A stretch of DNA of 57,312 nucleotides from a virus (taxonomy: Duplodnaviria > Caudoviricetes). Each line of letters begins with the position of its first letter. The first letter of the stretch is position 1. A model generated the notes under the pieces. That model had not been told where the DNA came from and did no database searches. It worked only from the letters and a program-made list of their open reading frames with translations. Below, in pieces: positions 1 through 57,312 of this stretch. The DNA lies in IMG/VR virus record IMGVR_UViG_3300046167_000369, positions 1 to 57,312 of that record, one strand, 5' to 3'. The translations under genes and the position numbers were made by a program.

Positions 1-11
1 CCTAATCCCAT
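1..11 (-). CDS. 5' end of a gene running off the left edge (MGLG...)
   Basis: ATG GGA TTA GG at 11..1, preceded by a TATCTTTG promoter at 37..30. Confidence 0.5.
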
Positions 12-29
12 ATCTATTATTAATTATTA

Positions 30-37
30 CAAAGATA
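30..37 (-). promoter_or_regulatory. Bacteroidota -7 promoter box TATCTTTG
   Basis: Matches TAnnTTTG; intergenic, 18 nt before an ATG. Confidence 0.65.
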
Positions 38-48
38 ATTATTTATTA

Positions 49-2198
<2,150 letters not shown>

Positions 2199-2201
2199 AT
2201 A

Positions 2202-2684
2202 TTACCAACCTGCTAATAAATTTCCTGCTGTTGTTCCTGTTGTAAGTACTCGAGTGAGGTTTACTGGATGCCAACCTACTGGGGCTGCAACCATAATGCT
2301 CTCGTCACCACCTGCTGATACATATGCTAAGTCTCCAGGAGTTCCTACGTATATAACACAAGGGTATCCACCTTCTGCGTATATAGAGTAGCTATCTCCA
2401 GAACTACCAAGTGGTAGGTTGGGAGCCAAAGCTACAAAAGTTAAACTATTATTAGTTAAGCTTTCAATTAGTCCCTTCTGTTTTGTAGTGTTGTTTTGGA
2501 AAATCATTCCCGGCTTAATACCCAACTCAATAAAGTTCTTTGAAGAATCAAACAATATATAGTTCCCTGCTGCTCCAGTTATAGTTGAAGGAGGAAAGCA
2601 CTCAGTAGCTATATTAGGAATATCAATAAAGTCGCTTGGTACAGCGTCCATTGTTCTTGATACGCTGAGTTTTAAATATGCCAT
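2202..2684 (-). CDS. Hypothetical virion-associated protein
   Basis: 160-aa ORF directly upstream of the collagen gene, with its own promoter at 2711-2718. Confidence 0.7.
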   Translation of the reverse strand: MAYLKLSVSRTMDAVPSDFIDIPNIATECFPPSTITGAAGNYILFDSSKNFIELGIKPGMIFQNNTTKQKGLIESLTNNSLTFVALAPNLPLGSSGDSYSIYAEGGYPCVIYVGTPGDLAYVSAGGDESIMVAAPVGWHPVNLTRVLTTGTTAGNLLAGW

Positions 2685-2710
2685 AATTTATTTCTTTTTT
2701 TATATATCTA

Positions 2711-2718
2711 CAAAGGTA
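2711..2718 (-). promoter_or_regulatory. -7 promoter box TACCTTTG
   Basis: TAnnTTTG in the intergenic gap before the ATG at 2684. Confidence 0.6.
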
Positions 2719-2738
2719 CTTATTTTTTATTTTATCGT

Positions 2739-3134
2739 TCACTTCTTCTTTTCGACAAAAGTCTTCATCATCTTCTCTCCCGAACGACCAATAACATAAC
2801 CACCTATACCTAGCTGTAATAGGTTCCAAAACTCATTCTCAAGTTCAGGTATCCTTAAACCAAACAATGGTCCTATAAACTTTACATATATAACGATGAA
2901 ACCAAATGCTAACATAAGGATTGGTCTCCAACTTCTCTGTAGCCAATTACCCTTAGCCTCAGTTACAATGACCTCAGTCTGCATCTTCTGCAACTCTAAC
3001 TGCTTCTCGATTAGTATTTGCTTTACTACATTCTGAGCCTTTATCTTCTCCTCCTTAGAGGTGAACAAGCCGTCTAACCCTGAAAGTAAGTCCTTAACGA
3101 CACTACCTCCAAACCAATCAACTACTTTTTTCAT
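2739..3134 (-). CDS. Holin (3TM / GTA-holin-like)
   Basis: WLQRSWRP motif, hydrophobic helices, GYVIGRSGEK tail; next to the endolysin. Confidence 0.8.
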   Translation of the reverse strand: MKKVVDWFGGSVVKDLLSGLDGLFTSKEEKIKAQNVVKQILIEKQLELQKMQTEVIVTEAKGNWLQRSWRPILMLAFGFIVIYVKFIGPLFGLRIPELENEFWNLLQLGIGGYVIGRSGEKMMKTFVEKKK

Positions 3135-3142
3135 ATTGTATT

Positions 3143-3766
3143 TTATTTGGGTGCGTACTCCTTAGAGAATGCGTCTAGCCTGCGTAGCCAACCCCTTAGG
3201 AAACGTCTGTTGTTTTCGTATCTCTTTCTTGCAATCCTACTCCTACCGTTCGATGGCGTAGTAATGTAGTGGAAGAATGCTCTCCTTGCAGCTACACACT
3301 TCTTAAATAACTCCTTCTCATTCGAAGAGTTAATAGCACCCAACGTCTGTGGACCTATAAGACCGTCTACAGTTACACCTAACACTCTCTGCATCTGACG
3401 GATTGCAGTTTTTGCTCCGGACCCCCAAGCCCAAGAGACTAAACAGTCTGCTATACTTTGATGTTTTATCTGGTCGCCCTTGACAGCGTCCCAGTATTTA
3501 GATTTAAAAATCAATCCCCAATCATCGTGGTTCATCTCCAAGAAGCGGTCAACCTGATCAGTACCGAAAACCCCTACCCAAGCCTTATAGGTCACCCCCT
3601 TCACCGTGTGTATCTTGTCAACACCACAGTGGTAGCTTGAAGCCGAGTCCTTTGGATCATTGCTTTCGCCTCCCTCCCAACGATAGAAGAATGGTATAAT
3701 ATTCGTGTGAACAGCCATACTCTTCTTCTTAGGTATAAATGATTTTAAAAAATCCTTAATCTTCAT
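3143..3766 (-). CDS. Endolysin, glycoside hydrolase family 108 with peptidoglycan-binding domain
   Basis: N-terminal WEGGESNDPKD motif, VDGLIGPQTL, C-terminal FLRGWLRR. Confidence 0.85.
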   Translation of the reverse strand: MKIKDFLKSFIPKKKSMAVHTNIIPFFYRWEGGESNDPKDSASSYHCGVDKIHTVKGVTYKAWVGVFGTDQVDRFLEMNHDDWGLIFKSKYWDAVKGDQIKHQSIADCLVSWAWGSGAKTAIRQMQRVLGVTVDGLIGPQTLGAINSSNEKELFKKCVAARRAFFHYITTPSNGRSRIARKRYENNRRFLRGWLRRLDAFSKEYAPK

Positions 3767-3923
3767 TTTGTTTTTTTCTTAATAAGTTCCACTTGTATAG
3801 GGTATATCCCAAAGATACAAATAGCAACATTATTTTCAAAGTCATCTCAACGGTAGAGAAAGACACTGCTAACGATCCTGCGTTAAGCAGATACAACTTC
3901 AAGTCTGACATCCAATCACTCAT
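3756..3923 (-). CDS. Small membrane protein (holin/antiholin-like), 55 aa
   Basis: Hand-translated MSDWMSDLKLYLLNAGSLAVSFSTVEMTLKIMLLFVSLGYTLYKWNLLRKKQNED; overlaps the endolysin start. Confidence 0.6.
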   Translation of the reverse strand: MSDWMSDLKLYLLNAGSLAVSFSTVEMTLKIMLLFVSLGYTLYKWNLLRKKQNED

Positions 3924-4002
3924 TTTTTTTCTAATTCATAATTGATATGAACATCACTCCCATATGTACTCGTAGTTGTATAGTATCCGTTCATATCTAC
4001 TC

Positions 4003-4158
4003 TTATTTCTTGTATGGAAACTTTTGATTGAGGGCAGTCTTTCTCTTGCTGCAACCACAATCTTTTCCTGTAGCCTTCGCTACCTTATCCACTACTCTCT
4101 TTATTCCTGTTGCCTTAGTGAACTTCTCAACAGTATCTCCTAATCCTTTTGATTTCAT
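4003..4158 (-). CDS. Small basic Cys-containing protein, 51 aa
   Basis: MKSKGLGDTVEKFTKATGIK...DCGCSKRKTALNQKFPYKK; tightly packed in the operon. Confidence 0.7.
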   Translation of the reverse strand: MKSKGLGDTVEKFTKATGIKRVVDKVAKATGKDCGCSKRKTALNQKFPYKK

Positions 4159-4163
4159 TCTAT

Positions 4164-4307
4164 TTATTTTTTACAAGTGCATACCTTGTGTGGGCATTCC
4201 TCTGCCACCTTGAACATAATCTTAGATACAAGCCAATTCCAATTGCACTTCAACTTAGCGAATGTTCTTTGCATCCATAGTCCTAGTCTTACTAATGCTT
4301 TTCCCAT
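4164..4307 (-). CDS. Small basic amphipathic protein, 47 aa
   Basis: MGKALVRLGLWMQRTFAKLKCNWNWLVSKIMFKVAEECPHKVCTCKK. Confidence 0.6.
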   Translation of the reverse strand: MGKALVRLGLWMQRTFAKLKCNWNWLVSKIMFKVAEECPHKVCTCKK

Positions 4308-4319
4308 AACTTTTTTTAA

Positions 4320-4480
4320 TTAAGCACCGCAACGACCACCTACACAAATCTTTTTCATCTTCTTGCGTGAGTGTGCCTTCCTTACGTTCTTAGGTTTAAA
4401 TTTCTTTTTCTTTCTCATTCTATCCCCAGGTCCTCCAAATGTAGGAGCCAATGGGTTTGCTAAATCTCTTTATACTCCAT
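4320..4480 (-). CDS. Small K/R-rich protein (paralog of 4483..4638), 1-nt deletion near the start
   Basis: Restoring one A gives MEYKRDLANPLAPTFGGPGDRMRKKKKFKPK...CVGGRCGA. Confidence 0.55.
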
Positions 4481-4482
4481 AA

Positions 4483-4638
4483 CTATCTACGTCTTGCTTG
4501 TCTCGCTCGTTTCTTAGGACTTCTGTATTTTCCTCCCGACTTGATTCGCTTGTTACCACATTTCTTCTTACCTCGGTCTCCCGGTCCACAAGCTTCAGAT
4601 GGTGCTAGTGGTGTTGCTAAATCTCTTTTATACTCCAT
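4483..4638 (-). CDS. Small K/R-rich protein, 51 aa
   Basis: MEYKRDLATPLAPSEACGPGDRGKKKCGNKRIKSGGKYRSPKKRARQARRR; promoter at 4663-4670. Confidence 0.65.
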   Translation of the reverse strand: MEYKRDLATPLAPSEACGPGDRGKKKCGNKRIKSGGKYRSPKKRARQARRR

Positions 4639-4662
4639 ATATTTTTTTTAAAATCCTGATTA

Positions 4663-4670
4663 CAAATATA
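4663..4670 (-). promoter_or_regulatory. -7 promoter box TATATTTG
   Basis: TAnnTTTG, intergenic. Confidence 0.6.
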
Positions 4671-4961
4671 CTAATATTTTCCTTGGCGGTTTTTTGGAGA
4701 AGAAGCAGTAGAACCTCCCTTTCCTGCCCACAGCTTCTTGCAAGACCAGTACCTAGCAGTAAGCTTACTCTTTGCTGTACTACATTTGTGACGAGCCTTG
4801 AATGACTTACGTGCAGCAGCAGAATAATTGTGACCGTAACCCTTTGCGCCAAAGTGAATTAGCTTTTCCTTTCCACCCTCGCAAGCCTTAACCATCTTTT
4901 TCTTTCCTGCCCTGTCGCTCTTCATAACAACGTTGCACTTCATCTTCTGCTTGTATGCCAT
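4671..4961 (-). CDS. Small basic phage protein, 96 aa
   Basis: KLIHFGAKGY...RKSFKARHKC...TARYWSCKKLW; coupled to the upstream gene. Confidence 0.75.
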   Translation of the reverse strand: MAYKQKMKCNVVMKSDRAGKKKMVKACEGGKEKLIHFGAKGYGHNYSAAARKSFKARHKCSTAKSKLTARYWSCKKLWAGKGGSTASSPKNRQGKY

Positions 4962-5312
4962 TACTTCTTTCTTTTAATACTTTTTACTCTCTTACCCATA
5001 CCAACCTTAGCCTTCTCAGCCTTCTTCTTCTTTAGAAGCGCACTGCTCATCTCATACTTTGTACGTGGTGTCTTTGAAGATACTCGCTTCGATGGACGGC
5101 AGTACTCGTTCTTGCCACCCGATCCACACGGCTTTCCCGTCCTGGTGTCTACCCACTTCTCCTTGCCCCATCTCTTTAGTGCTGTACCCGACTCTGTCTT
5201 GCGTACCTTGCCCTTACCCTTGCGACACTTCGCAATAGCTTGAGATGCACGAGCAGAAGGGAAACACCTTGTACTGCGCCTTTACTTTTTTATAACAAGC
5301 GTCCTTTGGCAT
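4961..5312 (-). CDS. Basic phage protein (DUF5872-like), one frameshift
   Basis: MPKDACYKKVKAQYKVFPSARASQAIAKCRK...LKRWGKEKWVD...YCRPSKRVSSKTP; extra base near 5260. Confidence 0.65.
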
Positions 5313-5443
5313 TACTTTTTCTTTTTACCGCACTTGGCGTATACACTATTAGCGATTTGTTTGTTAGAAGGTAGCCCTTGCTTTTCCGGCTTGCCACCCA
5401 TTGACTTATTCGCTCCTGTGAAATATGGTTTTAAATTTTTCAT
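5312..5443 (-). CDS. Small basic protein, 43 aa
   Basis: MKNLKPYFTGANKSMGGKPEKQ...YAKCGKKKK; stop/start overlaps on both sides. Confidence 0.6.
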   Translation of the reverse strand: MKNLKPYFTGANKSMGGKPEKQGLPSNKQIANSVYAKCGKKKK

Positions 5444-5565
5444 TTTCCTTGTCCTTTATATTTTTTCTTCCAACCGTTTTGGTTCTTACTTGCATTCTTA
5501 GAATGGACACCTGCTCTCTTGGTGCTTTTCTTTTTACTATAAGTGCTTGATGATATCTTTGCCAT
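5440..5565 (-). CDS. Small basic protein, 41 aa
   Basis: MAKISSSTYSKKKSTKRAGVHSK...KKKYKGQGK; the true start is probably 5565 rather than 5688. Confidence 0.65.
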   Translation of the reverse strand: MAKISSSTYSKKKSTKRAGVHSKNASKNQNGWKKKYKGQGK

Positions 5566-5567
5566 CT

Positions 5568-5849
5568 CTATCCTCTTTGACTTCTGTTGTTTTTCTTTCT
5601 CTGTAGCCTTGTAGTCCTTCCACCAAATGACAATCCAGTTCCAGAGCCTGACGTTCTTCTGCCAGACCTGTTCTTTCTTTCCTCCCACTTCATAACGTCC
5701 TTGTTACGGAAGTTAGCAGCGTTTAGGTCAACAACAGATTTTTCCAATGAAGCTATCCTTGCATCTTTAGCTGCCTCCTTAGCCTTAGCCTTCGCCTCCT
5801 TAGCCTGACATTTCTTTAACGCTTCTCCTTTTAGGTCTTTACAACTCAT
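5568..5849 (-). CDS. Basic hypothetical protein, 93 aa
   Basis: First gene after the promoter at 5877-5884. Confidence 0.7.
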   Translation of the reverse strand: MSCKDLKGEALKKCQAKEAKAKAKEAAKDARIASLEKSVVDLNAANFRNKDVMKWEERKNRSGRRTSGSGTGLSFGGRTTRLQRKKNNRSQRG

Positions 5850-5865
5850 AGTAATCTTTTATTCT

Positions 5866-5884
5866 TAACTTTACTACAAAGTTA
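5866..5884. promoter_or_regulatory. Overlapping divergent promoter region: TAACTTTG (- strand, 5884..5877) and TAACTTTA variant (+ strand, 5866..5873)
   Basis: 49-bp gap between divergent genes holds a perfect -7 box on one strand and a near-perfect one on the other. Confidence 0.55.
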
Positions 5885-5898
5885 TTAAATTTAATTAA

Positions 5899-6327
5899 AT
5901 GGTTGATTACCTAAAATACTGGAGGGTTATACGTCACTACGCAAAAAGAAAGTATGGCGTTACAACACCCGAACTTGAAATGCTCCTGTTCCTAAGGAGT
6001 GAAAAATATTTCTCTAAAGACGACTTCGATGAGTACAACGAACTAATGAGTTGGGATAAGAATATCTTCGAGAAGATGAGAACGGACGGATGGATAGATG
6101 TGTTCAGAAAGAAGCAAGGAAACAGAAGGGTTATATACCAACTCTCATACAAGGGGCAGCGTATGCTGACAAGTATATATAAAAAATTAGAGGGCGAAGA
6201 GATACCCGAAAGTGAATCTTCAAACCCTCTATTTGGGAGAAACTTAAATTATACCGATAAGGTATACAGAAACTATATCAAGAAGTTGAACCAGTCTATT
6301 CGACAACAACAACGTCTCTCTCGATAA
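5899..6327 (+). CDS. Putative winged-helix (MarR-like) transcription regulator
   Basis: TTPELEMLLFL...GWIDVF...YQLSYKGQRM pattern; only + strand gene in this block, divergent from the basic-protein/lysis operon. Confidence 0.6.
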   Translation: MVDYLKYWRVIRHYAKRKYGVTTPELEMLLFLRSEKYFSKDDFDEYNELMSWDKNIFEKMRTDGWIDVFRKKQGNRRVIYQLSYKGQRMLTSIYKKLEGEEIPESESSNPLFGRNLNYTDKVYRNYIKKLNQSIRQQQRLSR

Positions 6328-6553
6328 TAACCGTATACTGCTCACCGTTTACTACCATCGTATGACCTGCCCTTGAGTCATAGAATATAGTGTCCCCGGA
6401 TGATATAACATCAACATCAGTCCCTGACTGTGCAACGACAGCCTTCTTGTAACGTATGTCAGCTACATCACTTGCAGATAACAACAGACCTGAGTCCGTC
6501 TTTATCTCTTCCCTTATCTCTTTTACTAGAATGTATTTTCCAATTGGTCTCAT
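6296..6553 (-). CDS. groES: Co-chaperonin GroES
   Basis: MRPIGKYILVK, mobile loop KTDSGLLL, SGDTIFY, IIERDVV; ATGA overlap with groEL. Confidence 0.9.
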   Translation of the reverse strand: MRPIGKYILVKEIREEIKTDSGLLLSASDVADIRYKKAVVAQSGTDVDVISSGDTIFYDSRAGHTMVVNGEQYTVIIERDVVVVE

Positions 6554-8127
6554 TTGTCCTCGTATGTTCGTGCCATTGTAATAATAGCGTTAGTAGATAG
6601 TAGAGTTACCGCAACAGACACAGCGTTCTGTAGGGCGCATTTAGTGACCTTCATAGGGTCGATCACACCCATCTTATACATATCACCCCACTCGTTTGTT
6701 TTAACGTTGTATCCGTGGCTAAAATCGCCTCTGTTGTCGACATTCTCCATAGATGGTATCCCTGCGTTGTCACATATCTGAACAAATGGAGCGCGTAGCG
6801 CTCGCGACAAAATTTTACCGGCAGCACTGTTGTCCATATTTTCAACCGCCTTTACTAAGGCTGTTCCACCACCTGGAAGTATTCCCTCCTCCAAGGCTGA
6901 ACGTACAGCACATACCGCATCGTCAACACGATCGTACAACTCCTTTTGCTCAAGGTCAGTCTTTCCACCTACGTAGATTACACCAACACCACCGGTGAGA
7001 GATGCAATACGTGACAGGATGAACTCCTTGTCGTGCTTCTTCTTTGTTATCTTCAATGCCTCACGTAGCTGTGATACCCTCTCAGCAATCTCAGGAGTGG
7101 TCTCAACCTCGTCCTTAACAATCACAGTTGACTCAGCATTCACGATAACCTTCGAGCAGTGACCAAGGTCGCTAAGTGTCATAAGCGATAAGTCATCACC
7201 AGTCTTCTCACTGAAGTAGGTAGCACCAACACTAACCGCAATGTCCTGCATTAGTTCGTGCTGCTTGTAGCCAAACGATGGCGGTCCAATAGTACACAGC
7301 TTAAGGTTGCTCTTCATTACATTCGCAGCCAACGTATTCACAACGTTAGTTGACGTAGGTGCGATAATCAATAATCTCTTCTGCTCCTGGATGATTGGTT
7401 TCAATACGTTCTCGATGCTCAAGATGTTCTCGATAGGCGCATCACTAACAAGTACGTAGCAGTCCTCGAGTATACACTCGTCCTTCTTCTGGTCGTTGAT
7501 GAACAACGGTGACTCATACCCACGCTCAATCTTTAACCCCTGTGTGGTCTCGAAGTATGTGTCCGAACTCTGTGACTTGTCAACGGTAACGATACCGTCC
7601 TTGCCAACCTTCTTGTATACACTAGCAATGATGTTACCCAAAGCCTCGTCATTGTTTGCCGAAATAGTAGCAACGTCCTTCAAGGTCTTGTTGGTTACCT
7701 TCTTCGCCTTGGACTTTAATTCAGATATAATAAACTCAGTCTTACTAACCAAGTCACGCAACACCTCAGTCTTGTTAGCCGAGTTAGTAATCTCTGCACC
7801 CGCATTGATCAACGCCTCGGTTAAAACAATAGCAGTAGTTGTACCATCACCCGCCTGCGCAGCAGTGCGCTCAGATGCCTGCTTCATTATACGGACCGCT
7901 AAGTTCTCAGTAGGGTCGAGTAACGATACCGCCTTGGCGACAGTTACACCATCCTTGGTTACAGTTATTCCGTGTGTGTGATTCGGTGATTCAATCAGAA
8001 CAGTTTGACCCGAAGGTCCTAAAGTTGATTTGACAGCAGAAGCAATCTTCTCTATTCCACTGTAAAGTTTCTTTCTACCTTCATCATCGAAGTGAAGGTT
8101 CTTTGGTGAGTATCCAATCTCAGACAT
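6550..8127 (-). CDS. groEL: Phage chaperonin GroEL
   Basis: TLGPSG, VTKDGVTVAK, AGDGTTTA, EEGILPGGG, GVIDPMKV; no GGM tail. Confidence 0.96.
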   Translation of the reverse strand: MSEIGYSPKNLHFDDEGRKKLYSGIEKIASAVKSTLGPSGQTVLIESPNHTHGITVTKDGVTVAKAVSLLDPTENLAVRIMKQASERTAAQAGDGTTTAIVLTEALINAGAEITNSANKTEVLRDLVSKTEFIISELKSKAKKVTNKTLKDVATISANNDEALGNIIASVYKKVGKDGIVTVDKSQSSDTYFETTQGLKIERGYESPLFINDQKKDECILEDCYVLVSDAPIENILSIENVLKPIIQEQKRLLIIAPTSTNVVNTLAANVMKSNLKLCTIGPPSFGYKQHELMQDIAVSVGATYFSEKTGDDLSLMTLSDLGHCSKVIVNAESTVIVKDEVETTPEIAERVSQLREALKITKKKHDKEFILSRIASLTGGVGVIYVGGKTDLEQKELYDRVDDAVCAVRSALEEGILPGGGTALVKAVENMDNSAAGKILSRALRAPFVQICDNAGIPSMENVDNRGDFSHGYNVKTNEWGDMYKMGVIDPMKVTKCALQNAVSVAVTLLSTNAIITMARTYEDK

Positions 8128-8150
8128 AATTAATTTAATTTAAGTTTCAG

Positions 8151-8158
8151 CAAATATA
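8151..8158 (-). promoter_or_regulatory. -7 promoter box TATATTTG for groEL-groES
   Basis: TAnnTTTG 23 nt before the groEL ATG. Confidence 0.65.
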
Positions 8159-8178
8159 ACAATTATATTACTAACTCA

Positions 8179-8368
8179 CAAATGTCAAATGTCAAAATTA
8201 AACTTCCCTATACTACTACTACTACTTTCTTCTTCTTTATTTATACTATCTATGATAGACTTTTTTTTAACATTTTCAACATAAAATAAATAATAGAATG
8301 ATAATCAGTAAGTTACAAAAAAATAATCAACATAAAATCAACACCAAAAAAAACAATTGTGTCGATTA
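8179..8368. repeat. Origin-like element, copy A (diverged direct repeat of 18508..18665)
   Basis: Shares CAAATGT, CCCTATACTACT, TGATAATCARTAAGTTA and an exact 23-mer AATAATCAACATAAAATCAACAC (8322-8344), in the same order. Confidence 0.75.
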
Positions 8369-8383
8369 TTAAAATAATCAAAC

Positions 8384-8418
8384 AAAAAAAGAGGAAAACC
8401 TAAATGATCCTCCTCTCA
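8384..8418 (-). terminator. Intrinsic terminator after 8444..8638
   Basis: Minus strand AGAGGAGGATC-ATTTA-GGTTTTCCTCT followed by a T run. Confidence 0.6.
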
Positions 8419-8443
8419 ATTTTTCCGAATGACAATTGGTAAA

Positions 8444-8638
8444 CTACATTCTGTAGAAGCTTTTCTTGTTCTCAGCCAACTCAATTCCGTCAGCAATCAT
8501 ATTAACTTTCTTCGCTCGGTGTAATGTCTTACGAACATTTGCCGCCTGCTGAATACCAGATACGCCACAAGGTCTGTCATTGATTAATCGACCATCCTTG
8601 ACAGTCAATCCTCCCATACTCTTATACTTCATATCCAT
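8444..8638 (-). CDS. Hypothetical protein, 64 aa, monocistronic
   Basis: Own promoter (8655-8662) and terminator. Confidence 0.7.
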   Translation of the reverse strand: MDMKYKSMGGLTVKDGRLINDRPCGVSGIQQAANVRKTLHRAKKVNMIADGIELAENKKSFYRM

Positions 8639-8654
8639 AACTTATTTGTTTATA

Positions 8655-8662
8655 CAAAGATA
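8655..8662 (-). promoter_or_regulatory. -7 promoter box TATCTTTG
   Basis: TAnnTTTG 16 nt before the ATG. Confidence 0.65.
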
Positions 8663-8688
8663 AAAATATATTTAGACACATATAGTAT

Positions 8689-9065
8689 TTGGGTTCTATA
8701 GCATTTTACGCAAAGCCGCCCAAAACTAAAACCGATTTTTTTCTTGGGGGTGGGGTTCCAATCCCAATGGCCGCATCCCGATTTTTTTGGCTTTTTGTAT
8801 ACCAGGGTATCTACTACGGTCTCTCCAGGGTAATGATGTTTTCCTGGAGCGCGTCCTGCGCTCCCTATGTCCCCTGTTCACGCATCCCGTTATACCTGTT
8901 GCCCCATCTCCCGACCGCATTGCTACGGATATACAAAGCAAATGCATTGTAAAAGGCACAGAGAGATGCCCTTAATCCCCCCCCGAAATGAAATAAACGC
9001 AAATGATTTGCGGTAATTAGAAAAAAAAGTTTCGCTCTGAAACCCAGGCTGGGCAAGGGATTGAG
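8689..9065. other. GC-richer non-coding region at the strand switch; candidate genome terminus / packaging region
   Basis: G/C runs (GGGGGTGGGG, C8), no convincing ORF, perfect palindrome CGCAAAT-G-ATTTGCG at 8998-9012; lies between divergent promoters. Confidence 0.45.
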
Positions 9066-9083
9066 AAGATGTTGAATTTTTTT

Positions 9084-9126
9084 TTAGACAAAAATTGTAC
9101 AGAAGTCAAAAAGATTACTAACTTTG
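9084..9126 (+). promoter_or_regulatory. Major early promoter (-33 TTG, -7 TAACTTTG)
   Basis: TTAGACA-aaaa-TTGTAC...TAACTTTG at the head of the + arm. Confidence 0.7.
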
Positions 9127-9188
9127 TAGTGCCAACGGGCAATATATATAACAATAAAACAAGTTAAAGTACTGAAAATCAACAAGTT

Positions 9189-9368
9189 ATGAAAAAAGAA
9201 ACAACACAAAACACTGAGAATCAAGCAGTTAGCGGAATGGATAAACTAATAGCATTTAGTGATTACCTTGAGAAAATAGGATACAGTCTTGAAGGGATTA
9301 GCTTTCAAAATGCCGTGTCACTACGGATAGATGTTGAAAAGGTAATATCAGAAAAACTAACAAAATAA
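9189..9368 (+). CDS. First early protein, 59 aa (not in the ORF track)
   Basis: MKKETTQNTENQAVSGMDKLIAFSDYLEKIGYSLEG...VISEKLTK; stop lies 5 nt before repeat copy 1. Confidence 0.7.
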   Translation: MKKETTQNTENQAVSGMDKLIAFSDYLEKIGYSLEGISFQNAVSLRIDVEKVISEKLTK

Positions 9369-9373
9369 GTATA

Positions 9374-9398
9374 AACAAGGGGAGCGCAATGCTCCCCA
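9374..9398 (+). repeat. 25-bp intergenic hairpin repeat, copy 1
   Basis: AACAAGGGGAGCGCAATGCTCCCCA; stem GGGGAGC/GCTCCCC, loop GCAAT. Confidence 0.97.
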
Positions 9399-9412
9399 TA
9401 AAAACAATAACT

Positions 9413-9799
9413 ATGAACACAAACGAAAAAATTCACAAAGCATTTAATAACAGAGAAACAATTGAAGTTGAAAACATTTTTAAACCAAACACAATGAAAC
9501 AATCAATCAAGGAAGAACTACTATCGCACATTGAAGACTGCAAGAACGATTTTGAACAAGTAAGTCATTTCAATATGTTCAACGAGGACTATTACCTAAT
9601 CGGTTATAATAATTGCAACGAATGGTTAAAGAAACACGATATAGGTGTGTTTGAAGGTGTAAACATTTGCAAAGATTTTGAACGTGATAACTACGGAGAA
9701 GTTCAAACGGATTTCGATAACTCTGAAAAATTAGTAAACAATTTGGTCTATTGGTATGGATTAGAATTGTGTAACGAATTAGGAATTGAATTAGATTAA
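9413..9799 (+). CDS. Early hypothetical protein; N-terminal 25 aa shared with the 10470 gene; possible internal start at 9494
   Basis: ORF fills the space between repeats 1 and 2. Confidence 0.8.
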   Translation: MNTNEKIHKAFNNRETIEVENIFKPNTMKQSIKEELLSHIEDCKNDFEQVSHFNMFNEDYYLIGYNNCNEWLKKHDIGVFEGVNICKDFERDNYGEVQTDFDNSEKLVNNLVYWYGLELCNELGIELD

Positions 9800-9802
9800 T
9801 TA

Positions 9803-9827
9803 AACAAGGGGAGCGCAATGCTCCCCA
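9803..9827 (+). repeat. 25-bp hairpin repeat, copy 2
   Basis: Identical to copy 1. Confidence 0.97.
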
Positions 9828-9842
9828 CAAAACCAAATAACT

Positions 9843-10136
9843 ATGAAGTACGCAAGAAAATGTGACATAACAAATGAGCCAATGAATGAGGGTTACTGCA
9901 TTCAAGATGGTGTAATGTATATTAAATACGAAGATGATTTCATAAAGCATTTAAGAGACGTTGAGAAGGAAGACAACTCCGAATATGATAAAGATGTTTC
10001 AGAGGGTAGATTAACCGATGACTGCTTAATAAATGATTACTATGAAGCTGACTATTACTATTGGACAGAATGGGAAGATGAATCAGAATACCAATACGAA
10101 ATTATAAATGGTACACTAACTTTAATAGAAGATTAA
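9843..10136 (+). CDS. Acidic early hypothetical protein, 97 aa
   Basis: ORF fills the space between repeats 2 and 3; rich in D/E/Y. Confidence 0.8.
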   Translation: MKYARKCDITNEPMNEGYCIQDGVMYIKYEDDFIKHLRDVEKEDNSEYDKDVSEGRLTDDCLINDYYEADYYYWTEWEDESEYQYEIINGTLTLIED

Positions 10137-10139
10137 ATT

Positions 10140-10164
10140 AACAAGGGGAGCGCAATGCTCCCCA
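10140..10164 (+). repeat. 25-bp hairpin repeat, copy 3
   Basis: Identical to copy 1. Confidence 0.97.
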
Positions 10165-10185
10165 TTTAAACCAAACACAATAACG

Positions 10186-10425
10186 ATGAACCAGGAAACG
10201 ATAAACTACTACACAGACGAATTGAAGAGATTCAAAAACGTATCAAGCAAGAAAGCATTTCTAACGAGAAGCAAGAAGGAGGTACAAGAGTACATTAAAG
10301 ACTTGAACTGGGCATTGGATGGTCGTGGATGGCTCTACGGGGAGCGAGTACACCAGGGTCTGGTATGGGAGCAAGAAGATGAGTTAAGACTAATAGAAAA
10401 GCTATATAATAAACTAACAAAGTAA
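10186..10425 (+). CDS. Early hypothetical protein, 79 aa
   Basis: ORF fills the space between repeats 3 and 4. Confidence 0.8.
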   Translation: MNQETINYYTDELKRFKNVSSKKAFLTRSKKEVQEYIKDLNWALDGRGWLYGERVHQGLVWEQEDELRLIEKLYNKLTK

Positions 10426-10430
10426 ATATT

Positions 10431-10455
10431 AACAAGGGGAGCGCAATGCTCCCCA
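10431..10455 (+). repeat. 25-bp hairpin repeat, copy 4
   Basis: Identical to copy 1. Confidence 0.97.
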
Positions 10456-10469
10456 CAAAACCAAACACA

Positions 10470-11246
10470 ATGAACACTAACGAAAAGATCTACAAAGCAT
10501 TCAACAGCAGAGAAACGGTTGAAGTTGAAAACATCTATAAACCATACAAGGAACAAAAGACGTTATTGAGCAAAGGCAATACGAATGCCAAAACTAGCAA
10601 GAATGCAGTTGAGACATACATTTTGTACTTATCGCCGTATACGCAAAATAGCAAGAATATAAACGTTTGCCCCAAAGCAAGTAAAGGATGTGCTGCAGCT
10701 TGTTTGTTCACAGCTGGAAGAGGAAGAATGTCAAACGTTCAAAGTTCAAGAATGAACAAAACTGAGTATTACCTACACGACAAAAGTAAGTTTATCAATC
10801 AACTTGCTAAGGAGATAAAGAAAGCCATTCTGAAAGCTACTGTAAAAGGTAATGACATTGCATTCCGTTTGAACGGTACAAGTGACATTGACTTCATTTA
10901 CCTGCTAAAGAAGTATGCTGATTTCGATGCATTGAATACACCAAATAACGTACATTTCTATGACTATACTGCTATCTTAGGCAAGGCAAGAAAATACAAA
11001 GGTACAAAGTATGCCGTTACATTAAGTAGAAAGGAAGATAACCAAAGTGAGATTGATACGGCAATTGCTGAAGGTATAAATGTCTCTGTAGTATTCGCAA
11101 ATGAATTACCTGCGGAGTACAATGGCGCAAAGGTATTGGATGGCGATATGGCTGATGATTTGATGCTGACCAACAAAGGAATAGTATTGGGATTGAAGGC
11201 GAAAGGAGACGCAAAGAAAGACGAAACCGGATTCGTAGTAAGATAA
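10470..11246 (+). CDS. Phage GP88-like protein (Cys cluster, radical-SAM-like)
   Basis: NVCPKASKGCAAACL, RLNGTSDI, FYDYT, GLKAKG motifs; lies between repeats 4 and 5. Confidence 0.75.
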   Translation: MNTNEKIYKAFNSRETVEVENIYKPYKEQKTLLSKGNTNAKTSKNAVETYILYLSPYTQNSKNINVCPKASKGCAAACLFTAGRGRMSNVQSSRMNKTEYYLHDKSKFINQLAKEIKKAILKATVKGNDIAFRLNGTSDIDFIYLLKKYADFDALNTPNNVHFYDYTAILGKARKYKGTKYAVTLSRKEDNQSEIDTAIAEGINVSVVFANELPAEYNGAKVLDGDMADDLMLTNKGIVLGLKAKGDAKKDETGFVVR

Positions 11247-11251
11247 TTATT

Positions 11252-11276
11252 AACAAGGGGAGCGCAATGCTCCCCA
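11252..11276 (+). repeat. 25-bp hairpin repeat, copy 5
   Basis: Identical to copy 1. Confidence 0.97.
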
Positions 11277-11292
11277 CAAAACCAAATAAGTT

Positions 11293-11502
11293 ATGTATAC
11301 AAGAAACAACAATCAAAATGTTTATAGCATTTTTGTTAACGGAGAGTTTATAAATGGATCAGACAATTATTCATTTGCTATGAACAGAGCGCTAGGTATT
11401 GCTCTTCTTAAAGGATTAGAATTTACGAATACCAAATCAAAACTAATAATCGATAAATGGATTGGTGATGGAGAGACAGTAATAGTAACTAAAAACAAAT
11501 AA
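11293..11502 (+). CDS. Early hypothetical protein, 69 aa
   Basis: ATG 16 nt after repeat 5. Confidence 0.75.
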   Translation: MYTRNNNQNVYSIFVNGEFINGSDNYSFAMNRALGIALLKGLEFTNTKSKLIIDKWIGDGETVIVTKNK

Positions 11503-11505
11503 ATT

Positions 11506-11817
11506 ATGTATACAATAAACGACAAAATGACAGATGAAGTGGTAGTTAGATGTGACTATCTCGATGAAGCAGTTACGATCTTAGATTTGCAATTGAACTT
11601 TGAATCATATGAGATACGAAGAGTAAGTAATATGGCGGAGTTCAGAAAAGGAATCCAGTACATTGCATACGTGAAATGGTACAAAGGAATCCAAAACGAC
11701 AAGACGTACGTTAAAGAGTTCTTGAGTGAATCTCACTATCAAAATTGGGAGAACTTCATTCAGAGTAAAGGAGGAAAGGTAATAGGTATAAACAAAGTAA
11801 AAGATCAAGTATTATGA
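11506..11817 (+). CDS. Hypothetical protein, 103 aa
   Basis: Tightly packed ORF in the operon. Confidence 0.7.
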   Translation: MYTINDKMTDEVVVRCDYLDEAVTILDLQLNFESYEIRRVSNMAEFRKGIQYIAYVKWYKGIQNDKTYVKEFLSESHYQNWENFIQSKGGKVIGINKVKDQVL

Positions 11818-12009
11818 AAACAATTTTAATCACAGGCAGTATTAATCCTATCGTACACAGGCTATGGTAGTGAGGTAAATGAAACAACAACAACAACGTT
11901 TGAATACGTTAAACCAAAGAAAAGAAAGAAGAAGCACAGAAGAAAAAGAAAGTGCTACAACAGTACAATTTTAGTAGGTAATGGTAAGTATAAAAAAAGA
12001 AGGAGATAA
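11814..12009 (+). CDS. Small protein with signal-like N-terminus and K/R-rich tail, one frameshift
   Basis: Removing 1 nt near 11835 gives MKTILITAVLILSYTGYG...KPKKRKKKHRRKRKC...KKRRR. Confidence 0.45.
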
Positions 12010-12012
12010 ACT

Positions 12013-12237
12013 ATGGAAAAGTTATTAGAAGAGTATTTTGATTTAAAGGATATGTTATTGGATTACACAGATGAATTTCACGATGCGATGTTCTATGATA
12101 TCCAAGGCTATTATGAAGAGATTGATCTATCAGATGAGGAAGAATGCAAACACTATACTGAAGTACTAACGAAACAAGTTAACGCATTCAAATCAATCTT
12201 AGAGGCATACAAACAAATAGATTATACATTTTGTTAG
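12013..12237 (+). CDS. Acidic hypothetical protein, 74 aa
   Basis: ORF with an A-rich leader. Confidence 0.7.
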   Translation: MEKLLEEYFDLKDMLLDYTDEFHDAMFYDIQGYYEEIDLSDEEECKHYTEVLTKQVNAFKSILEAYKQIDYTFC

Positions 12238-12265
12238 AACGTAAATAGTTTACGATGTTGAGTCG

Positions 12266-12273
12266 TACATTTG
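12266..12273 (+). promoter_or_regulatory. -7 promoter box TACATTTG
   Basis: Intergenic TAnnTTTG. Confidence 0.55.
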
Positions 12274-12299
12274 AATAAATTAAATTAAACAAAACAATT

Positions 12300-12587
12300 A
12301 TGAAAAAGAAAATCAATCAAGTACAAGCAATGGGAACAATAATTTCTAAGAAGGACGGTAAGTTCTTTGGTGTAAAGTTCATCAAGAAAGATGGAACAAT
12401 TCGTAAGATGTCCTGCAAGAGAGTAGTAAAGAAAGAGATTAACGGCAAGGGAATGTCTTACAATCCATTGGAGAAAGGTTTGATTCCTGTATACGATTTG
12501 AATAAGAAAGGCTATCGAACAATAAACTTAGCCACGATAATCGAATTGAATATGGATGGAGTAAACTACGATGTGATAAACAATTAG
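12300..12587 (+). CDS. SH3/WYL-like beta-barrel phage protein
   Basis: FFGVKFIKKDGTIRKM...VYDLNKKGYRTINL pattern. Confidence 0.6.
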   Translation: MKKKINQVQAMGTIISKKDGKFFGVKFIKKDGTIRKMSCKRVVKKEINGKGMSYNPLEKGLIPVYDLNKKGYRTINLATIIELNMDGVNYDVINN

Positions 12588-12628
12588 ACATTATTTGTAC
12601 GTTAATCAAAAAACATTTATTATATTCA
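12584..12628 (+). promoter_or_regulatory. Second copy of the extended early promoter motif
   Basis: TTAGACA-n4-TTGTAC-n5-TCAAAAA as at 9084; variant -7 box TATATTCA. Confidence 0.55.
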
Positions 12629-12643
12629 CAAAAAAATAAAGCT

Positions 12644-12955
12644 ATGACAATTTACATTTTATTTAACCCAACAGGAACAATAGTAAGATCAACAAGTTCG
12701 TTGGACGATGCAACAATTTGGAAGGCAACAAGAGGAACTTATATGGAGGTATACCACTGCAATTCCAGGGACCTGGGGACATACAAATCTGATGATGAAG
12801 TATGGATAGGCAATGGATTCGGTGAAGAACTTTACTCAGTTGATACGGATGGAAAGATTGATGGAGTAGATATCGATTCGATTAACCTAACGAAAGACTT
12901 TCACAACGAAGTTTTACAGGCAAAAAAAATGGAGGGAAACCACGCCCTCCATTAA
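12644..12955 (+). CDS. Hypothetical protein, 103 aa
   Basis: ORF downstream of the promoter; its 3' end overlaps an antisense terminator. Confidence 0.7.
   Translation: MTIYILFNPTGTIVRSTSSLDDATIWKATRGTYMEVYHCNSRDLGTYKSDDEVWIGNGFGEELYSVDTDGKIDGVDIDSINLTKDFHNEVLQAKKMEGNHALH
12922..12953 (-). terminator. Intrinsic terminator on the minus strand
   Basis: TGGAGGG/CCCTCCA stem followed by T8 on the minus strand. Confidence 0.7.
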
Positions 12956-13030
12956 ACCTAATAACAATAAACCTTTAAGAAACTAAGGGAACATAAATAA
13001 ATAAATAATTTAATCTGCTCTCGTTAGCAG
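12922..13030 (-). ncRNA. Candidate ~110-nt antisense small RNA
   Basis: Minus-strand TATATTTG at 13041..13034, 5' hairpin CTGCT-AACGAG-AGCAG, terminator at the 3' end; no ORF. Confidence 0.5.
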
Positions 13031-13060
13031 GTACAAATATAACTAAAAAAACAATAAACT

Positions 13061-13582
13061 ATGCAACAAGTAATAATAGATTTCGGAGGATTTTATGGAT
13101 CACTTCACGAAGCATTCATCGAAGATGCGATGTGGGCTGATGACGATGGAGGTGAAAGCCTTACGGACAGTGATGAGAATATTGATTGGGATGCAGTCAA
13201 AGATACATATAGCGAGGCTTACTTAGACAAGCTATGTGAGTTCACTGCATTCGAGTTGGGAATGGAAAGCATTCACATAAATTACAAAGGACTTGACAGT
13301 CCAAGTTATTATAACTTCACAACAGATGTTATTATAGGTGAGATATCGGATGAACATTCACTTGAGATGATGAGTGCGATACAAAAGGACGATTCTTTCT
13401 TGGAGTACATACAGGAGAGAACAAATAGTTACGATGGATACATTTCATTATACACGTTTGATGAGGTACTTGAGAACAAGGACAATACACTTATAGAATT
13501 TACGCTTGATTTTATGGCAGGTAAGTACAACGAAGAAGAATTATTTAATGATCACTCAGAATTAATAGAAGCAATACTATGA
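13061..13582 (+). CDS. Highly acidic hypothetical protein, 173 aa
   Basis: FGGFYGSLH and SPSYYNFTTD motifs; D/E-rich. Confidence 0.75.
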   Translation: MQQVIIDFGGFYGSLHEAFIEDAMWADDDGGESLTDSDENIDWDAVKDTYSEAYLDKLCEFTAFELGMESIHINYKGLDSPSYYNFTTDVIIGEISDEHSLEMMSAIQKDDSFLEYIQERTNSYDGYISLYTFDEVLENKDNTLIEFTLDFMAGKYNEEELFNDHSELIEAIL

Positions 13583-14103
13583 AAAAGATGATAATAATAA
13601 TTGCACTTGCAGGAGCAGGATGCATAGAGGAAACAACGAGAGAGGTTGTTGATAAGCCAATTGAAACTGTGGAGATTGAGCAGGTAGTTGATACGGTTGT
13701 ACAAGATACTGTACAAGTAAAGACTATCTGGGAGCAGTTTGTTGATGCGGTTATATTTGTTGAGAGCATTGACAACGACAGTGCGTACAACCACAGAGAG
13801 AGGGCAGTAGGATGCCTACAGATTAGACCAATAATGGTACGTGAGGTGAACAGGGTTCTAAAGAAAAGCAAAATAAATCTAAGGTACACAATGGATGACA
13901 GGTGGAGCAGGGAGAAGTCCATCGAGATGTTTGAGATTATGGCTGAACAGGTTGAGTGCTGTGAGGGATTGGAGTTTATGGAGTTCTGTGAGATCGTAGC
14001 AAGGAAGTGGAATGGTGGTGGAAGAGGACACAAAAAGAAATCAACGTTAGTTTATTGGAATAAAGTGAAGAATAAATTAGGAAATGTACAACCTATAGAT
14101 TAA
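13579..14103 (+). CDS. Lysozyme-fold (SLT / i-type-like) enzyme with putative lipoprotein signal
   Basis: MKK-hydrophobic-AGAGC; IFVES, AVGCLQIRP and ARKWNGG motifs. Confidence 0.7.
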   Translation: MKKMIIIIALAGAGCIEETTREVVDKPIETVEIEQVVDTVVQDTVQVKTIWEQFVDAVIFVESIDNDSAYNHRERAVGCLQIRPIMVREVNRVLKKSKINLRYTMDDRWSREKSIEMFEIMAEQVECCEGLEFMEFCEIVARKWNGGGRGHKKKSTLVYWNKVKNKLGNVQPID

Positions 14104-14108
14104 ATTTG
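14101..14108 (+). promoter_or_regulatory. -7 promoter box TAAATTTG
   Basis: TAnnTTTG 22 nt before the ATG at 14131. Confidence 0.5.
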
Positions 14109-14130
14109 TACTAAATTAAACATAAACCAA

Positions 14131-14313
14131 ATGAAAAATAAATTGATTCATAAATTGACTTTGCTTGATGTTAGCCTATATAGAAAATCAGGGTTATCAG
14201 ATGCAGATAGTAAATATAAAAAAGAGCCGTTACATTTTAGAAGTATACTTTTCGATATTTATTCAAAACTAAGTATCGAAGATATTGAACAAATAATAAA
14301 CCTTAAAAAATAA
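14131..14313 (+). CDS. Hypothetical protein, 60 aa
   Basis: ORF in the operon. Confidence 0.6.
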   Translation: MKNKLIHKLTLLDVSLYRKSGLSDADSKYKKEPLHFRSILFDIYSKLSIEDIEQIINLKK

Positions 14314-14317
14314 CCAA

Positions 14318-14635
14318 ATGATAAAGATAACCAAAGACAATTTCGTATGGCTTGACGTAACTAAGCAGTGCGTATCACAGGTAAAGACCAAAGAATTATT
14401 TGATGCACAGGTATTGTATGAAGTATTTGACGATGATAGTGAGAGTTTGATTGAAGACCCTGTACTCGTTAAGTATGCGATACAGAGAGGATCAAGAATA
14501 TGCATCGAGGTAGGTGAACTACCAAAGAAATACCAACCTAAGGAAGTTTGGGATGGAACGGACAAGGAGTTAATAGACGGACATTGGTTCGTAAAGATGG
14601 CAAACATTTTAAACATAAAAAATGAAGACAATTAA
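14318..14635 (+). CDS. Hypothetical protein, 105 aa
   Basis: ORF in the operon. Confidence 0.7.
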   Translation: MIKITKDNFVWLDVTKQCVSQVKTKELFDAQVLYEVFDDDSESLIEDPVLVKYAIQRGSRICIEVGELPKKYQPKEVWDGTDKELIDGHWFVKMANILNIKNEDN

Positions 14636-15497
14636 AATTAAAGATAGAGAAGACAAGGTATTATTCACCCATACTTGTGACAACAACACTATCACAATAA
14701 CATTGGAGAAAGCAGTAAGTGAGGGTGCTGATTTAACAAATGCTAATTTAGAATGTGCTGATTTAGAAGGTGCTTATTTAAGAGATGCTAATTTAGAAGG
14801 TGCTGATTTAAGAGGTGCTGATTTAACAAATGCTAATTTAGAAGGTTCTTATTTAAGAAAAGCTGATTTAAGAAAAGCTGATTTAAGAGGTGCTGATTTA
14901 ACATATGCTGATTTAGAACGTGCTAATTTAACAGGTGCTGATTTATACGGTACTTATTTAAGATATGCTAATTTAGAATGTGCTGATTTAACAGATGCTG
15001 ATTTAAGAGAAGCTAATTTAACAGGTGCTAATTTAAGAGATGTTTGGTTAAGAGAAGCTAATTTAAGATATGCTGATTTAACAGGTGCTTGGTTAAAAAA
15101 TGCTGACTTAATAGATGCTCATTTAAGATATGCTAATTTAACAGATGCTGATTTAACAAATGCTAATTTAACAGGTGCTGATTTAACAGGTGCTAATTTA
15201 ACAGGTGCTGATTTAACAAATGCTGATTTAGAAGATGTTATAAATAACCCATTAAAAAAAGATCCACAAGACAAGGTAGTAACTAAAGTTATAAACTCAT
15301 TTAGAGAACGCTCAGAGCAGGGAATAAATAAATATGGTACAACCCTACAGAGAGATGACTTGAGTCCATTAGAATGGATGCAACACCTACAGGAGGAGTT
15401 GATGGATGCAACACTATACATTGAGGTATTAAAAAGTAAACTAATAAAGTTAGAAATTAAAGAAGCTGAAGACAAGGTGTCTGACGTATGTGATTAA
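14622..15497 (+). CDS. Pentapeptide-repeat protein fused to a C-terminal helical (MazG/NTP-PPase-like) domain
   Basis: About 34 A(D/N)Lxx repeats, then KYGTTLQRDDL...EWMQHLQEELMDATLY. Confidence 0.8.
   Translation: MKTIKIKDREDKVLFTHTCDNNTITITLEKAVSEGADLTNANLECADLEGAYLRDANLEGADLRGADLTNANLEGSYLRKADLRKADLRGADLTYADLERANLTGADLYGTYLRYANLECADLTDADLREANLTGANLRDVWLREANLRYADLTGAWLKNADLIDAHLRYANLTDADLTNANLTGADLTGANLTGADLTNADLEDVINNPLKKDPQDKVVTKVINSFRERSEQGINKYGTTLQRDDLSPLEWMQHLQEELMDATLYIEVLKSKLIKLEIKEAEDKVSDVCD
14727..15236 (+). repeat. 15-bp-period coding tandem repeat (GCT(G/A)ATTTAnnnnnn)
   Basis: Encodes the pentapeptide repeats. Confidence 0.9.
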
Positions 15498-15514
15498 CAA
15501 TTAAATAAAGTAAA

Positions 15515-15631
15515 ATGAAAGAAGAAAAAGAAGAAAAGGAAGACAACGTAGAAATGGGACTTGGATTAATCCAAGGAGTAATTGGATTAGGTTTATTAAT
15601 CTATGCGGTGTATGTATTATTAACAATGTAA
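15515..15631 (+). CDS. Small membrane protein, 38 aa
   Basis: MKEEKEEKEDNVEMGLGLIQGVIGLGLLIYAVYVLLTM. Confidence 0.5.
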   Translation: MKEEKEEKEDNVEMGLGLIQGVIGLGLLIYAVYVLLTM

Positions 15632-15907
15632 AACAACATCGGTATGATTAATTTATTAGAAAATATAATTGATTACTACTCAGAGGAAGAGTTCTTAAAA
15701 GCCGATGGGTTTGATGATGCCGTAATTGGAGTTGAGTTAAATTCAATGCGACTAATATATTCAATGACAAGATGTATAGAGATTCTTGTTGAGGAAGGTA
15801 TGTCAGTAGAGGACGCATTGGATCACTTCCACTACAATGTATCGTCAGCATACGTGGGAGAGAAGACTCCCATATGGTCGGATGATATGTATTATTAACA
15901 ATGTAAA
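15611..15907 (+). repeat. Exact 22-bp direct repeats TATGTATTATTAACAATGTAAA (15611-15632 and 15886-15907)
   Basis: They flank ORF 15644..15898. Confidence 0.9.
15644..15898 (+). CDS. Phage hypothetical protein, 84 aa
   Basis: LKADGFDDAVIGV...YNVSSAYVGEKTPI. Confidence 0.8.
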   Translation: MINLLENIIDYYSEEEFLKADGFDDAVIGVELNSMRLIYSMTRCIEILVEEGMSVEDALDHFHYNVSSAYVGEKTPIWSDDMYY

Positions 15908-16025
15908 TTAAATTAAATGTCAAAGTCTAAACAGACGTTCACGAGTATACGAGAGGAGCAATCCAACAACGGAGAGTTCGACATCCTATACGAAGAACAG
16001 GAACAGATGATAAAATCAAATCAAA

Positions 16026-16322
16026 ATGAAGAAAGAAATATTTAACAAGTACGTAGATAGGGTATGCCATATACTTGATATGGATGAAGATACACTATTC
16101 TCCAGAACAAAGAAAAGAGAATCCGTAGATGGAAGGCTATTGCTTTACTACCTATGCCACAAGAGAGATATGAATATAGTTTATATCCAAAAGCATATGC
16201 TAAACAAGGGTCTGAATATCAGCAGGTCATCCATATACAATGGAATAGATAGAGCAGGTCGTATGATAAGTGGTGACAAGGACTACAAGAAAACAATCAA
16301 AGATTTGCAGGATGGCATATAG
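16026..16322 (+). CDS. DnaA domain IV-like helix-turn-helix protein
   Basis: LFSRTKKRESVDGRLLLYYLC...SRSSIYNGIDR resembles the DnaA C-terminal pattern. Confidence 0.6.
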   Translation: MKKEIFNKYVDRVCHILDMDEDTLFSRTKKRESVDGRLLLYYLCHKRDMNIVYIQKHMLNKGLNISRSSIYNGIDRAGRMISGDKDYKKTIKDLQDGI

Positions 16323-16749
16323 CATAGAAGAGGTGTTCGATCAAGCAAGTAACGATAACTACGCTATATCTATGACAGGCTACAACTCTGAGTCTCATAT
16401 GGTATATGGCATAAAGATAATGAAGGACACATCCAACAACGAGATAAGGCTACTTGACACTATGAGACGTGGGGATCATTTTATTCCACTGACGAAAAAA
16501 GAAGTAGAAATATTCTTAGAAAATGGTTGGAGATATGGTGTGTATGTATTATCTTTGGACAATTATCGTACAAAGCTTGACAAGATAGAACAAAGAATAC
16601 AGAAGTGTATAGCCGAAAAGAAATCATCAAAACAAATATCAATACAAAAATCAAGTAGAGAAAGGATACTAAAGAAGTATTCAGAAATTAATCTTAAATT
16701 AAATCAATTAAATTATGGCAACAACAAAGAAAAAGCAGACAACATTTGA
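16312..16749 (+). CDS. Hypothetical protein
   Basis: Likely start MAYSIEEV; C-terminal coiled coil; contains TATCTTTG at 16550-16557. Confidence 0.7.
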   Translation: MAYSIEEVFDQASNDNYAISMTGYNSESHMVYGIKIMKDTSNNEIRLLDTMRRGDHFIPLTKKEVEIFLENGWRYGVYVLSLDNYRTKLDKIEQRIQKCIAEKKSSKQISIQKSSRERILKKYSEINLKLNQLNYGNNKEKADNI

Positions 16750-17350
16750 AAAGCTATCTGCTATCAACGTAAACAAATTCATCGAGAAGAAGAACGGATT
16801 GACATACCTGTCGTGGGCTTGGGCTTGGAGTGAGACAAAGAAGAACTGTCCAGACGCTACATACCAAGTGGGTGAGACAGAGTACGATGAGGCTACAGGC
16901 TTTATGTGTCACACAAGTGTAACTATAGATGGCGAGACATTGGAGATGTGGCTACCTGTTATGGACGGCAAGAACCAAGCGATGAAGAAAGAACCTTACA
17001 CGTACACCACACGCTACGGACAGAAGGAAGTGGCGGCAGCCACATCATTCGACATCAACAAGACACTTATGAGATGCTTGGTTAAGAACCTTGCGATGTT
17101 TGGTTTAGGTATCTACATCTATGCAGGAGAAGATATGCCTGCAACAACTACTGAAGAGGTTGCATCTGCACCTGCAAAGAAAGCTACAGGTGGTACTGAA
17201 CTAAAGGTAGGAGATCCTAAGTGGGAATCAATGGCTAAGTTCTGTAAGGAGAACAAGGCGTTGGGATACAAGAAGCTATGTGATAAGATTGAAGCCAAGT
17301 ACAAACTATCAGAGGGTGCTAAGGAAGAGATTAAAAAGATAATCAAGTAG
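16715..17350 (+). CDS. Single-strand annealing protein (Sak/Rad52-like, DUF1071-type)
   Basis: IEKKNGLTYLSWAWAW, MWLPVMD, RCLVKNLAMFGLGIYIYAGED. Confidence 0.85.
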   Translation: MATTKKKQTTFEKLSAINVNKFIEKKNGLTYLSWAWAWSETKKNCPDATYQVGETEYDEATGFMCHTSVTIDGETLEMWLPVMDGKNQAMKKEPYTYTTRYGQKEVAAATSFDINKTLMRCLVKNLAMFGLGIYIYAGEDMPATTTEEVASAPAKKATGGTELKVGDPKWESMAKFCKENKALGYKKLCDKIEAKYKLSEGAKEEIKKIIK

Positions 17351-17352
17351 CT

Positions 17353-18084
17353 ATGGAAATCACTCCCGAAAATATAGAGAAGCTAAGGGATGATGAGCAG
17401 TACTACGGTGATTTTGGTAGACAGTTTCTGTCAAACTCAGACATAGGGAAACTACTCAACGACCCGACACAGTTTCGTCAACCACAGGCTGACAACATAA
17501 ACTTCCACAAGGGTAGGTACTTCCATCAGCTAATACTGGAGCCTGAGAAGGCTGAAGAGACAGAGTTCATTGATGTGTCTTCACGCAACACGAAGGCATA
17601 CAGAGAGCAGGCAACAAGAGGTATCATTATGCTTCAGAAGGAAGGTCAGCAGATTAGAGATTGTGTAAGTGCAATGATGAGTAAGCTACCATTCTTCGAG
17701 GGTATACGCCAAGAGGGGAATGAATATGAAGTACCTGCTATCAAGGAGATAAAGGGTATGCTATGGAAGGGCAAGGCTGATATCGTTTGTTCAGATAAGT
17801 TGATTGACTTGAAGACAACGAGTAACATAGATGACTTCAAGTGGTCGGCAAGGAAGTACAACTACGACAGCCAGTGCTACATATACCAAGAGTTATTTGG
17901 TAAGCCATTGGTATTCTACACAGTAGACAAGACTGATATGAGACTTGGAATCTTTACACCAACAGAAGAATTTGTTCAGAGGGGTGAGGAGAAAGTGATC
18001 AGAGCAGTCAACGTTTACAAGAAGTTCTTTGGAGATAACGCTGAGTTCGATATCAACGAATACTTTATAGAGGACAATCTATAA
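17353..18084 (+). CDS. PD-(D/E)XK exonuclease (RecE/DUF3799-like)
   Basis: LSNSDI, KGKADIV, IDLKTT, YNYDSQCYIY; next to the SSAP. Confidence 0.85.
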   Translation: MEITPENIEKLRDDEQYYGDFGRQFLSNSDIGKLLNDPTQFRQPQADNINFHKGRYFHQLILEPEKAEETEFIDVSSRNTKAYREQATRGIIMLQKEGQQIRDCVSAMMSKLPFFEGIRQEGNEYEVPAIKEIKGMLWKGKADIVCSDKLIDLKTTSNIDDFKWSARKYNYDSQCYIYQELFGKPLVFYTVDKTDMRLGIFTPTEEFVQRGEEKVIRAVNVYKKFFGDNAEFDINEYFIEDNL

Positions 18085-18180
18085 TAAAAATATACAGGCA
18101 GTATGGGTGTGTGTTCCAATGGCTCGTAATGTTTGTAGACTATATGTATAATCAATTGGAACAAATTAAAATCAATTAAA

Positions 18181-18450
18181 ATGGCAGAAGAAAAAATCTT
18201 TGCAGACGGTTTCTTATTTAAGAGAAACGACAACGCTCCAGAATTTGTAGTAGGGAGTCAATCAATTAAGGTAGAGGAGGCAGTAGCTTTCTTGAAGGCT
18301 AACGCTAAGAACGGATGGGTAAACCTATCTATCAAGCAGTCTAAGGGTGGTAACTACTACTGTGAGTTAGATACCTGGGAGCCTAAGAAGGCAGGCAATG
18401 AACAGCCTGCTGCTCAAGCAACTAATGCTGATGCTGACTTACCATTCTAA
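18181..18450 (+). CDS. Putative single-stranded DNA-binding protein
   Basis: Short beta-rich ORF with an ADLPF C-terminus, after SSAP and exonuclease. Confidence 0.7.
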   Translation: MAEEKIFADGFLFKRNDNAPEFVVGSQSIKVEEAVAFLKANAKNGWVNLSIKQSKGGNYYCELDTWEPKKAGNEQPAAQATNADADLPF

Positions 18451-18466
18451 GTTAGACCAATCTAAT

Positions 18467-18500
18467 AAAGAGATGGGGGGCAAACGCTCCCCTCTTTTTT
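18467..18500 (+). terminator. Intrinsic terminator
   Basis: GGGGGGC-AAAC-GCTCCCC followed by TCTTTTTT. Confidence 0.75.
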
Positions 18501-18507
18501 GCCTTAT

Positions 18508-18665
18508 CAAATGTTGAAATGAAAAAAAATAATGCCCTATACTACTTTTTATATTTATTATTATTTATTTTTATTCTCCTCTATAAAGAGAAAAAAAACA
18601 ACATAATCAACACAACCACTGATAATCAATAAGTTAGCAATTAATAATCAACATAAAATCAACAC
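18508..18665. repeat. Origin-like element, copy B
   Basis: AT-rich tract, WAATCAACA iterons (18604, 18645, 18656), AATCAA-n4-TTA at 18624-18636; directly upstream of primase-helicase. Confidence 0.75.
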
Positions 18666-18668
18666 AGT

Positions 18669-21077
18669 ATGTCAGAACAAGTAACAATATTCAAGAACAT
18701 TAAAGAGACCGAAACCCCATTCCACAGGGACATAGAGGTGGTATTAGAGAGAATAAAAGATGGTGCAACAAAGAGTTTAGTTAAGCAGATTCGTTCAACT
18801 AAAGAGAAGCCACAGAGAAATGAACTAAAGAAAAGACTCCCGGCAATATGCTTTTCGGGGACGTTTAATAAACGTAAGGACAATGGTATCGTAAAGCATT
18901 CGGGTTTCGTATGCCTTGACTTCGATGGATACGAGAAGAAGAAGCTACTCCTTGAGCATAAGGAGAAGCTAACCAAGGATCAGTATGTATACTCGGTGTT
19001 TATATCCCCATCGGGTAATGGACTAAAGGTATTGGTTAAGATACCTGCAAGCCCAGAGAATCACGTAAGCTACTTCAACTCATTGGAGAAGTACTTTGAT
19101 TCACCTTACTTCGATAAGACCTGCAAGAACGTAAGTCGTGTATGCTACGAGTCATACGACCCACTACTATTTATTAACCTACACTCAAGTGTATGGGATA
19201 CGATTGCAGAGCCTGAGTACCAAGAGGTAGATAAGTACAACGACCCACAGACCATTCCAATTACTGACGAGAACAAGATAGTTGAGATACTAATTAAGTG
19301 GTGGTCCAAGAAGTATCCGATGGTTGAGGGACAGAGAAACCAAAACTGCTTCGTACTAGCTATGGCATTCAACGACTATGGTATAAACAAATCATTGGCA
19401 GGGTATGTACTAAATAGATATGCAACCCCTGACTTTACAGAGGGTGAGATTTCAAGGACAATAGACAGTGCCTACGCCAATACTTCAAGCTTCGGGACCA
19501 AATACTACAAGGACGATGAGAAGTTGCAGCAAATCAAAGATAAACTAAGGAGAGGAGTATCAAAAAAGGAGATTAGGAATCAGCTAAGTGAAGCAGGACT
19601 CGATTCAGATTCAGTTGACTCCGTTATATCTGTTATTGAAAGCGAGGAGTCCAAGAAAACATTTTGGGAGAAGAGCGACAAGGGTGTGATAAAGATAATC
19701 CACTTCTCGTTTAAGAAGTTCCTTGAGGACAATGGCTTCTACAAGTACTGTCCAGAGGGCGGGAAGAACTACGTGTTCGTTAAGGTTACCAATAACCTAA
19801 TAGACCACACATCTGAGAAGGAGATAAAGGACTTTGTGTTAACGTACCTACAGGACATAGATGACCTAAGCGTATACAACTACTTCGCTGATCAAGTTCG
19901 CTTCTTCAGAGAGGAGTTCTTGACGTTGCTATCTACTATCGATATATACTTCATAGAAGACACAAGGGACTCAGCGTACCTGTACTACCAGAACTGCGCT
20001 GTAAGGATAACTAAGGAGTTGATTGAGCCAATTGACTACCTTGACCTTGGAGGATACGTATGGAAGGACCACATAATAAATCGTAAGTTCAATATATGTG
20101 ATGACAAGAACTGTGACTACTCGGTATTCATTGGGAACATCTGTAACAACAACAAGGAAAGAATCAAAACAATGGAGAGTACCATCGGATATATGATGCA
20201 CGGATACAAGAACTTAAGCTACTGCCCGGCAATCATTTTAAACGATGAGGTAATATCAGACAACCCAGAGGGTGGTACAGGAAAGGGATTGTTTATGAAT
20301 GCACTATCAAAGATGAAGAAGTTAGTGGTGATTGATGGTAAGGCATTCGCATTTGAGAAGTCCTTTCCCTATCAGACAGTATCAGCAGATACACAGATAC
20401 TCTGCTTTGATGACGTTAAGAAACACTTTGACTTCGAGAGGTTGTTTAGTGTGGTTACTGAGGGACTGACACTTGAAAAGAAAAACAAGGATGCTATTAA
20501 GATACCATTCAGCAAGTCACCTAAGATTGCTATTACTACCAACTACGCAATAAAGGGTACAGGTAATTCATTCGCTCGTAGAAAGTGGGAGATTGAGTTA
20601 CACCAATACTACAGTAAGAACTTTACTCCATTGGATGAGTTTAAGAAACACTTCTTTGCTGAGTGGGATGACGATGAGTGGTGCTTATTTGATAACTATA
20701 TGACGTACTGCTTGCAGGATTATCTAAACACAGGACTTGTTAAGAGTAAGTTCGTTAACCTTGAGGTTAGACAGTTGGCTTCAGATACATCTCACGAGTT
20801 TATTGAGTGGTGTGGTCTGGTTAGTGGACACCAAAAGAATGAGAAGATATTCTTTGATACGAGAATGGTTATGCAAGATCTATACTTTGAGTTTATATCC
20901 GAGTACCCGGACTACGCACCAAAGGCTAAGATGACTATTAGTAGAACGAGGTTTTATAGATGGTTGATTACATATGGTAATTTTATTTCTGGTCAAATTC
21001 CTGTTGAGGGAAGAGACTCTACAGGGAGATGGATTATAATTAAGTCACGTGAGAAAGCAAAACAACTTACTATATGA
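18669..21077 (+). CDS. Primase-helicase (VirE-N/BT4734-like primase plus P-loop helicase)
   Basis: LPAICFSGTF, CLDFD, FISPSGNGLK, Walker A GGTGKGL, FDDV, ITTNY. Confidence 0.88.
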   Translation: MSEQVTIFKNIKETETPFHRDIEVVLERIKDGATKSLVKQIRSTKEKPQRNELKKRLPAICFSGTFNKRKDNGIVKHSGFVCLDFDGYEKKKLLLEHKEKLTKDQYVYSVFISPSGNGLKVLVKIPASPENHVSYFNSLEKYFDSPYFDKTCKNVSRVCYESYDPLLFINLHSSVWDTIAEPEYQEVDKYNDPQTIPITDENKIVEILIKWWSKKYPMVEGQRNQNCFVLAMAFNDYGINKSLAGYVLNRYATPDFTEGEISRTIDSAYANTSSFGTKYYKDDEKLQQIKDKLRRGVSKKEIRNQLSEAGLDSDSVDSVISVIESEESKKTFWEKSDKGVIKIIHFSFKKFLEDNGFYKYCPEGGKNYVFVKVTNNLIDHTSEKEIKDFVLTYLQDIDDLSVYNYFADQVRFFREEFLTLLSTIDIYFIEDTRDSAYLYYQNCAVRITKELIEPIDYLDLGGYVWKDHIINRKFNICDDKNCDYSVFIGNICNNNKERIKTMESTIGYMMHGYKNLSYCPAIILNDEVISDNPEGGTGKGLFMNALSKMKKLVVIDGKAFAFEKSFPYQTVSADTQILCFDDVKKHFDFERLFSVVTEGLTLEKKNKDAIKIPFSKSPKIAITTNYAIKGTGNSFARRKWEIELHQYYSKNFTPLDEFKKHFFAEWDDDEWCLFDNYMTYCLQDYLNTGLVKSKFVNLEVRQLASDTSHEFIEWCGLVSGHQKNEKIFFDTRMVMQDLYFEFISEYPDYAPKAKMTISRTRFYRWLITYGNFISGQIPVEGRDSTGRWIIIKSREKAKQLTI

Positions 21078-21304
21078 AAGATAACACAGACATAGCAATG
21101 GAGAACTCCTTTAGGGTTATAATACTCGGTGAAGACTGGGGTGATATTCTAATCAGCGAGGAGCCATACTTTGCTCACGTACCAACGAAGAGGTTCCCAA
21201 GTATGAGGGACATCAATAACTTAATTGAATACTTTAAATTAAAGAAAGACTTAGATAAATGTGCAGCATTACAAAGATACATAGAGGAAAACCCGACTCA
21301 ATAA
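21074..21304 (+). CDS. Hypothetical protein, 76 aa
   Basis: ATGA overlap with the primase gene. Confidence 0.7.
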   Translation: MKDNTDIAMENSFRVIILGEDWGDILISEEPYFAHVPTKRFPSMRDINNLIEYFKLKKDLDKCAALQRYIEENPTQ

Positions 21305-22749
21305 TTGAGAGACACAGTGGCTACTCTGACGAGCAGATGTACGAGAGGTGCAAGGTATCATATGGTGTAATGACAAAGACCCATCCTATAAAAGTTGGGA
21401 GGGGTAAGAAGGCTGTCACGTTGCAGAAGAGGGTATTCCCTGTAGATGTTGTGGCTGAAAAAAGAATAGTCGAAAGTCTTAAATATTATAAAAACAGAAT
21501 GGAGAATCCAAGTAAAATAAAGTTCAGAGATTATCAGAACAAAATAATATCAAGCGGATCAGAGATACTATTGAAGCACGGATTTCTATACTTGACTATG
21601 GAGGTTAGGACAGGAAAGACGCTGACTAGCCTGGGCATAGCGAGTATTATGAAGAGCAGCAGAGTATTGTTCGTAACAAAGAAGAAGGCTATCAGTAGCA
21701 TAGAGAAGGACTACGACCTGTTGAAGCCTGAGTTTGATATACAGGTAATAAACTACGAGTCACTTCACAAGGTTGAAGACTTCAGCTTTGATGTATTGAT
21801 TCTTGATGAGGCTCACAGTATGGGTGCGTTCCCAAAGCCAAGTAAGAGAGCGAAGCAGGTAAGGGATATAGTATCTAAGCACAACCCATACGTGATACTG
21901 CTGTCGGGTACACCAACGCCTGAGTCGTACAGTCAGATGTACCACCAGGTGTATGGCATACAGAACAACCCGTTCAACGAGTGTATAAACTTCTACAAGT
22001 TCGCCAAGAGGTATGTCAACGTGAAGCAGAGAAAGATAAACGGTCTGTTCATCAATGACTACCACGATGGTCTAAAGTCTATCGTTGACGATATGAAGCC
22101 ATACATAATATCATTCTCACAGAAGGAGGCAGGGTTCAAGGTAGATACCAAGGAGCATATCCTTGAGGTTGATATGGATCCAATGACCTACAAGCTAACG
22201 TCAAAGCTTAAGAAGGACTTGGTCATAGAGGGAAAGGACGAGGTGATACTTGCCGACACACCTGTCAAGCTTATGATGAAGCTGCACCAACTCTACTCCG
22301 GCACTGTGAAGTTTGAGTCTGGAAACTCAACCATCATTGATACGTCAAAGGCTGAGTATATATACGACAACTTCTGCCTACAGAAGATTGGCATCTTCTA
22401 TAAGTTCAAGGAGGAGTTGAACGCACTCAAGGAGGTATATGGCGATCAGCTATGCACAGAACTTGAGGAGTTCGAGAACACAGACAAGACCATTGCCCTT
22501 CAGATTGTGTCTGGTAGGGAGGGTATATCCCTTAAGCAAGCCAAGGCATTGGTGTACTATAACATTGACTTCAGTGCCACAAGCTATTGGCAGAGCAGGG
22601 ACAGGATGACAACCAAGGAACGATTAGAGTCTGATGTGTATTGGATATTCTCCAAGGGTGGCATAGAGAAGGACATATACAAAGCGGTAAGTAAAAAGAA
22701 GGACTATACTGTTAGTCACTTCAAGAAGGATTTATTAACTTTAAATTAA
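21259..22749 (+). CDS. SF2 (SNF2-like) helicase
   Basis: FRDYQ, EVRTGKT, ILDEAH, LSGTP, QSRDR; start uncertain. Confidence 0.88.
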   Translation: MCSITKIHRGKPDSIIERHSGYSDEQMYERCKVSYGVMTKTHPIKVGRGKKAVTLQKRVFPVDVVAEKRIVESLKYYKNRMENPSKIKFRDYQNKIISSGSEILLKHGFLYLTMEVRTGKTLTSLGIASIMKSSRVLFVTKKKAISSIEKDYDLLKPEFDIQVINYESLHKVEDFSFDVLILDEAHSMGAFPKPSKRAKQVRDIVSKHNPYVILLSGTPTPESYSQMYHQVYGIQNNPFNECINFYKFAKRYVNVKQRKINGLFINDYHDGLKSIVDDMKPYIISFSQKEAGFKVDTKEHILEVDMDPMTYKLTSKLKKDLVIEGKDEVILADTPVKLMMKLHQLYSGTVKFESGNSTIIDTSKAEYIYDNFCLQKIGIFYKFKEELNALKEVYGDQLCTELEEFENTDKTIALQIVSGREGISLKQAKALVYYNIDFSATSYWQSRDRMTTKERLESDVYWIFSKGGIEKDIYKAVSKKKDYTVSHFKKDLLTLN

Positions 22750-22751
22750 AT

Positions 22752-23150
22752 ATGATGAACTACAGAGATTACAAATACAATTTAGTTACAGAGAAAAAAA
22801 TTATTGAATTTATAAATTCAGCAGATAAACCTTTACGAAGAAAAGACATAAAAAAATATGCTCTTAGTATAGGTTACAAGGATAGAACACTTAGTGATAT
22901 GCTTAAAAAAAGCGTTGTGAGTGGAAAAATACAAAGAATAAGTCAAGGTTTATATATGGGAACAGATAATAGAAAGGTTGGAAGTTTAGAGGTAATAGGG
23001 TACTCATTTGAGATGATTGAAGACGAGCCTAAGATAGTTATATCGATGGTAAAAGTTTTAGATACTGATGGTAAGTACATTAAATTTGCAAAACTAAAAG
23101 GTGTTGAGCCTTATTTACATATGTATCCAATATCATTTGCGAAAAAATGA
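22752..23150 (+). CDS. Putative winged-helix DNA-binding protein
   Basis: KPLRRKDI...LSDMLKKSVVSGKIQRISQGLY pattern. Confidence 0.55.
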   Translation: MMNYRDYKYNLVTEKKIIEFINSADKPLRRKDIKKYALSIGYKDRTLSDMLKKSVVSGKIQRISQGLYMGTDNRKVGSLEVIGYSFEMIEDEPKIVISMVKVLDTDGKYIKFAKLKGVEPYLHMYPISFAKK

Positions 23151-23155
23151 TTTGC

Positions 23156-23163
23156 TATATTTG
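23156..23163 (+). promoter_or_regulatory. -7 promoter box TATATTTG
   Basis: Intergenic, 6 nt before the ATG (near-leaderless). Confidence 0.5.
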
Positions 23164-23169
23164 TAATAG

Positions 23170-23409
23170 ATGACCGAACAACAAATACAATCCAAGAGGA
23201 TAAAGCAACTGGAGTCTGAGGGGTACTACGTACTCAAGCTAGTGAAGACCAACAAGAATGGGATACCGGATATACTAGCTATACCACCAAATGCAGGTGT
23301 TATCTTTAGCGAAGTAAAGACACCAAAGGGTAGGGTGTCAAAGTTACAGGAGTATAGACTAAAAGAATTAGAAGGATATGGATTTAGAACTGAAGTATTT
23401 AGAGGCTGA
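23170..23409 (+). CDS. VRR-NUC domain nuclease
   Basis: TEQQIQ, GIPDIL, FSEVKTPKGRVSKLQ. Confidence 0.85.
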   Translation: MTEQQIQSKRIKQLESEGYYVLKLVKTNKNGIPDILAIPPNAGVIFSEVKTPKGRVSKLQEYRLKELEGYGFRTEVFRG

Positions 23410-23737
23410 GACAAAGTGTGATATCGAAGACTGGTTCTTTGATAGGATGTCAGAGTATTCCATTGAAGATGCATCTACTATCATAGGAAGCACAGTTACG
23501 ATATTGGATGATCTTCCATACTCAGAGGGTTGGAGTCAGGAGATATCAGGTGTGATAAAGAAAGAGGATCCTATATTCTTTGTGGTTGAATACGTGAAGC
23601 AGGAAAATGAAATGCCATCATTGGTCGATGTGTACGAAATAGAAATGGATGAGTACCTAGACTACATTAAAAAAAATCAAACAATAAATTATTATGAATC
23701 AAATAGAAATGTTAAACCTAAAGCAGAGCAAGATTGA
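23378..23737 (+). CDS. Acidic hypothetical protein, 119 aa
   Basis: Overlapping ORF in the operon. Confidence 0.7.
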   Translation: MDLELKYLEAETKCDIEDWFFDRMSEYSIEDASTIIGSTVTILDDLPYSEGWSQEISGVIKKEDPIFFVVEYVKQENEMPSLVDVYEIEMDEYLDYIKKNQTINYYESNRNVKPKAEQD

Positions 23738-24284
23738 TAGGCTTCAGGCTATAATTAAATCAACACTACTCGTTGATGTAAAGAATGACAAGAACAGAAG
23801 ACGCAATACCATAAACGCAAGATACATATACGCTGAGATACTTAGGAAGGATGGGTTCGGATGCTCAGACATTGGCAGGTCAATATGCAAGAACCACGCA
23901 ACCGTACTACACTACTTTAAAAACTTTGATGGATTCATAGAATCAGACAAAACATTCAGAGAAACCTTTGATTTAATAAGGAAAAGATACACAGACCATT
24001 ACGATTATGTTATAGATATGTCGTATGAAGAAATAAAAAAAGAAGCTTTTGCTTTGAGAATTGAAAATAAAAAACTAAATTCGGAAACAGACAGACTTCA
24101 ACTTGAACTACATTCTTTAAAAGAATCGTTTAAATTAATGGAGAAAGAGACCCAGGAGAAGGCAGAACAAGAGGAACGTCTAAATAAAATATACACTGTT
24201 ATTAAGCAGCGAACAAAGTACGGAACTGAACAAAAGGTTTTAAATAAAATAAATAATTTGTACAATGGTATATACGACTACTGA
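23694..24284 (+). CDS. DnaA domain IV-like HTH protein with coiled coil
   Basis: RRRNTINARYIY...SDIGRSICKNHATVLHY mirrors the DnaA signature (IG..F..RDHTTV.H). Confidence 0.75.
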   Translation: MNQIEMLNLKQSKIDRLQAIIKSTLLVDVKNDKNRRRNTINARYIYAEILRKDGFGCSDIGRSICKNHATVLHYFKNFDGFIESDKTFRETFDLIRKRYTDHYDYVIDMSYEEIKKEAFALRIENKKLNSETDRLQLELHSLKESFKLMEKETQEKAEQEERLNKIYTVIKQRTKYGTEQKVLNKINNLYNGIYDY

Positions 24285-24504
24285 TATTGACAAGGTGTTA
24301 TCTTACAAGACTTGGTCTAACAAACGCAAGTCAGATGAGTTACTTAGGATGGACTGTAATATGTATTGCAACTTAGGATCGGACTCTACAAAATCAGATC
24401 GTGCTGCTGTCAGGGTTGTATCTCGAAAGATATACTCAGCTATAAAGACGGTTGATGATTCGTTAGGAACATTATTGATACAAACTATAGACCCTAAAAA
24501 ATGA
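24265..24504 (+). CDS. Hypothetical protein, 79 aa
   Basis: ORF in the operon. Confidence 0.7.
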   Translation: MVYTTTDIDKVLSYKTWSNKRKSDELLRMDCNMYCNLGSDSTKSDRAAVRVVSRKIYSAIKTVDDSLGTLLIQTIDPKK

Positions 24505-24508
24505 TATA

Positions 24509-24703
24509 ATGGCACAGGACTTCTCGGTATTTGATATAGACAGAATCAATCATATAAATTATCTGATGGATAAGATTAACGACTGCTCTAATAACATATA
24601 CGAGGCTCTTGTTGATAGGGAGTTCGAGGACCTGGCAAAAGAAATAGATGTCCTTGAATCAATACTAAAAGAAATATCTGAATCTATAGATGATGAAGTA
24701 TAA
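24509..24703 (+). CDS. Hypothetical protein, 64 aa
   Basis: ORF in the operon. Confidence 0.65.
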   Translation: MAQDFSVFDIDRINHINYLMDKINDCSNNIYEALVDREFEDLAKEIDVLESILKEISESIDDEV

Positions 24704-25118
24704 CTACTCGCAATTTGCATCTGAAAAGCAGCTATATGAATTCGTTAAGGAGTTCTATATAGATGACCTAACTAATTCAGAATCATCCACGAGTAGATAC
24801 GATTGCACATCTGAGAAGTATAATATAGATATTGAATTAAAGTGCAGGCGCAAGCACTACGATGAGTTGTTGATAGAGAAGTCTAAGTACGATTCATTAA
24901 TCAGGCGTTCAAAAGAATTAGGTACTACTGTGGTATATATAAACTCTACACCTGAGGGGGTGTGGGGTTTTTATTTGAATGAGTGTAACATCGAGTGGTC
25001 TACAAGGGACCTGCCTAAGCAGACAGACTTCAGCCGGAGGCATAGAGTTCCAAAGGTAGTTGGATACCTCAACGTAAACGATGGCGTTGATTTACTTTCT
25101 CTTCTTCCTTCTGTTTAA
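24690..25118 (+). CDS. PD-(D/E)XK-like nuclease
   Basis: RYDC...IELKCR...LLIEKSKYD motif. Confidence 0.6.
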   Translation: MMKYNYSQFASEKQLYEFVKEFYIDDLTNSESSTSRYDCTSEKYNIDIELKCRRKHYDELLIEKSKYDSLIRRSKELGTTVVYINSTPEGVWGFYLNECNIEWSTRDLPKQTDFSRRHRVPKVVGYLNVNDGVDLLSLLPSV

Positions 25119-25238
25119 CTTATGAAGCTTTGACTTCTTGAATCCATCAGTGGCGTAGTAAAGCTTCACCTGTTTATCGGTGAAGACCTTACCACTTGGA
25201 CTGATGTTTTTATTTCTCCCTATCTTCTTGAACGGCAT
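25092..25238 (-). CDS. Small basic protein, 48 aa, last gene of the late arm
   Basis: MPFKKIGRNKNISPSGKVFTDKQVKLYYATDGFKK...RRKKRK. Confidence 0.6.
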   Translation of the reverse strand: MPFKKIGRNKNISPSGKVFTDKQVKLYYATDGFKKSKLHKLNRRKKRK

Positions 25239-25245
25239 AGCTTAG

Positions 25246-28200
25246 TTATTTTTTTAGCTTTTTTAGTTCTTCTTTTCTTTTCTTATCTTTCTCTTCTTTC
25301 TTCTTTCTTCTCTCTTCACTTACTTCTTCTTTTAATCTTTCAAGTTTTTCATATTCTGGACTCAAGTCCCCGAAGGTCTTATCCCATAGGAATATATCAT
25401 CCTCCTTCATTTCACTTTCACTTTTATATATCGTAGACTCAAGAAGTTTATCTCTTAATTGTTTTAGTTCTTTAGCCTTAGGGCTTGAACTTGAAGTTTT
25501 TGCTCCTCCTTCGATAACATAATTAGAATATCCAAGTATCTTAAGTATATCTTTACTTATGTCTCCTCCTTCTCCTAGAGTTGAGTAGTTTTCATATAGC
25601 TTATTTAATGTTGGTCCAGGCACACCTCCAATAGTAAATAACTCAAGATAAAAATTCTTCATTTTTTCAGCTTTCTTGACAGGGTCCTCTGTTTGAATTG
25701 CAATCTTTGCTTTTGTCGTTATCTGCTGTGCTGTTTGAAGTAAACCAACAGACTTTGTACCTGTACCTGCCCAAGGTTTACCTGTCGCTAAGTCAGCACC
25801 CATATTAATAAATTCACCTATTATAAATAAAGCGTTTAAATTTCCAACAATACCTGCTCTAAACAAGTCTGCTTCATCCTCATCATCAAAGTCAGTAAGA
25901 AGTCCCGGAAGACCTGAAGATATATATTGGAATAACACTGGCATAGCTATATGGTACATAATAAATGTTCTAACATTCTCCATCAATGTTCCCTTGCCTG
26001 CAGTCTTGTCCAACTTTGATATCTTTTTACTTAGATTCCTTATTGACTGAATCTCTTTTCTAAGATATTGTTTTTGAGTTGTTAAGAACATATTAAGTCC
26101 TCTCATTATAGCATCTCCTGTTTGAAAGACATCCTTATCCTGAAGATCACTAGACTGCTGAGTTCTTTTTGTAGCCCTTTCAAACCTTTTAACAGCGTAA
26201 TCAATAGCCTGTTGTTCTGTAGCTTTTGGATTTTTCTTTTTAAACTGAGCCTTATGGTATGAGTATAAAGGTAAACCACCAAGCATAATTGCAGTTCTAT
26301 CACCTACCTTTATGTGGTACATCATTGCTTTTAGAATCCATTCTTTTGCAGGTTTAGGAACAAAGCTTTTCATTGCATCTTCAGAATAGCTTTCTATATT
26401 TTTCATAATAGAATCATACTTCCTGTCTTGCATATATATAGAGTTGTCCCTAACTTCCTTCCAAACCTTTGCTTGTTGTGCTTTATTTTTAGATGCGTAT
26501 TCAAGCCACTTTAATCCACCAATATCATTCATATATGTAAACGTAGACGTTAGCTGTTTTATATATATTACTGGAGAAAGTGCAAGCCTTGCAATTATAA
26601 ACGCAGTGTTCCAAGAGTTTACAAACTTATCTGTAGTTGAAGTCCTAGCCCCTCTATTTGCTATCTTCTTTAAAGAAACATCAATTAATTCCTTAGCTGT
26701 TTTCCCATATATATTCTCAATTGAAGAACTTATGTACTGATTTGAAAAAATTCTGTTTATATAACTTATGTTTTCGGCATATGCAGCAAAGTATTCCATA
26801 TCAGTTAGATATGTCATAAGTGCATCATCACCGTCCATTGCAATTATCTTCTTATTGGTATTCATTCTAGCCTTGCTTGACTGTGCAGTAACTACATTAG
26901 ATGCCTTTCCAACACCTGAAATTAAGTCTAAAGGTTCCTGCTCCACTCCATCTATATATTTTTTACCTGCATAGTTTTCATTCTGAGGCATATTTGTTCT
27001 GTATATTTTTCTGTATACATCATTGTACTTAGAGTACTTTGAAGGGAATAGTTCGTCTACTTGAAAGTCTGCCCACTTCTTAACCTCAGGCTCAAGAGCA
27101 TTCTCAATCTCAGACATTACACGCTTGGCATTTTCTTTATTTATCTCTTTCTTTCTTTCTATTTCCTCCTTGCTGTCAAACTCTGAATTTATTTGTTCTA
27201 ACCCAAACATATCCACACTCTCAAAAGAAGGATGATTTGATGGGTCCTTGTATTGGTTATATAAATAATACAATTGATTTTGACTTAGTACTAATGAGTT
27301 TTCTACAACTGCATCTTTCAAAGCCTTCTTTGTTTCCCCGTTTTTATTATCGTTATAGTTGTCTTTTGCTTTCTGCAATAATGATTTATCTATTACTATA
27401 CCTGTGTTTTTTAATTTTTTATTTTGACGTATTTTATATGCAGTCTTACGCCAAGACTTATTTCCATATATCTCAATAAGTTTATTTTTAATCATAGACT
27501 CATACTCCATCCTTGCTTTCTTGAACTCAATAGATGATTCATCTATCCTTTCTGTTACAAGTTTCTGAAGATTTCCTCCAAACATTTCCCCTGGCATTGA
27601 TGATATCTTGTCAATCAAACCATCTAAAGCCTCTGCACTTGTTAATACATCATCTACTTTTACACCTATACTTTTGAGTATTTGTTTAGTTTTTGCATCA
27701 ACCTTCTTAGAGAGTTCTTTATTTTCTTGTCCTCTCTTAGCTAGTTTAAGTTCTTTTATAGCATCAGGTGAACTAAGGTCAATTTTATTACCTGTTATCT
27801 CTTCATAAGCTATTTCAAAGTCTTCCTTAGCCTTTAGTCTTGATCTTTCAATTTCTGATTTCAATTCAGTCTTACCCTCTGATATTATTTGACTTAAAGT
27901 AGTATCTATATTATCAAGGGACTGTATCTTACTAAAGTCAGTATCATCCATTAGCTGAGAGTTGTTATACTCTATTGCAACTTGAATGTCTACCATTCTG
28001 TTTACCTGCTCATTACTAAGCTGACCCTCGGAATTTAATGTATTAAACTCATTAACTAAATCCTCGTTTATTTTAGCTATGGTCTCTACGTCCTGTTCTG
28101 TAATTGTTTTTTTAGTAGGCTTAAATATATTACTATTTATATAGTCAATACGTTCTTTAGCAGCAACACTTATTATCTTTCCTTTTAATCTACCACTCTG

Positions 28201-31200
28201 AACCTTTGTATATTTCTTGCCTAATATGTTATTTATATTCTTAGACAGAGACTCTACATTCTTTCTTATAACAAGCTTTGCAACATCCTCATAAACATTT
28301 TCTATATTCTTTTCATTAGCCTCTGTTACTGACCTAACCATATCAATCACCTCCTTCTTTGTATACAAACTAGGTGGAAGTGTTTTTCTAATAAAGTTTC
28401 TAAGACCTGCCTTTACCTTGTTTAGTTCTTTTGCTCCTTTCTTTCTTTCTCTAACTATAGTTCTGGCTTCCTTTATTTTTTGATCCATATTCTTTGTTGG
28501 CTTTGTTCCAACAAATTTTTGAATATCACTAAGAAGTGCAGCTTGAGTTGTAGATAATCCCTTTCTACTTCTTAATTCACCCTTAACCTTGTATGTATCT
28601 GACTCAGAAATATACTCAGGCTGTTGCTGTAAAAATTCTATGGTCTTATCTACTATCTCTTGCTTAGTATATTTTTTTGACTTAAGGTTCTTTCTTTCAA
28701 GTTTCTTTCCATATTCTATTACTCTATTAAATAATGGACCACCAATATTTAGTCCTCCCATTATATTTTTAAAGCTATCAGGGACAGTCTTTTTTTCGAA
28801 TATATCTGCTACTGGCACCTCCAAAGCCTTTTTCGCTTCTGTTGCGGTCATACCTCTATCCCTTATAAGGTAATCCTTTATCGTTTCATCCTTGAAGTTG
28901 TTTCTTCTTCCTTCGCTTATGATTGATGACACAGACATTACCTTTTGTTGTCTTTGTTTTCTAGCTACCTTAGCTACCTTAGGTATTGCACCTGCACTTG
29001 ATAATACATTTGACTGAGCAAAATTCTCATCTGCCTTTCTTGATACCACCGTTTCATCTGTGTTGTATTTAGTATAGGTATCTGTTATATCATAAGATTT
29101 AAAGAACTTACTAGGTTGCATTATCTTATTAATCTTAGCCTTAACAACCCAACCAAATGACGGATGATGGTCTACATCTTTAGGATTAGTTTTAGAAACT
29201 TCAAATGTTGTTGGGTCAAACTCAATGAAAGACATAATCTCACCTCCAACAACTCCCTTGTTTAAAGGGTCAGTAATTCTATTATGAAACTCAGTTAGAT
29301 TCTTTACACCAATTGCTTTCTGAAATGTTTTGTCAGATGCAATTTTTTGATTTAATATTTTTCTAAGGTCAGGAGAATAATTGTTTTCAATATCTAATAA
29401 AGTGACCAATGCTTTTGGGTCCTCCTTAAAACTATTTAGATTTTTTAATCTACTGTTATTCTTCTTGTTGAATTTTTCTAAAGCACTCTTACCATCCTTA
29501 GATTGAAGTCCACTATTGAATGCATCAATAAGATTTTTCTTACTAAGTATTTTTTCATCAAGAACTAAATCAACTAAAGATTCAAAAATGTGTTGCTGAA
29601 ATTGCCAAGAACCATTTAGAGTACCGGAATGTGGAGCAAACAAATCTGCCTCACCTTCTATTGAGTTTCTAATAAACCCTTCGGCTTGAGACTTCGTATT
29701 AAAAGCAGCAAGGTTAGATACATCACCTAACTTCCTGCCCGTTTTATTCATAATAATCGGAACATAGTTACGTCCGCCTAAAAGATTTATACTGTATCCA
29801 TTACCCAACTCAGTCAAACCTGCGTTGGTATAGTCATACATATTAGTTACAAAGTTTCTCCCATCTAAAGTATAAACATCTACATCCTGAACAAGTTCTC
29901 TAACCCAAGTTCTCTGATCGTTCTGAACTTTAGGTGCATCTATTATATCTATTTGTTTTCTAGGAATTTTTAAGGTTCCAACTTCACCTTCAGAACCTTG
30001 CTCTTCTTGTTCTAAAGTCTGAATGTCTGACTCCTCAATAACCTCACCTGTTCTAGTCTTTCTTGATATTACATTTAATAGGTCAACAACATCAGAATCT
30101 TTTGCTCCGAAGTCACTTCCTAATTTAATACCAAACTTTTTAGCTATACTCTTTAAGAAATCTACAATTATATTTTTTGATGGTCTGTTAAGCTGTCTGT
30201 ATTCAGAGGAAAGTATACCTACTAATTCCGCTAATCTTTCTTCATTTTGTAACTCACCCTCATAACTCTTAGCAAAAGCTTCAATTCTTTTTGAAATATC
30301 ACTGTCTTTTGGTAGAACCTTTAGAACAGACGATACCATCTTCTCTGATGCTATTGCAATATCTGGATCGCTTTTTATTTTATCCATTAATACTGCGTGA
30401 AATATTTCGTGTGGTACTGTAGTCTTTGTAGCTTTAGACAGGTTAACGTGTATAGTGGTATTGTTAGGATTATATTCTGCTCTACCATCACCAAGCTTTG
30501 CATACTTTAAATACTCATCATTGGTTTCGTGAAGTACTATTTTAACATTAGGTAATACTTTAGAAATAGACTTTGCTGCAAGTTTAGCTATATTAACCAC
30601 ATTACCTCTTAATGGGTTGGTATTTTTAGAACCATCTTTACTTCGGTTCAATGTAATGTTCTGTCCTTTTTTGAATAATGAATCAATATCATTTTGTTCT
30701 TCAGTTGTTACTTCTTCAGTTACTTTCTCAGTTACAGTTGTATCAGTAAACTCTTCAGAAATCATTTTTCTAAAGTCATCTAATTCTTGTTGCTCCTGAT
30801 TAGCAGTTTCAATTTCAGTCTCTAAAGCCTTTATTCTTTTTGTTTCTGCATCATACTCTACAGTTCCTTCTTCTATATTTTGAATGTCTATTTTGCTTTC
30901 TTCAAGCTTTTCTTCAAGTACATTTAAAGGTTGCTCTGATAGGTTATCAAAACTAAAAGTTTCGGCTTTTCTTCTTGGTGTTATATCTTCCTCAGCTACA
31001 ACCTCCTCGGCTACAGTTGGTTCGGCAACCTCCTCAGTTACAGTTGGTTCGGCAACCTCCTCAGCTACAACTTCTTCAGCTACAGTTGGTTCAGCTACAA
31101 CTTCTTCAGCTACAACTTCTTTCTTACCTAACTCAGTTAGTTCGTTGTCTATCTCTTTGATACGTTCCTTCTCCTTAACGACTAAGTTAGGCTCCTTGCC

Positions 31201-34098
31201 CTCAACCTTAGACTCTAGGTTTCTCTTCTCTACTATTAAGTTGAAAGCTTCTTTGGCATCACTCGTATTTAAGTTGTCAGGTATCTGATTAAATACTCCT
31301 AATGAATAATCTAATCCGTCAAGACTTTTTTGTGCTTGTTCCTGAGTCATCTTGTCCTGTAAAACTTGAACTTCTAATTGTGTTTTATATAAGTCGTAGT
31401 TCTTTTTTCTAGTTGCTACAGTACGCATCATATCAAATTCAGTTTGACTTTCAATGCCATTTTTAGCTGCTCTAAATGCTTGACCTGCTGAATTCATAAC
31501 AGAACCTCCTACAAATCCAATCAGCCCGTTCTCCAAAATCATCGCAGCAGCTTCTCCAATTGTTTGTGGTGTATCGAAATATTCTTTTCCCTTTATACCA
31601 TTGTATGCTTTCTTAAGACCAATGTCCATACCTGCTGCCTGTGCAATTTCTGTACCTGCCTCGAAACCACCTGCGGTTAAAACGTTAAGTCCTCTCTCAG
31701 CAACAGTCTCCTTAGCATTTCTTTTTATTATTTCTGAAATAACTTTTGCACTTGCCCCTTCAGGTATCTCTTGAAATGATTTATCAATAAGTCTTGCAAC
31801 TAACTTTTTTCCGGCAGGTTTTGCTAACATTGCTTTACCTAATCCAACCTTCTCTAATGCACCTACACCTAATCCATAGATAGTAGACATAATTATTTTC
31901 TCATACTCAGGCACATCATCAAACTCAGGGTTATCCATTAAAGCTTTATTCTGAGAGTAAGACTGTGCAAACAATCCTAAGAACCCTCCATCAACAACAA
32001 ACTTACCAATTTTAGCAATTGGTACACCACCAGTGAGAACACTACCTGTAGCCATAGCACCAACGCTTTCAGTAATACCAAATATTGCCTTAGTAAATAT
32101 ATCTCTATTTTCGCTTGAGAAATACTCCTGAGTCGAAACACCTGGAATAAGTTCTTCCATTGCTCTTTCTGCGTATGTCTGTCCGTATATGTCCTGTCCG
32201 GTATCCCCCTTAAGAAAACCAATTACAGAGGCTGCACCTCCAACAAATTTCTTAACAATTCCAGTTCCAAAGCTACCTCTATCCTGTTCTAATAGATAGC
32301 TTGCTCCTTGCGCCCTGTCTATATTTGATTCTGCAGTTTCAATTGTAGCTTTGTTTTTAGAGTATTCATCTGAAAGCTGCTTAAATTCTGTTACTTTCTC
32401 TAACATTATATCATCCTGAGGCTTCACCCCTGGAATTTGCTCACGATCTAAAATTGATTCTAATTTATTAAATTGAATATCGGATTCAAGTTCGTTTATT
32501 CTTTCTTCTATAATATCATTTGATTTCTTCTTGTTTTTAATTAGTGATTTTGTTCTGTATAGATTTTCTTTTTGATAGTATGTAGGCATAAGGCTTACAT
32601 CATCTGCTACTATATTATCAAGTTCATCGCTATTTTCTAACCATTCTTGCCTAGCCTCAATTAAATCATTTCTTTCCTCAGGATTCAATTGTGGAAAATC
32701 ATAGTCGAAAGAAGTTTCGTTTAACAGTTCGGTTAATTTTTTAGGATTTTCTCTAAGGTCTCTAGCCACTTTAGCATCAAAACTTGGGTCCTTCTCAATT
32801 GATTTTATTATTAATTCTTCATACTTTTTTCTTGCTAAGTCTCTGTCGTATGACTTTATACCAAGTTCAATAAATGACTTTAGTTTCTTGGCTTCGACTT
32901 TTCTGCCCTCTTTAGAAGTAGATAAATCAAATGAATCCGTTTCACCTGTAAGTTTATTTTTTACTTTAACGTAGTCAAAACCTGCTTCTGCTTCTTCAAC
33001 CTGAAATATTTCTGATTCAGGTCCACCTAAAGACTTAAGTTGTTTACGAAACTTTGGTACAAATTCAGACTCATATTGATTCTGCTTAAAGCTTTCATCA
33101 ATATCTGACTTAATCTTAGATACAGACTTCTTTCTTCTTTCTACTGTTTTATAATGTTCAGATTCAGTGTCTAATCCAAGAATCGTGCGATCTAATTTCT
33201 TTGAAACCTTAGGATCAGTAACTACATCTTTTAACTTTTTATCTAGTAGTTCTTTTGTTAATTTTTCTCTTAAAGATTCTGGAGTTACTTCCATCTCTTT
33301 ATACTTCTGTCTGTTTTGAAACTCAGACAAGCTTTCAATTTCTGAAGTTATTGCTTTATTTTTACTTTTCTTTATTTCTGATTCTCTTCTTTCAATTGAT
33401 TTATCAGTTTCTTCTGTTCCTAAAAAATATTCAAATAGTTGGTCTAGTTCTTTTTCCTTTTCTTCCTTGTCTATCTTCCAGTTTATTTCTTTTTTTATTT
33501 CAATTTGACTTGGTAGTTCAGACCAAGTCCCGTAATCACGAGATGATTTTGTATAACTTTTTTGTTCTGGAACTAATGGAACTGCTCCTTTTTCTAATGC
33601 CTGAGTTCTAAGACCTGATGGATCATCAATCGGTATAAATTTATTTTGAGTTTTTTCTCCAAGATTTATCAAGAACGTTCCGTCTGGTTGTCTCTTGTAT
33701 TTTGCTCCTGGTCTTGTAGGATATGTATATATATCGTCCTCAGGTTCTACCTCATCGCTTCCTTGCTGCGTAGACAAATCCAAAGAAGAATCTTCCGATA
33801 CGAAGTCCAACCCACCTTGCTTCGGAGCCATTGCTTCTGACATCTGCTCCTGTGCTGTCGGCTCTTTTTTTTTTACTTCCTCTGTGGCTTCAGTTACTTC
33901 AGGCTGAGATACTGCATACTTCTGCAAGAAACTCCTCTTTGCTTCTTGTGTAAGTGTCCATCTCTTGATGCTACCACATCAAAAACCTTATCACGGTATG
34001 CGTTGTCGTTGTTGTACTTCTGCTCAAACTCTCCGTAAGACTTTGTGTAGTAACCCTCCTCTTCGAAGTAGTTCATATAGCTTTTGAAGTTCGTTCAT
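25246..34098 (-). CDS. Giant (~2950 aa) internal virion / polyvalent protein with a zincin HExxH domain
   Basis: 2893-aa ORF plus a frameshifted N-terminus (MNELQKLYEL at 34098); VPHEIFHAV...EERLAE; last large gene of the structural arm. Confidence 0.8.
30990..31120 (-). repeat. Coding tandem repeat EEVVAE/PTV linker
   Basis: EVVAEEVVAEPTVAEEVVAEEVAEPTVTEEVAEPTVAEEVVAEE. Confidence 0.85.
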
Positions 34099-34110
34099 AT
34101 TGTATTTATA

Positions 34111-36026
34111 TTAATCTAATTCACCTGTTCCTGCTGCTTGACCTGTTCCACCTATACTAATAACTTCTGCTTTATTTTTTGTTAGACTATTTATAGCTAA
34201 CTCCTTTAAGCCTTTTATCATACTTGGTCCATATGTTGTCATATGTTGCTATTGTATCTTTTCCTTTTTTAAATACATATCCTCCTGCACCTCTGTCATA
34301 TCGAACATTCACACCAGTCAATCCGAGTTCAGGTAGTTTTGATTGAATCTCAGTCGTTCTTTTGTCTGCTGTTTTTAATTTCTTGTATGGTTTAAAATCA
34401 ACAGCATTAATATTGCTTATAGCTTTTTCATACGTAGATTGAGCAACTTTGATACCTCTCTCAACATTAGTCTCATCATTAAATCTTCTTGATTTGTTAA
34501 TGCCTGCGCCTCTAATTACAGCTTTATAGTCTTGACCTTCGAATGCATTTTCTCCTTCTCTACCAAAGGATGTGTAAGCACCTGCGATAAAGTCTTCGAC
34601 AGTTTTTAAATTACCTGATACATCTCTAAATGAAAGTTCTGGTGACGTATCCCCTGTCATATAAGTAATTATAACGCCTGTCGGTGTTCTGCTTATTTTT
34701 TGTATACCATCATTTGCTCCTGCTAAATTTGTCTCCGCAGATACTATTTCGTTTTCGTCTCCATAGTACAAATCAGCAAGTAAATTAGCTAATGACTTTG
34801 CTCTTTCCCTCCTTGGTTTTTTTATCGGTCCAATATTTTTGTTCAGCAATAGATGGTTTTGCTATCATCTGTCGTGTTTCAACAGTTCCCTCTTCCTGAA
34901 GCATCATACGAGCCTGAGTCTTTAACGCTCTCTCTGCATTTGCTTCCTGCTCTTCAGTCAATTCGTATACAACTCTACCGTTCTCTGTCTTGGCAAAAAG
35001 AATATTCTGCTTTCTATTTCCGTTCTCATCCAATAAATCGTCAGGGTTATATGTAGTGCTATATAACTCACCGTCCATAGTGAATTTATTAAAATCCAAA
35101 AGTACAGAAGCACCATTGTAAGTACCACCCTGTAATTGGCTCTTTGCCCACTTGTCGCTTGCCTCTTCAAATAAACTAATAGACTTAAGGTCATCAACAC
35201 TAACGCCTAACTCCTCAGCCTTCTTAGCTATCTGCTCATCTGTTAGACCATCTAACCCGCCTGCCTTTCGTACATACGTTGATATCTTTTCAATAGTACC
35301 TGCTTTATATCCTGTACCCATAGATGTAATAGCCTCTCTAACATCAGGCTTTAAGTTCTTAGTCCAATTTTTAGCAGCACCTACAACGTCAAAGTTTGTT
35401 ACTGTTGTTCTAATTCTGTTTCTTAAGTTTGATACAGACATTAAGTTTGCAGGATTTGAATCCGGTATAAGTGGTCCGTCTGGATTATTAGGATCCTTAA
35501 TCATCTTTGCAGCAGCTACGTTTCCTGTTGCTGAGTCAATCACAAGTCTTGCTCCCTTGAAGTTTGAGAATCCCTCAACGTTTTCCATCATCTCAAGAGT
35601 AACCTTAGATAGACGCTCTCCATAAGGAATATTATCGTTATTCAAAGCCATCTTCTTAGAGAACTCCTCATTGTACTCTTGGTATAGGCTAAAACCTATA
35701 TCCGTTCCGTCAACTAAGTTTTGTCTCATAAGTGTATACTGAGAAGGCTTAAGTTGACCTGACTTGAGTAGTGTCTCTTGCATCAGCATCTGTTGCTGAA
35801 GGTCATCAGCGAATGCTAATGCAACCTTGTTGAGTTCACCATCCTCACCCACAGGTACATTGGCTACTACTTTCTGATACTCTCTTGTAGCTTCATCTAT
35901 GGCTGCTTTCTTTTCTTCACGAACCCTAGCCTCTTCGTTCAACATATTGCTGAAGTTGCTTCCAACCTCTGCCCAGTTGATTTGATTCTCAGCCTCTCTT
36001 TCTACGTACTTATATGCTGTTGCCAT
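34111..36026 (-). CDS. Putative internal virion (ejection) protein, frameshifted
   Basis: ORFs 34785..36026 and 34187..34849 plus a tail ending GELD* at 34111. Confidence 0.65.
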
Positions 36027-36037
36027 TATTTATTTTA

Positions 36038-37105
36038 TTAATACCCGAATGGGTTTACGTAACCAAATGGGTTAGTTAAAGCCCCCACGCCTGATAAATT
36101 TGTACCTGGTAGTGTTGTTAGTCGTCTAGTAGTTCCAGGACCAATACCACTTACTCCTATCTGCCCTGGATTGATACCAGTCATTGGACTTGTATTTAAA
36201 ACTGGATTAGTCAATCCGCCTACTCCTGATAAAGAATTGTATAATGGAGATATAGCTTGCACTGGTGTGCTAACTTGTGGCGATGTTGCCGCTGCTGTAC
36301 CTGCCGGGTTAGGAAGCATAGTTCCTTGCATATAACCCTTATATATATCCGTATATACTGGATTGTTTTGTAATCCGAGTAATGCAGGTTTACCTGCATC
36401 TCGCTTGAATCTTCTGAATTCACCTCTTTTCATCGCCTCAAAAGGAATATCTGAAAGACTTCTTTCTGCTCCTGCATAGTTTACAGTCTTATCTCCGAAA
36501 GCACCTTGTCTAGCTGCTTCTCCAAACGCTGCCTGCTGTGCTGCTAAATCTTGTTGATATAGAGGAATCATACTTATACCCTGACCTACTACATTAACAA
36601 CACCTTTAATACCTTGAGCCTTAGCTGCTTGCATCGCTTCTTGTGCCTGTGCTGCCTTTAACTGCTCACCTGCTACCTCTTCTAAGTCTAATCCTACACC
36701 CAAGTCTCTAAGCCTTGACTCTTCCTCAAGTATTGCCGCCTCGATGTTTGTCATCTCGTCAGCCATTGCACCTCTTATCTTTGCTTGTCCTGCCTGTTGT
36801 CCTGCGTAAATTCTTCCTGCTGTTGCTGCTGCTCCTCTTTCACTCTCAACTCCTGCCTGTGTAGCCATAGCACCTTGAACCAACATAGCTTCTCTTTCCA
36901 AGTCGTATGCTTCCTTCTTGATTGCCATTTGCTCGGCATAGTTAATCTCAAGCTTCCCTCGTGCCTCAGCCATTGCCTTGTCAGCGTCCATCTCCGCTTG
37001 CTCCATTAGCTTTCTCTGCTTTGCCGCCTGAGTAAAAGATATTCCAGTAGATATAGCCTTTGAGGCTAAACCTCCTGCTGCTGCTATTGTTGTTATTGAT
37101 GCCAT
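36038..37105 (-). CDS. Putative internal virion (ejection) protein
   Basis: Ala/Gly/Gln-rich helical protein with a hydrophobic N-terminus, after the tail genes. Confidence 0.65.
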   Translation of the reverse strand: MASITTIAAAGGLASKAISTGISFTQAAKQRKLMEQAEMDADKAMAEARGKLEINYAEQMAIKKEAYDLEREAMLVQGAMATQAGVESERGAAATAGRIYAGQQAGQAKIRGAMADEMTNIEAAILEEESRLRDLGVGLDLEEVAGEQLKAAQAQEAMQAAKAQGIKGVVNVVGQGISMIPLYQQDLAAQQAAFGEAARQGAFGDKTVNYAGAERSLSDIPFEAMKRGEFRRFKRDAGKPALLGLQNNPVYTDIYKGYMQGTMLPNPAGTAAATSPQVSTPVQAISPLYNSLSGVGGLTNPVLNTSPMTGINPGQIGVSGIGPGTTRRLTTLPGTNLSGVGALTNPFGYVNPFGY

Positions 37106-37106
37106 A

Positions 37107-37517
37107 TTATAAAGCTTTTATCATTTCACTTGTATAAGAGTCTCCTTGTATATATCCTAATTTTTCATATGTCTCTTGTAAACTCTTATGTTTTATTAGA
37201 GCGTAACAAAACTTAGAACCGTTTTTCTTTGCCAAGTTTGTTAATGTTTCTATTAATAAACCAATAGCATTTCCTCTATGTGGCTTTTTTCTGTATTCTT
37301 TATTTGATATAATAAAATCAACCCAAGCAACTTTAGAGTTTGTTATGTATAAGTATCCTGCACAAACAGGCTGACCATCATCCAAAACAATTATACCACC
37401 CTTACCATTGTCAGGTAAAAAATCTTTTACAGGTGCTGTCCATCCCCAATCACTCCACCACTTCGTTAAGTGAGTTTCGTAGTCTTCTTCGGTCAGTGGT
37501 CTTATATCAAATATCAT
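37107..37517 (-). CDS. GNAT acetyltransferase-like protein
   Basis: IRPLTEED...VCAGYLY...AIGLLIETLTNLAKKNG...YEKLGY. Confidence 0.7.
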   Translation of the reverse strand: MIFDIRPLTEEDYETHLTKWWSDWGWTAPVKDFLPDNGKGGIIVLDDGQPVCAGYLYITNSKVAWVDFIISNKEYRKKPHRGNAIGLLIETLTNLAKKNGSKFCYALIKHKSLQETYEKLGYIQGDSYTSEMIKAL

Positions 37518-37524
37518 TTAACAA

Positions 37525-37532
37525 CAAAGATA
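37525..37532 (-). promoter_or_regulatory. -7 promoter box TATCTTTG
   Basis: In the 21-bp gap before the GNAT gene. Confidence 0.6.
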
Positions 37533-37538
37533 GTAAAT

Positions 37539-38342
37539 TTAAGGAAAAGATTTCATTACTTCGCTCTCTGCGGCAAATAATTCTACCTTCTCAGTATTGT
37601 TGTTTGTCAATGTGAATACGCCATAGTGTCCAAGTATACCGTGAGACTCTGATACAGCGTTCTTTATATACAGCATATACTCCGTCTGAGTAGGTGCAGG
37701 CTGCGCCCCTGTTATGGTATTGTCTACAACTATGTTGTTTATTCCTGCAGGCAAGTTCTGATTGACCTCTGTAACCTGACCCAATAATAATGGATTAGGA
37801 TTGCCAAAGTAAACCATATCGCCAACGCTAATTATATTCCCTATGTACAGGGTAGTTGGAAAGTCTACAGTAGTTACACCACCCACGACACCTATAGCTG
37901 AACTTGTACCCAAGCCATTCAGTGACCTAAGGGCATACTCATCTACGCCTGCAGGTACATCTCCTGAGTTTCTAACAAACGCAAAGAAAGCACCCTCCTT
38001 CTTTTCAAACCAAGTTGAATCAACGAACCCTGAGTCCTGCTGATCGCTAGTCAAAGTAGCTGACCAAGCGTCATCACCCTCTAAGTTAATGGTCTTAAAT
38101 AGCTTATTCTCAAGCGGTTGAGCGTTAAACACAGACTGCAAAACTGAAGGGTAGTTATCGCCATAGAAGTTATTTCTTACATCATTGGTATTATGCCTGT
38201 AAAGATTTCCTGACTTGAAGGTATAGAAGTAGTTGTTCATACCAATCATAAAATCTGGAACGTAAGAATAGAACGAAGGGAATCCCTTAACTCCCGAATC
38301 ATATGTTAGTGTGTACTCTGTATTTTTATCTACTTGGCTCAT
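37539..38342 (-). CDS. Tail structural protein
   Basis: Beta-rich; SFYSYVPD and KLFKTINLEG motifs; follows the nozzle-like gene. Confidence 0.65.
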   Translation of the reverse strand: MSQVDKNTEYTLTYDSGVKGFPSFYSYVPDFMIGMNNYFYTFKSGNLYRHNTNDVRNNFYGDNYPSVLQSVFNAQPLENKLFKTINLEGDDAWSATLTSDQQDSGFVDSTWFEKKEGAFFAFVRNSGDVPAGVDEYALRSLNGLGTSSAIGVVGGVTTVDFPTTLYIGNIISVGDMVYFGNPNPLLLGQVTEVNQNLPAGINNIVVDNTITGAQPAPTQTEYMLYIKNAVSESHGILGHYGVFTLTNNNTEKVELFAAESEVMKSFP

Positions 38343-38355
38343 ATATTATTTTTAT

Positions 38356-41300
38356 TTATGGATTTCTCAAATCCCATATCAAGTATAGGTAGTCACCATC
38401 GTTACCCGAGGGCATAGTGAATGTTGCCTTGATATAGTTTGGCTGACCCGATAAGTTTGGTGTTATTCCAGTCGATGCTGCAATCAAATCACTAACCGAA
38501 CTTGCAGTATTAGGATAGTTTGTTGCTGTTCTCAAGTATCTAAATGAATTGTTTGCATTATCAAAATTAGCAGTATCTGACTGAAACTTGTTAAATGCCA
38601 ACACTACATTAGAACCATCTGGAGGAACAGAGCCTTGACCCTGAATACCAGTTAACGAATTGTATCTAGTAACTACAGGGTCTGTTGTTCCTGTAGCAAA
38701 CTGAATAGGGCTTGATGTAAGCGGTGAAATGAAAGTCCCATCCTGATATCTGTACTCGCTATGGAATGTAAGAGTTGCGTCATCTGCACTTGTAGCAATA
38801 ACTTCAATTACAGTTATCTCCTTAGCATCAGGACACTCAACCTCCAATGTAATTTCAACTATATCAGTTGGTGTTATTGTAACGTTTATCTCAGTGGCGT
38901 TTATGACATTTTTATTTATTGTTTGCGAACCACTTGCAGTTTGATTGGTAAGGCTTGTAGTTACACCGTTGTAAGTGATGTCCACATCAAACGTGCCTGT
39001 TATCTTAGCTACAGTCCAAGTTATGTCAACGTCACCAACTCCATTACCCATCTCAAAGCACTCATCAAATATCTCAGTAGAGGTAATTTCAAGTTGCCTA
39101 GATATACCACAGTTTATGCAAGCCTTTGGCATTGGTACTAAGTCTTGGTTTGATGATAGTACATACTCGTTCATATAAGGATCGAACCCACCTAACTTCT
39201 GTGTTTCAAATTGTACTAAGAACAAGTCTCTAAACCAAGTACGCATACCCAAACTGGATATCACTTCTAGTCTATCTGAATTATAAGATGCGCCACTTAA
39301 CTTTAATACCACACCCCTCTTTGCGTCTGTGAAGTATCTATCGTCACCATAAGACGAGAAGCTTTCAGGGTTATGGCTTATACCAAACTCTTCAACTCTT
39401 GCTATCTGATTCCCTAAAACTTCAGGTACTGACAGCAATAGGTTACCTGCACCTGCATCTGATAGTATATTCGCACCTGTGAGTACGTATGATATCTTAT
39501 CTTCTTGTAGTGTAAGTACATCCTTCTCTCTTCCGTGTAGTATCTGTATAGGACCAAAGGACTCCTCTAAGGGCTTAAAATTCAACAGACCTCCATTGAA
39601 CTCATTTAGTTTGTTTACGTTCGACTCATCGCTGTATACACCACTATAGGTAATGTCAGCAAATCTTCTAACTCTTCTGTAGTCTTGAGCCTGTGTAGAC
39701 GTAACTCTATTCCCAAGGTTGAAGTCCTTGCCTAATATACTATCTCTAATCTTATAGCTTTCAACACCGTTACCAAAGGAGTAACAGTTAAAGAACCCTG
39801 TATCACAAATAGCAGGCTGTCCCGTTGATAGTATCTGATTCTGTATATCTCCTAAGTGTGTACCTGAAGGTATTGACGTAGAAGTAAGAGTTACATTCGC
39901 AGGATTCGTTGGTGGTGTAGCTGCACTTCTTACCACACTACTACAAACAGCAACAAATGTTACTGGAGGACCACTCGGAGCAGGGTTACTAGGAACCGTT
40001 ATCTGCTGTGGTAAACCATTTATATCTGTGTAGTCATAGACCAAGTCGTTAGGGTCTTGGTTTAGTACTGATACGTCACATATATCGTCAGAAGTAACCA
40101 ACCCAAATGTCTTAGAACTTTCATACCAAATGTCTGGTGCTGCATCAAGAGGTTCACTCTCGAACACTATTGTATTATCTGCTCTAATTATAGGCATAGA
40201 ATATTGTATGGCAGACTGTTTATTATTGCTTGATCCACAAGCAGATGTACCTGTAATTAAAAGCTGTAATTGATTTGTTGAAGAGTCTCTATAAAAACCA
40301 ACATATATAGTGATGTTATCTTCAGGTATAGTGGAAGGTGTAGTGTTTCCAACATAACTAAAGTTAAAATCAGCACCACCTCCACCAATGTCATTGTTTC
40401 CAGTAGATATCTTACTTATTACATTGTCTCCTTCAAACCAAGTTTGAAGATTGGTATAGTCTGCAGACGATGTTAGTTGTTTTTTAAATGTATATATTCT
40501 CTTATCGCAAGAACTATTATTACCTTTTCTTTCAATTAATAAATCAATAAATATTTTTGAACCTGATGGAACAGTATAATCTGTATAATTAGAACCAGGT
40601 ATTGAAGGGTCTGGACTTATGTTTGCAGGATATTCAATTAGCGGACTATTCCCTGTAGTTCCAGTAATGTCCGTGTATTGTGGTCCCGGTATAAATGAAT
40701 TTTCAGGTTGGTCAACAGAAAAAGAAGTTGCTTTCATTTTCATATATACACCCGATGGTACAGAGAAATTTACACTAGGGTCACTAGGAAGAGGAACCTC
40801 TATAAAGTCTGAACTCTTAGATGCCTTCTCTAATACAGTAGCGTAGTCACAACTTGAAGTAGGACCTTTTGAATCTCTTTTAACTATAAGTCTTTGACCG
40901 TTAGTTATTTTCTGTGAGTTTTCTCCTTCCAATAAAAAGTAAGTATTCTGGTCTGAAGGGTCAGTAAAGAATATATTACTATATATTGTTTCGTAAGACT
41001 CTCTGTCAGGCTTTATTGCATACTTATAGTTCTTTGCCCACTTAGGAGCAACTTGAGTAGTTGGTATATTTACAAGTATACTATTAGCTGTATCCGATGC
41101 AGCACAAGAAAAGTGTACAGTATTGTACTGACTAACCTAAGGCTGTGGTAGCCCTGTTAAACTCATCCATATATATAATTCCTATCTCATAGCCTCTATT
41201 GCTATGAAGGCTTTTACCTGAACCTATCTTACTGTAATCAGCAGCACCTACTTGCAATATCAAAGTATTCTGTAACAATTACAGTAGGAGTATTTACATC

Positions 41301-42934
41301 GTCTGCGTATTGAACCGCAGGGAATCTAAATGTAACCTCATCTGAACCTACTGTAGACTCTAATATAATTGCTTGCTGTATTGCAGTTATACCACTCTGG
41401 TAAATAAAGTATGTATTGTCTAAGTCATCTTTGAATAACTGATTAAATAAATCTGTCATTGTCGTCCCCTGGTCTCTAGTAGCTATAGGCTCAATATTAC
41501 CTCCAGGTAGTGAAGTACCCTACCTGAGCAGTGGTGATTGCACTCTGCGCCCAGTCATAAACACTAGAGTAATCTTCAACAAGGTTGAATGTATACTGAA
41601 GACTAAATCCATCATTGGTTTCAGTTGGAGTAGGCAGATCCCTGAAAAACTATTATGATTAAACTCAACAATAATTGTTATTGATGAACCCTCAACCAAA
41701 TTAAATCCTGAGAAGTCATACTGTGCTGCTGAACCTGCTATAGTTTGCGCACCACCTATAAGGTAGTCCGGTAGACACATTTGTTGAATCCACAGAGTCT
41801 ACCTCAAATGACTCCTCTAATCCACTAGCAACAAAATCAAACCTAACAGGGCTATTGTTCTTGTCAATCAAGTCATATCCCTCTACATAGTTTCCGTACA
41901 TAAGCCTGTTGCCTATTGTAGTCTGAGCCTTTGATAGTAATGGAACGTTGTCATACAGCCTAAGTATCTCAGCCTCAGGTAGTATGGTAAATATCTTACT
42001 GTTTGTAAATGTATATGTTACGTCTTGATAGTCTGCGTATCCCTGCTTAGTCTTGTTAAGCTTCTCAATTATTTTTATTACAGGGCTGTTAGCCTCTTTA
42101 AATAATAAGTCAATACCAACAACCAATGGTCCACCCGTGTTGAATGTAACCAACGCTGTATCGTATATGTTCTCGACACCTTCGTTCAAGTAGCTTTCAG
42201 GTGAATATAAAAAAGCATCAGGCGTGAATGCAGGGTCAGTAAACTGTGATGTAGCTGAGTACTGCTCGTCCTCGTATCGGTATCTATAACCGAAAGCAAA
42301 TAAACCTCTCGTCTAAGAACGTCTCCTCGGTGCTTGTCTTTTGCATCTCAAGTCCCGGTGCAGCCAATGGTGGTTGCTTAATTACAAGTATGTCCTTATA
42401 ATCAAAACCATCAATACCACTAACGTTAGGGTTAGGGTAATTCTTTTTTACGTTAATTCTTCTCGGTGGGTTGTAGTCATCTGTAAAGAACAACAAGTCC
42501 TCAACCTTGTTTACGCCTGTAAATAAATACTGCTCGTTGAAGTTTAGCGTGGTATTCACACCTCCTCCATCATCCTTACTAATAACGTGATACGTTACTG
42601 TACTGCTGTTGGTGTTAAAAGAAACTATAAGGTCTAACTTCCCAGTGTTACTGTCAATAAAGTTTGGGTCGTGAATCATCCAATAGATAGTCTCTAATGC
42701 CCCGTCTTCAAATGCACCTATACACTTTGCGTCAGGAGATATCTTTGTGCCGTCTACCCCTATAGCAGTGAGAACCTCATTACCCTTTGAGTTTTCAATA
42801 ACACCTATATCTGCTCCCTCGGTAGAACCCATACGAACATTCAATGCGTCAACGTACTGACCATCAGGGATCAGTCGTTCATCGACCATCTTGTTCATCT
42901 TACCTTGGGTAAAATTCCTTGTTAAATTTGCCAT
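38356..42934 (-). CDS. Large tail stabilisation / nozzle-like protein, several frameshifts
   Basis: Fragments 42284..42934, 41716..42189, 41520..41780, 41238..41459 and 38356..40932 are colinear; starts MANLTRNFTQGKMNKMVDERL. Confidence 0.7.
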
Positions 42935-42935
42935 A

Positions 42936-43859
42936 CTACTTCAACCACTTATCTCTACCCCTTAAGTTCTGTAATAATCTTCCGGGATGTATGTTACTAA
43001 TTCTGATTTTTGCATTTCTAAGAAGTGCTGCCTTGCGCTTTCTTGCTCTCGCTATGATATACTCCTGTACACCAAGCTTTGAGTTTAGTATTGCAAACTC
43101 GATGTATGCGTAAACAAACTCTTCAAACATTTTGTTTACAGTAACTAAGCTATCATCTCCATTCTCCATTCCGTCTGATACGTACTCAAGAACACATAAC
43201 TCACCTGCCATACCTGAACTGAAGTTTATAACTCCTCCCTTTGGATTAATCTTAAACGTAGGGTTAGCATTCGCTGTCTCCGTATTTAAACCATATCTCG
43301 CTCCTATACCATACTCAAAGTACCAAGCACCATCAATACACCACCCTGGTCTACCGTAGTACTCAGAGTTTTGGTTTAGGTATATGGTCTGCTTCTGTCC
43401 CTTTATTCTTTCAAAATCAATCTGTGAGAACTCAGGCTTAAGCGCATTACCATCCTCATCAAATAGTATTCTGCAATCATTATCCTGTAGGTATGCCGAA
43501 GACCAATTCGTCTGTATGTTCTCAGTAAGTGGCATAAGTAAGCCATCTCTATATATGGATATCCTTACCCAATTAACGTAGTCAGAAGGTAGAACGTATC
43601 TTAGCGTGTCACACACACTAAGTTCCAATATCTTTATTTCCTTGAATGCATCGTAGTTCAACTCCTGAATCGCTCTCTTTGCGTGGAATAAAACTTTATA
43701 TCTCTCCTCGTTGTTTACAAGACTGTGGTTTCCTGTATACATAAGCATATAGTTGTTCACTATATCCTCAAGAGAAACATACTGGTATGAACCCCAATTC
43801 TTATCTTCAGGCTGTAAGCCTCCGTTTTCGTAGTATTGATATTGTGTTATATAACTCAT
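42936..43859 (-). CDS. Head-tail connector / ring-like structural protein
   Basis: Position in the arm; LPSDYVNWVRIS motif. Confidence 0.6.
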   Translation of the reverse strand: MSYITQYQYYENGGLQPEDKNWGSYQYVSLEDIVNNYMLMYTGNHSLVNNEERYKVLFHAKRAIQELNYDAFKEIKILELSVCDTLRYVLPSDYVNWVRISIYRDGLLMPLTENIQTNWSSAYLQDNDCRILFDEDGNALKPEFSQIDFERIKGQKQTIYLNQNSEYYGRPGWCIDGAWYFEYGIGARYGLNTETANANPTFKINPKGGVINFSSGMAGELCVLEYVSDGMENGDDSLVTVNKMFEEFVYAYIEFAILNSKLGVQEYIIARARKRKAALLRNAKIRISNIHPGRLLQNLRGRDKWLK

Positions 43860-43861
43860 AA

Positions 43862-44812
43862 TTATTTCTCTTCTTGTGTATTAACTTGATCCTGTGCCTG
43901 TCCGAACTGAACTGCTGCAACCTCTCTTATTGACATACCTGCATACTGAAGTATCTTTGATATCAAGTTTACCTCGTCATCGTTAGGTAACTCAAAGTCC
44001 TGATAGTCAGGTTGAGATGGATCGAATACAGGTTCTCCATTGGTAAGTGTTACAAACGTCCACTTAGGAACAAATGGGAATCTAATATACTGAGATATTA
44101 ATTGACCAATACCAACGACTGTATTTGGATATGCCTGTGCCACCAACGCCTCCATTGTGTATGCAGGGTATGTGAGGTTAGGCTTTGTGAGTATAGAGTT
44201 GTTTAGCATAGTTATCTTGCTATTAGAAACCTTCTCTGCTTCCTTAATGTTATCTCCTTTGTATACGTAGTAGTCTAACGGCTGAACTGTAATAGTATTC
44301 GTATTAACAACCAACTCAGTTGCAGATACACTAAGAACATTAAAGTTCTTTGTTATACCACCTATAACAATACCAACAACATCACCAACGTTTACACCAA
44401 GTGCAACAAAGTCTTTAGTGGAATCAACTATGGTATTCGTACCACTTAAACCATCTGTAGTTCCGTTTGTTATTTTTTCGTTGTGAATTAGTATCTTGTT
44501 TATTAAGTAGTAATCATTCGATGTAGTAGTCAATGAAGGTAAGAAGTACTCATTCCCTGCTGAGTTTAACAACGGAAGTGTTACAGAGAAAGTATCAATA
44601 ACCTCCTCTAATCCCTTTGTAATATCAGCATACCCAGTACCTGAACTACGTCCATTCTCTTTATTTATCTGATAATTGTAAGAATAAAAATAATCTTCAA
44701 ACAAATCTAACTGAGCCTGCTTGGCGAATAAGTTAAAATCTGATGGGGATATATACCCGTAATTATTCTTATTCAGAATTGACATCACTGTTTGCCTAAC
44801 TGAATTTATCAT
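43862..44812 (-). CDS. Head-tail connector / ring-like structural protein
   Basis: ILNKNNYGYISPSDFNLFAKQAQ; YIRFP..PKW; position in the arm. Confidence 0.6.
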   Translation of the reverse strand: MINSVRQTVMSILNKNNYGYISPSDFNLFAKQAQLDLFEDYFYSYNYQINKENGRSSGTGYADITKGLEEVIDTFSVTLPLLNSAGNEYFLPSLTTTSNDYYLINKILIHNEKITNGTTDGLSGTNTIVDSTKDFVALGVNVGDVVGIVIGGITKNFNVLSVSATELVVNTNTITVQPLDYYVYKGDNIKEAEKVSNSKITMLNNSILTKPNLTYPAYTMEALVAQAYPNTVVGIGQLISQYIRFPFVPKWTFVTLTNGEPVFDPSQPDYQDFELPNDDEVNLISKILQYAGMSIREVAAVQFGQAQDQVNTQEEK

Positions 44813-44828
44813 CTGTAATCCTTTTCTA

Positions 44829-44836
44829 CAAAGATA
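44829..44836 (-). promoter_or_regulatory. -7 promoter box TATCTTTG for the tail operon
   Basis: Directly after the terminator, 16 nt before the ATG. Confidence 0.65.
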
Positions 44837-44839
44837 ATG

Positions 44840-44872
44840 AAAAAAAAAGACCCCTTCATTTCTGAAGAGGTC
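44840..44872 (-). terminator. Intrinsic terminator
   Basis: GACCTCTTCA-GAAA-TGAAGGGGTC followed by T9. Confidence 0.85.
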
Positions 44873-44894
44873 CCCTAATTAAACTATATGTTAC

Positions 44895-45647
44895 TTAATC
44901 TAGCAATGTTTCTAAATGTTTCAAGGCATCAAGACCGTCATCACTCTTTAGGTAAGAAGCGACTAAGTCAATTGCCTCAGCACCAAATGGTACATTCAAC
45001 ATCTTTGTCTTATTACTTGGTGTGTTATACCAAACTTCCTTTCCACTTTTTCTTAGCTTTAGTATTTCTTGGTCAAATAGTCTTTGAACAATTCCTAAGT
45101 GCTTTAACTCAGGGTCATTTACAACTTCCAAGAAGTCAGAAGGATTGTTACGAGCAAATACTAAAACATCTCTCTTCAACTCCGCAGTTGAGACTCTTGA
45201 TGTATCAGTACCAAACAAAACTCTACATACGTTCTCTAACTGCTCTAGTGAAAGACTCTTAGCCTCAACCATTGCATCTGCCTCTATCATTAAGTCTTGA
45301 ACCTGTTCCTCAGCATCTTTAGCTTGGTCTACTTCAACAAACTTAGTACCATTCAATGGATGGTAGCTAAGAAACTCTTGAAGGATAGGGTTCTCCTTTG
45401 GTACGTGTAGGAATCCATCTTCAAAAACAACAGGCTCTAGTATAGCGTTGTTGTCTTGTTCATCTACAAAGCAAGACTTTTGGTTTCTCGCATAGCGAAG
45501 TTCTCTATTGACTCCTGTCTTGTCATCAAAGTGTAGTAAGGAAAATCTTTTTGAATGTCTTACGGGTAGCATAAAAGAAAGTGGTGCTACTCCTGCTGTT
45601 AGTTTATAGCTTCTAGCTACAAACTTGTTTTGTGTTTTACTTTTCAT
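44895..45647 (-). CDS. Hypothetical capsid-operon protein, 250 aa
   Basis: Intact ORF directly after the major capsid gene. Confidence 0.75.
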   Translation of the reverse strand: MKSKTQNKFVARSYKLTAGVAPLSFMLPVRHSKRFSLLHFDDKTGVNRELRYARNQKSCFVDEQDNNAILEPVVFEDGFLHVPKENPILQEFLSYHPLNGTKFVEVDQAKDAEEQVQDLMIEADAMVEAKSLSLEQLENVCRVLFGTDTSRVSTAELKRDVLVFARNNPSDFLEVVNDPELKHLGIVQRLFDQEILKLRKSGKEVWYNTPSNKTKMLNVPFGAEAIDLVASYLKSDDGLDALKHLETLLD

Positions 45648-45671
45648 TGTATTAAAATTTAATTAGAATTT

Positions 45672-45704
45672 AAAAAAAAGGAGGAGTGCATTGCACACCC
45701 CTCC
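45672..45704 (-). terminator. Intrinsic terminator after the major capsid gene
   Basis: GGAGGGGTGT-GCAAT-GCACTCCTCC followed by T8. Confidence 0.85.
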
Positions 45705-45717
45705 AGTATTAGTCATC

Positions 45718-47142
45718 CTATGCTTCGAATAGGAAGAAGTTGTTTGCACCTAAAGTACATACTGCTCTTTCAGATAGGAAGTGAACCTCCATAGCATCTA
45801 AGCTTGAAGTCTCTGCTCCACCTGCTGAACCTGTAATCCAAGACTTGTATCGTCTGTCTTCAGTTTCAGAAGCACGGTAACGTACGTGCAAGAATGGTCG
45901 CTTAGCGTTTTTACCAAGAATTTGGTCGTACACTGAAGTCGATCCTGCAGGAACTAAAAGTCCGCTTACCTTACCTGATGTTAAACCACCACGCATTGTT
46001 GGATCGTTCAAGTATTTCCAATCAGACTTGTAGAAGTCATATCCTCTACGGAATCCTGTGAATCCTAAGTTCAAAGCCATATCTTTCTCATTGTCAAAAA
46101 GACCGTAAGAAGTACCATCAGTACCATAAGAATTCTGAGCAGCTAACATATCATCAATGTCGAAAGAGAAATCTCGGTCAACAAATACTACGTTCTCCTC
46201 AATTGCTCCTTGCTTATCAAGTCGTGAAATAACTGTGTCCCACTCAACTAAAGTAGTTGGGTTAGCACCTGCCCAAACGTTTCCTCGGTTACCAACAGTG
46301 TAGAAGATACCTTCTGAACCTTTGTTACCAACGTCACCACCTGCAGCCGCTGCACCTGAACCTGCTTCAGCAGGAACTGCTTCAATCATTGCTGTTTCTA
46401 AGTAGTCATCAAAACGGAGACGAGTCTCGTGTTCAGACTTCAAATACCAAAGGTATCCGTTTGCTCCATTTTCAGTAGTTACTTCAACCCATCCGATTTG
46501 AGCCATATCAGAACCTGATACTGCATACTTATCTTTGATGATGATTGGAGAGTTCTCGAAGATGAAATCATCAGACTCCAAAGAGTTTTCCATTCCTGCT
46601 GTTCCTTTCTTGAACTCAGAACCGTAAACGAAAAGATCAAACAAATTTGCTGAAGTGTGTGTTGCCGCACCACCTGCGTTGTAGAAAGCAACAGTTGCAG
46701 TAGGAGCAGTAGCGTCATAATCAACAGCAGTAATAATTGCTTTGTAATCAGCTGTTCCATTAGACTGAGAAAGCATAATAGTTTGCCCAACTCGCAAAGC
46801 GATGCTGTTGTTTGCAGTGAACGCAGGGTTACCCTGTGCTACTGGTATAGCAAACGTAGCAGTGTCATCTCCAGAAGCTGTTGTTGTTGTACATCCTGTA
46901 TATTTAGTATGTAAACGTCCTTGTTCTGCCCATTTGATAAGGTCAGAGTTAGATGGCATTTCTGCACCAACCATTCGCAAGAATGATGAAATTGTTCGGT
47001 TACCGTAACGCTCGAATTCTTTCTCATAAGTATCAGGAAGATACTGGTTCAAGAAATCGAAGTTAGTAATGTAATTAGACTTCATTGGCACACGTTGTGC
47101 GCTAGGTTGTAAGTCAAAACCTGGTGTACTTTGTACTGACAT
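45718..47142 (-). CDS. Major capsid protein
   Basis: 474 aa, follows the scaffold-like gene, followed by a strong terminator. Confidence 0.85.
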   Translation of the reverse strand: MSVQSTPGFDLQPSAQRVPMKSNYITNFDFLNQYLPDTYEKEFERYGNRTISSFLRMVGAEMPSNSDLIKWAEQGRLHTKYTGCTTTTASGDDTATFAIPVAQGNPAFTANNSIALRVGQTIMLSQSNGTADYKAIITAVDYDATAPTATVAFYNAGGAATHTSANLFDLFVYGSEFKKGTAGMENSLESDDFIFENSPIIIKDKYAVSGSDMAQIGWVEVTTENGANGYLWYLKSEHETRLRFDDYLETAMIEAVPAEAGSGAAAAGGDVGNKGSEGIFYTVGNRGNVWAGANPTTLVEWDTVISRLDKQGAIEENVVFVDRDFSFDIDDMLAAQNSYGTDGTSYGLFDNEKDMALNLGFTGFRRGYDFYKSDWKYLNDPTMRGGLTSGKVSGLLVPAGSTSVYDQILGKNAKRPFLHVRYRASETEDRRYKSWITGSAGGAETSSLDAMEVHFLSERAVCTLGANNFFLFEA

Positions 47143-47160
47143 TTTTTTTGTTTTTTAAAA

Positions 47161-48282
47161 TTATTTTTTTCTACTTCTTATCTTTAAGCCACGACCTGAG
47201 TCATTACTCAAAGATTTAATTTGAACACCTGAAGTTGTACTTGATACCTCTGGAGCATTACGAGTAGTCATATTAATATTTTTTAACTTCTTCATTTGCT
47301 CATCGGCAGCAGACGATTTACCTTGCTCGTAAAAGAACTTGGCAAACTTCTCAGGGTTCATTGCCATTGCTAGTGACCTGTGGTAACCTTCAGCATCCTT
47401 CATCATCCCATCTTCATCCAAGAATTTTGAAACAAAATTGTTGGGGTCTAATTGACTCTTCTTGATCTCTTCAGCATCACCCGGTGAAAATACGATTTTG
47501 TTGTCGTCAATATTGAACTCAAAACCTTTGAACTCATTGAATACACTATTCGTCTTTTCCATAAACACCTCACTCTTACGAGCGTTTTGTTCTTGAATGG
47601 TCTTAGCGTTAGCTATATACTGCTTATATTCCTCGTCTTCTTTTAATTCATCTTCAGAAACTGAATCCCTTCTCGACTCAAGAGGGACTTTGTATTTTTC
47701 CTGTTGCTGAACAAAATATTCCTTGGCTTTTGCAATAGTCTTTTTCTTTGCTAGTTTAATCTTTCTGATATCTTTTTCGTCATCAAGGTCTTCATCGTAT
47801 GAATAATCCTCCATCAAGTCCTCGATGTCTTCGGCATCTAAGCCTTTCTCAGTAGCAGTAAGATATTCTCTTAGCAGTTTATCAGTGTCCATTTCATCGT
47901 AATTCTTTTGCAGCTTTGCAAAGTCATCGAATCCACGACCTGTTTCTTTTTTGTACTGTAGATACTTAGAGACATCCTCAGGTAGAGGTTCTTGCTCTTC
48001 CCTTACTTGATTCAATTCATCAAGCGATGTAATCTCTCTTCCGTATCTATTACCAATAAATTTAAGAACGTCTTCCTCACTTAACTCTGGGGACGGAGCA
48101 TCAACAGATTCCTCTTGCTGATTTATTTCTATGTTATCAGATAAATCCACAGTCTCGTTAGACTCTGTATCCTCTGAAGTTGTTCCTTCAAATTCCTCTT
48201 TGTGCTTGTCAAGTAGTTCTTGCTCAACCTGTTGAACTGACTTTTCCTCAACGCCACTTACTTCTTTTACCTTGAATTCCAT
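47161..48282 (-). CDS. Capsid scaffolding protein
   Basis: Very acidic helical protein between portal and capsid genes. Confidence 0.7.
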   Translation of the reverse strand: MEFKVKEVSGVEEKSVQQVEQELLDKHKEEFEGTTSEDTESNETVDLSDNIEINQQEESVDAPSPELSEEDVLKFIGNRYGREITSLDELNQVREEQEPLPEDVSKYLQYKKETGRGFDDFAKLQKNYDEMDTDKLLREYLTATEKGLDAEDIEDLMEDYSYDEDLDDEKDIRKIKLAKKKTIAKAKEYFVQQQEKYKVPLESRRDSVSEDELKEDEEYKQYIANAKTIQEQNARKSEVFMEKTNSVFNEFKGFEFNIDDNKIVFSPGDAEEIKKSQLDPNNFVSKFLDEDGMMKDAEGYHRSLAMAMNPEKFAKFFYEQGKSSAADEQMKKLKNINMTTRNAPEVSSTTSGVQIKSLSNDSGRGLKIRSRKK

Positions 48283-48303
48283 ATGTATTTAATTTAATTT
48301 TTA

Positions 48304-48311
48304 CAAAGTTA
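48304..48311 (-). promoter_or_regulatory. -7 promoter box TAACTTTG for scaffold-capsid
   Basis: Intergenic TAnnTTTG. Confidence 0.65.
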
Positions 48312-48338
48312 AACAAAAAATATTACTGTTTTCGACCA

Positions 48339-50776
48339 CTATCTAGGGTTGAACTCAGCTAAATCAAAGCCATCCAAGCTATCTTCATTTGATTCAAATG
48401 ATATAGGTGGTAGGTTGTTCTTACGCTGCGTAATCATTTTAGACTGCTCAGTGTTAGCCTGACTTATTCTATCTGACTTTGCTTTTTCTCTTTGGTCTTC
48501 TCTGCTTTGTAGTGCCTTGAGCATCCATCGCTCTCAACTGAACATTCAAGTCAAACTCTTGCTGCATCAACCTAGACTTCAAGTCTGCCTCAGCCTTCAT
48601 CTTCTCAATCTCGAACGCTATATCAGCCTGCTTAAACTGCATCTTAGCCTGTGTCTCCATCTGAAGCTTCTGCTGTGCAACCTGTGCCGCCATCTGCTGA
48701 GACTGAATCTGTTGTTGAGATTGCATTGCCTGCTGTTGCATAGCCATCTTCTCTTCTCTGTCCTGCTTAGAAACTCTCTTAAGCTTTAGCAATTGGTTAG
48801 CAAGCTTCATATTCTTCAACTCTCGAATATCAATTGCATCCTCAAGGTTTATGTCACCCTTGGATAAAGCCATCTGAATATTCTGCTCAAGCATCTGTCT
48901 CTGCTCCTCATCTGGTGACAACTCTATAAATATACCAAAGTCATAGATGTATAGGTCATTGATGTCGTTAAGTATAGATACGTTGTACTTTCCAATTTGG
49001 TTTATAAACTCATCCTTGAAATCAGCGTACTGTAATATATCAGCTATTCTATATGTCATAGCCTCAGCCAAACTCTTATATATATAAAGACTACCATCAA
49101 GTATATGTCTTGTAGCTACGTTTGAGTTTAGTGCTGCCATCTTCTGTAGACCAACTAAGCCATTAGGATCTGGCATACTACCATCTCTCGCCTCGTTCAG
49201 ACCAGTTACAGTTCTGATTTGGTTTAAGTAGTGGTTGTAGTTAGCCAATAACATCTGTGTCTTGCTTGATCCTGAAGAAGACTGTAGTTCTTGAATAGGA
49301 ACTCTACCTTGGTTGTAGTCACCCTCCTGGGTATAGCTTCGACCAATTACGGAACCAGTTTGGAAGTAAAGTCTCAAAGCATCCTCAGGGTTGTATGCAT
49401 TACCCGTACCGAGGTCTACCTCGTTAAGTCCATCGGCATCAATGAATACACCATCCGGTACAACACGTGCAATAACTTGCTGCAACTTGAGGTGTGTAAT
49501 CTGTATAAGGTCTGCGAATGGAATCATTCTTCTTAGCTGTGATTCAATCACACCCTTGTACATTCTTGGTGCTACAGCTACGTAGTTAGGTATAGCGTGC
49601 TGAGTAGCAGACTGTGGTCTAACCATATTCTCCATCAAGTCCCACTTGAGGATTATGTTAGTACCCATAACCATAACTCCCTCATACCATACATCAATAG
49701 TCTTAGATACCTTTTCGAAGTTTCCTTCTTCCTGCATCTCAGCAGGTGGGTTAAACGTATCGTCCTTCTCAATCATACTGACGTTACCATTGTCCTTAAC
49801 CTTTCTTTTATATACTACCTTCTTAGTAGTCTTATAGTTAAAGTACATTAGTGTTGCTGTATCCTTGTAGAAGATATCATTCTGATAGTACTGAGCAGTA
49901 TTGTAATAGTCATACCAACTCTGAGAGTATTGTGATATCTCTTCTAAATCTTCATTAGTTAGTGAAGTGTCAATCTTTACGAGTTCAGTAATAGGAACAG
50001 TCTTTATCTCTCCCCAGTAGAAACAATCCTTAAAGTGTGGGTCCTCAGTGTAGCTATGAACAACGTTTGCAGGATCGACATAATTAATCTTTACTCCATC
50101 ACCCGCTTGGAATTCGTGCTTTGCAACTGACATACCCAAGACCGTTAAGTCATAGTCTATCTGCTTACGTATATCGTCATACTTGTTGCTTTCGAAAAGA
50201 GTACTTATAGCTTCCTCTTCAGCAATCTCTATTGCAGGCTTATAGTTAAGCTGCATATAAAGTTTCAACTCCTCATCACTATTAGGTAGTTCGTCAGGAC
50301 TTACTGTAAAAGGATTTACTCCGGTCTTCTGCTGTATAGTCTCAAGCATTGGCTTTGCCAACATCTGACCCTCAACCATTTGCTGATACTTACTTCTCTT
50401 AGATTGAGACATAGCATCCTGAGCATAAGCCTTAGGCTCAAACTCACGGTCTTGCATACCGTTTACAATAATGTCTACGAACTTAGGTAGTATAGGAACA
50501 ATAGACCAATCTAGGTTTAAGTAAGATAAGTCACCATCTACTGCCAATTCATTTTTATATTTACCTGTAGGCTGCTCTCCTCTTGCATATAATCTTAGCC
50601 TGTTGAATTCACCCCAACGATTATAATACCTACAACTACTTCCGTCTCTTCTGAACCACTCGTATTGAATAGCTTGACCTATCTGCTAGTCCAAATTCAT
50701 CAGTAGACTTTTCAGAATCAGATACAAATTGACTTGGAAACCCTGCGGATGATATATTTATCTTTACGTCTTTCAT
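48339..50776 (-). CDS. Portal protein, two frameshifts
   Basis: MKDVKINISSAGFPSQF at 50776 (ATGA overlap with terL); indels near 50686 and 48515; Q-rich C-terminal helical barrel. Confidence 0.82.
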
Positions 50777-53003
50777 CTAATAATTTCGCTATATTTTCCT
50801 TTATTACTATACCTTGCAAAGTTAATCTTTATTTTTGAAACTTTTTTCTCATTCTGATAAAGATGCCTTTGCGTTGCCATAATTGCTAATCCAGAACTAA
50901 TAGAGGCATCGTACTTTGTTCTGTTTGATATATCAAACTTAGCCCAATCCTCTAACGTCCTAACAAAAGGCATATCTCCCATATCACCATTCTCCAACAA
51001 TCCTATATTGGATTCTATATGTGACTCTATTGCAGAAGCGTGAGCCTGCTTAACAGCTTCACTAGAGTTTGGTATTCCACCCAACTCCTTCTCCGTCTTA
51101 GATAACTTTGTGTAATGTTTGTCTGGTCTGTTCATACAGAACTTCCTGTACCCCCTGTTCTTGAAGTGGTATAACAACCTCGGCTTGTTGTTCTCTATAA
51201 GTATTGGCATACCATAAAATACACAAGCCATAAGTACATCCTCAAAAAACAACTCAGCAGTCTGAGGTCTTGCAATGTACTCCAAGAAAAACTGATCGCT
51301 TGGTGCTTCCTTCATAGTAAACATAGTCTTACCGTGTAGCGCACCATTCGAACCTCCTCCACCAACAACACCTGATATGTCATAGCTATCACAGCCAAAT
51401 GCCCCTATGTCATCGTTCCCAGGATGCTTAAGACCGTTCTTTGTTATAACCCTATTCTGAAGTTGCTTGTTTGGTGTCCACGAAACGTAGAACCTTCCCT
51501 TGTTGTTTGGTGAGAATATTACCTCAGTGTCCTTGATTCCATTCTTCCAACTTAGTGATCCACGAGTTACGTGGTGGTCCATTATCAATGAGTCGTTGTA
51601 GTCAACCTGCTGATATATCTTTGTAAGATTGAATATAGATTCCTTACTCTCATCCCTAAATGCGTGTGATTCAGTCCTAGGGAACTGTCTATAAAATTCA
51701 TTGAGTGCGTCAGAGTCATTCTTTAAAGACTCGACCTCTCCTTCCCAGTAGTCAATAGCACCTTGGTGTATCATCTCCCCGTCTATTCCAAGTACAGGCT
51801 TCTCAGGAGTTCTGAATACAGGCATACCATACCTGTCAATGAAACCTTCCATATTCCACTCCATAGGAATGAATAGGTTGTATAGACCACTCTTGGTCTG
51901 ACCGTTGCTGTTTCTCTTTGTTACGTCCGAGTCGTAGTACAACTTCTTAAAGTTACCACCACCCTTCTCAAGTGCGTTGGATGTAGAACCCATCATACAC
52001 TTACCGATAATCTTACTACCCAATCTTAGACAGGTCTTAGTAACCCTCCAGTTGTTAAGTATATTATTTGGCTTTATCCACTTACCGCTTTCATCGTGTA
52101 CTAAAAGTAATAACTTCTCACCATCATACGAGTTGTCATCTGTGTTCTTCCAATCTATAGTAGTATCCAAACCGAACAACTCTTCGTTTGTAGTGTCGTA
52201 CATATTCTTCTTGGTAATCTTTGCAGCAGGTATCCTAAACGCAAGTTCAGTCTTAGGCTTTGTCCATACCATCCATAATAGGCTTGAAGAAAAATGGTAG
52301 CCTACTATTTATTGGAACAACCTTATCGGTAAACATCTTCTTTGCATCGGAACCTGTCTTTGACAGTATGCCAACCCTAGCATCCTTAGCTAGACGTACC
52401 TGTGTTAACACACTCAGATGAACTCATAAAGGAGAAACCCGAACGTCTTATCTTTAGGTAGTCCTGACCAAAGCTTCTCTTATCTGCCTTGCAAGCCTCC
52501 CAATGTATATATAGAAGTCTATTCGCCTCCCTGAAGTCAGGGTATCCAACGTCAATTGATGTCCACTGAAGATACATATAGTGTGACCCAGTTATGTATG
52601 TTGGTATACCATTAGACATAAACCAAACACCAGACTCTCTCTTGTCAAACTCTGATTCAATATAGTCAACCCATCTATCCTTAAACTCTGATGGTTTCTC
52701 GTTCCACTGAAAGATAGACTGTATCTTACTTAACTCTTTAGGTATTTCATTTCTCTCCCAGTACTGCTCTTCCTCCTTATTGCTTCTCTTAATGCATTCC
52801 TTCGGCTCTAAGGGCAAGGCAATCGGCAGTCCCTTGATCTCTATAATATCACCTATCTGACCTGTCTTAGATATAACAATTATATCATACTTAGAATTAT
52901 ACCCGTATTGCCACGTTTTAGCCTTGTTCTTAGACTTTAACACACCCTTTGGTACTACACCCTCAAGGACTCTGTATAACTCACTTAGACCGTCTTTCTG
53001 CAA
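50773..53003 (-). CDS. terL: Terminase large subunit, two frameshifts
   Basis: LKIRRSGFS (Walker A), LLVHDESGKW (Walker B), FGCDSYD (nuclease); extra bases near 52394 and 52260; start uncertain. Confidence 0.88.
50817..50824 (-). promoter_or_regulatory. -7 promoter box TAACTTTG upstream of portal
   Basis: Inside the 3' end of terL, 40 nt before the portal ATG. Confidence 0.45.
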
Positions 53004-53262
53004 AACCTTGTTTTGTATTAGTTTTATTTGTTCCCTTCTCTAATGATTCAATCGCCTCCTTCTCTGCTTCTATCCTGTTAAGTATCTCGAAGGCATCAAA
53101 GATTGCAAGCTTCTTAGTAGCTGCTGCATTCTTTAATCTATCCGCAGATATGTCATCCTCAGGGTCGTGCTTAATAATATCCTCCTTAGCTACCTTTATC
53201 AGTTGCTCCACTGCTCTCTCCCCGGCTTCGATTATTCTTAACTTTATCTCTTTTGATTTCAT
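52981..53262 (-). CDS. Probable terminase small subunit
   Basis: 93-aa helical protein directly upstream of terL; call is positional only. Confidence 0.5.
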   Translation of the reverse strand: MKSKEIKLRIIEAGERAVEQLIKVAKEDIIKHDPEDDISADRLKNAAATKKLAIFDAFEILNRIEAEKEAIESLEKGTNKTNTKQGFAERRSK

Positions 53263-53334
53263 CCTTAATTCTTTTTTGCTTTCTTATTGGAACATCCTGT
53301 TCGTCCCACTCGTCATCCCAATATAAAAATTTAT

Positions 53335-53898
53335 TCATAAAATCATAGTTATTTGATGATCAAACATCCTGTAAAGCTTTTCCCCATCAACGGTGAACTC
53401 ATACTCACTGTCCGGTTGAAACGTAATTCTATCTCCATTCTTTACTCCCTTGTCGATTAGGTAGCTATTCGCATACTTCATCTTGCCAACCAATGGCTCC
53501 TCGCTAAGTGGTTTAAATATATAGGAGTCTTCTACGTCAACAGGCTCAACGAAGCAGTATCTCTTTACTGGTGTCCACTGCCCATCTCTCTTATACATAT
53601 AGTACTGTTCCTCATCTATAAAGAACAAGTCATCCTTAAAGAAACTCTTACCGCTTCTTTGCTTGCCCTTCATATCATAGTAATACTTAAATACATTGTG
53701 ATGAACTAGAAGTATGTCTCCAACCTTTATAGGTCCTTTATACCCCAGTGGTGTCTCTACTACCTCAGCTTCTCTGTTAGAGAACTTAAAGTCTTCCTGA
53801 GATGTGCTAGTGATTATATCCAATCCTGCAATCTCTTTTGTGTTGTTATACCTTCTACCCTTTACAGGCTTTGCTATAAACGAAAATGGTGATTTCAT
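53335..53898 (-). CDS. Tandem GroES-like protein
   Basis: Two half-repeats: SPFSFIAKP...IKVGDILLV and PVKRYCFVEP...VKNGDRITF...FTVDGEKLYRM. Confidence 0.65.
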   Translation of the reverse strand: MKSPFSFIAKPVKGRRYNNTKEIAGLDIITSTSQEDFKFSNREAEVVETPLGYKGPIKVGDILLVHHNVFKYYYDMKGKQRSGKSFFKDDLFFIDEEQYYMYKRDGQWTPVKRYCFVEPVDVEDSYIFKPLSEEPLVGKMKYANSYLIDKGVKNGDRITFQPDSEYEFTVDGEKLYRMFDHQITMIL

Positions 53899-53906
53899 AA
53901 TTTAAT

Positions 53907-54089
53907 TTATGAGCCACAACCAATACAGTCTATATGTGAATCAGTTGGTTTGACTCCATTTAATTTCATTTTTATGTTGTGGACCTGGTCAGCTAATTCA
54001 ATCTTCTCACCAAAGTCTTCTGTCTTAGACATCTTAGATTCTAAGTCTGCAACCTGCTTTTCAAAGGTTGCTCTTTCATTATCGGTCAT
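53907..54089 (-). CDS. Hypothetical protein, 60 aa, C-terminal CxxC
   Basis: Ends DCIGCGS. Confidence 0.65.
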   Translation of the reverse strand: MTDNERATFEKQVADLESKMSKTEDFGEKIELADQVHNIKMKLNGVKPTDSHIDCIGCGS

Positions 54090-54317
54090 CTATAAAAAAT
54101 TAATGTTGTACTCTATAGATACTGGCATCGTACTCGTGAACTCCTTCCATAGCATTATCCCTTCGTCATTCTCTATATAAATTAGAAATGATTTCTTTAC
54201 TTCTTCGAATTTAATCAAATGAATTGAATAACTACCATTTAAGACAGATTGTCCTACCAAATAATGCATAGCCCCCGACTTATAGTCGGGACCTACAGAT
54301 ATCTTTCTTATGTCCAT
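54090..54317 (-). CDS. Hypothetical protein, 75 aa
   Basis: MDIRKISVGPDYKSGAMHYLVGQ; tightly packed. Confidence 0.7.
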   Translation of the reverse strand: MDIRKISVGPDYKSGAMHYLVGQSVLNGSYSIHLIKFEEVKKSFLIYIENDEGIMLWKEFTSTMPVSIEYNINFL

Positions 54318-54328
54318 TTTATTTTATT

Positions 54329-55392
54329 TTATCCTAGCTTACTTATCGTAATAGCTGCTGATGGAGAGTTACCCCAACTTGTACTTGTGAAGTATGGATA
54401 TAGCCCTCCTGCGTTAACAGTTCCCTCTCTTGCTATCTCGTATGTCAATACAGTTCCAGGAGTAGTAATAGTCAATGGGAAAGCTTGAATCTCAGGAATA
54501 CTAATATTTGTTCTATCAAGTTCTAAAGCAACTGGATACCCAACCTGAACTCCGTCTAGTAATAATCTATATAAGAAAATAGCTACTCCACCGTTAGCAC
54601 CTAATCTATCAACAGACGCATAAGCATTTATAAAGTAAGTTCCTGTCTGGTTAAATGTTATACTTCCAAGTGCATCCATCATAACAGGATCAGATACTGT
54701 ACCCGTAGCGCTACCAAACTTCACTTGAATGGCATTAAGTATTCCTAATCCTGGCTCCTGAGCAGAATACTGACCTGTATTAAGAACCTCAGTTAATGAA
54801 GGAGCAGGAACAGTAATATTTTCCACAATGGATTACCTGTTGCATCTGAACCAAGAAACTTAGTGCCATCGTTTGTTACACTTGCTGAATCAATAAACAC
54901 ACCATTAGCAGTGAACTCATCTGAATAATTAACCCTTCTTACACCTAAAAGTTCTATGCTACTATACGATGCTGAAGTAATAGTCATAGCTGTAGTAGAA
55001 GTATTACCGAAATCTAATACTGACTGTAGGTTTTGTGAATCACTGTCAGTAACCCATAAAGGATTTCCTGTAGCCGTTGAACCGAGAACCTTAGTACCAT
55101 CGTTTGTAACACCTGCTGAATCTACAAATGTCCCATCTACTATAAGAGATGTTGCAACGTCTAATGTTCCAGTGTAAAGATTTGTTATGGTGCTGAATGC
55201 ACTAGCAGTAACATTCATCGCTGTAGTAGAAGTGTTACCAGTATCTAATACAGATTGTAAGTTCTGATCGAAGATAGTCTTTACATCTCCTAACATATAA
55301 TTCTTCGTGATATTGTTATCCGAAACATCCGTCCCTATAACCTTATCAGTAAGTGAAGGTGTTGAGTCTGTCTGATATAAATTTATCTTCAT
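54329..55392 (-). CDS. Fibre-like protein with an internal ~77-aa duplication, one frameshift
   Basis: QNLQSVLDxGNTSTTAM...VTNDGTKxLGSxATGNPLW occurs twice; the two ORFs join near 54825. Confidence 0.65.
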
Positions 55393-55410
55393 TGCTTTAT
55401 CTTTTTGTTT

Positions 55411-55641
55411 TTATTTTTCTTTTTCTTTTATCTCACCGGTTTGAACATCAATCCTTGAATCCTTACCGTACTTATTTGCGAGTACCTTTTCTAGTTCAGA
55501 GTACTCTTCTTTTAACGAATCAATCTTTGCTACTATTGTGTTCTGTGATAGCACAGCATCACCTAACTGCATCTTCAAGTTGTTGAACGTAGTCAACATT
55601 GACTCAATTGATCCTAACTCTTCTTTCGTTACCTTTTTCAT
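55411..55641 (-). CDS. Small coiled-coil protein, 76 aa
   Basis: Heptad pattern; KYGKDSRIDVQTGEI. Confidence 0.7.
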   Translation of the reverse strand: MKKVTKEELGSIESMLTTFNNLKMQLGDAVLSQNTIVAKIDSLKEEYSELEKVLANKYGKDSRIDVQTGEIKEKEK

Positions 55642-55666
55642 TTTGATTTGATTTTATTTGTTTATT

Positions 55667-55882
55667 TTAAACTATTTTCATTTCGTTTATCTTTTCAAGT
55701 ATTGCAAGTTCTATTTGAACAGATAAATATTCTTCAAGAGTTGGTTCGCTATATGGCTTATCATCCATCCAAACCCATCCATCGTGAGGTGTTTTGTTGG
55801 ATTCATTCAATATAGTTCCGTCAGGAAATATGAGTTCGTCAGACTGCATCCACCAATCATTTTCATCTTTTTTGTAAAACAT
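55667..55882 (-). CDS. Hypothetical protein (possible fibre chaperone)
   Basis: Likely start MFYKKDENDWW; follows the fibre gene. Confidence 0.55.
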   Translation of the reverse strand: MFYKKDENDWWMQSDELIFPDGTILNESNKTPHDGWVWMDDKPYSEPTLEEYLSVQIELAILEKINEMKIV

Positions 55883-55899
55883 TTTTTTTAATTTTAATA

Positions 55900-57312
55900 T
55901 TATCCAATTGTCCAATTTTTATTTAATGCAATATCTTTTTGCGCTTGTGTCATATTGTTTTTTACAATATTTGCTACATATATTGTTTGACCTGCTAGTC
56001 CAGTCAAATCCTTCAAGTCATTAAAAACAACAACCATTGCGTCAATATCTAAACTTGTTTGTCTTAAATCAATAGTTATTGGAAATCCTGGTATTCTTAA
56101 ATCCTTTAATGATAAACATTGCGAAAACATATTACTTGTACTGTTACAAACGCTTGCGTCATTAAAATGAACTTTTCTAAGTGAATAGCAGAAGTAAAAC
56201 ATTTCCATTGCAAAAGAAGGTGTTGCATTACCCATAAAATTTATTTCTTCTACTGAGAAGCAATGTTTAAATGCTCGCATTGAGTTATTATTTCCTGTCA
56301 TAGTTATATTCACAGTTCCCCTCAAAGAGTGACAATCTTGTGCGAAAAATGAAATTTCAGGATTGTTAGGAGGCAGTGAAGATATTAAATTTACATCACC
56401 AATTGTTTCAAGTGATCCGCAATACTGATAACGGAATGCACCCAATGCCGTTCCTGTATATGTTCCTGCAGTTTTTAAACTCGTTAAATATGTATAATTA
56501 GAGTTTTGAGGATTTGAATAAACCGCATTTGGTTGCAAGGTTATATTCGGCAAACTTTCAATACTAAGGGTAGATATTTGTCCACCATATGCTTGATTAT
56601 CAAGAGGCAGATTGGTAGTTCGTAGATTCGGGGCAACATTATTAAGCAACTGATCAACTCTTATCCCAAATATTGGAGTTGTTGTGAAGTTTATACGCTC
56701 GCACAAAACTTGCTTTGCAGTAGTTATATTATAAACATTCGTACTTGCAGGATAATTTATTTCAATATCTAAAGCGGAATGTGATGAATATGAAACTCCA
56801 CTTGGATTGTAACAATATCCAATGTTTCCACTTTGACTTGTACCCGTTGATGTTACCTGAACCATTGCTTGACGATATGTAACACCGTCTTGCACAAATT
56901 CAGTTGATGCAGACAATGTGTTAAAATCATATTCGTGTGTTAGGTAAACGTTGCTTCCAATGCTTAAAACGTTACCGTCACCCCAATCGACACTTCCTGC
57001 TCTATTCCAAATGACGGCAGTACTACCTCCCGTTGTTTGAGATACTGCAACCAACTGATTCATTGAAAAATCACTTGGGTTAATTGTAGGCATAGGCAAC
57101 CAATTAGGGTTTCGTGTCCATTGCCCTGGAGATGCACAAGCAGTTGCTACAAATGGTGTCTGCGCAGGTGTTACAACAACTGAGCCATCACTGTCAACAT
57201 TATTAATGTCAGGAAGATTTAGTGTTCCTCCTGCTGCTACGTCAACGTCATATGTTCCGTCACTGTTTACAACGTTTGCATCGTCACAAGGTTCTGATCC
57301 ATTTGGTCCTGA
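55900..57312 (-). CDS. Fibre / receptor-binding protein with BspA-like LRRs, 5' truncated
   Basis: Frame is open to the window end; F.xCxSL repeats (AQDCHSL, FKHCFSV, FYFCYSL, FSQCLSL). Confidence 0.7.
   Translation of the reverse strand, partial: SGPNGSEPCDDANVVNSDGTYDVDVAAGGTLNLPDINNVDSDGSVVVTPAQTPFVATACASPGQWTRNPNWLPMPTINPSDFSMNQLVAVSQTTGGSTAVIWNRAGSVDWGDGNVLSIGSNVYLTHEYDFNTLSASTEFVQDGVTYRQAMVQVTSTGTSQSGNIGYCYNPSGVSYSSHSALDIEINYPASTNVYNITTAKQVLCERINFTTTPIFGIRVDQLLNNVAPNLRTTNLPLDNQAYGGQISTLSIESLPNITLQPNAVYSNPQNSNYTYLTSLKTAGTYTGTALGAFRYQYCGSLETIGDVNLISSLPPNNPEISFFAQDCHSLRGTVNITMTGNNNSMRAFKHCFSVEEINFMGNATPSFAMEMFYFCYSLRKVHFNDASVCNSTSNMFSQCLSLKDLRIPGFPITIDLRQTSLDIDAMVVVFNDLKDLTGLAGQTIYVANIVKNNMTQAQKDIALNKNWTIG

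Follow-up and report, generated by a model that had tools for sequence, protein, structure and literature searches.

A repeated, covarying hairpin unit and shuffled gene order in the early region of a podophage

The closest known counterpart of the locus described here is the promoter-early stem-loop (PeSL) cassette of T4-type phages (Arbiol et al. 2010, PMC2839356; Comeau et al. 2014, PMC4122927). The PeSL motif lies in the space that separates a stop codon from the start codon of the following gene, is found chiefly ahead of ORFans in hyperplastic regions, and joins a strong host-type early promoter to a stem-loop that often consists of a G-run followed by a C-run (PMC2839356). For these stem-loops a terminator role was shown, and mini-circles arise by exchange between neighbouring units (PMC2839356). 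A previous sequence-only reading of the present DNA had named no analogue that it took to match the repeat, which understates the likeness: PeSLs are in most respects the same kind of thing.

The DNA analysed (the window, 57,312 nt) is a near-complete podophage, probably of a marine Bacteroidota host. Its array region has no DNA match among 50,697 phage records, and exact searches of IMG/VR with the 25-mer repeat and with its GAAT-loop variant gave 0 matches each. A looser stem pattern, which in IMG/VR retrieved 113 unrelated single-copy hairpins, was discarded as uninformative, a search for related loci with the GP88-like protein confirmed no locus, and Rfam (at gathering score) and a tRNA scan returned nothing for the window. 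In 16 seawater runs at least 64% of the phage's words are present; in the possible-RNA runs (X17-X20) just 5-10% are. The literature searched, which lies outside subscription journals, holds no description of such repeats in Bacteroidota phages.

The repeat units and the genes they separate

The 25-mer AACAAGGGGAGCGCAATGCTCCCCA occurs in five exact copies, all on the + strand (9374, 9803, 10140, 10431 and 11252), the same positions as in the sequence-only reading. The window holds no additional match with up to 3 mismatches and, since it is the whole virus record, the genome has no further copies; 100 dinucleotide-preserving shuffles yielded 0 matches (0 expected versus 5 observed). The ORF coordinates confirm that each copy lies 3-5 nt past a stop codon and 14-21 nt ahead of an ATG: for copies 1 to 5 the upstream stop codons end at 9368, 9799, 10136, 10425 and 11246, leaving gaps of 5, 3, 3, 5 and 5 nt, and the ATGs follow at 9413, 9843, 10186, 10470 and 11293, after 14, 15, 21, 14 and 16 nt. 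Copies are spaced 291-821 nt apart, with one protein gene in each interval. The features, all on the + strand, are as follows.

9119-9126, +: candidate -7 box (TAACTTTG) of a Bacteroidota-type early promoter, a consensus match from a pattern scan
9189-9368, +: first early gene, family T, 59 aa, with no hairpin upstream and no curated family
9374-9398, +: hairpin copy 1, stem 9379-9385 / 9391-9397
9413-9799, +: cassette gene C, 128 aa, phrog_10208 of unknown function, N-terminal 25 aa in common with H
9803-9827, +: hairpin copy 2, exact match and fold
9843-10136, +: cassette gene U, 97 aa, acidic, no family
10140-10164, +: hairpin copy 3, exact match and fold
10186-10425, +: cassette gene G, 79 aa, no family
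10431-10455, +: hairpin copy 4, exact match and fold
10470-11246, +: cassette gene H, 258 aa, PF17338 GP88 (E 2.6e-34) and phrog_1617 (E 1.4e-63), function unknown
11252-11276, +: hairpin copy 5, exact match and fold
11293-11502, +: last variable gene, 69 aa, with a 3-nt, hairpin-free gap to the next gene
11506-14103, +: block of conserved order A-(D)-E-(K)-F-I-J, without hairpin units, junctions overlapping or short
16715-17350, +: Sak-like single-strand annealing protein (PF06378, E 2.8e-44; phrog_659), a possible recombination partner
17353-18084, +: PDDEXK-like exonuclease adjoining Sak (PF12684, E 3.5e-17; phrog_412)

Every copy folds into a 7-bp stem with a 5-nt loop, at -15.1 to -15.9 kcal/mol (z -3.9 to -5.3); the stem reads GGGGAGC/GCTCCCC, and the whole is a perfect 19-nt hairpin.

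Concerning transcription, Bacteroidota-type promoters carry a TAnnTTTG box. Intergenic boxes of this kind stand on the + strand at 9119 and 12266 and none lies within the array; the first is 62 nt ahead of the first ATG, and no -33 TTTG with the usual spacing to it was detected. Since the next such box comes only at 12266, positions 9189-12237 are probably one operon, and it is probably the host polymerase that transcribes it; no phage RNA polymerase was found. A sigma-70 scan gave fewer sites than shuffles (15 versus 18.7), and the late operon diverges from the array. The leaders of the aligned units show no Shine-Dalgarno-like motif.

These promoter data bear on the proposal that the unit is a true PeSL equivalent, hiding an unrecognised promoter (for a phage-modified host polymerase, or for an N4-like virion RNA polymerase that reads hairpins) and making each gene its own transcription unit. 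Unit position and repetition do resemble PeSLs and the hairpin promoters of N4, and the end of the late operon, the place of the polymerase in N4, encodes a 2865-aa virion-region protein without known family. However, the TAnnTTTG box is found in no unit, yet the array has a host-type box ahead of it; each unit begins in the 3' end of a different, unrelated gene, hence there is no conserved -33/-35 region; and the 2865-aa protein has no DxDxD motif, no Pfam or PHROGs match and no solved structure below E 0.88. The hairpin promoter for a virion RNA polymerase was rejected, as this protein gives it no support, and a hidden promoter of either sort seems to us very improbable.

The genes between the repeats had been described as otherwise unrelated, which needs correcting for genes 2 and 5 (C and H), whose first 25 residues are common (22 identical) and which share 138 nt at 86% identity. 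A part of the array genes in host takeover or anti-defence is so far a proposal: five of the six have no curated family, one of these five matching just a PHROG without known function, while the sixth, PF17338 GP88, is likewise of unknown function, and Pfam, PHROGs, NCBIfam and one ESM Atlas query added no usable function to GP88 and these PHROGs. The shuffled early genes are nevertheless a reasonable hunting ground for host-takeover and counter-defence functions. As also stated before, there is no integrase or cas gene among the 56 ORFs scanned against Pfam, PHROGs or NCBIfam (a set that includes part of the small ORFs), and a Sak-like annealing protein and an exonuclease are indeed encoded.

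Conservation and covariation of the hairpin in relatives

Of at least 120 metagenome contigs that match the 19-mer, at least 15 carry the same hairpin unit in the same context, and stretches aligned over at least 100 nt are 82-99% identical between contigs and window. In an alignment of 42 units from 16 contigs, collected with a pattern that permitted uncompensated changes, all 266 stem cells are paired and two of the seven stem pairs show both-sided changes (A-U to G-C and G-C to A-U); 0 of 500 shuffles reached the observed covariation score. Orientation and position are identical in all 42 units. The loop is GCAAT in 29, GAAT in 10 and GAAA in 2, and this variability points to a structure, not to a fixed double-stranded DNA word. 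Just upstream of the hairpin AACAA is more than 90% conserved, and the 3' A is conserved too. The distance from hairpin to ATG is 15-18 nt in 24 of the 27 measurable copies, i.e. the edge of the low-structure zone (-20 to +20) described for Flavobacterium start codons (PMC6847099). It should be noted that constant spacing and flanks may stem from common descent of the copies, not from selection, and that the near-invariance of the 19-mer is partly a retrieval effect, the contigs having been found with it.

Directly 3' of the hairpin the sequence reads A(C/T)(A/T)AAACC, which is not that of an intrinsic terminator on the sense strand, and none of the 29 clade copies has a T-rich tail there. The repeat thus lacks both a sense U-tract and a TAnnTTTG box, as the sequence-only reading had stated, and the missing U-tract makes a PeSL-type terminator role unlikely on this strand. 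Read on the minus strand, a GC-rich hairpin is followed by TTGTT(A/T)A(T/A), the terminator scan lists all five copies in that orientation, and 25 of the 29 clade copies have, together with the conserved AACAA, at least 5 A within the 8 nt upstream. The hairpins could be intrinsic terminators of the antisense strand directed against stray leftward transcription, with shuffling a side effect of the repeats. Among the matches listed, unrelated DNA also uses the same 19-mer as a hairpin of the terminator type, facing either way (of 104 such metagenome copies, 57 have a T-rich tail downstream, 42 are A-rich upstream and 20 are both). We consider a role as antisense terminators quite unlikely all the same: the antisense U-tract is interrupted (UUGUU), the late operon diverges, the DNA downstream of the array offers neither a gene nor a convincing promoter on the minus strand and no minus-strand unit ends at the hairpins, the one promoter-like box on that strand in the vicinity (13041) comes with a strong terminator of its own (12953-12928), and the analogous palindrome units of MW202828.1 have a T-run on neither side.

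These analogous units belong to relatives with a palindrome of their own, different and equally invariant, and confined to the early/middle region: MW202828.1 has 14 exact copies there and 0 in its 36-kb late region. This distribution, together with a 19-mer that stays unchanged, loop included, in 29 copies whereas shared stretches differ by 2-18%, and with conserved flanks (AACAA and the 3' A), fits a site for a specific trans-acting reader, be it a repressor of translation, a stoperator-type DNA roadblock or an endoribonuclease cleaving the polycistron into single-gene mRNAs, for which both sequence and shape would matter. The relatives' palindrome also goes with one early protein family, being present in 19 of 27 loci that have this family versus 0 of 49 that lack it, an association confounded by phylogeny. 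Against such a reader stand the compensatory stem changes and the three loop variants in the same slots; moreover, no RNA-binding, nuclease or repressor family was found among the conserved neighbours, the WYL_2 gene K (Sm-like fold) is missing from 3 contigs that retain hairpins, and invariance can also come from gene conversion and from the way the contigs were retrieved. On balance we judge a specific reader unlikely.

A narrower version is a long shot, namely that hairpin words differ from clade to clade (GGGGAGC..GCTCCCC in this one, GTGTC-N6-GACAC in the relatives) and that an early protein peculiar to the clade, either an endoribonuclease or an RNA-binding protein, recognises the word and cuts or marks the early polycistron at every unit, the word being at the same time portable homology for cassette exchange. 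If true, each cassette would be a self-contained, context-independent expression unit, a natural counterpart of synthetic Csy4 operon insulators. A stem-extension test on the relatives' palindromes gives no clear answer as to RNA or DNA: contiguous extra pairs are not enriched (0.43 versus 0.47), total pairs in the flanks are slightly so (1.71 versus 1.42, sd 0.07), and there is no strand-specific G-U signal.

Two copies of the hairpin are decayed, and it is absent at some otherwise similar junctions, so it is not indispensable. Both observations would also suit a selfish, REP- or MITE-like palindromic insertion that invades A-rich leaders and plays no part in expression, with shuffling as a by-product. 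Cases of such absence are the C-P spacer of one contig (L222), which resembles a unit from which the hairpin is neatly missing, and gene A, which has a hairpin ahead of it in 5 contigs and none in 3. Identical orientation and position in 42 units, and compensatory changes that argue for selection on the stem, speak against this proposal, as does the lack of any transposase or RAYT-like gene in the scanned ORFs, and it is in our view distinctly improbable. A host repeat family was ruled out: the 19-mer occurs in 49 genome contigs of very diverse bacteria, with one copy in each.

Gene order and recombination

The gene order of the hairpin region differs in nearly every contig, while the block downstream, which has no hairpins, keeps its order. 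Across 6 contigs gene C is followed by 4 different genes, G by 4 across 4 and H by 4 across 5, and at least 5 different genes precede A across 8 contigs; within the stable block A is followed by D in 6 of 7 cases, F by I in 4 of 4 and I by J in 4 of 4, the junctions being 4-nt overlaps, 3-nt gaps or longer spacers without hairpin. Single steps of this variation can be seen: contig L221 reads G-hairpin-M-hairpin-H where the window reads G-hairpin-H, a one-unit difference, and L221 and L233 are 96.8% identical over 1680 nt, from 22 nt ahead of a hairpin, and unrelated upstream of it. In a seawater run (X10) the contig ends show different neighbours on either side of hairpins 4 and 5. These metagenome contigs offer a view of cassette shuffling in a natural population. 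Breakpoints are necessarily intergenic in any case.

Close relatives thus retain the repeat but vary in which genes stand between its copies and in what order, which supports the cassette reading at the level of pattern. The earlier proposal of a recombinase-free gene-cassette system stands as regards the pattern of shuffling; a dedicated system is a further step, for which ordinary homologous recombination between copies of a repeated regulatory sequence is the alternative. As to the hairpin being the crossover point, internal ends of long matches are enriched near it (about 20% lie within 45 nt of a hairpin centre versus 5% of positions), but there are also breakpoints within the leader, among the N-terminal codons that genes have in common, and at junctions without a hairpin. 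Insertions and deletions likewise occur at the latter: D and K are affected, and A is preceded by any of five genes, with no hairpin at three of these junctions. Neither repeat-to-repeat joints nor circles were found in three short-contig runs, whose contigs break at the repeat, and a raw-read run with 4 reads, data that could hardly have revealed either.

A proposed hairpin-leader module and its place among known systems

The explanation we tentatively favour, and to which we give somewhat less than an even chance, is that of a promoter-less RNA hairpin-leader module that stabilises or insulates early cistrons and whose repeated homology lets genes shuffle. The module would consist of a short A-rich spacer, the 7-bp GC-rich hairpin and a 15-18-nt A/C-rich leader up to the start codon, one ahead of each small early gene, all within a single early operon. 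Acting in the sense RNA, the hairpin would sit in the gap left uncovered by both the terminating and the initiating ribosome and persist as a barrier, shielding the upstream cistron from 3' exonucleases once the leader is cleaved, and, irrespective of the gene upstream, it would prevent the following gene's leader, which has no Shine-Dalgarno sequence, from pairing. As the same stretch of about 45 nt recurs before many unrelated genes, homologous recombination between copies within one genome or from co-infecting relatives could move, delete and swap genes, perhaps with the phage's Sak and exonuclease or with the host's machinery, and the outcome would be a hyperplastic early region. Hairpin and leader make a compact candidate part for operons of Flavobacteriia, where translation signals are poorly understood.

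Several known systems share single traits with these units. Integron attC arrays likewise have imperfect palindromes that bound promoter-less cassettes, but attC sites are 57-141 nt long, have extrahelical bases and require the IntI tyrosine recombinase, whereas the present hairpin is perfect over its 19 nt and the scanned ORFs include no integrase. CRISPR arrays combine short repeats with non-coding spacers of 25-50 nt and usually cas genes; the intervals here are 291-821 nt, each is a protein gene, and no cas family was found. Lambda nut sites, one or two per operon, pair a boxB hairpin with a GNRA-like pentaloop and a boxA and are read by N protein; here there are five copies, one per gene, and the GAAA variant alone has a GNRA loop. 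The stoperators of mycobacteriophages L5 and Bxb1 are also many short sites in stop-start gaps and in one orientation, yet they are asymmetric double-stranded repressor sites of temperate phages, while here the hairpin covaries and neither a repressor nor an integrase was found. Closer in setting are the RNase III sites of T7, structured elements that recur between the early genes on a polycistron made by the host polymerase and whose cleavage leaves a protective 3' hairpin. They are, however, long irregular duplexes of about two helical turns, and the stem here, of 7 bp only, is too short for RNase III.

In the REP and stem-loop mRNA stabilisers of E. coli operons, too, a stable hairpin stands between cistrons, where it could stop 3' exonucleases and give the cistrons of one polycistron different stabilities. 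REPs form families on the host chromosome, with hundreds of copies and a transposase-like RAYT of their own. Unlike them, the unit here has five copies in a phage, its 19-mer is single-copy in each bacterial contig, and it lacks the GTAG or CGTC tag given for REP/BIME elements (PMC3733652).

The likeness to PeSLs goes furthest. In both there is a repeated unit of about 50 nt from the stop of one gene to the start of the next, a stem-loop of a G-run and a C-run (here GGGGAGC/GCTCCCC, and covarying), crowding of units where small early genes without known function form a hyperplastic region, and insertions, deletions and replacements at the units between close relatives, which here occur at other junctions too. 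The units differ in that the present one has no host-type promoter and sits inside an operon, in that Shine-Dalgarno sequences are absent, as expected for a Bacteroidota host, and in that the phage is a podophage with a host of a different bacterial phylum. The PeSL idea, i.e. repeated regulatory units as seams for reshuffling dispensable early genes, is thereby extended from T4-like coliphages to podophages of marine Bacteroidota, a group unrelated to them, and to a promoter-less unit; that such a unit is a seam as well suggests that any repeated expression signal may suffice as one.

The repeat and its genome setting

The 25-mer AACAAGGGGAGCGCAATGCTCCCCA occurs on the plus strand at 9374, 9803, 10140, 10431 and 11252, and no further copy was found in the window at up to three mismatches (0 in 100 shuffles). 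As the window covers the entire virus record, with 57,312 bases and a completeness rated at 95%, these five copies are the genome's full set. Every copy starts 3-5 nt past a stop codon, leaves 14-21 nt to the next gene's ATG, and forms a hairpin with a 7-bp stem and a 5-nt loop at about -15 kcal/mol, far below shuffled controls. Pattern search and ORF list thus confirm the five mismatch-free copies and the stop and ATG spacing described in the sequence-only reading; its description of the genes as otherwise unrelated fails for array genes 2 and 5, whose residues 1-25 are identical at 22 of 25 and where the repeat reaches 138 nt at 86% identity.

The array opens a plus-strand block of small and replication genes (9189-25118, from the ORF map and family scans), in which the family scans identified:

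Sak-like annealing protein, plus-strand block
PDDEXK exonuclease, plus-strand block
Primase-helicase with a BT4734-like N-terminal domain, plus-strand block
SNF2-type helicase, plus-strand block

The minus-strand block codes for portal, terminase, virion proteins, a collagen-like fibre, holin, endolysin, GroEL and a GroES-like protein. Among the 56 window ORFs scanned for families there is no integrase, cas gene or RNA polymerase, the first two absences having already been noticed from the sequence. We infer a marine Bacteroidota host from the primase domain, which is of a Bacteroides-associated type, from the best relatives by protein (phages of Flavobacterium, Nonlabens, Polaribacter and Cellulophaga), from the unit leaders, which lack a Shine-Dalgarno (SD) motif, and from the source of the runs containing the array region, which are seawater metagenomes. 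The host-type promoter box has the consensus TAnnTTTG. A match, TAACTTTG, lies at 9119, the next intergenic plus-strand box is at 12266, and a pattern scan of the window found no box of this type inside the array; hence, the array most likely lies within a single early operon transcribed by the host polymerase.

Several other features of the genome deserve mention. The GroEL-like chaperonin (525 aa, 6550-8127, minus strand) heads the leftward operon, the product of 53335-53898 (minus strand) matches a PHROG named co-chaperonin GroES, and both proteins are annotated in the related phage MW202828.1. The late operon is closed by a 2865-aa protein (25246-33843, minus strand) with no match in Pfam, PHROG or PDB, which carries an HExxH motif (HEIFH), an EEVVAE-type repeat and a glycine-rich hydrophobic stretch; its MW202828.1 counterpart has 3859 aa and 24-27% identity in three short segments only. 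A 291-aa pentapeptide-repeat protein (14622-15497), coded by a long run of 15-nt tandem repeats, is found among the early/middle genes; DNA mimicry is possible for such proteins.

The late and early operons are separated by a 1-kb divergent region with a GC-rich block (8689-8959), the most diverged stretch among close relatives (17-20% mismatches plus indels); this divergence and the absence of codon periodicity suggest that the block is probably non-coding. It contains a hairpin (8846-8864, GGAGCGC..GCGCTCC) whose arms are similar to the stem of the repeat. A conserved 64-aa ORF (8444-8638, minus strand; region 8389-8669) shows five mismatches to one relative, all in the same codon phase; it is preceded by a TATCTTTG box and followed by a strong terminator-like hairpin (8417-8389). 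Downstream of another minus-strand box, TATATTTG at 13041, a strong terminator-like hairpin and T-run (12953-12928) lie within about 90 nt, in a spacer conserved in relatives; the pair could produce a short antisense RNA (12920-13048, minus strand) over the 3' end of the gene at 12644-12955.

Occurrence of the hairpin and gene order among relatives

No copy of the 25-mer was found in IMG/VR beyond the window. An exact match to its 19-nt hairpin, GGGGAGCGCAATGCTCCCC, is carried by at least 120 metagenome contigs, and those listed fall into two classes, 104 unrelated contigs and 15 with the context of the window. In the 104, the 19-mer is single-copy, with a T-run downstream in 57, an A-run upstream in 42 and both in 20, and represents a generic terminator-type hairpin. 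The bacterial genome set contains it in 49 contigs from very diverse bacteria (chance expectation estimated at about 4 copies), once in each, which rules out a host repeat family; terminator hairpins seem to draw from a small sequence pool. The 15 contigs among the matches listed (1.3-8.2 kb) present, as in the window, (T/A)AACAA, the hairpin, an A, an A/C-rich leader and an ATG, and are 82-99% identical to the window over aligned stretches of at least 100 nt.

The ORFs of these 15 contigs and the window, 16 in total, were clustered and every hairpin variant was marked.

Gene order in the window and four related metagenome contigs (capital letters and x, ORF clusters or genes, C being array gene 2 and H the GP88 family gene, array gene 5; hp, hairpin)
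Window: T-hp-C-hp-U-hp-G-hp-H-hp-x-A
L219: N-hp-C-hp-O-hp-B-hp-A
L221: G-hp-M-hp-H-hp-A
L259: G-hp-L-hp-H-hp-R-A
L286: U-hp-V-hp-W-Q-hp-x-hp

In every contig where it is present, the downstream block A-(D)-E-(K)-F-I-J has the same order (A is followed by D in 6/7, F by I in 4/4 and I by J in 4/4). Its junctions consist of 4-nt overlaps, 3-nt gaps or longer spacers without a hairpin, one of which has a promoter-like box. The hairpin-punctuated upstream region differs between nearly all contigs: C has four different successors in six contigs, G four in four and H four in five, and A has at least five different predecessors in eight. Compared with the window, L221 has a single additional unit of gene and hairpin between G and H. 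L221 and L233 share 1680 nt at 96.8% identity, starting 22 nt ahead of a hairpin, and are unrelated on its left side. Hairpins 4 and 5 are flanked on both sides by other genes at contig ends of one seawater run. The sequence-only reading had proposed a cassette system, to be checked in related contigs by constant repeats with variable genes, and the 16 gene orders came out in its favour.

Gene D, of 64 aa in six relatives, is split in the window (11814-12006) by a one-base frameshift near 11836, and one base is deleted at 11834/11836 in contigs from two seawater runs; the split reflects an assembly error or else a frameshift variant that occurs naturally.

Concerning breakpoints, where long matches end internally, the end is no more than 45 nt from a hairpin centre in about 20% of cases, against 5% of positions, which is an enrichment and not a rule; in any mosaic, homology must end between genes. 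Hairpin-free junctions also carry indels (D, K and three junctions before A), and some junctions resemble units minus only the hairpin. The N-terminal codons common to C and H place exchange points inside coding sequence too. Neither joints nor circles were detected in the runs of short contigs that break at the repeat and a raw-read run with four reads. We take the repeated unit to mark module exchange, and probably to promote it, via ordinary homologous recombination.

Conservation of the stem and a second palindrome

Perfect-stem hairpins in the 16 contigs have the loop GCAAT (29) or GAAT (10); two copies combine the stem GGGGGGC/GCCCCCC with a GAAA loop, one has the stem GGAGAGC/GCTCTCC, one is shortened, and two more are decayed, with 2-3 mismatches each. 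In an alignment of the 42 units with full flanks, 266 of 266 stem cells are paired and two of the seven stem pairs show two-sided changes, a covariation reached by 0/500 shuffles; the search pattern also admitted uncompensated changes, the exact match retrieved one copy per contig, and compensatory events are few. The full pairing and the compensatory changes argue that the element exists as a hairpin, in RNA or in single-stranded DNA, and speak against a double-stranded DNA word of fixed sequence. Of 27 copies in which the hairpin-to-ATG distance could be measured, 24 have 15-18 nt. It should be noted that the spacers before genes C and U in L222 and L286 contain another and longer hairpin, CCACCGCCTCGCTAT-GAAA-ATAGCGGGGATTTGGTGG, at the position of the 19-nt one in other contigs.

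In the wider family (80 loci retrieved via the Sak protein, plus GenBank MW202828.1, with a 71% identical primase), many relatives carry another repeated 16-nt palindrome, GTGTC-N6-GACAC, of which the window has none. In MW202828.1 it reads GTGTCGTTAACGACAC, with 14 exact copies in the early/middle plus-strand region (7746-19170) and none in the 36-kb late region. Seven of the 14 copies lie 16-23 nt before a start codon, comparable to the hairpin of the window; some of the others are located within ORFs, including one whose place in the primase gene is conserved. The palindrome may be the same device with another word, or it may be something else, e.g. a protein operator. The unannotated first early protein (ca. 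200 aa) is present in 19/27 loci with at least three palindromes and in 0/49 with none, an association confounded by kinship.

Role of the hairpin and relation to PeSL units

Promoter scan and flank inspection upheld the earlier observations that the repeat has no TAnnTTTG box and no sense-strand U-tract; lacking both, the unit is not a strict promoter-early stem-loop (PeSL) and probably not a terminator on the sense strand. Read on the opposite strand, the upstream flank AACAA becomes UUGUU, as would suit a rival reading, an antisense intrinsic terminator. The distances from stop codon to hairpin and from hairpin to ATG would place it just beyond the reach of both terminating and initiating ribosomes. 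A study of Flavobacterium start codons describes a low-structure zone from -20 to +20 (PMC6847099), at the edge of which the hairpin is positioned. This presumably ribosome-free location at the zone's edge favours an action in the sense RNA. A persistent intercistronic hairpin would there shield the upstream cistron following cleavage in the leader, and would keep the SD-less leader of the next gene open whatever the gene context. Other rivals to the sense-RNA role are a target of a specific reader protein, a selfish palindrome, and a promoter of unknown type; as to the last, the 2865-aa protein gives no sign of being a polymerase.

Among known systems, the PeSL of T4-type phages comes closest. 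Two reports describe it as a unit that recurs between stop and start codons in hyperplastic early regions, contains a stem-loop of a G-run and a C-run, and mediates indels and swaps (PMC2839356; PMC4122927). Unlike the PeSL, the unit presented here was found to have no host-type promoter, the defining feature of the former, and no Shine-Dalgarno site; it probably lacks sense terminator activity as well, and belongs to an unrelated phage group. In the literature searched there is no account of such repeats for Bacteroidota phages. The promoter-less, PeSL-like unit of this phage group, probably infecting Bacteroidota, is a variant of an already known kind.
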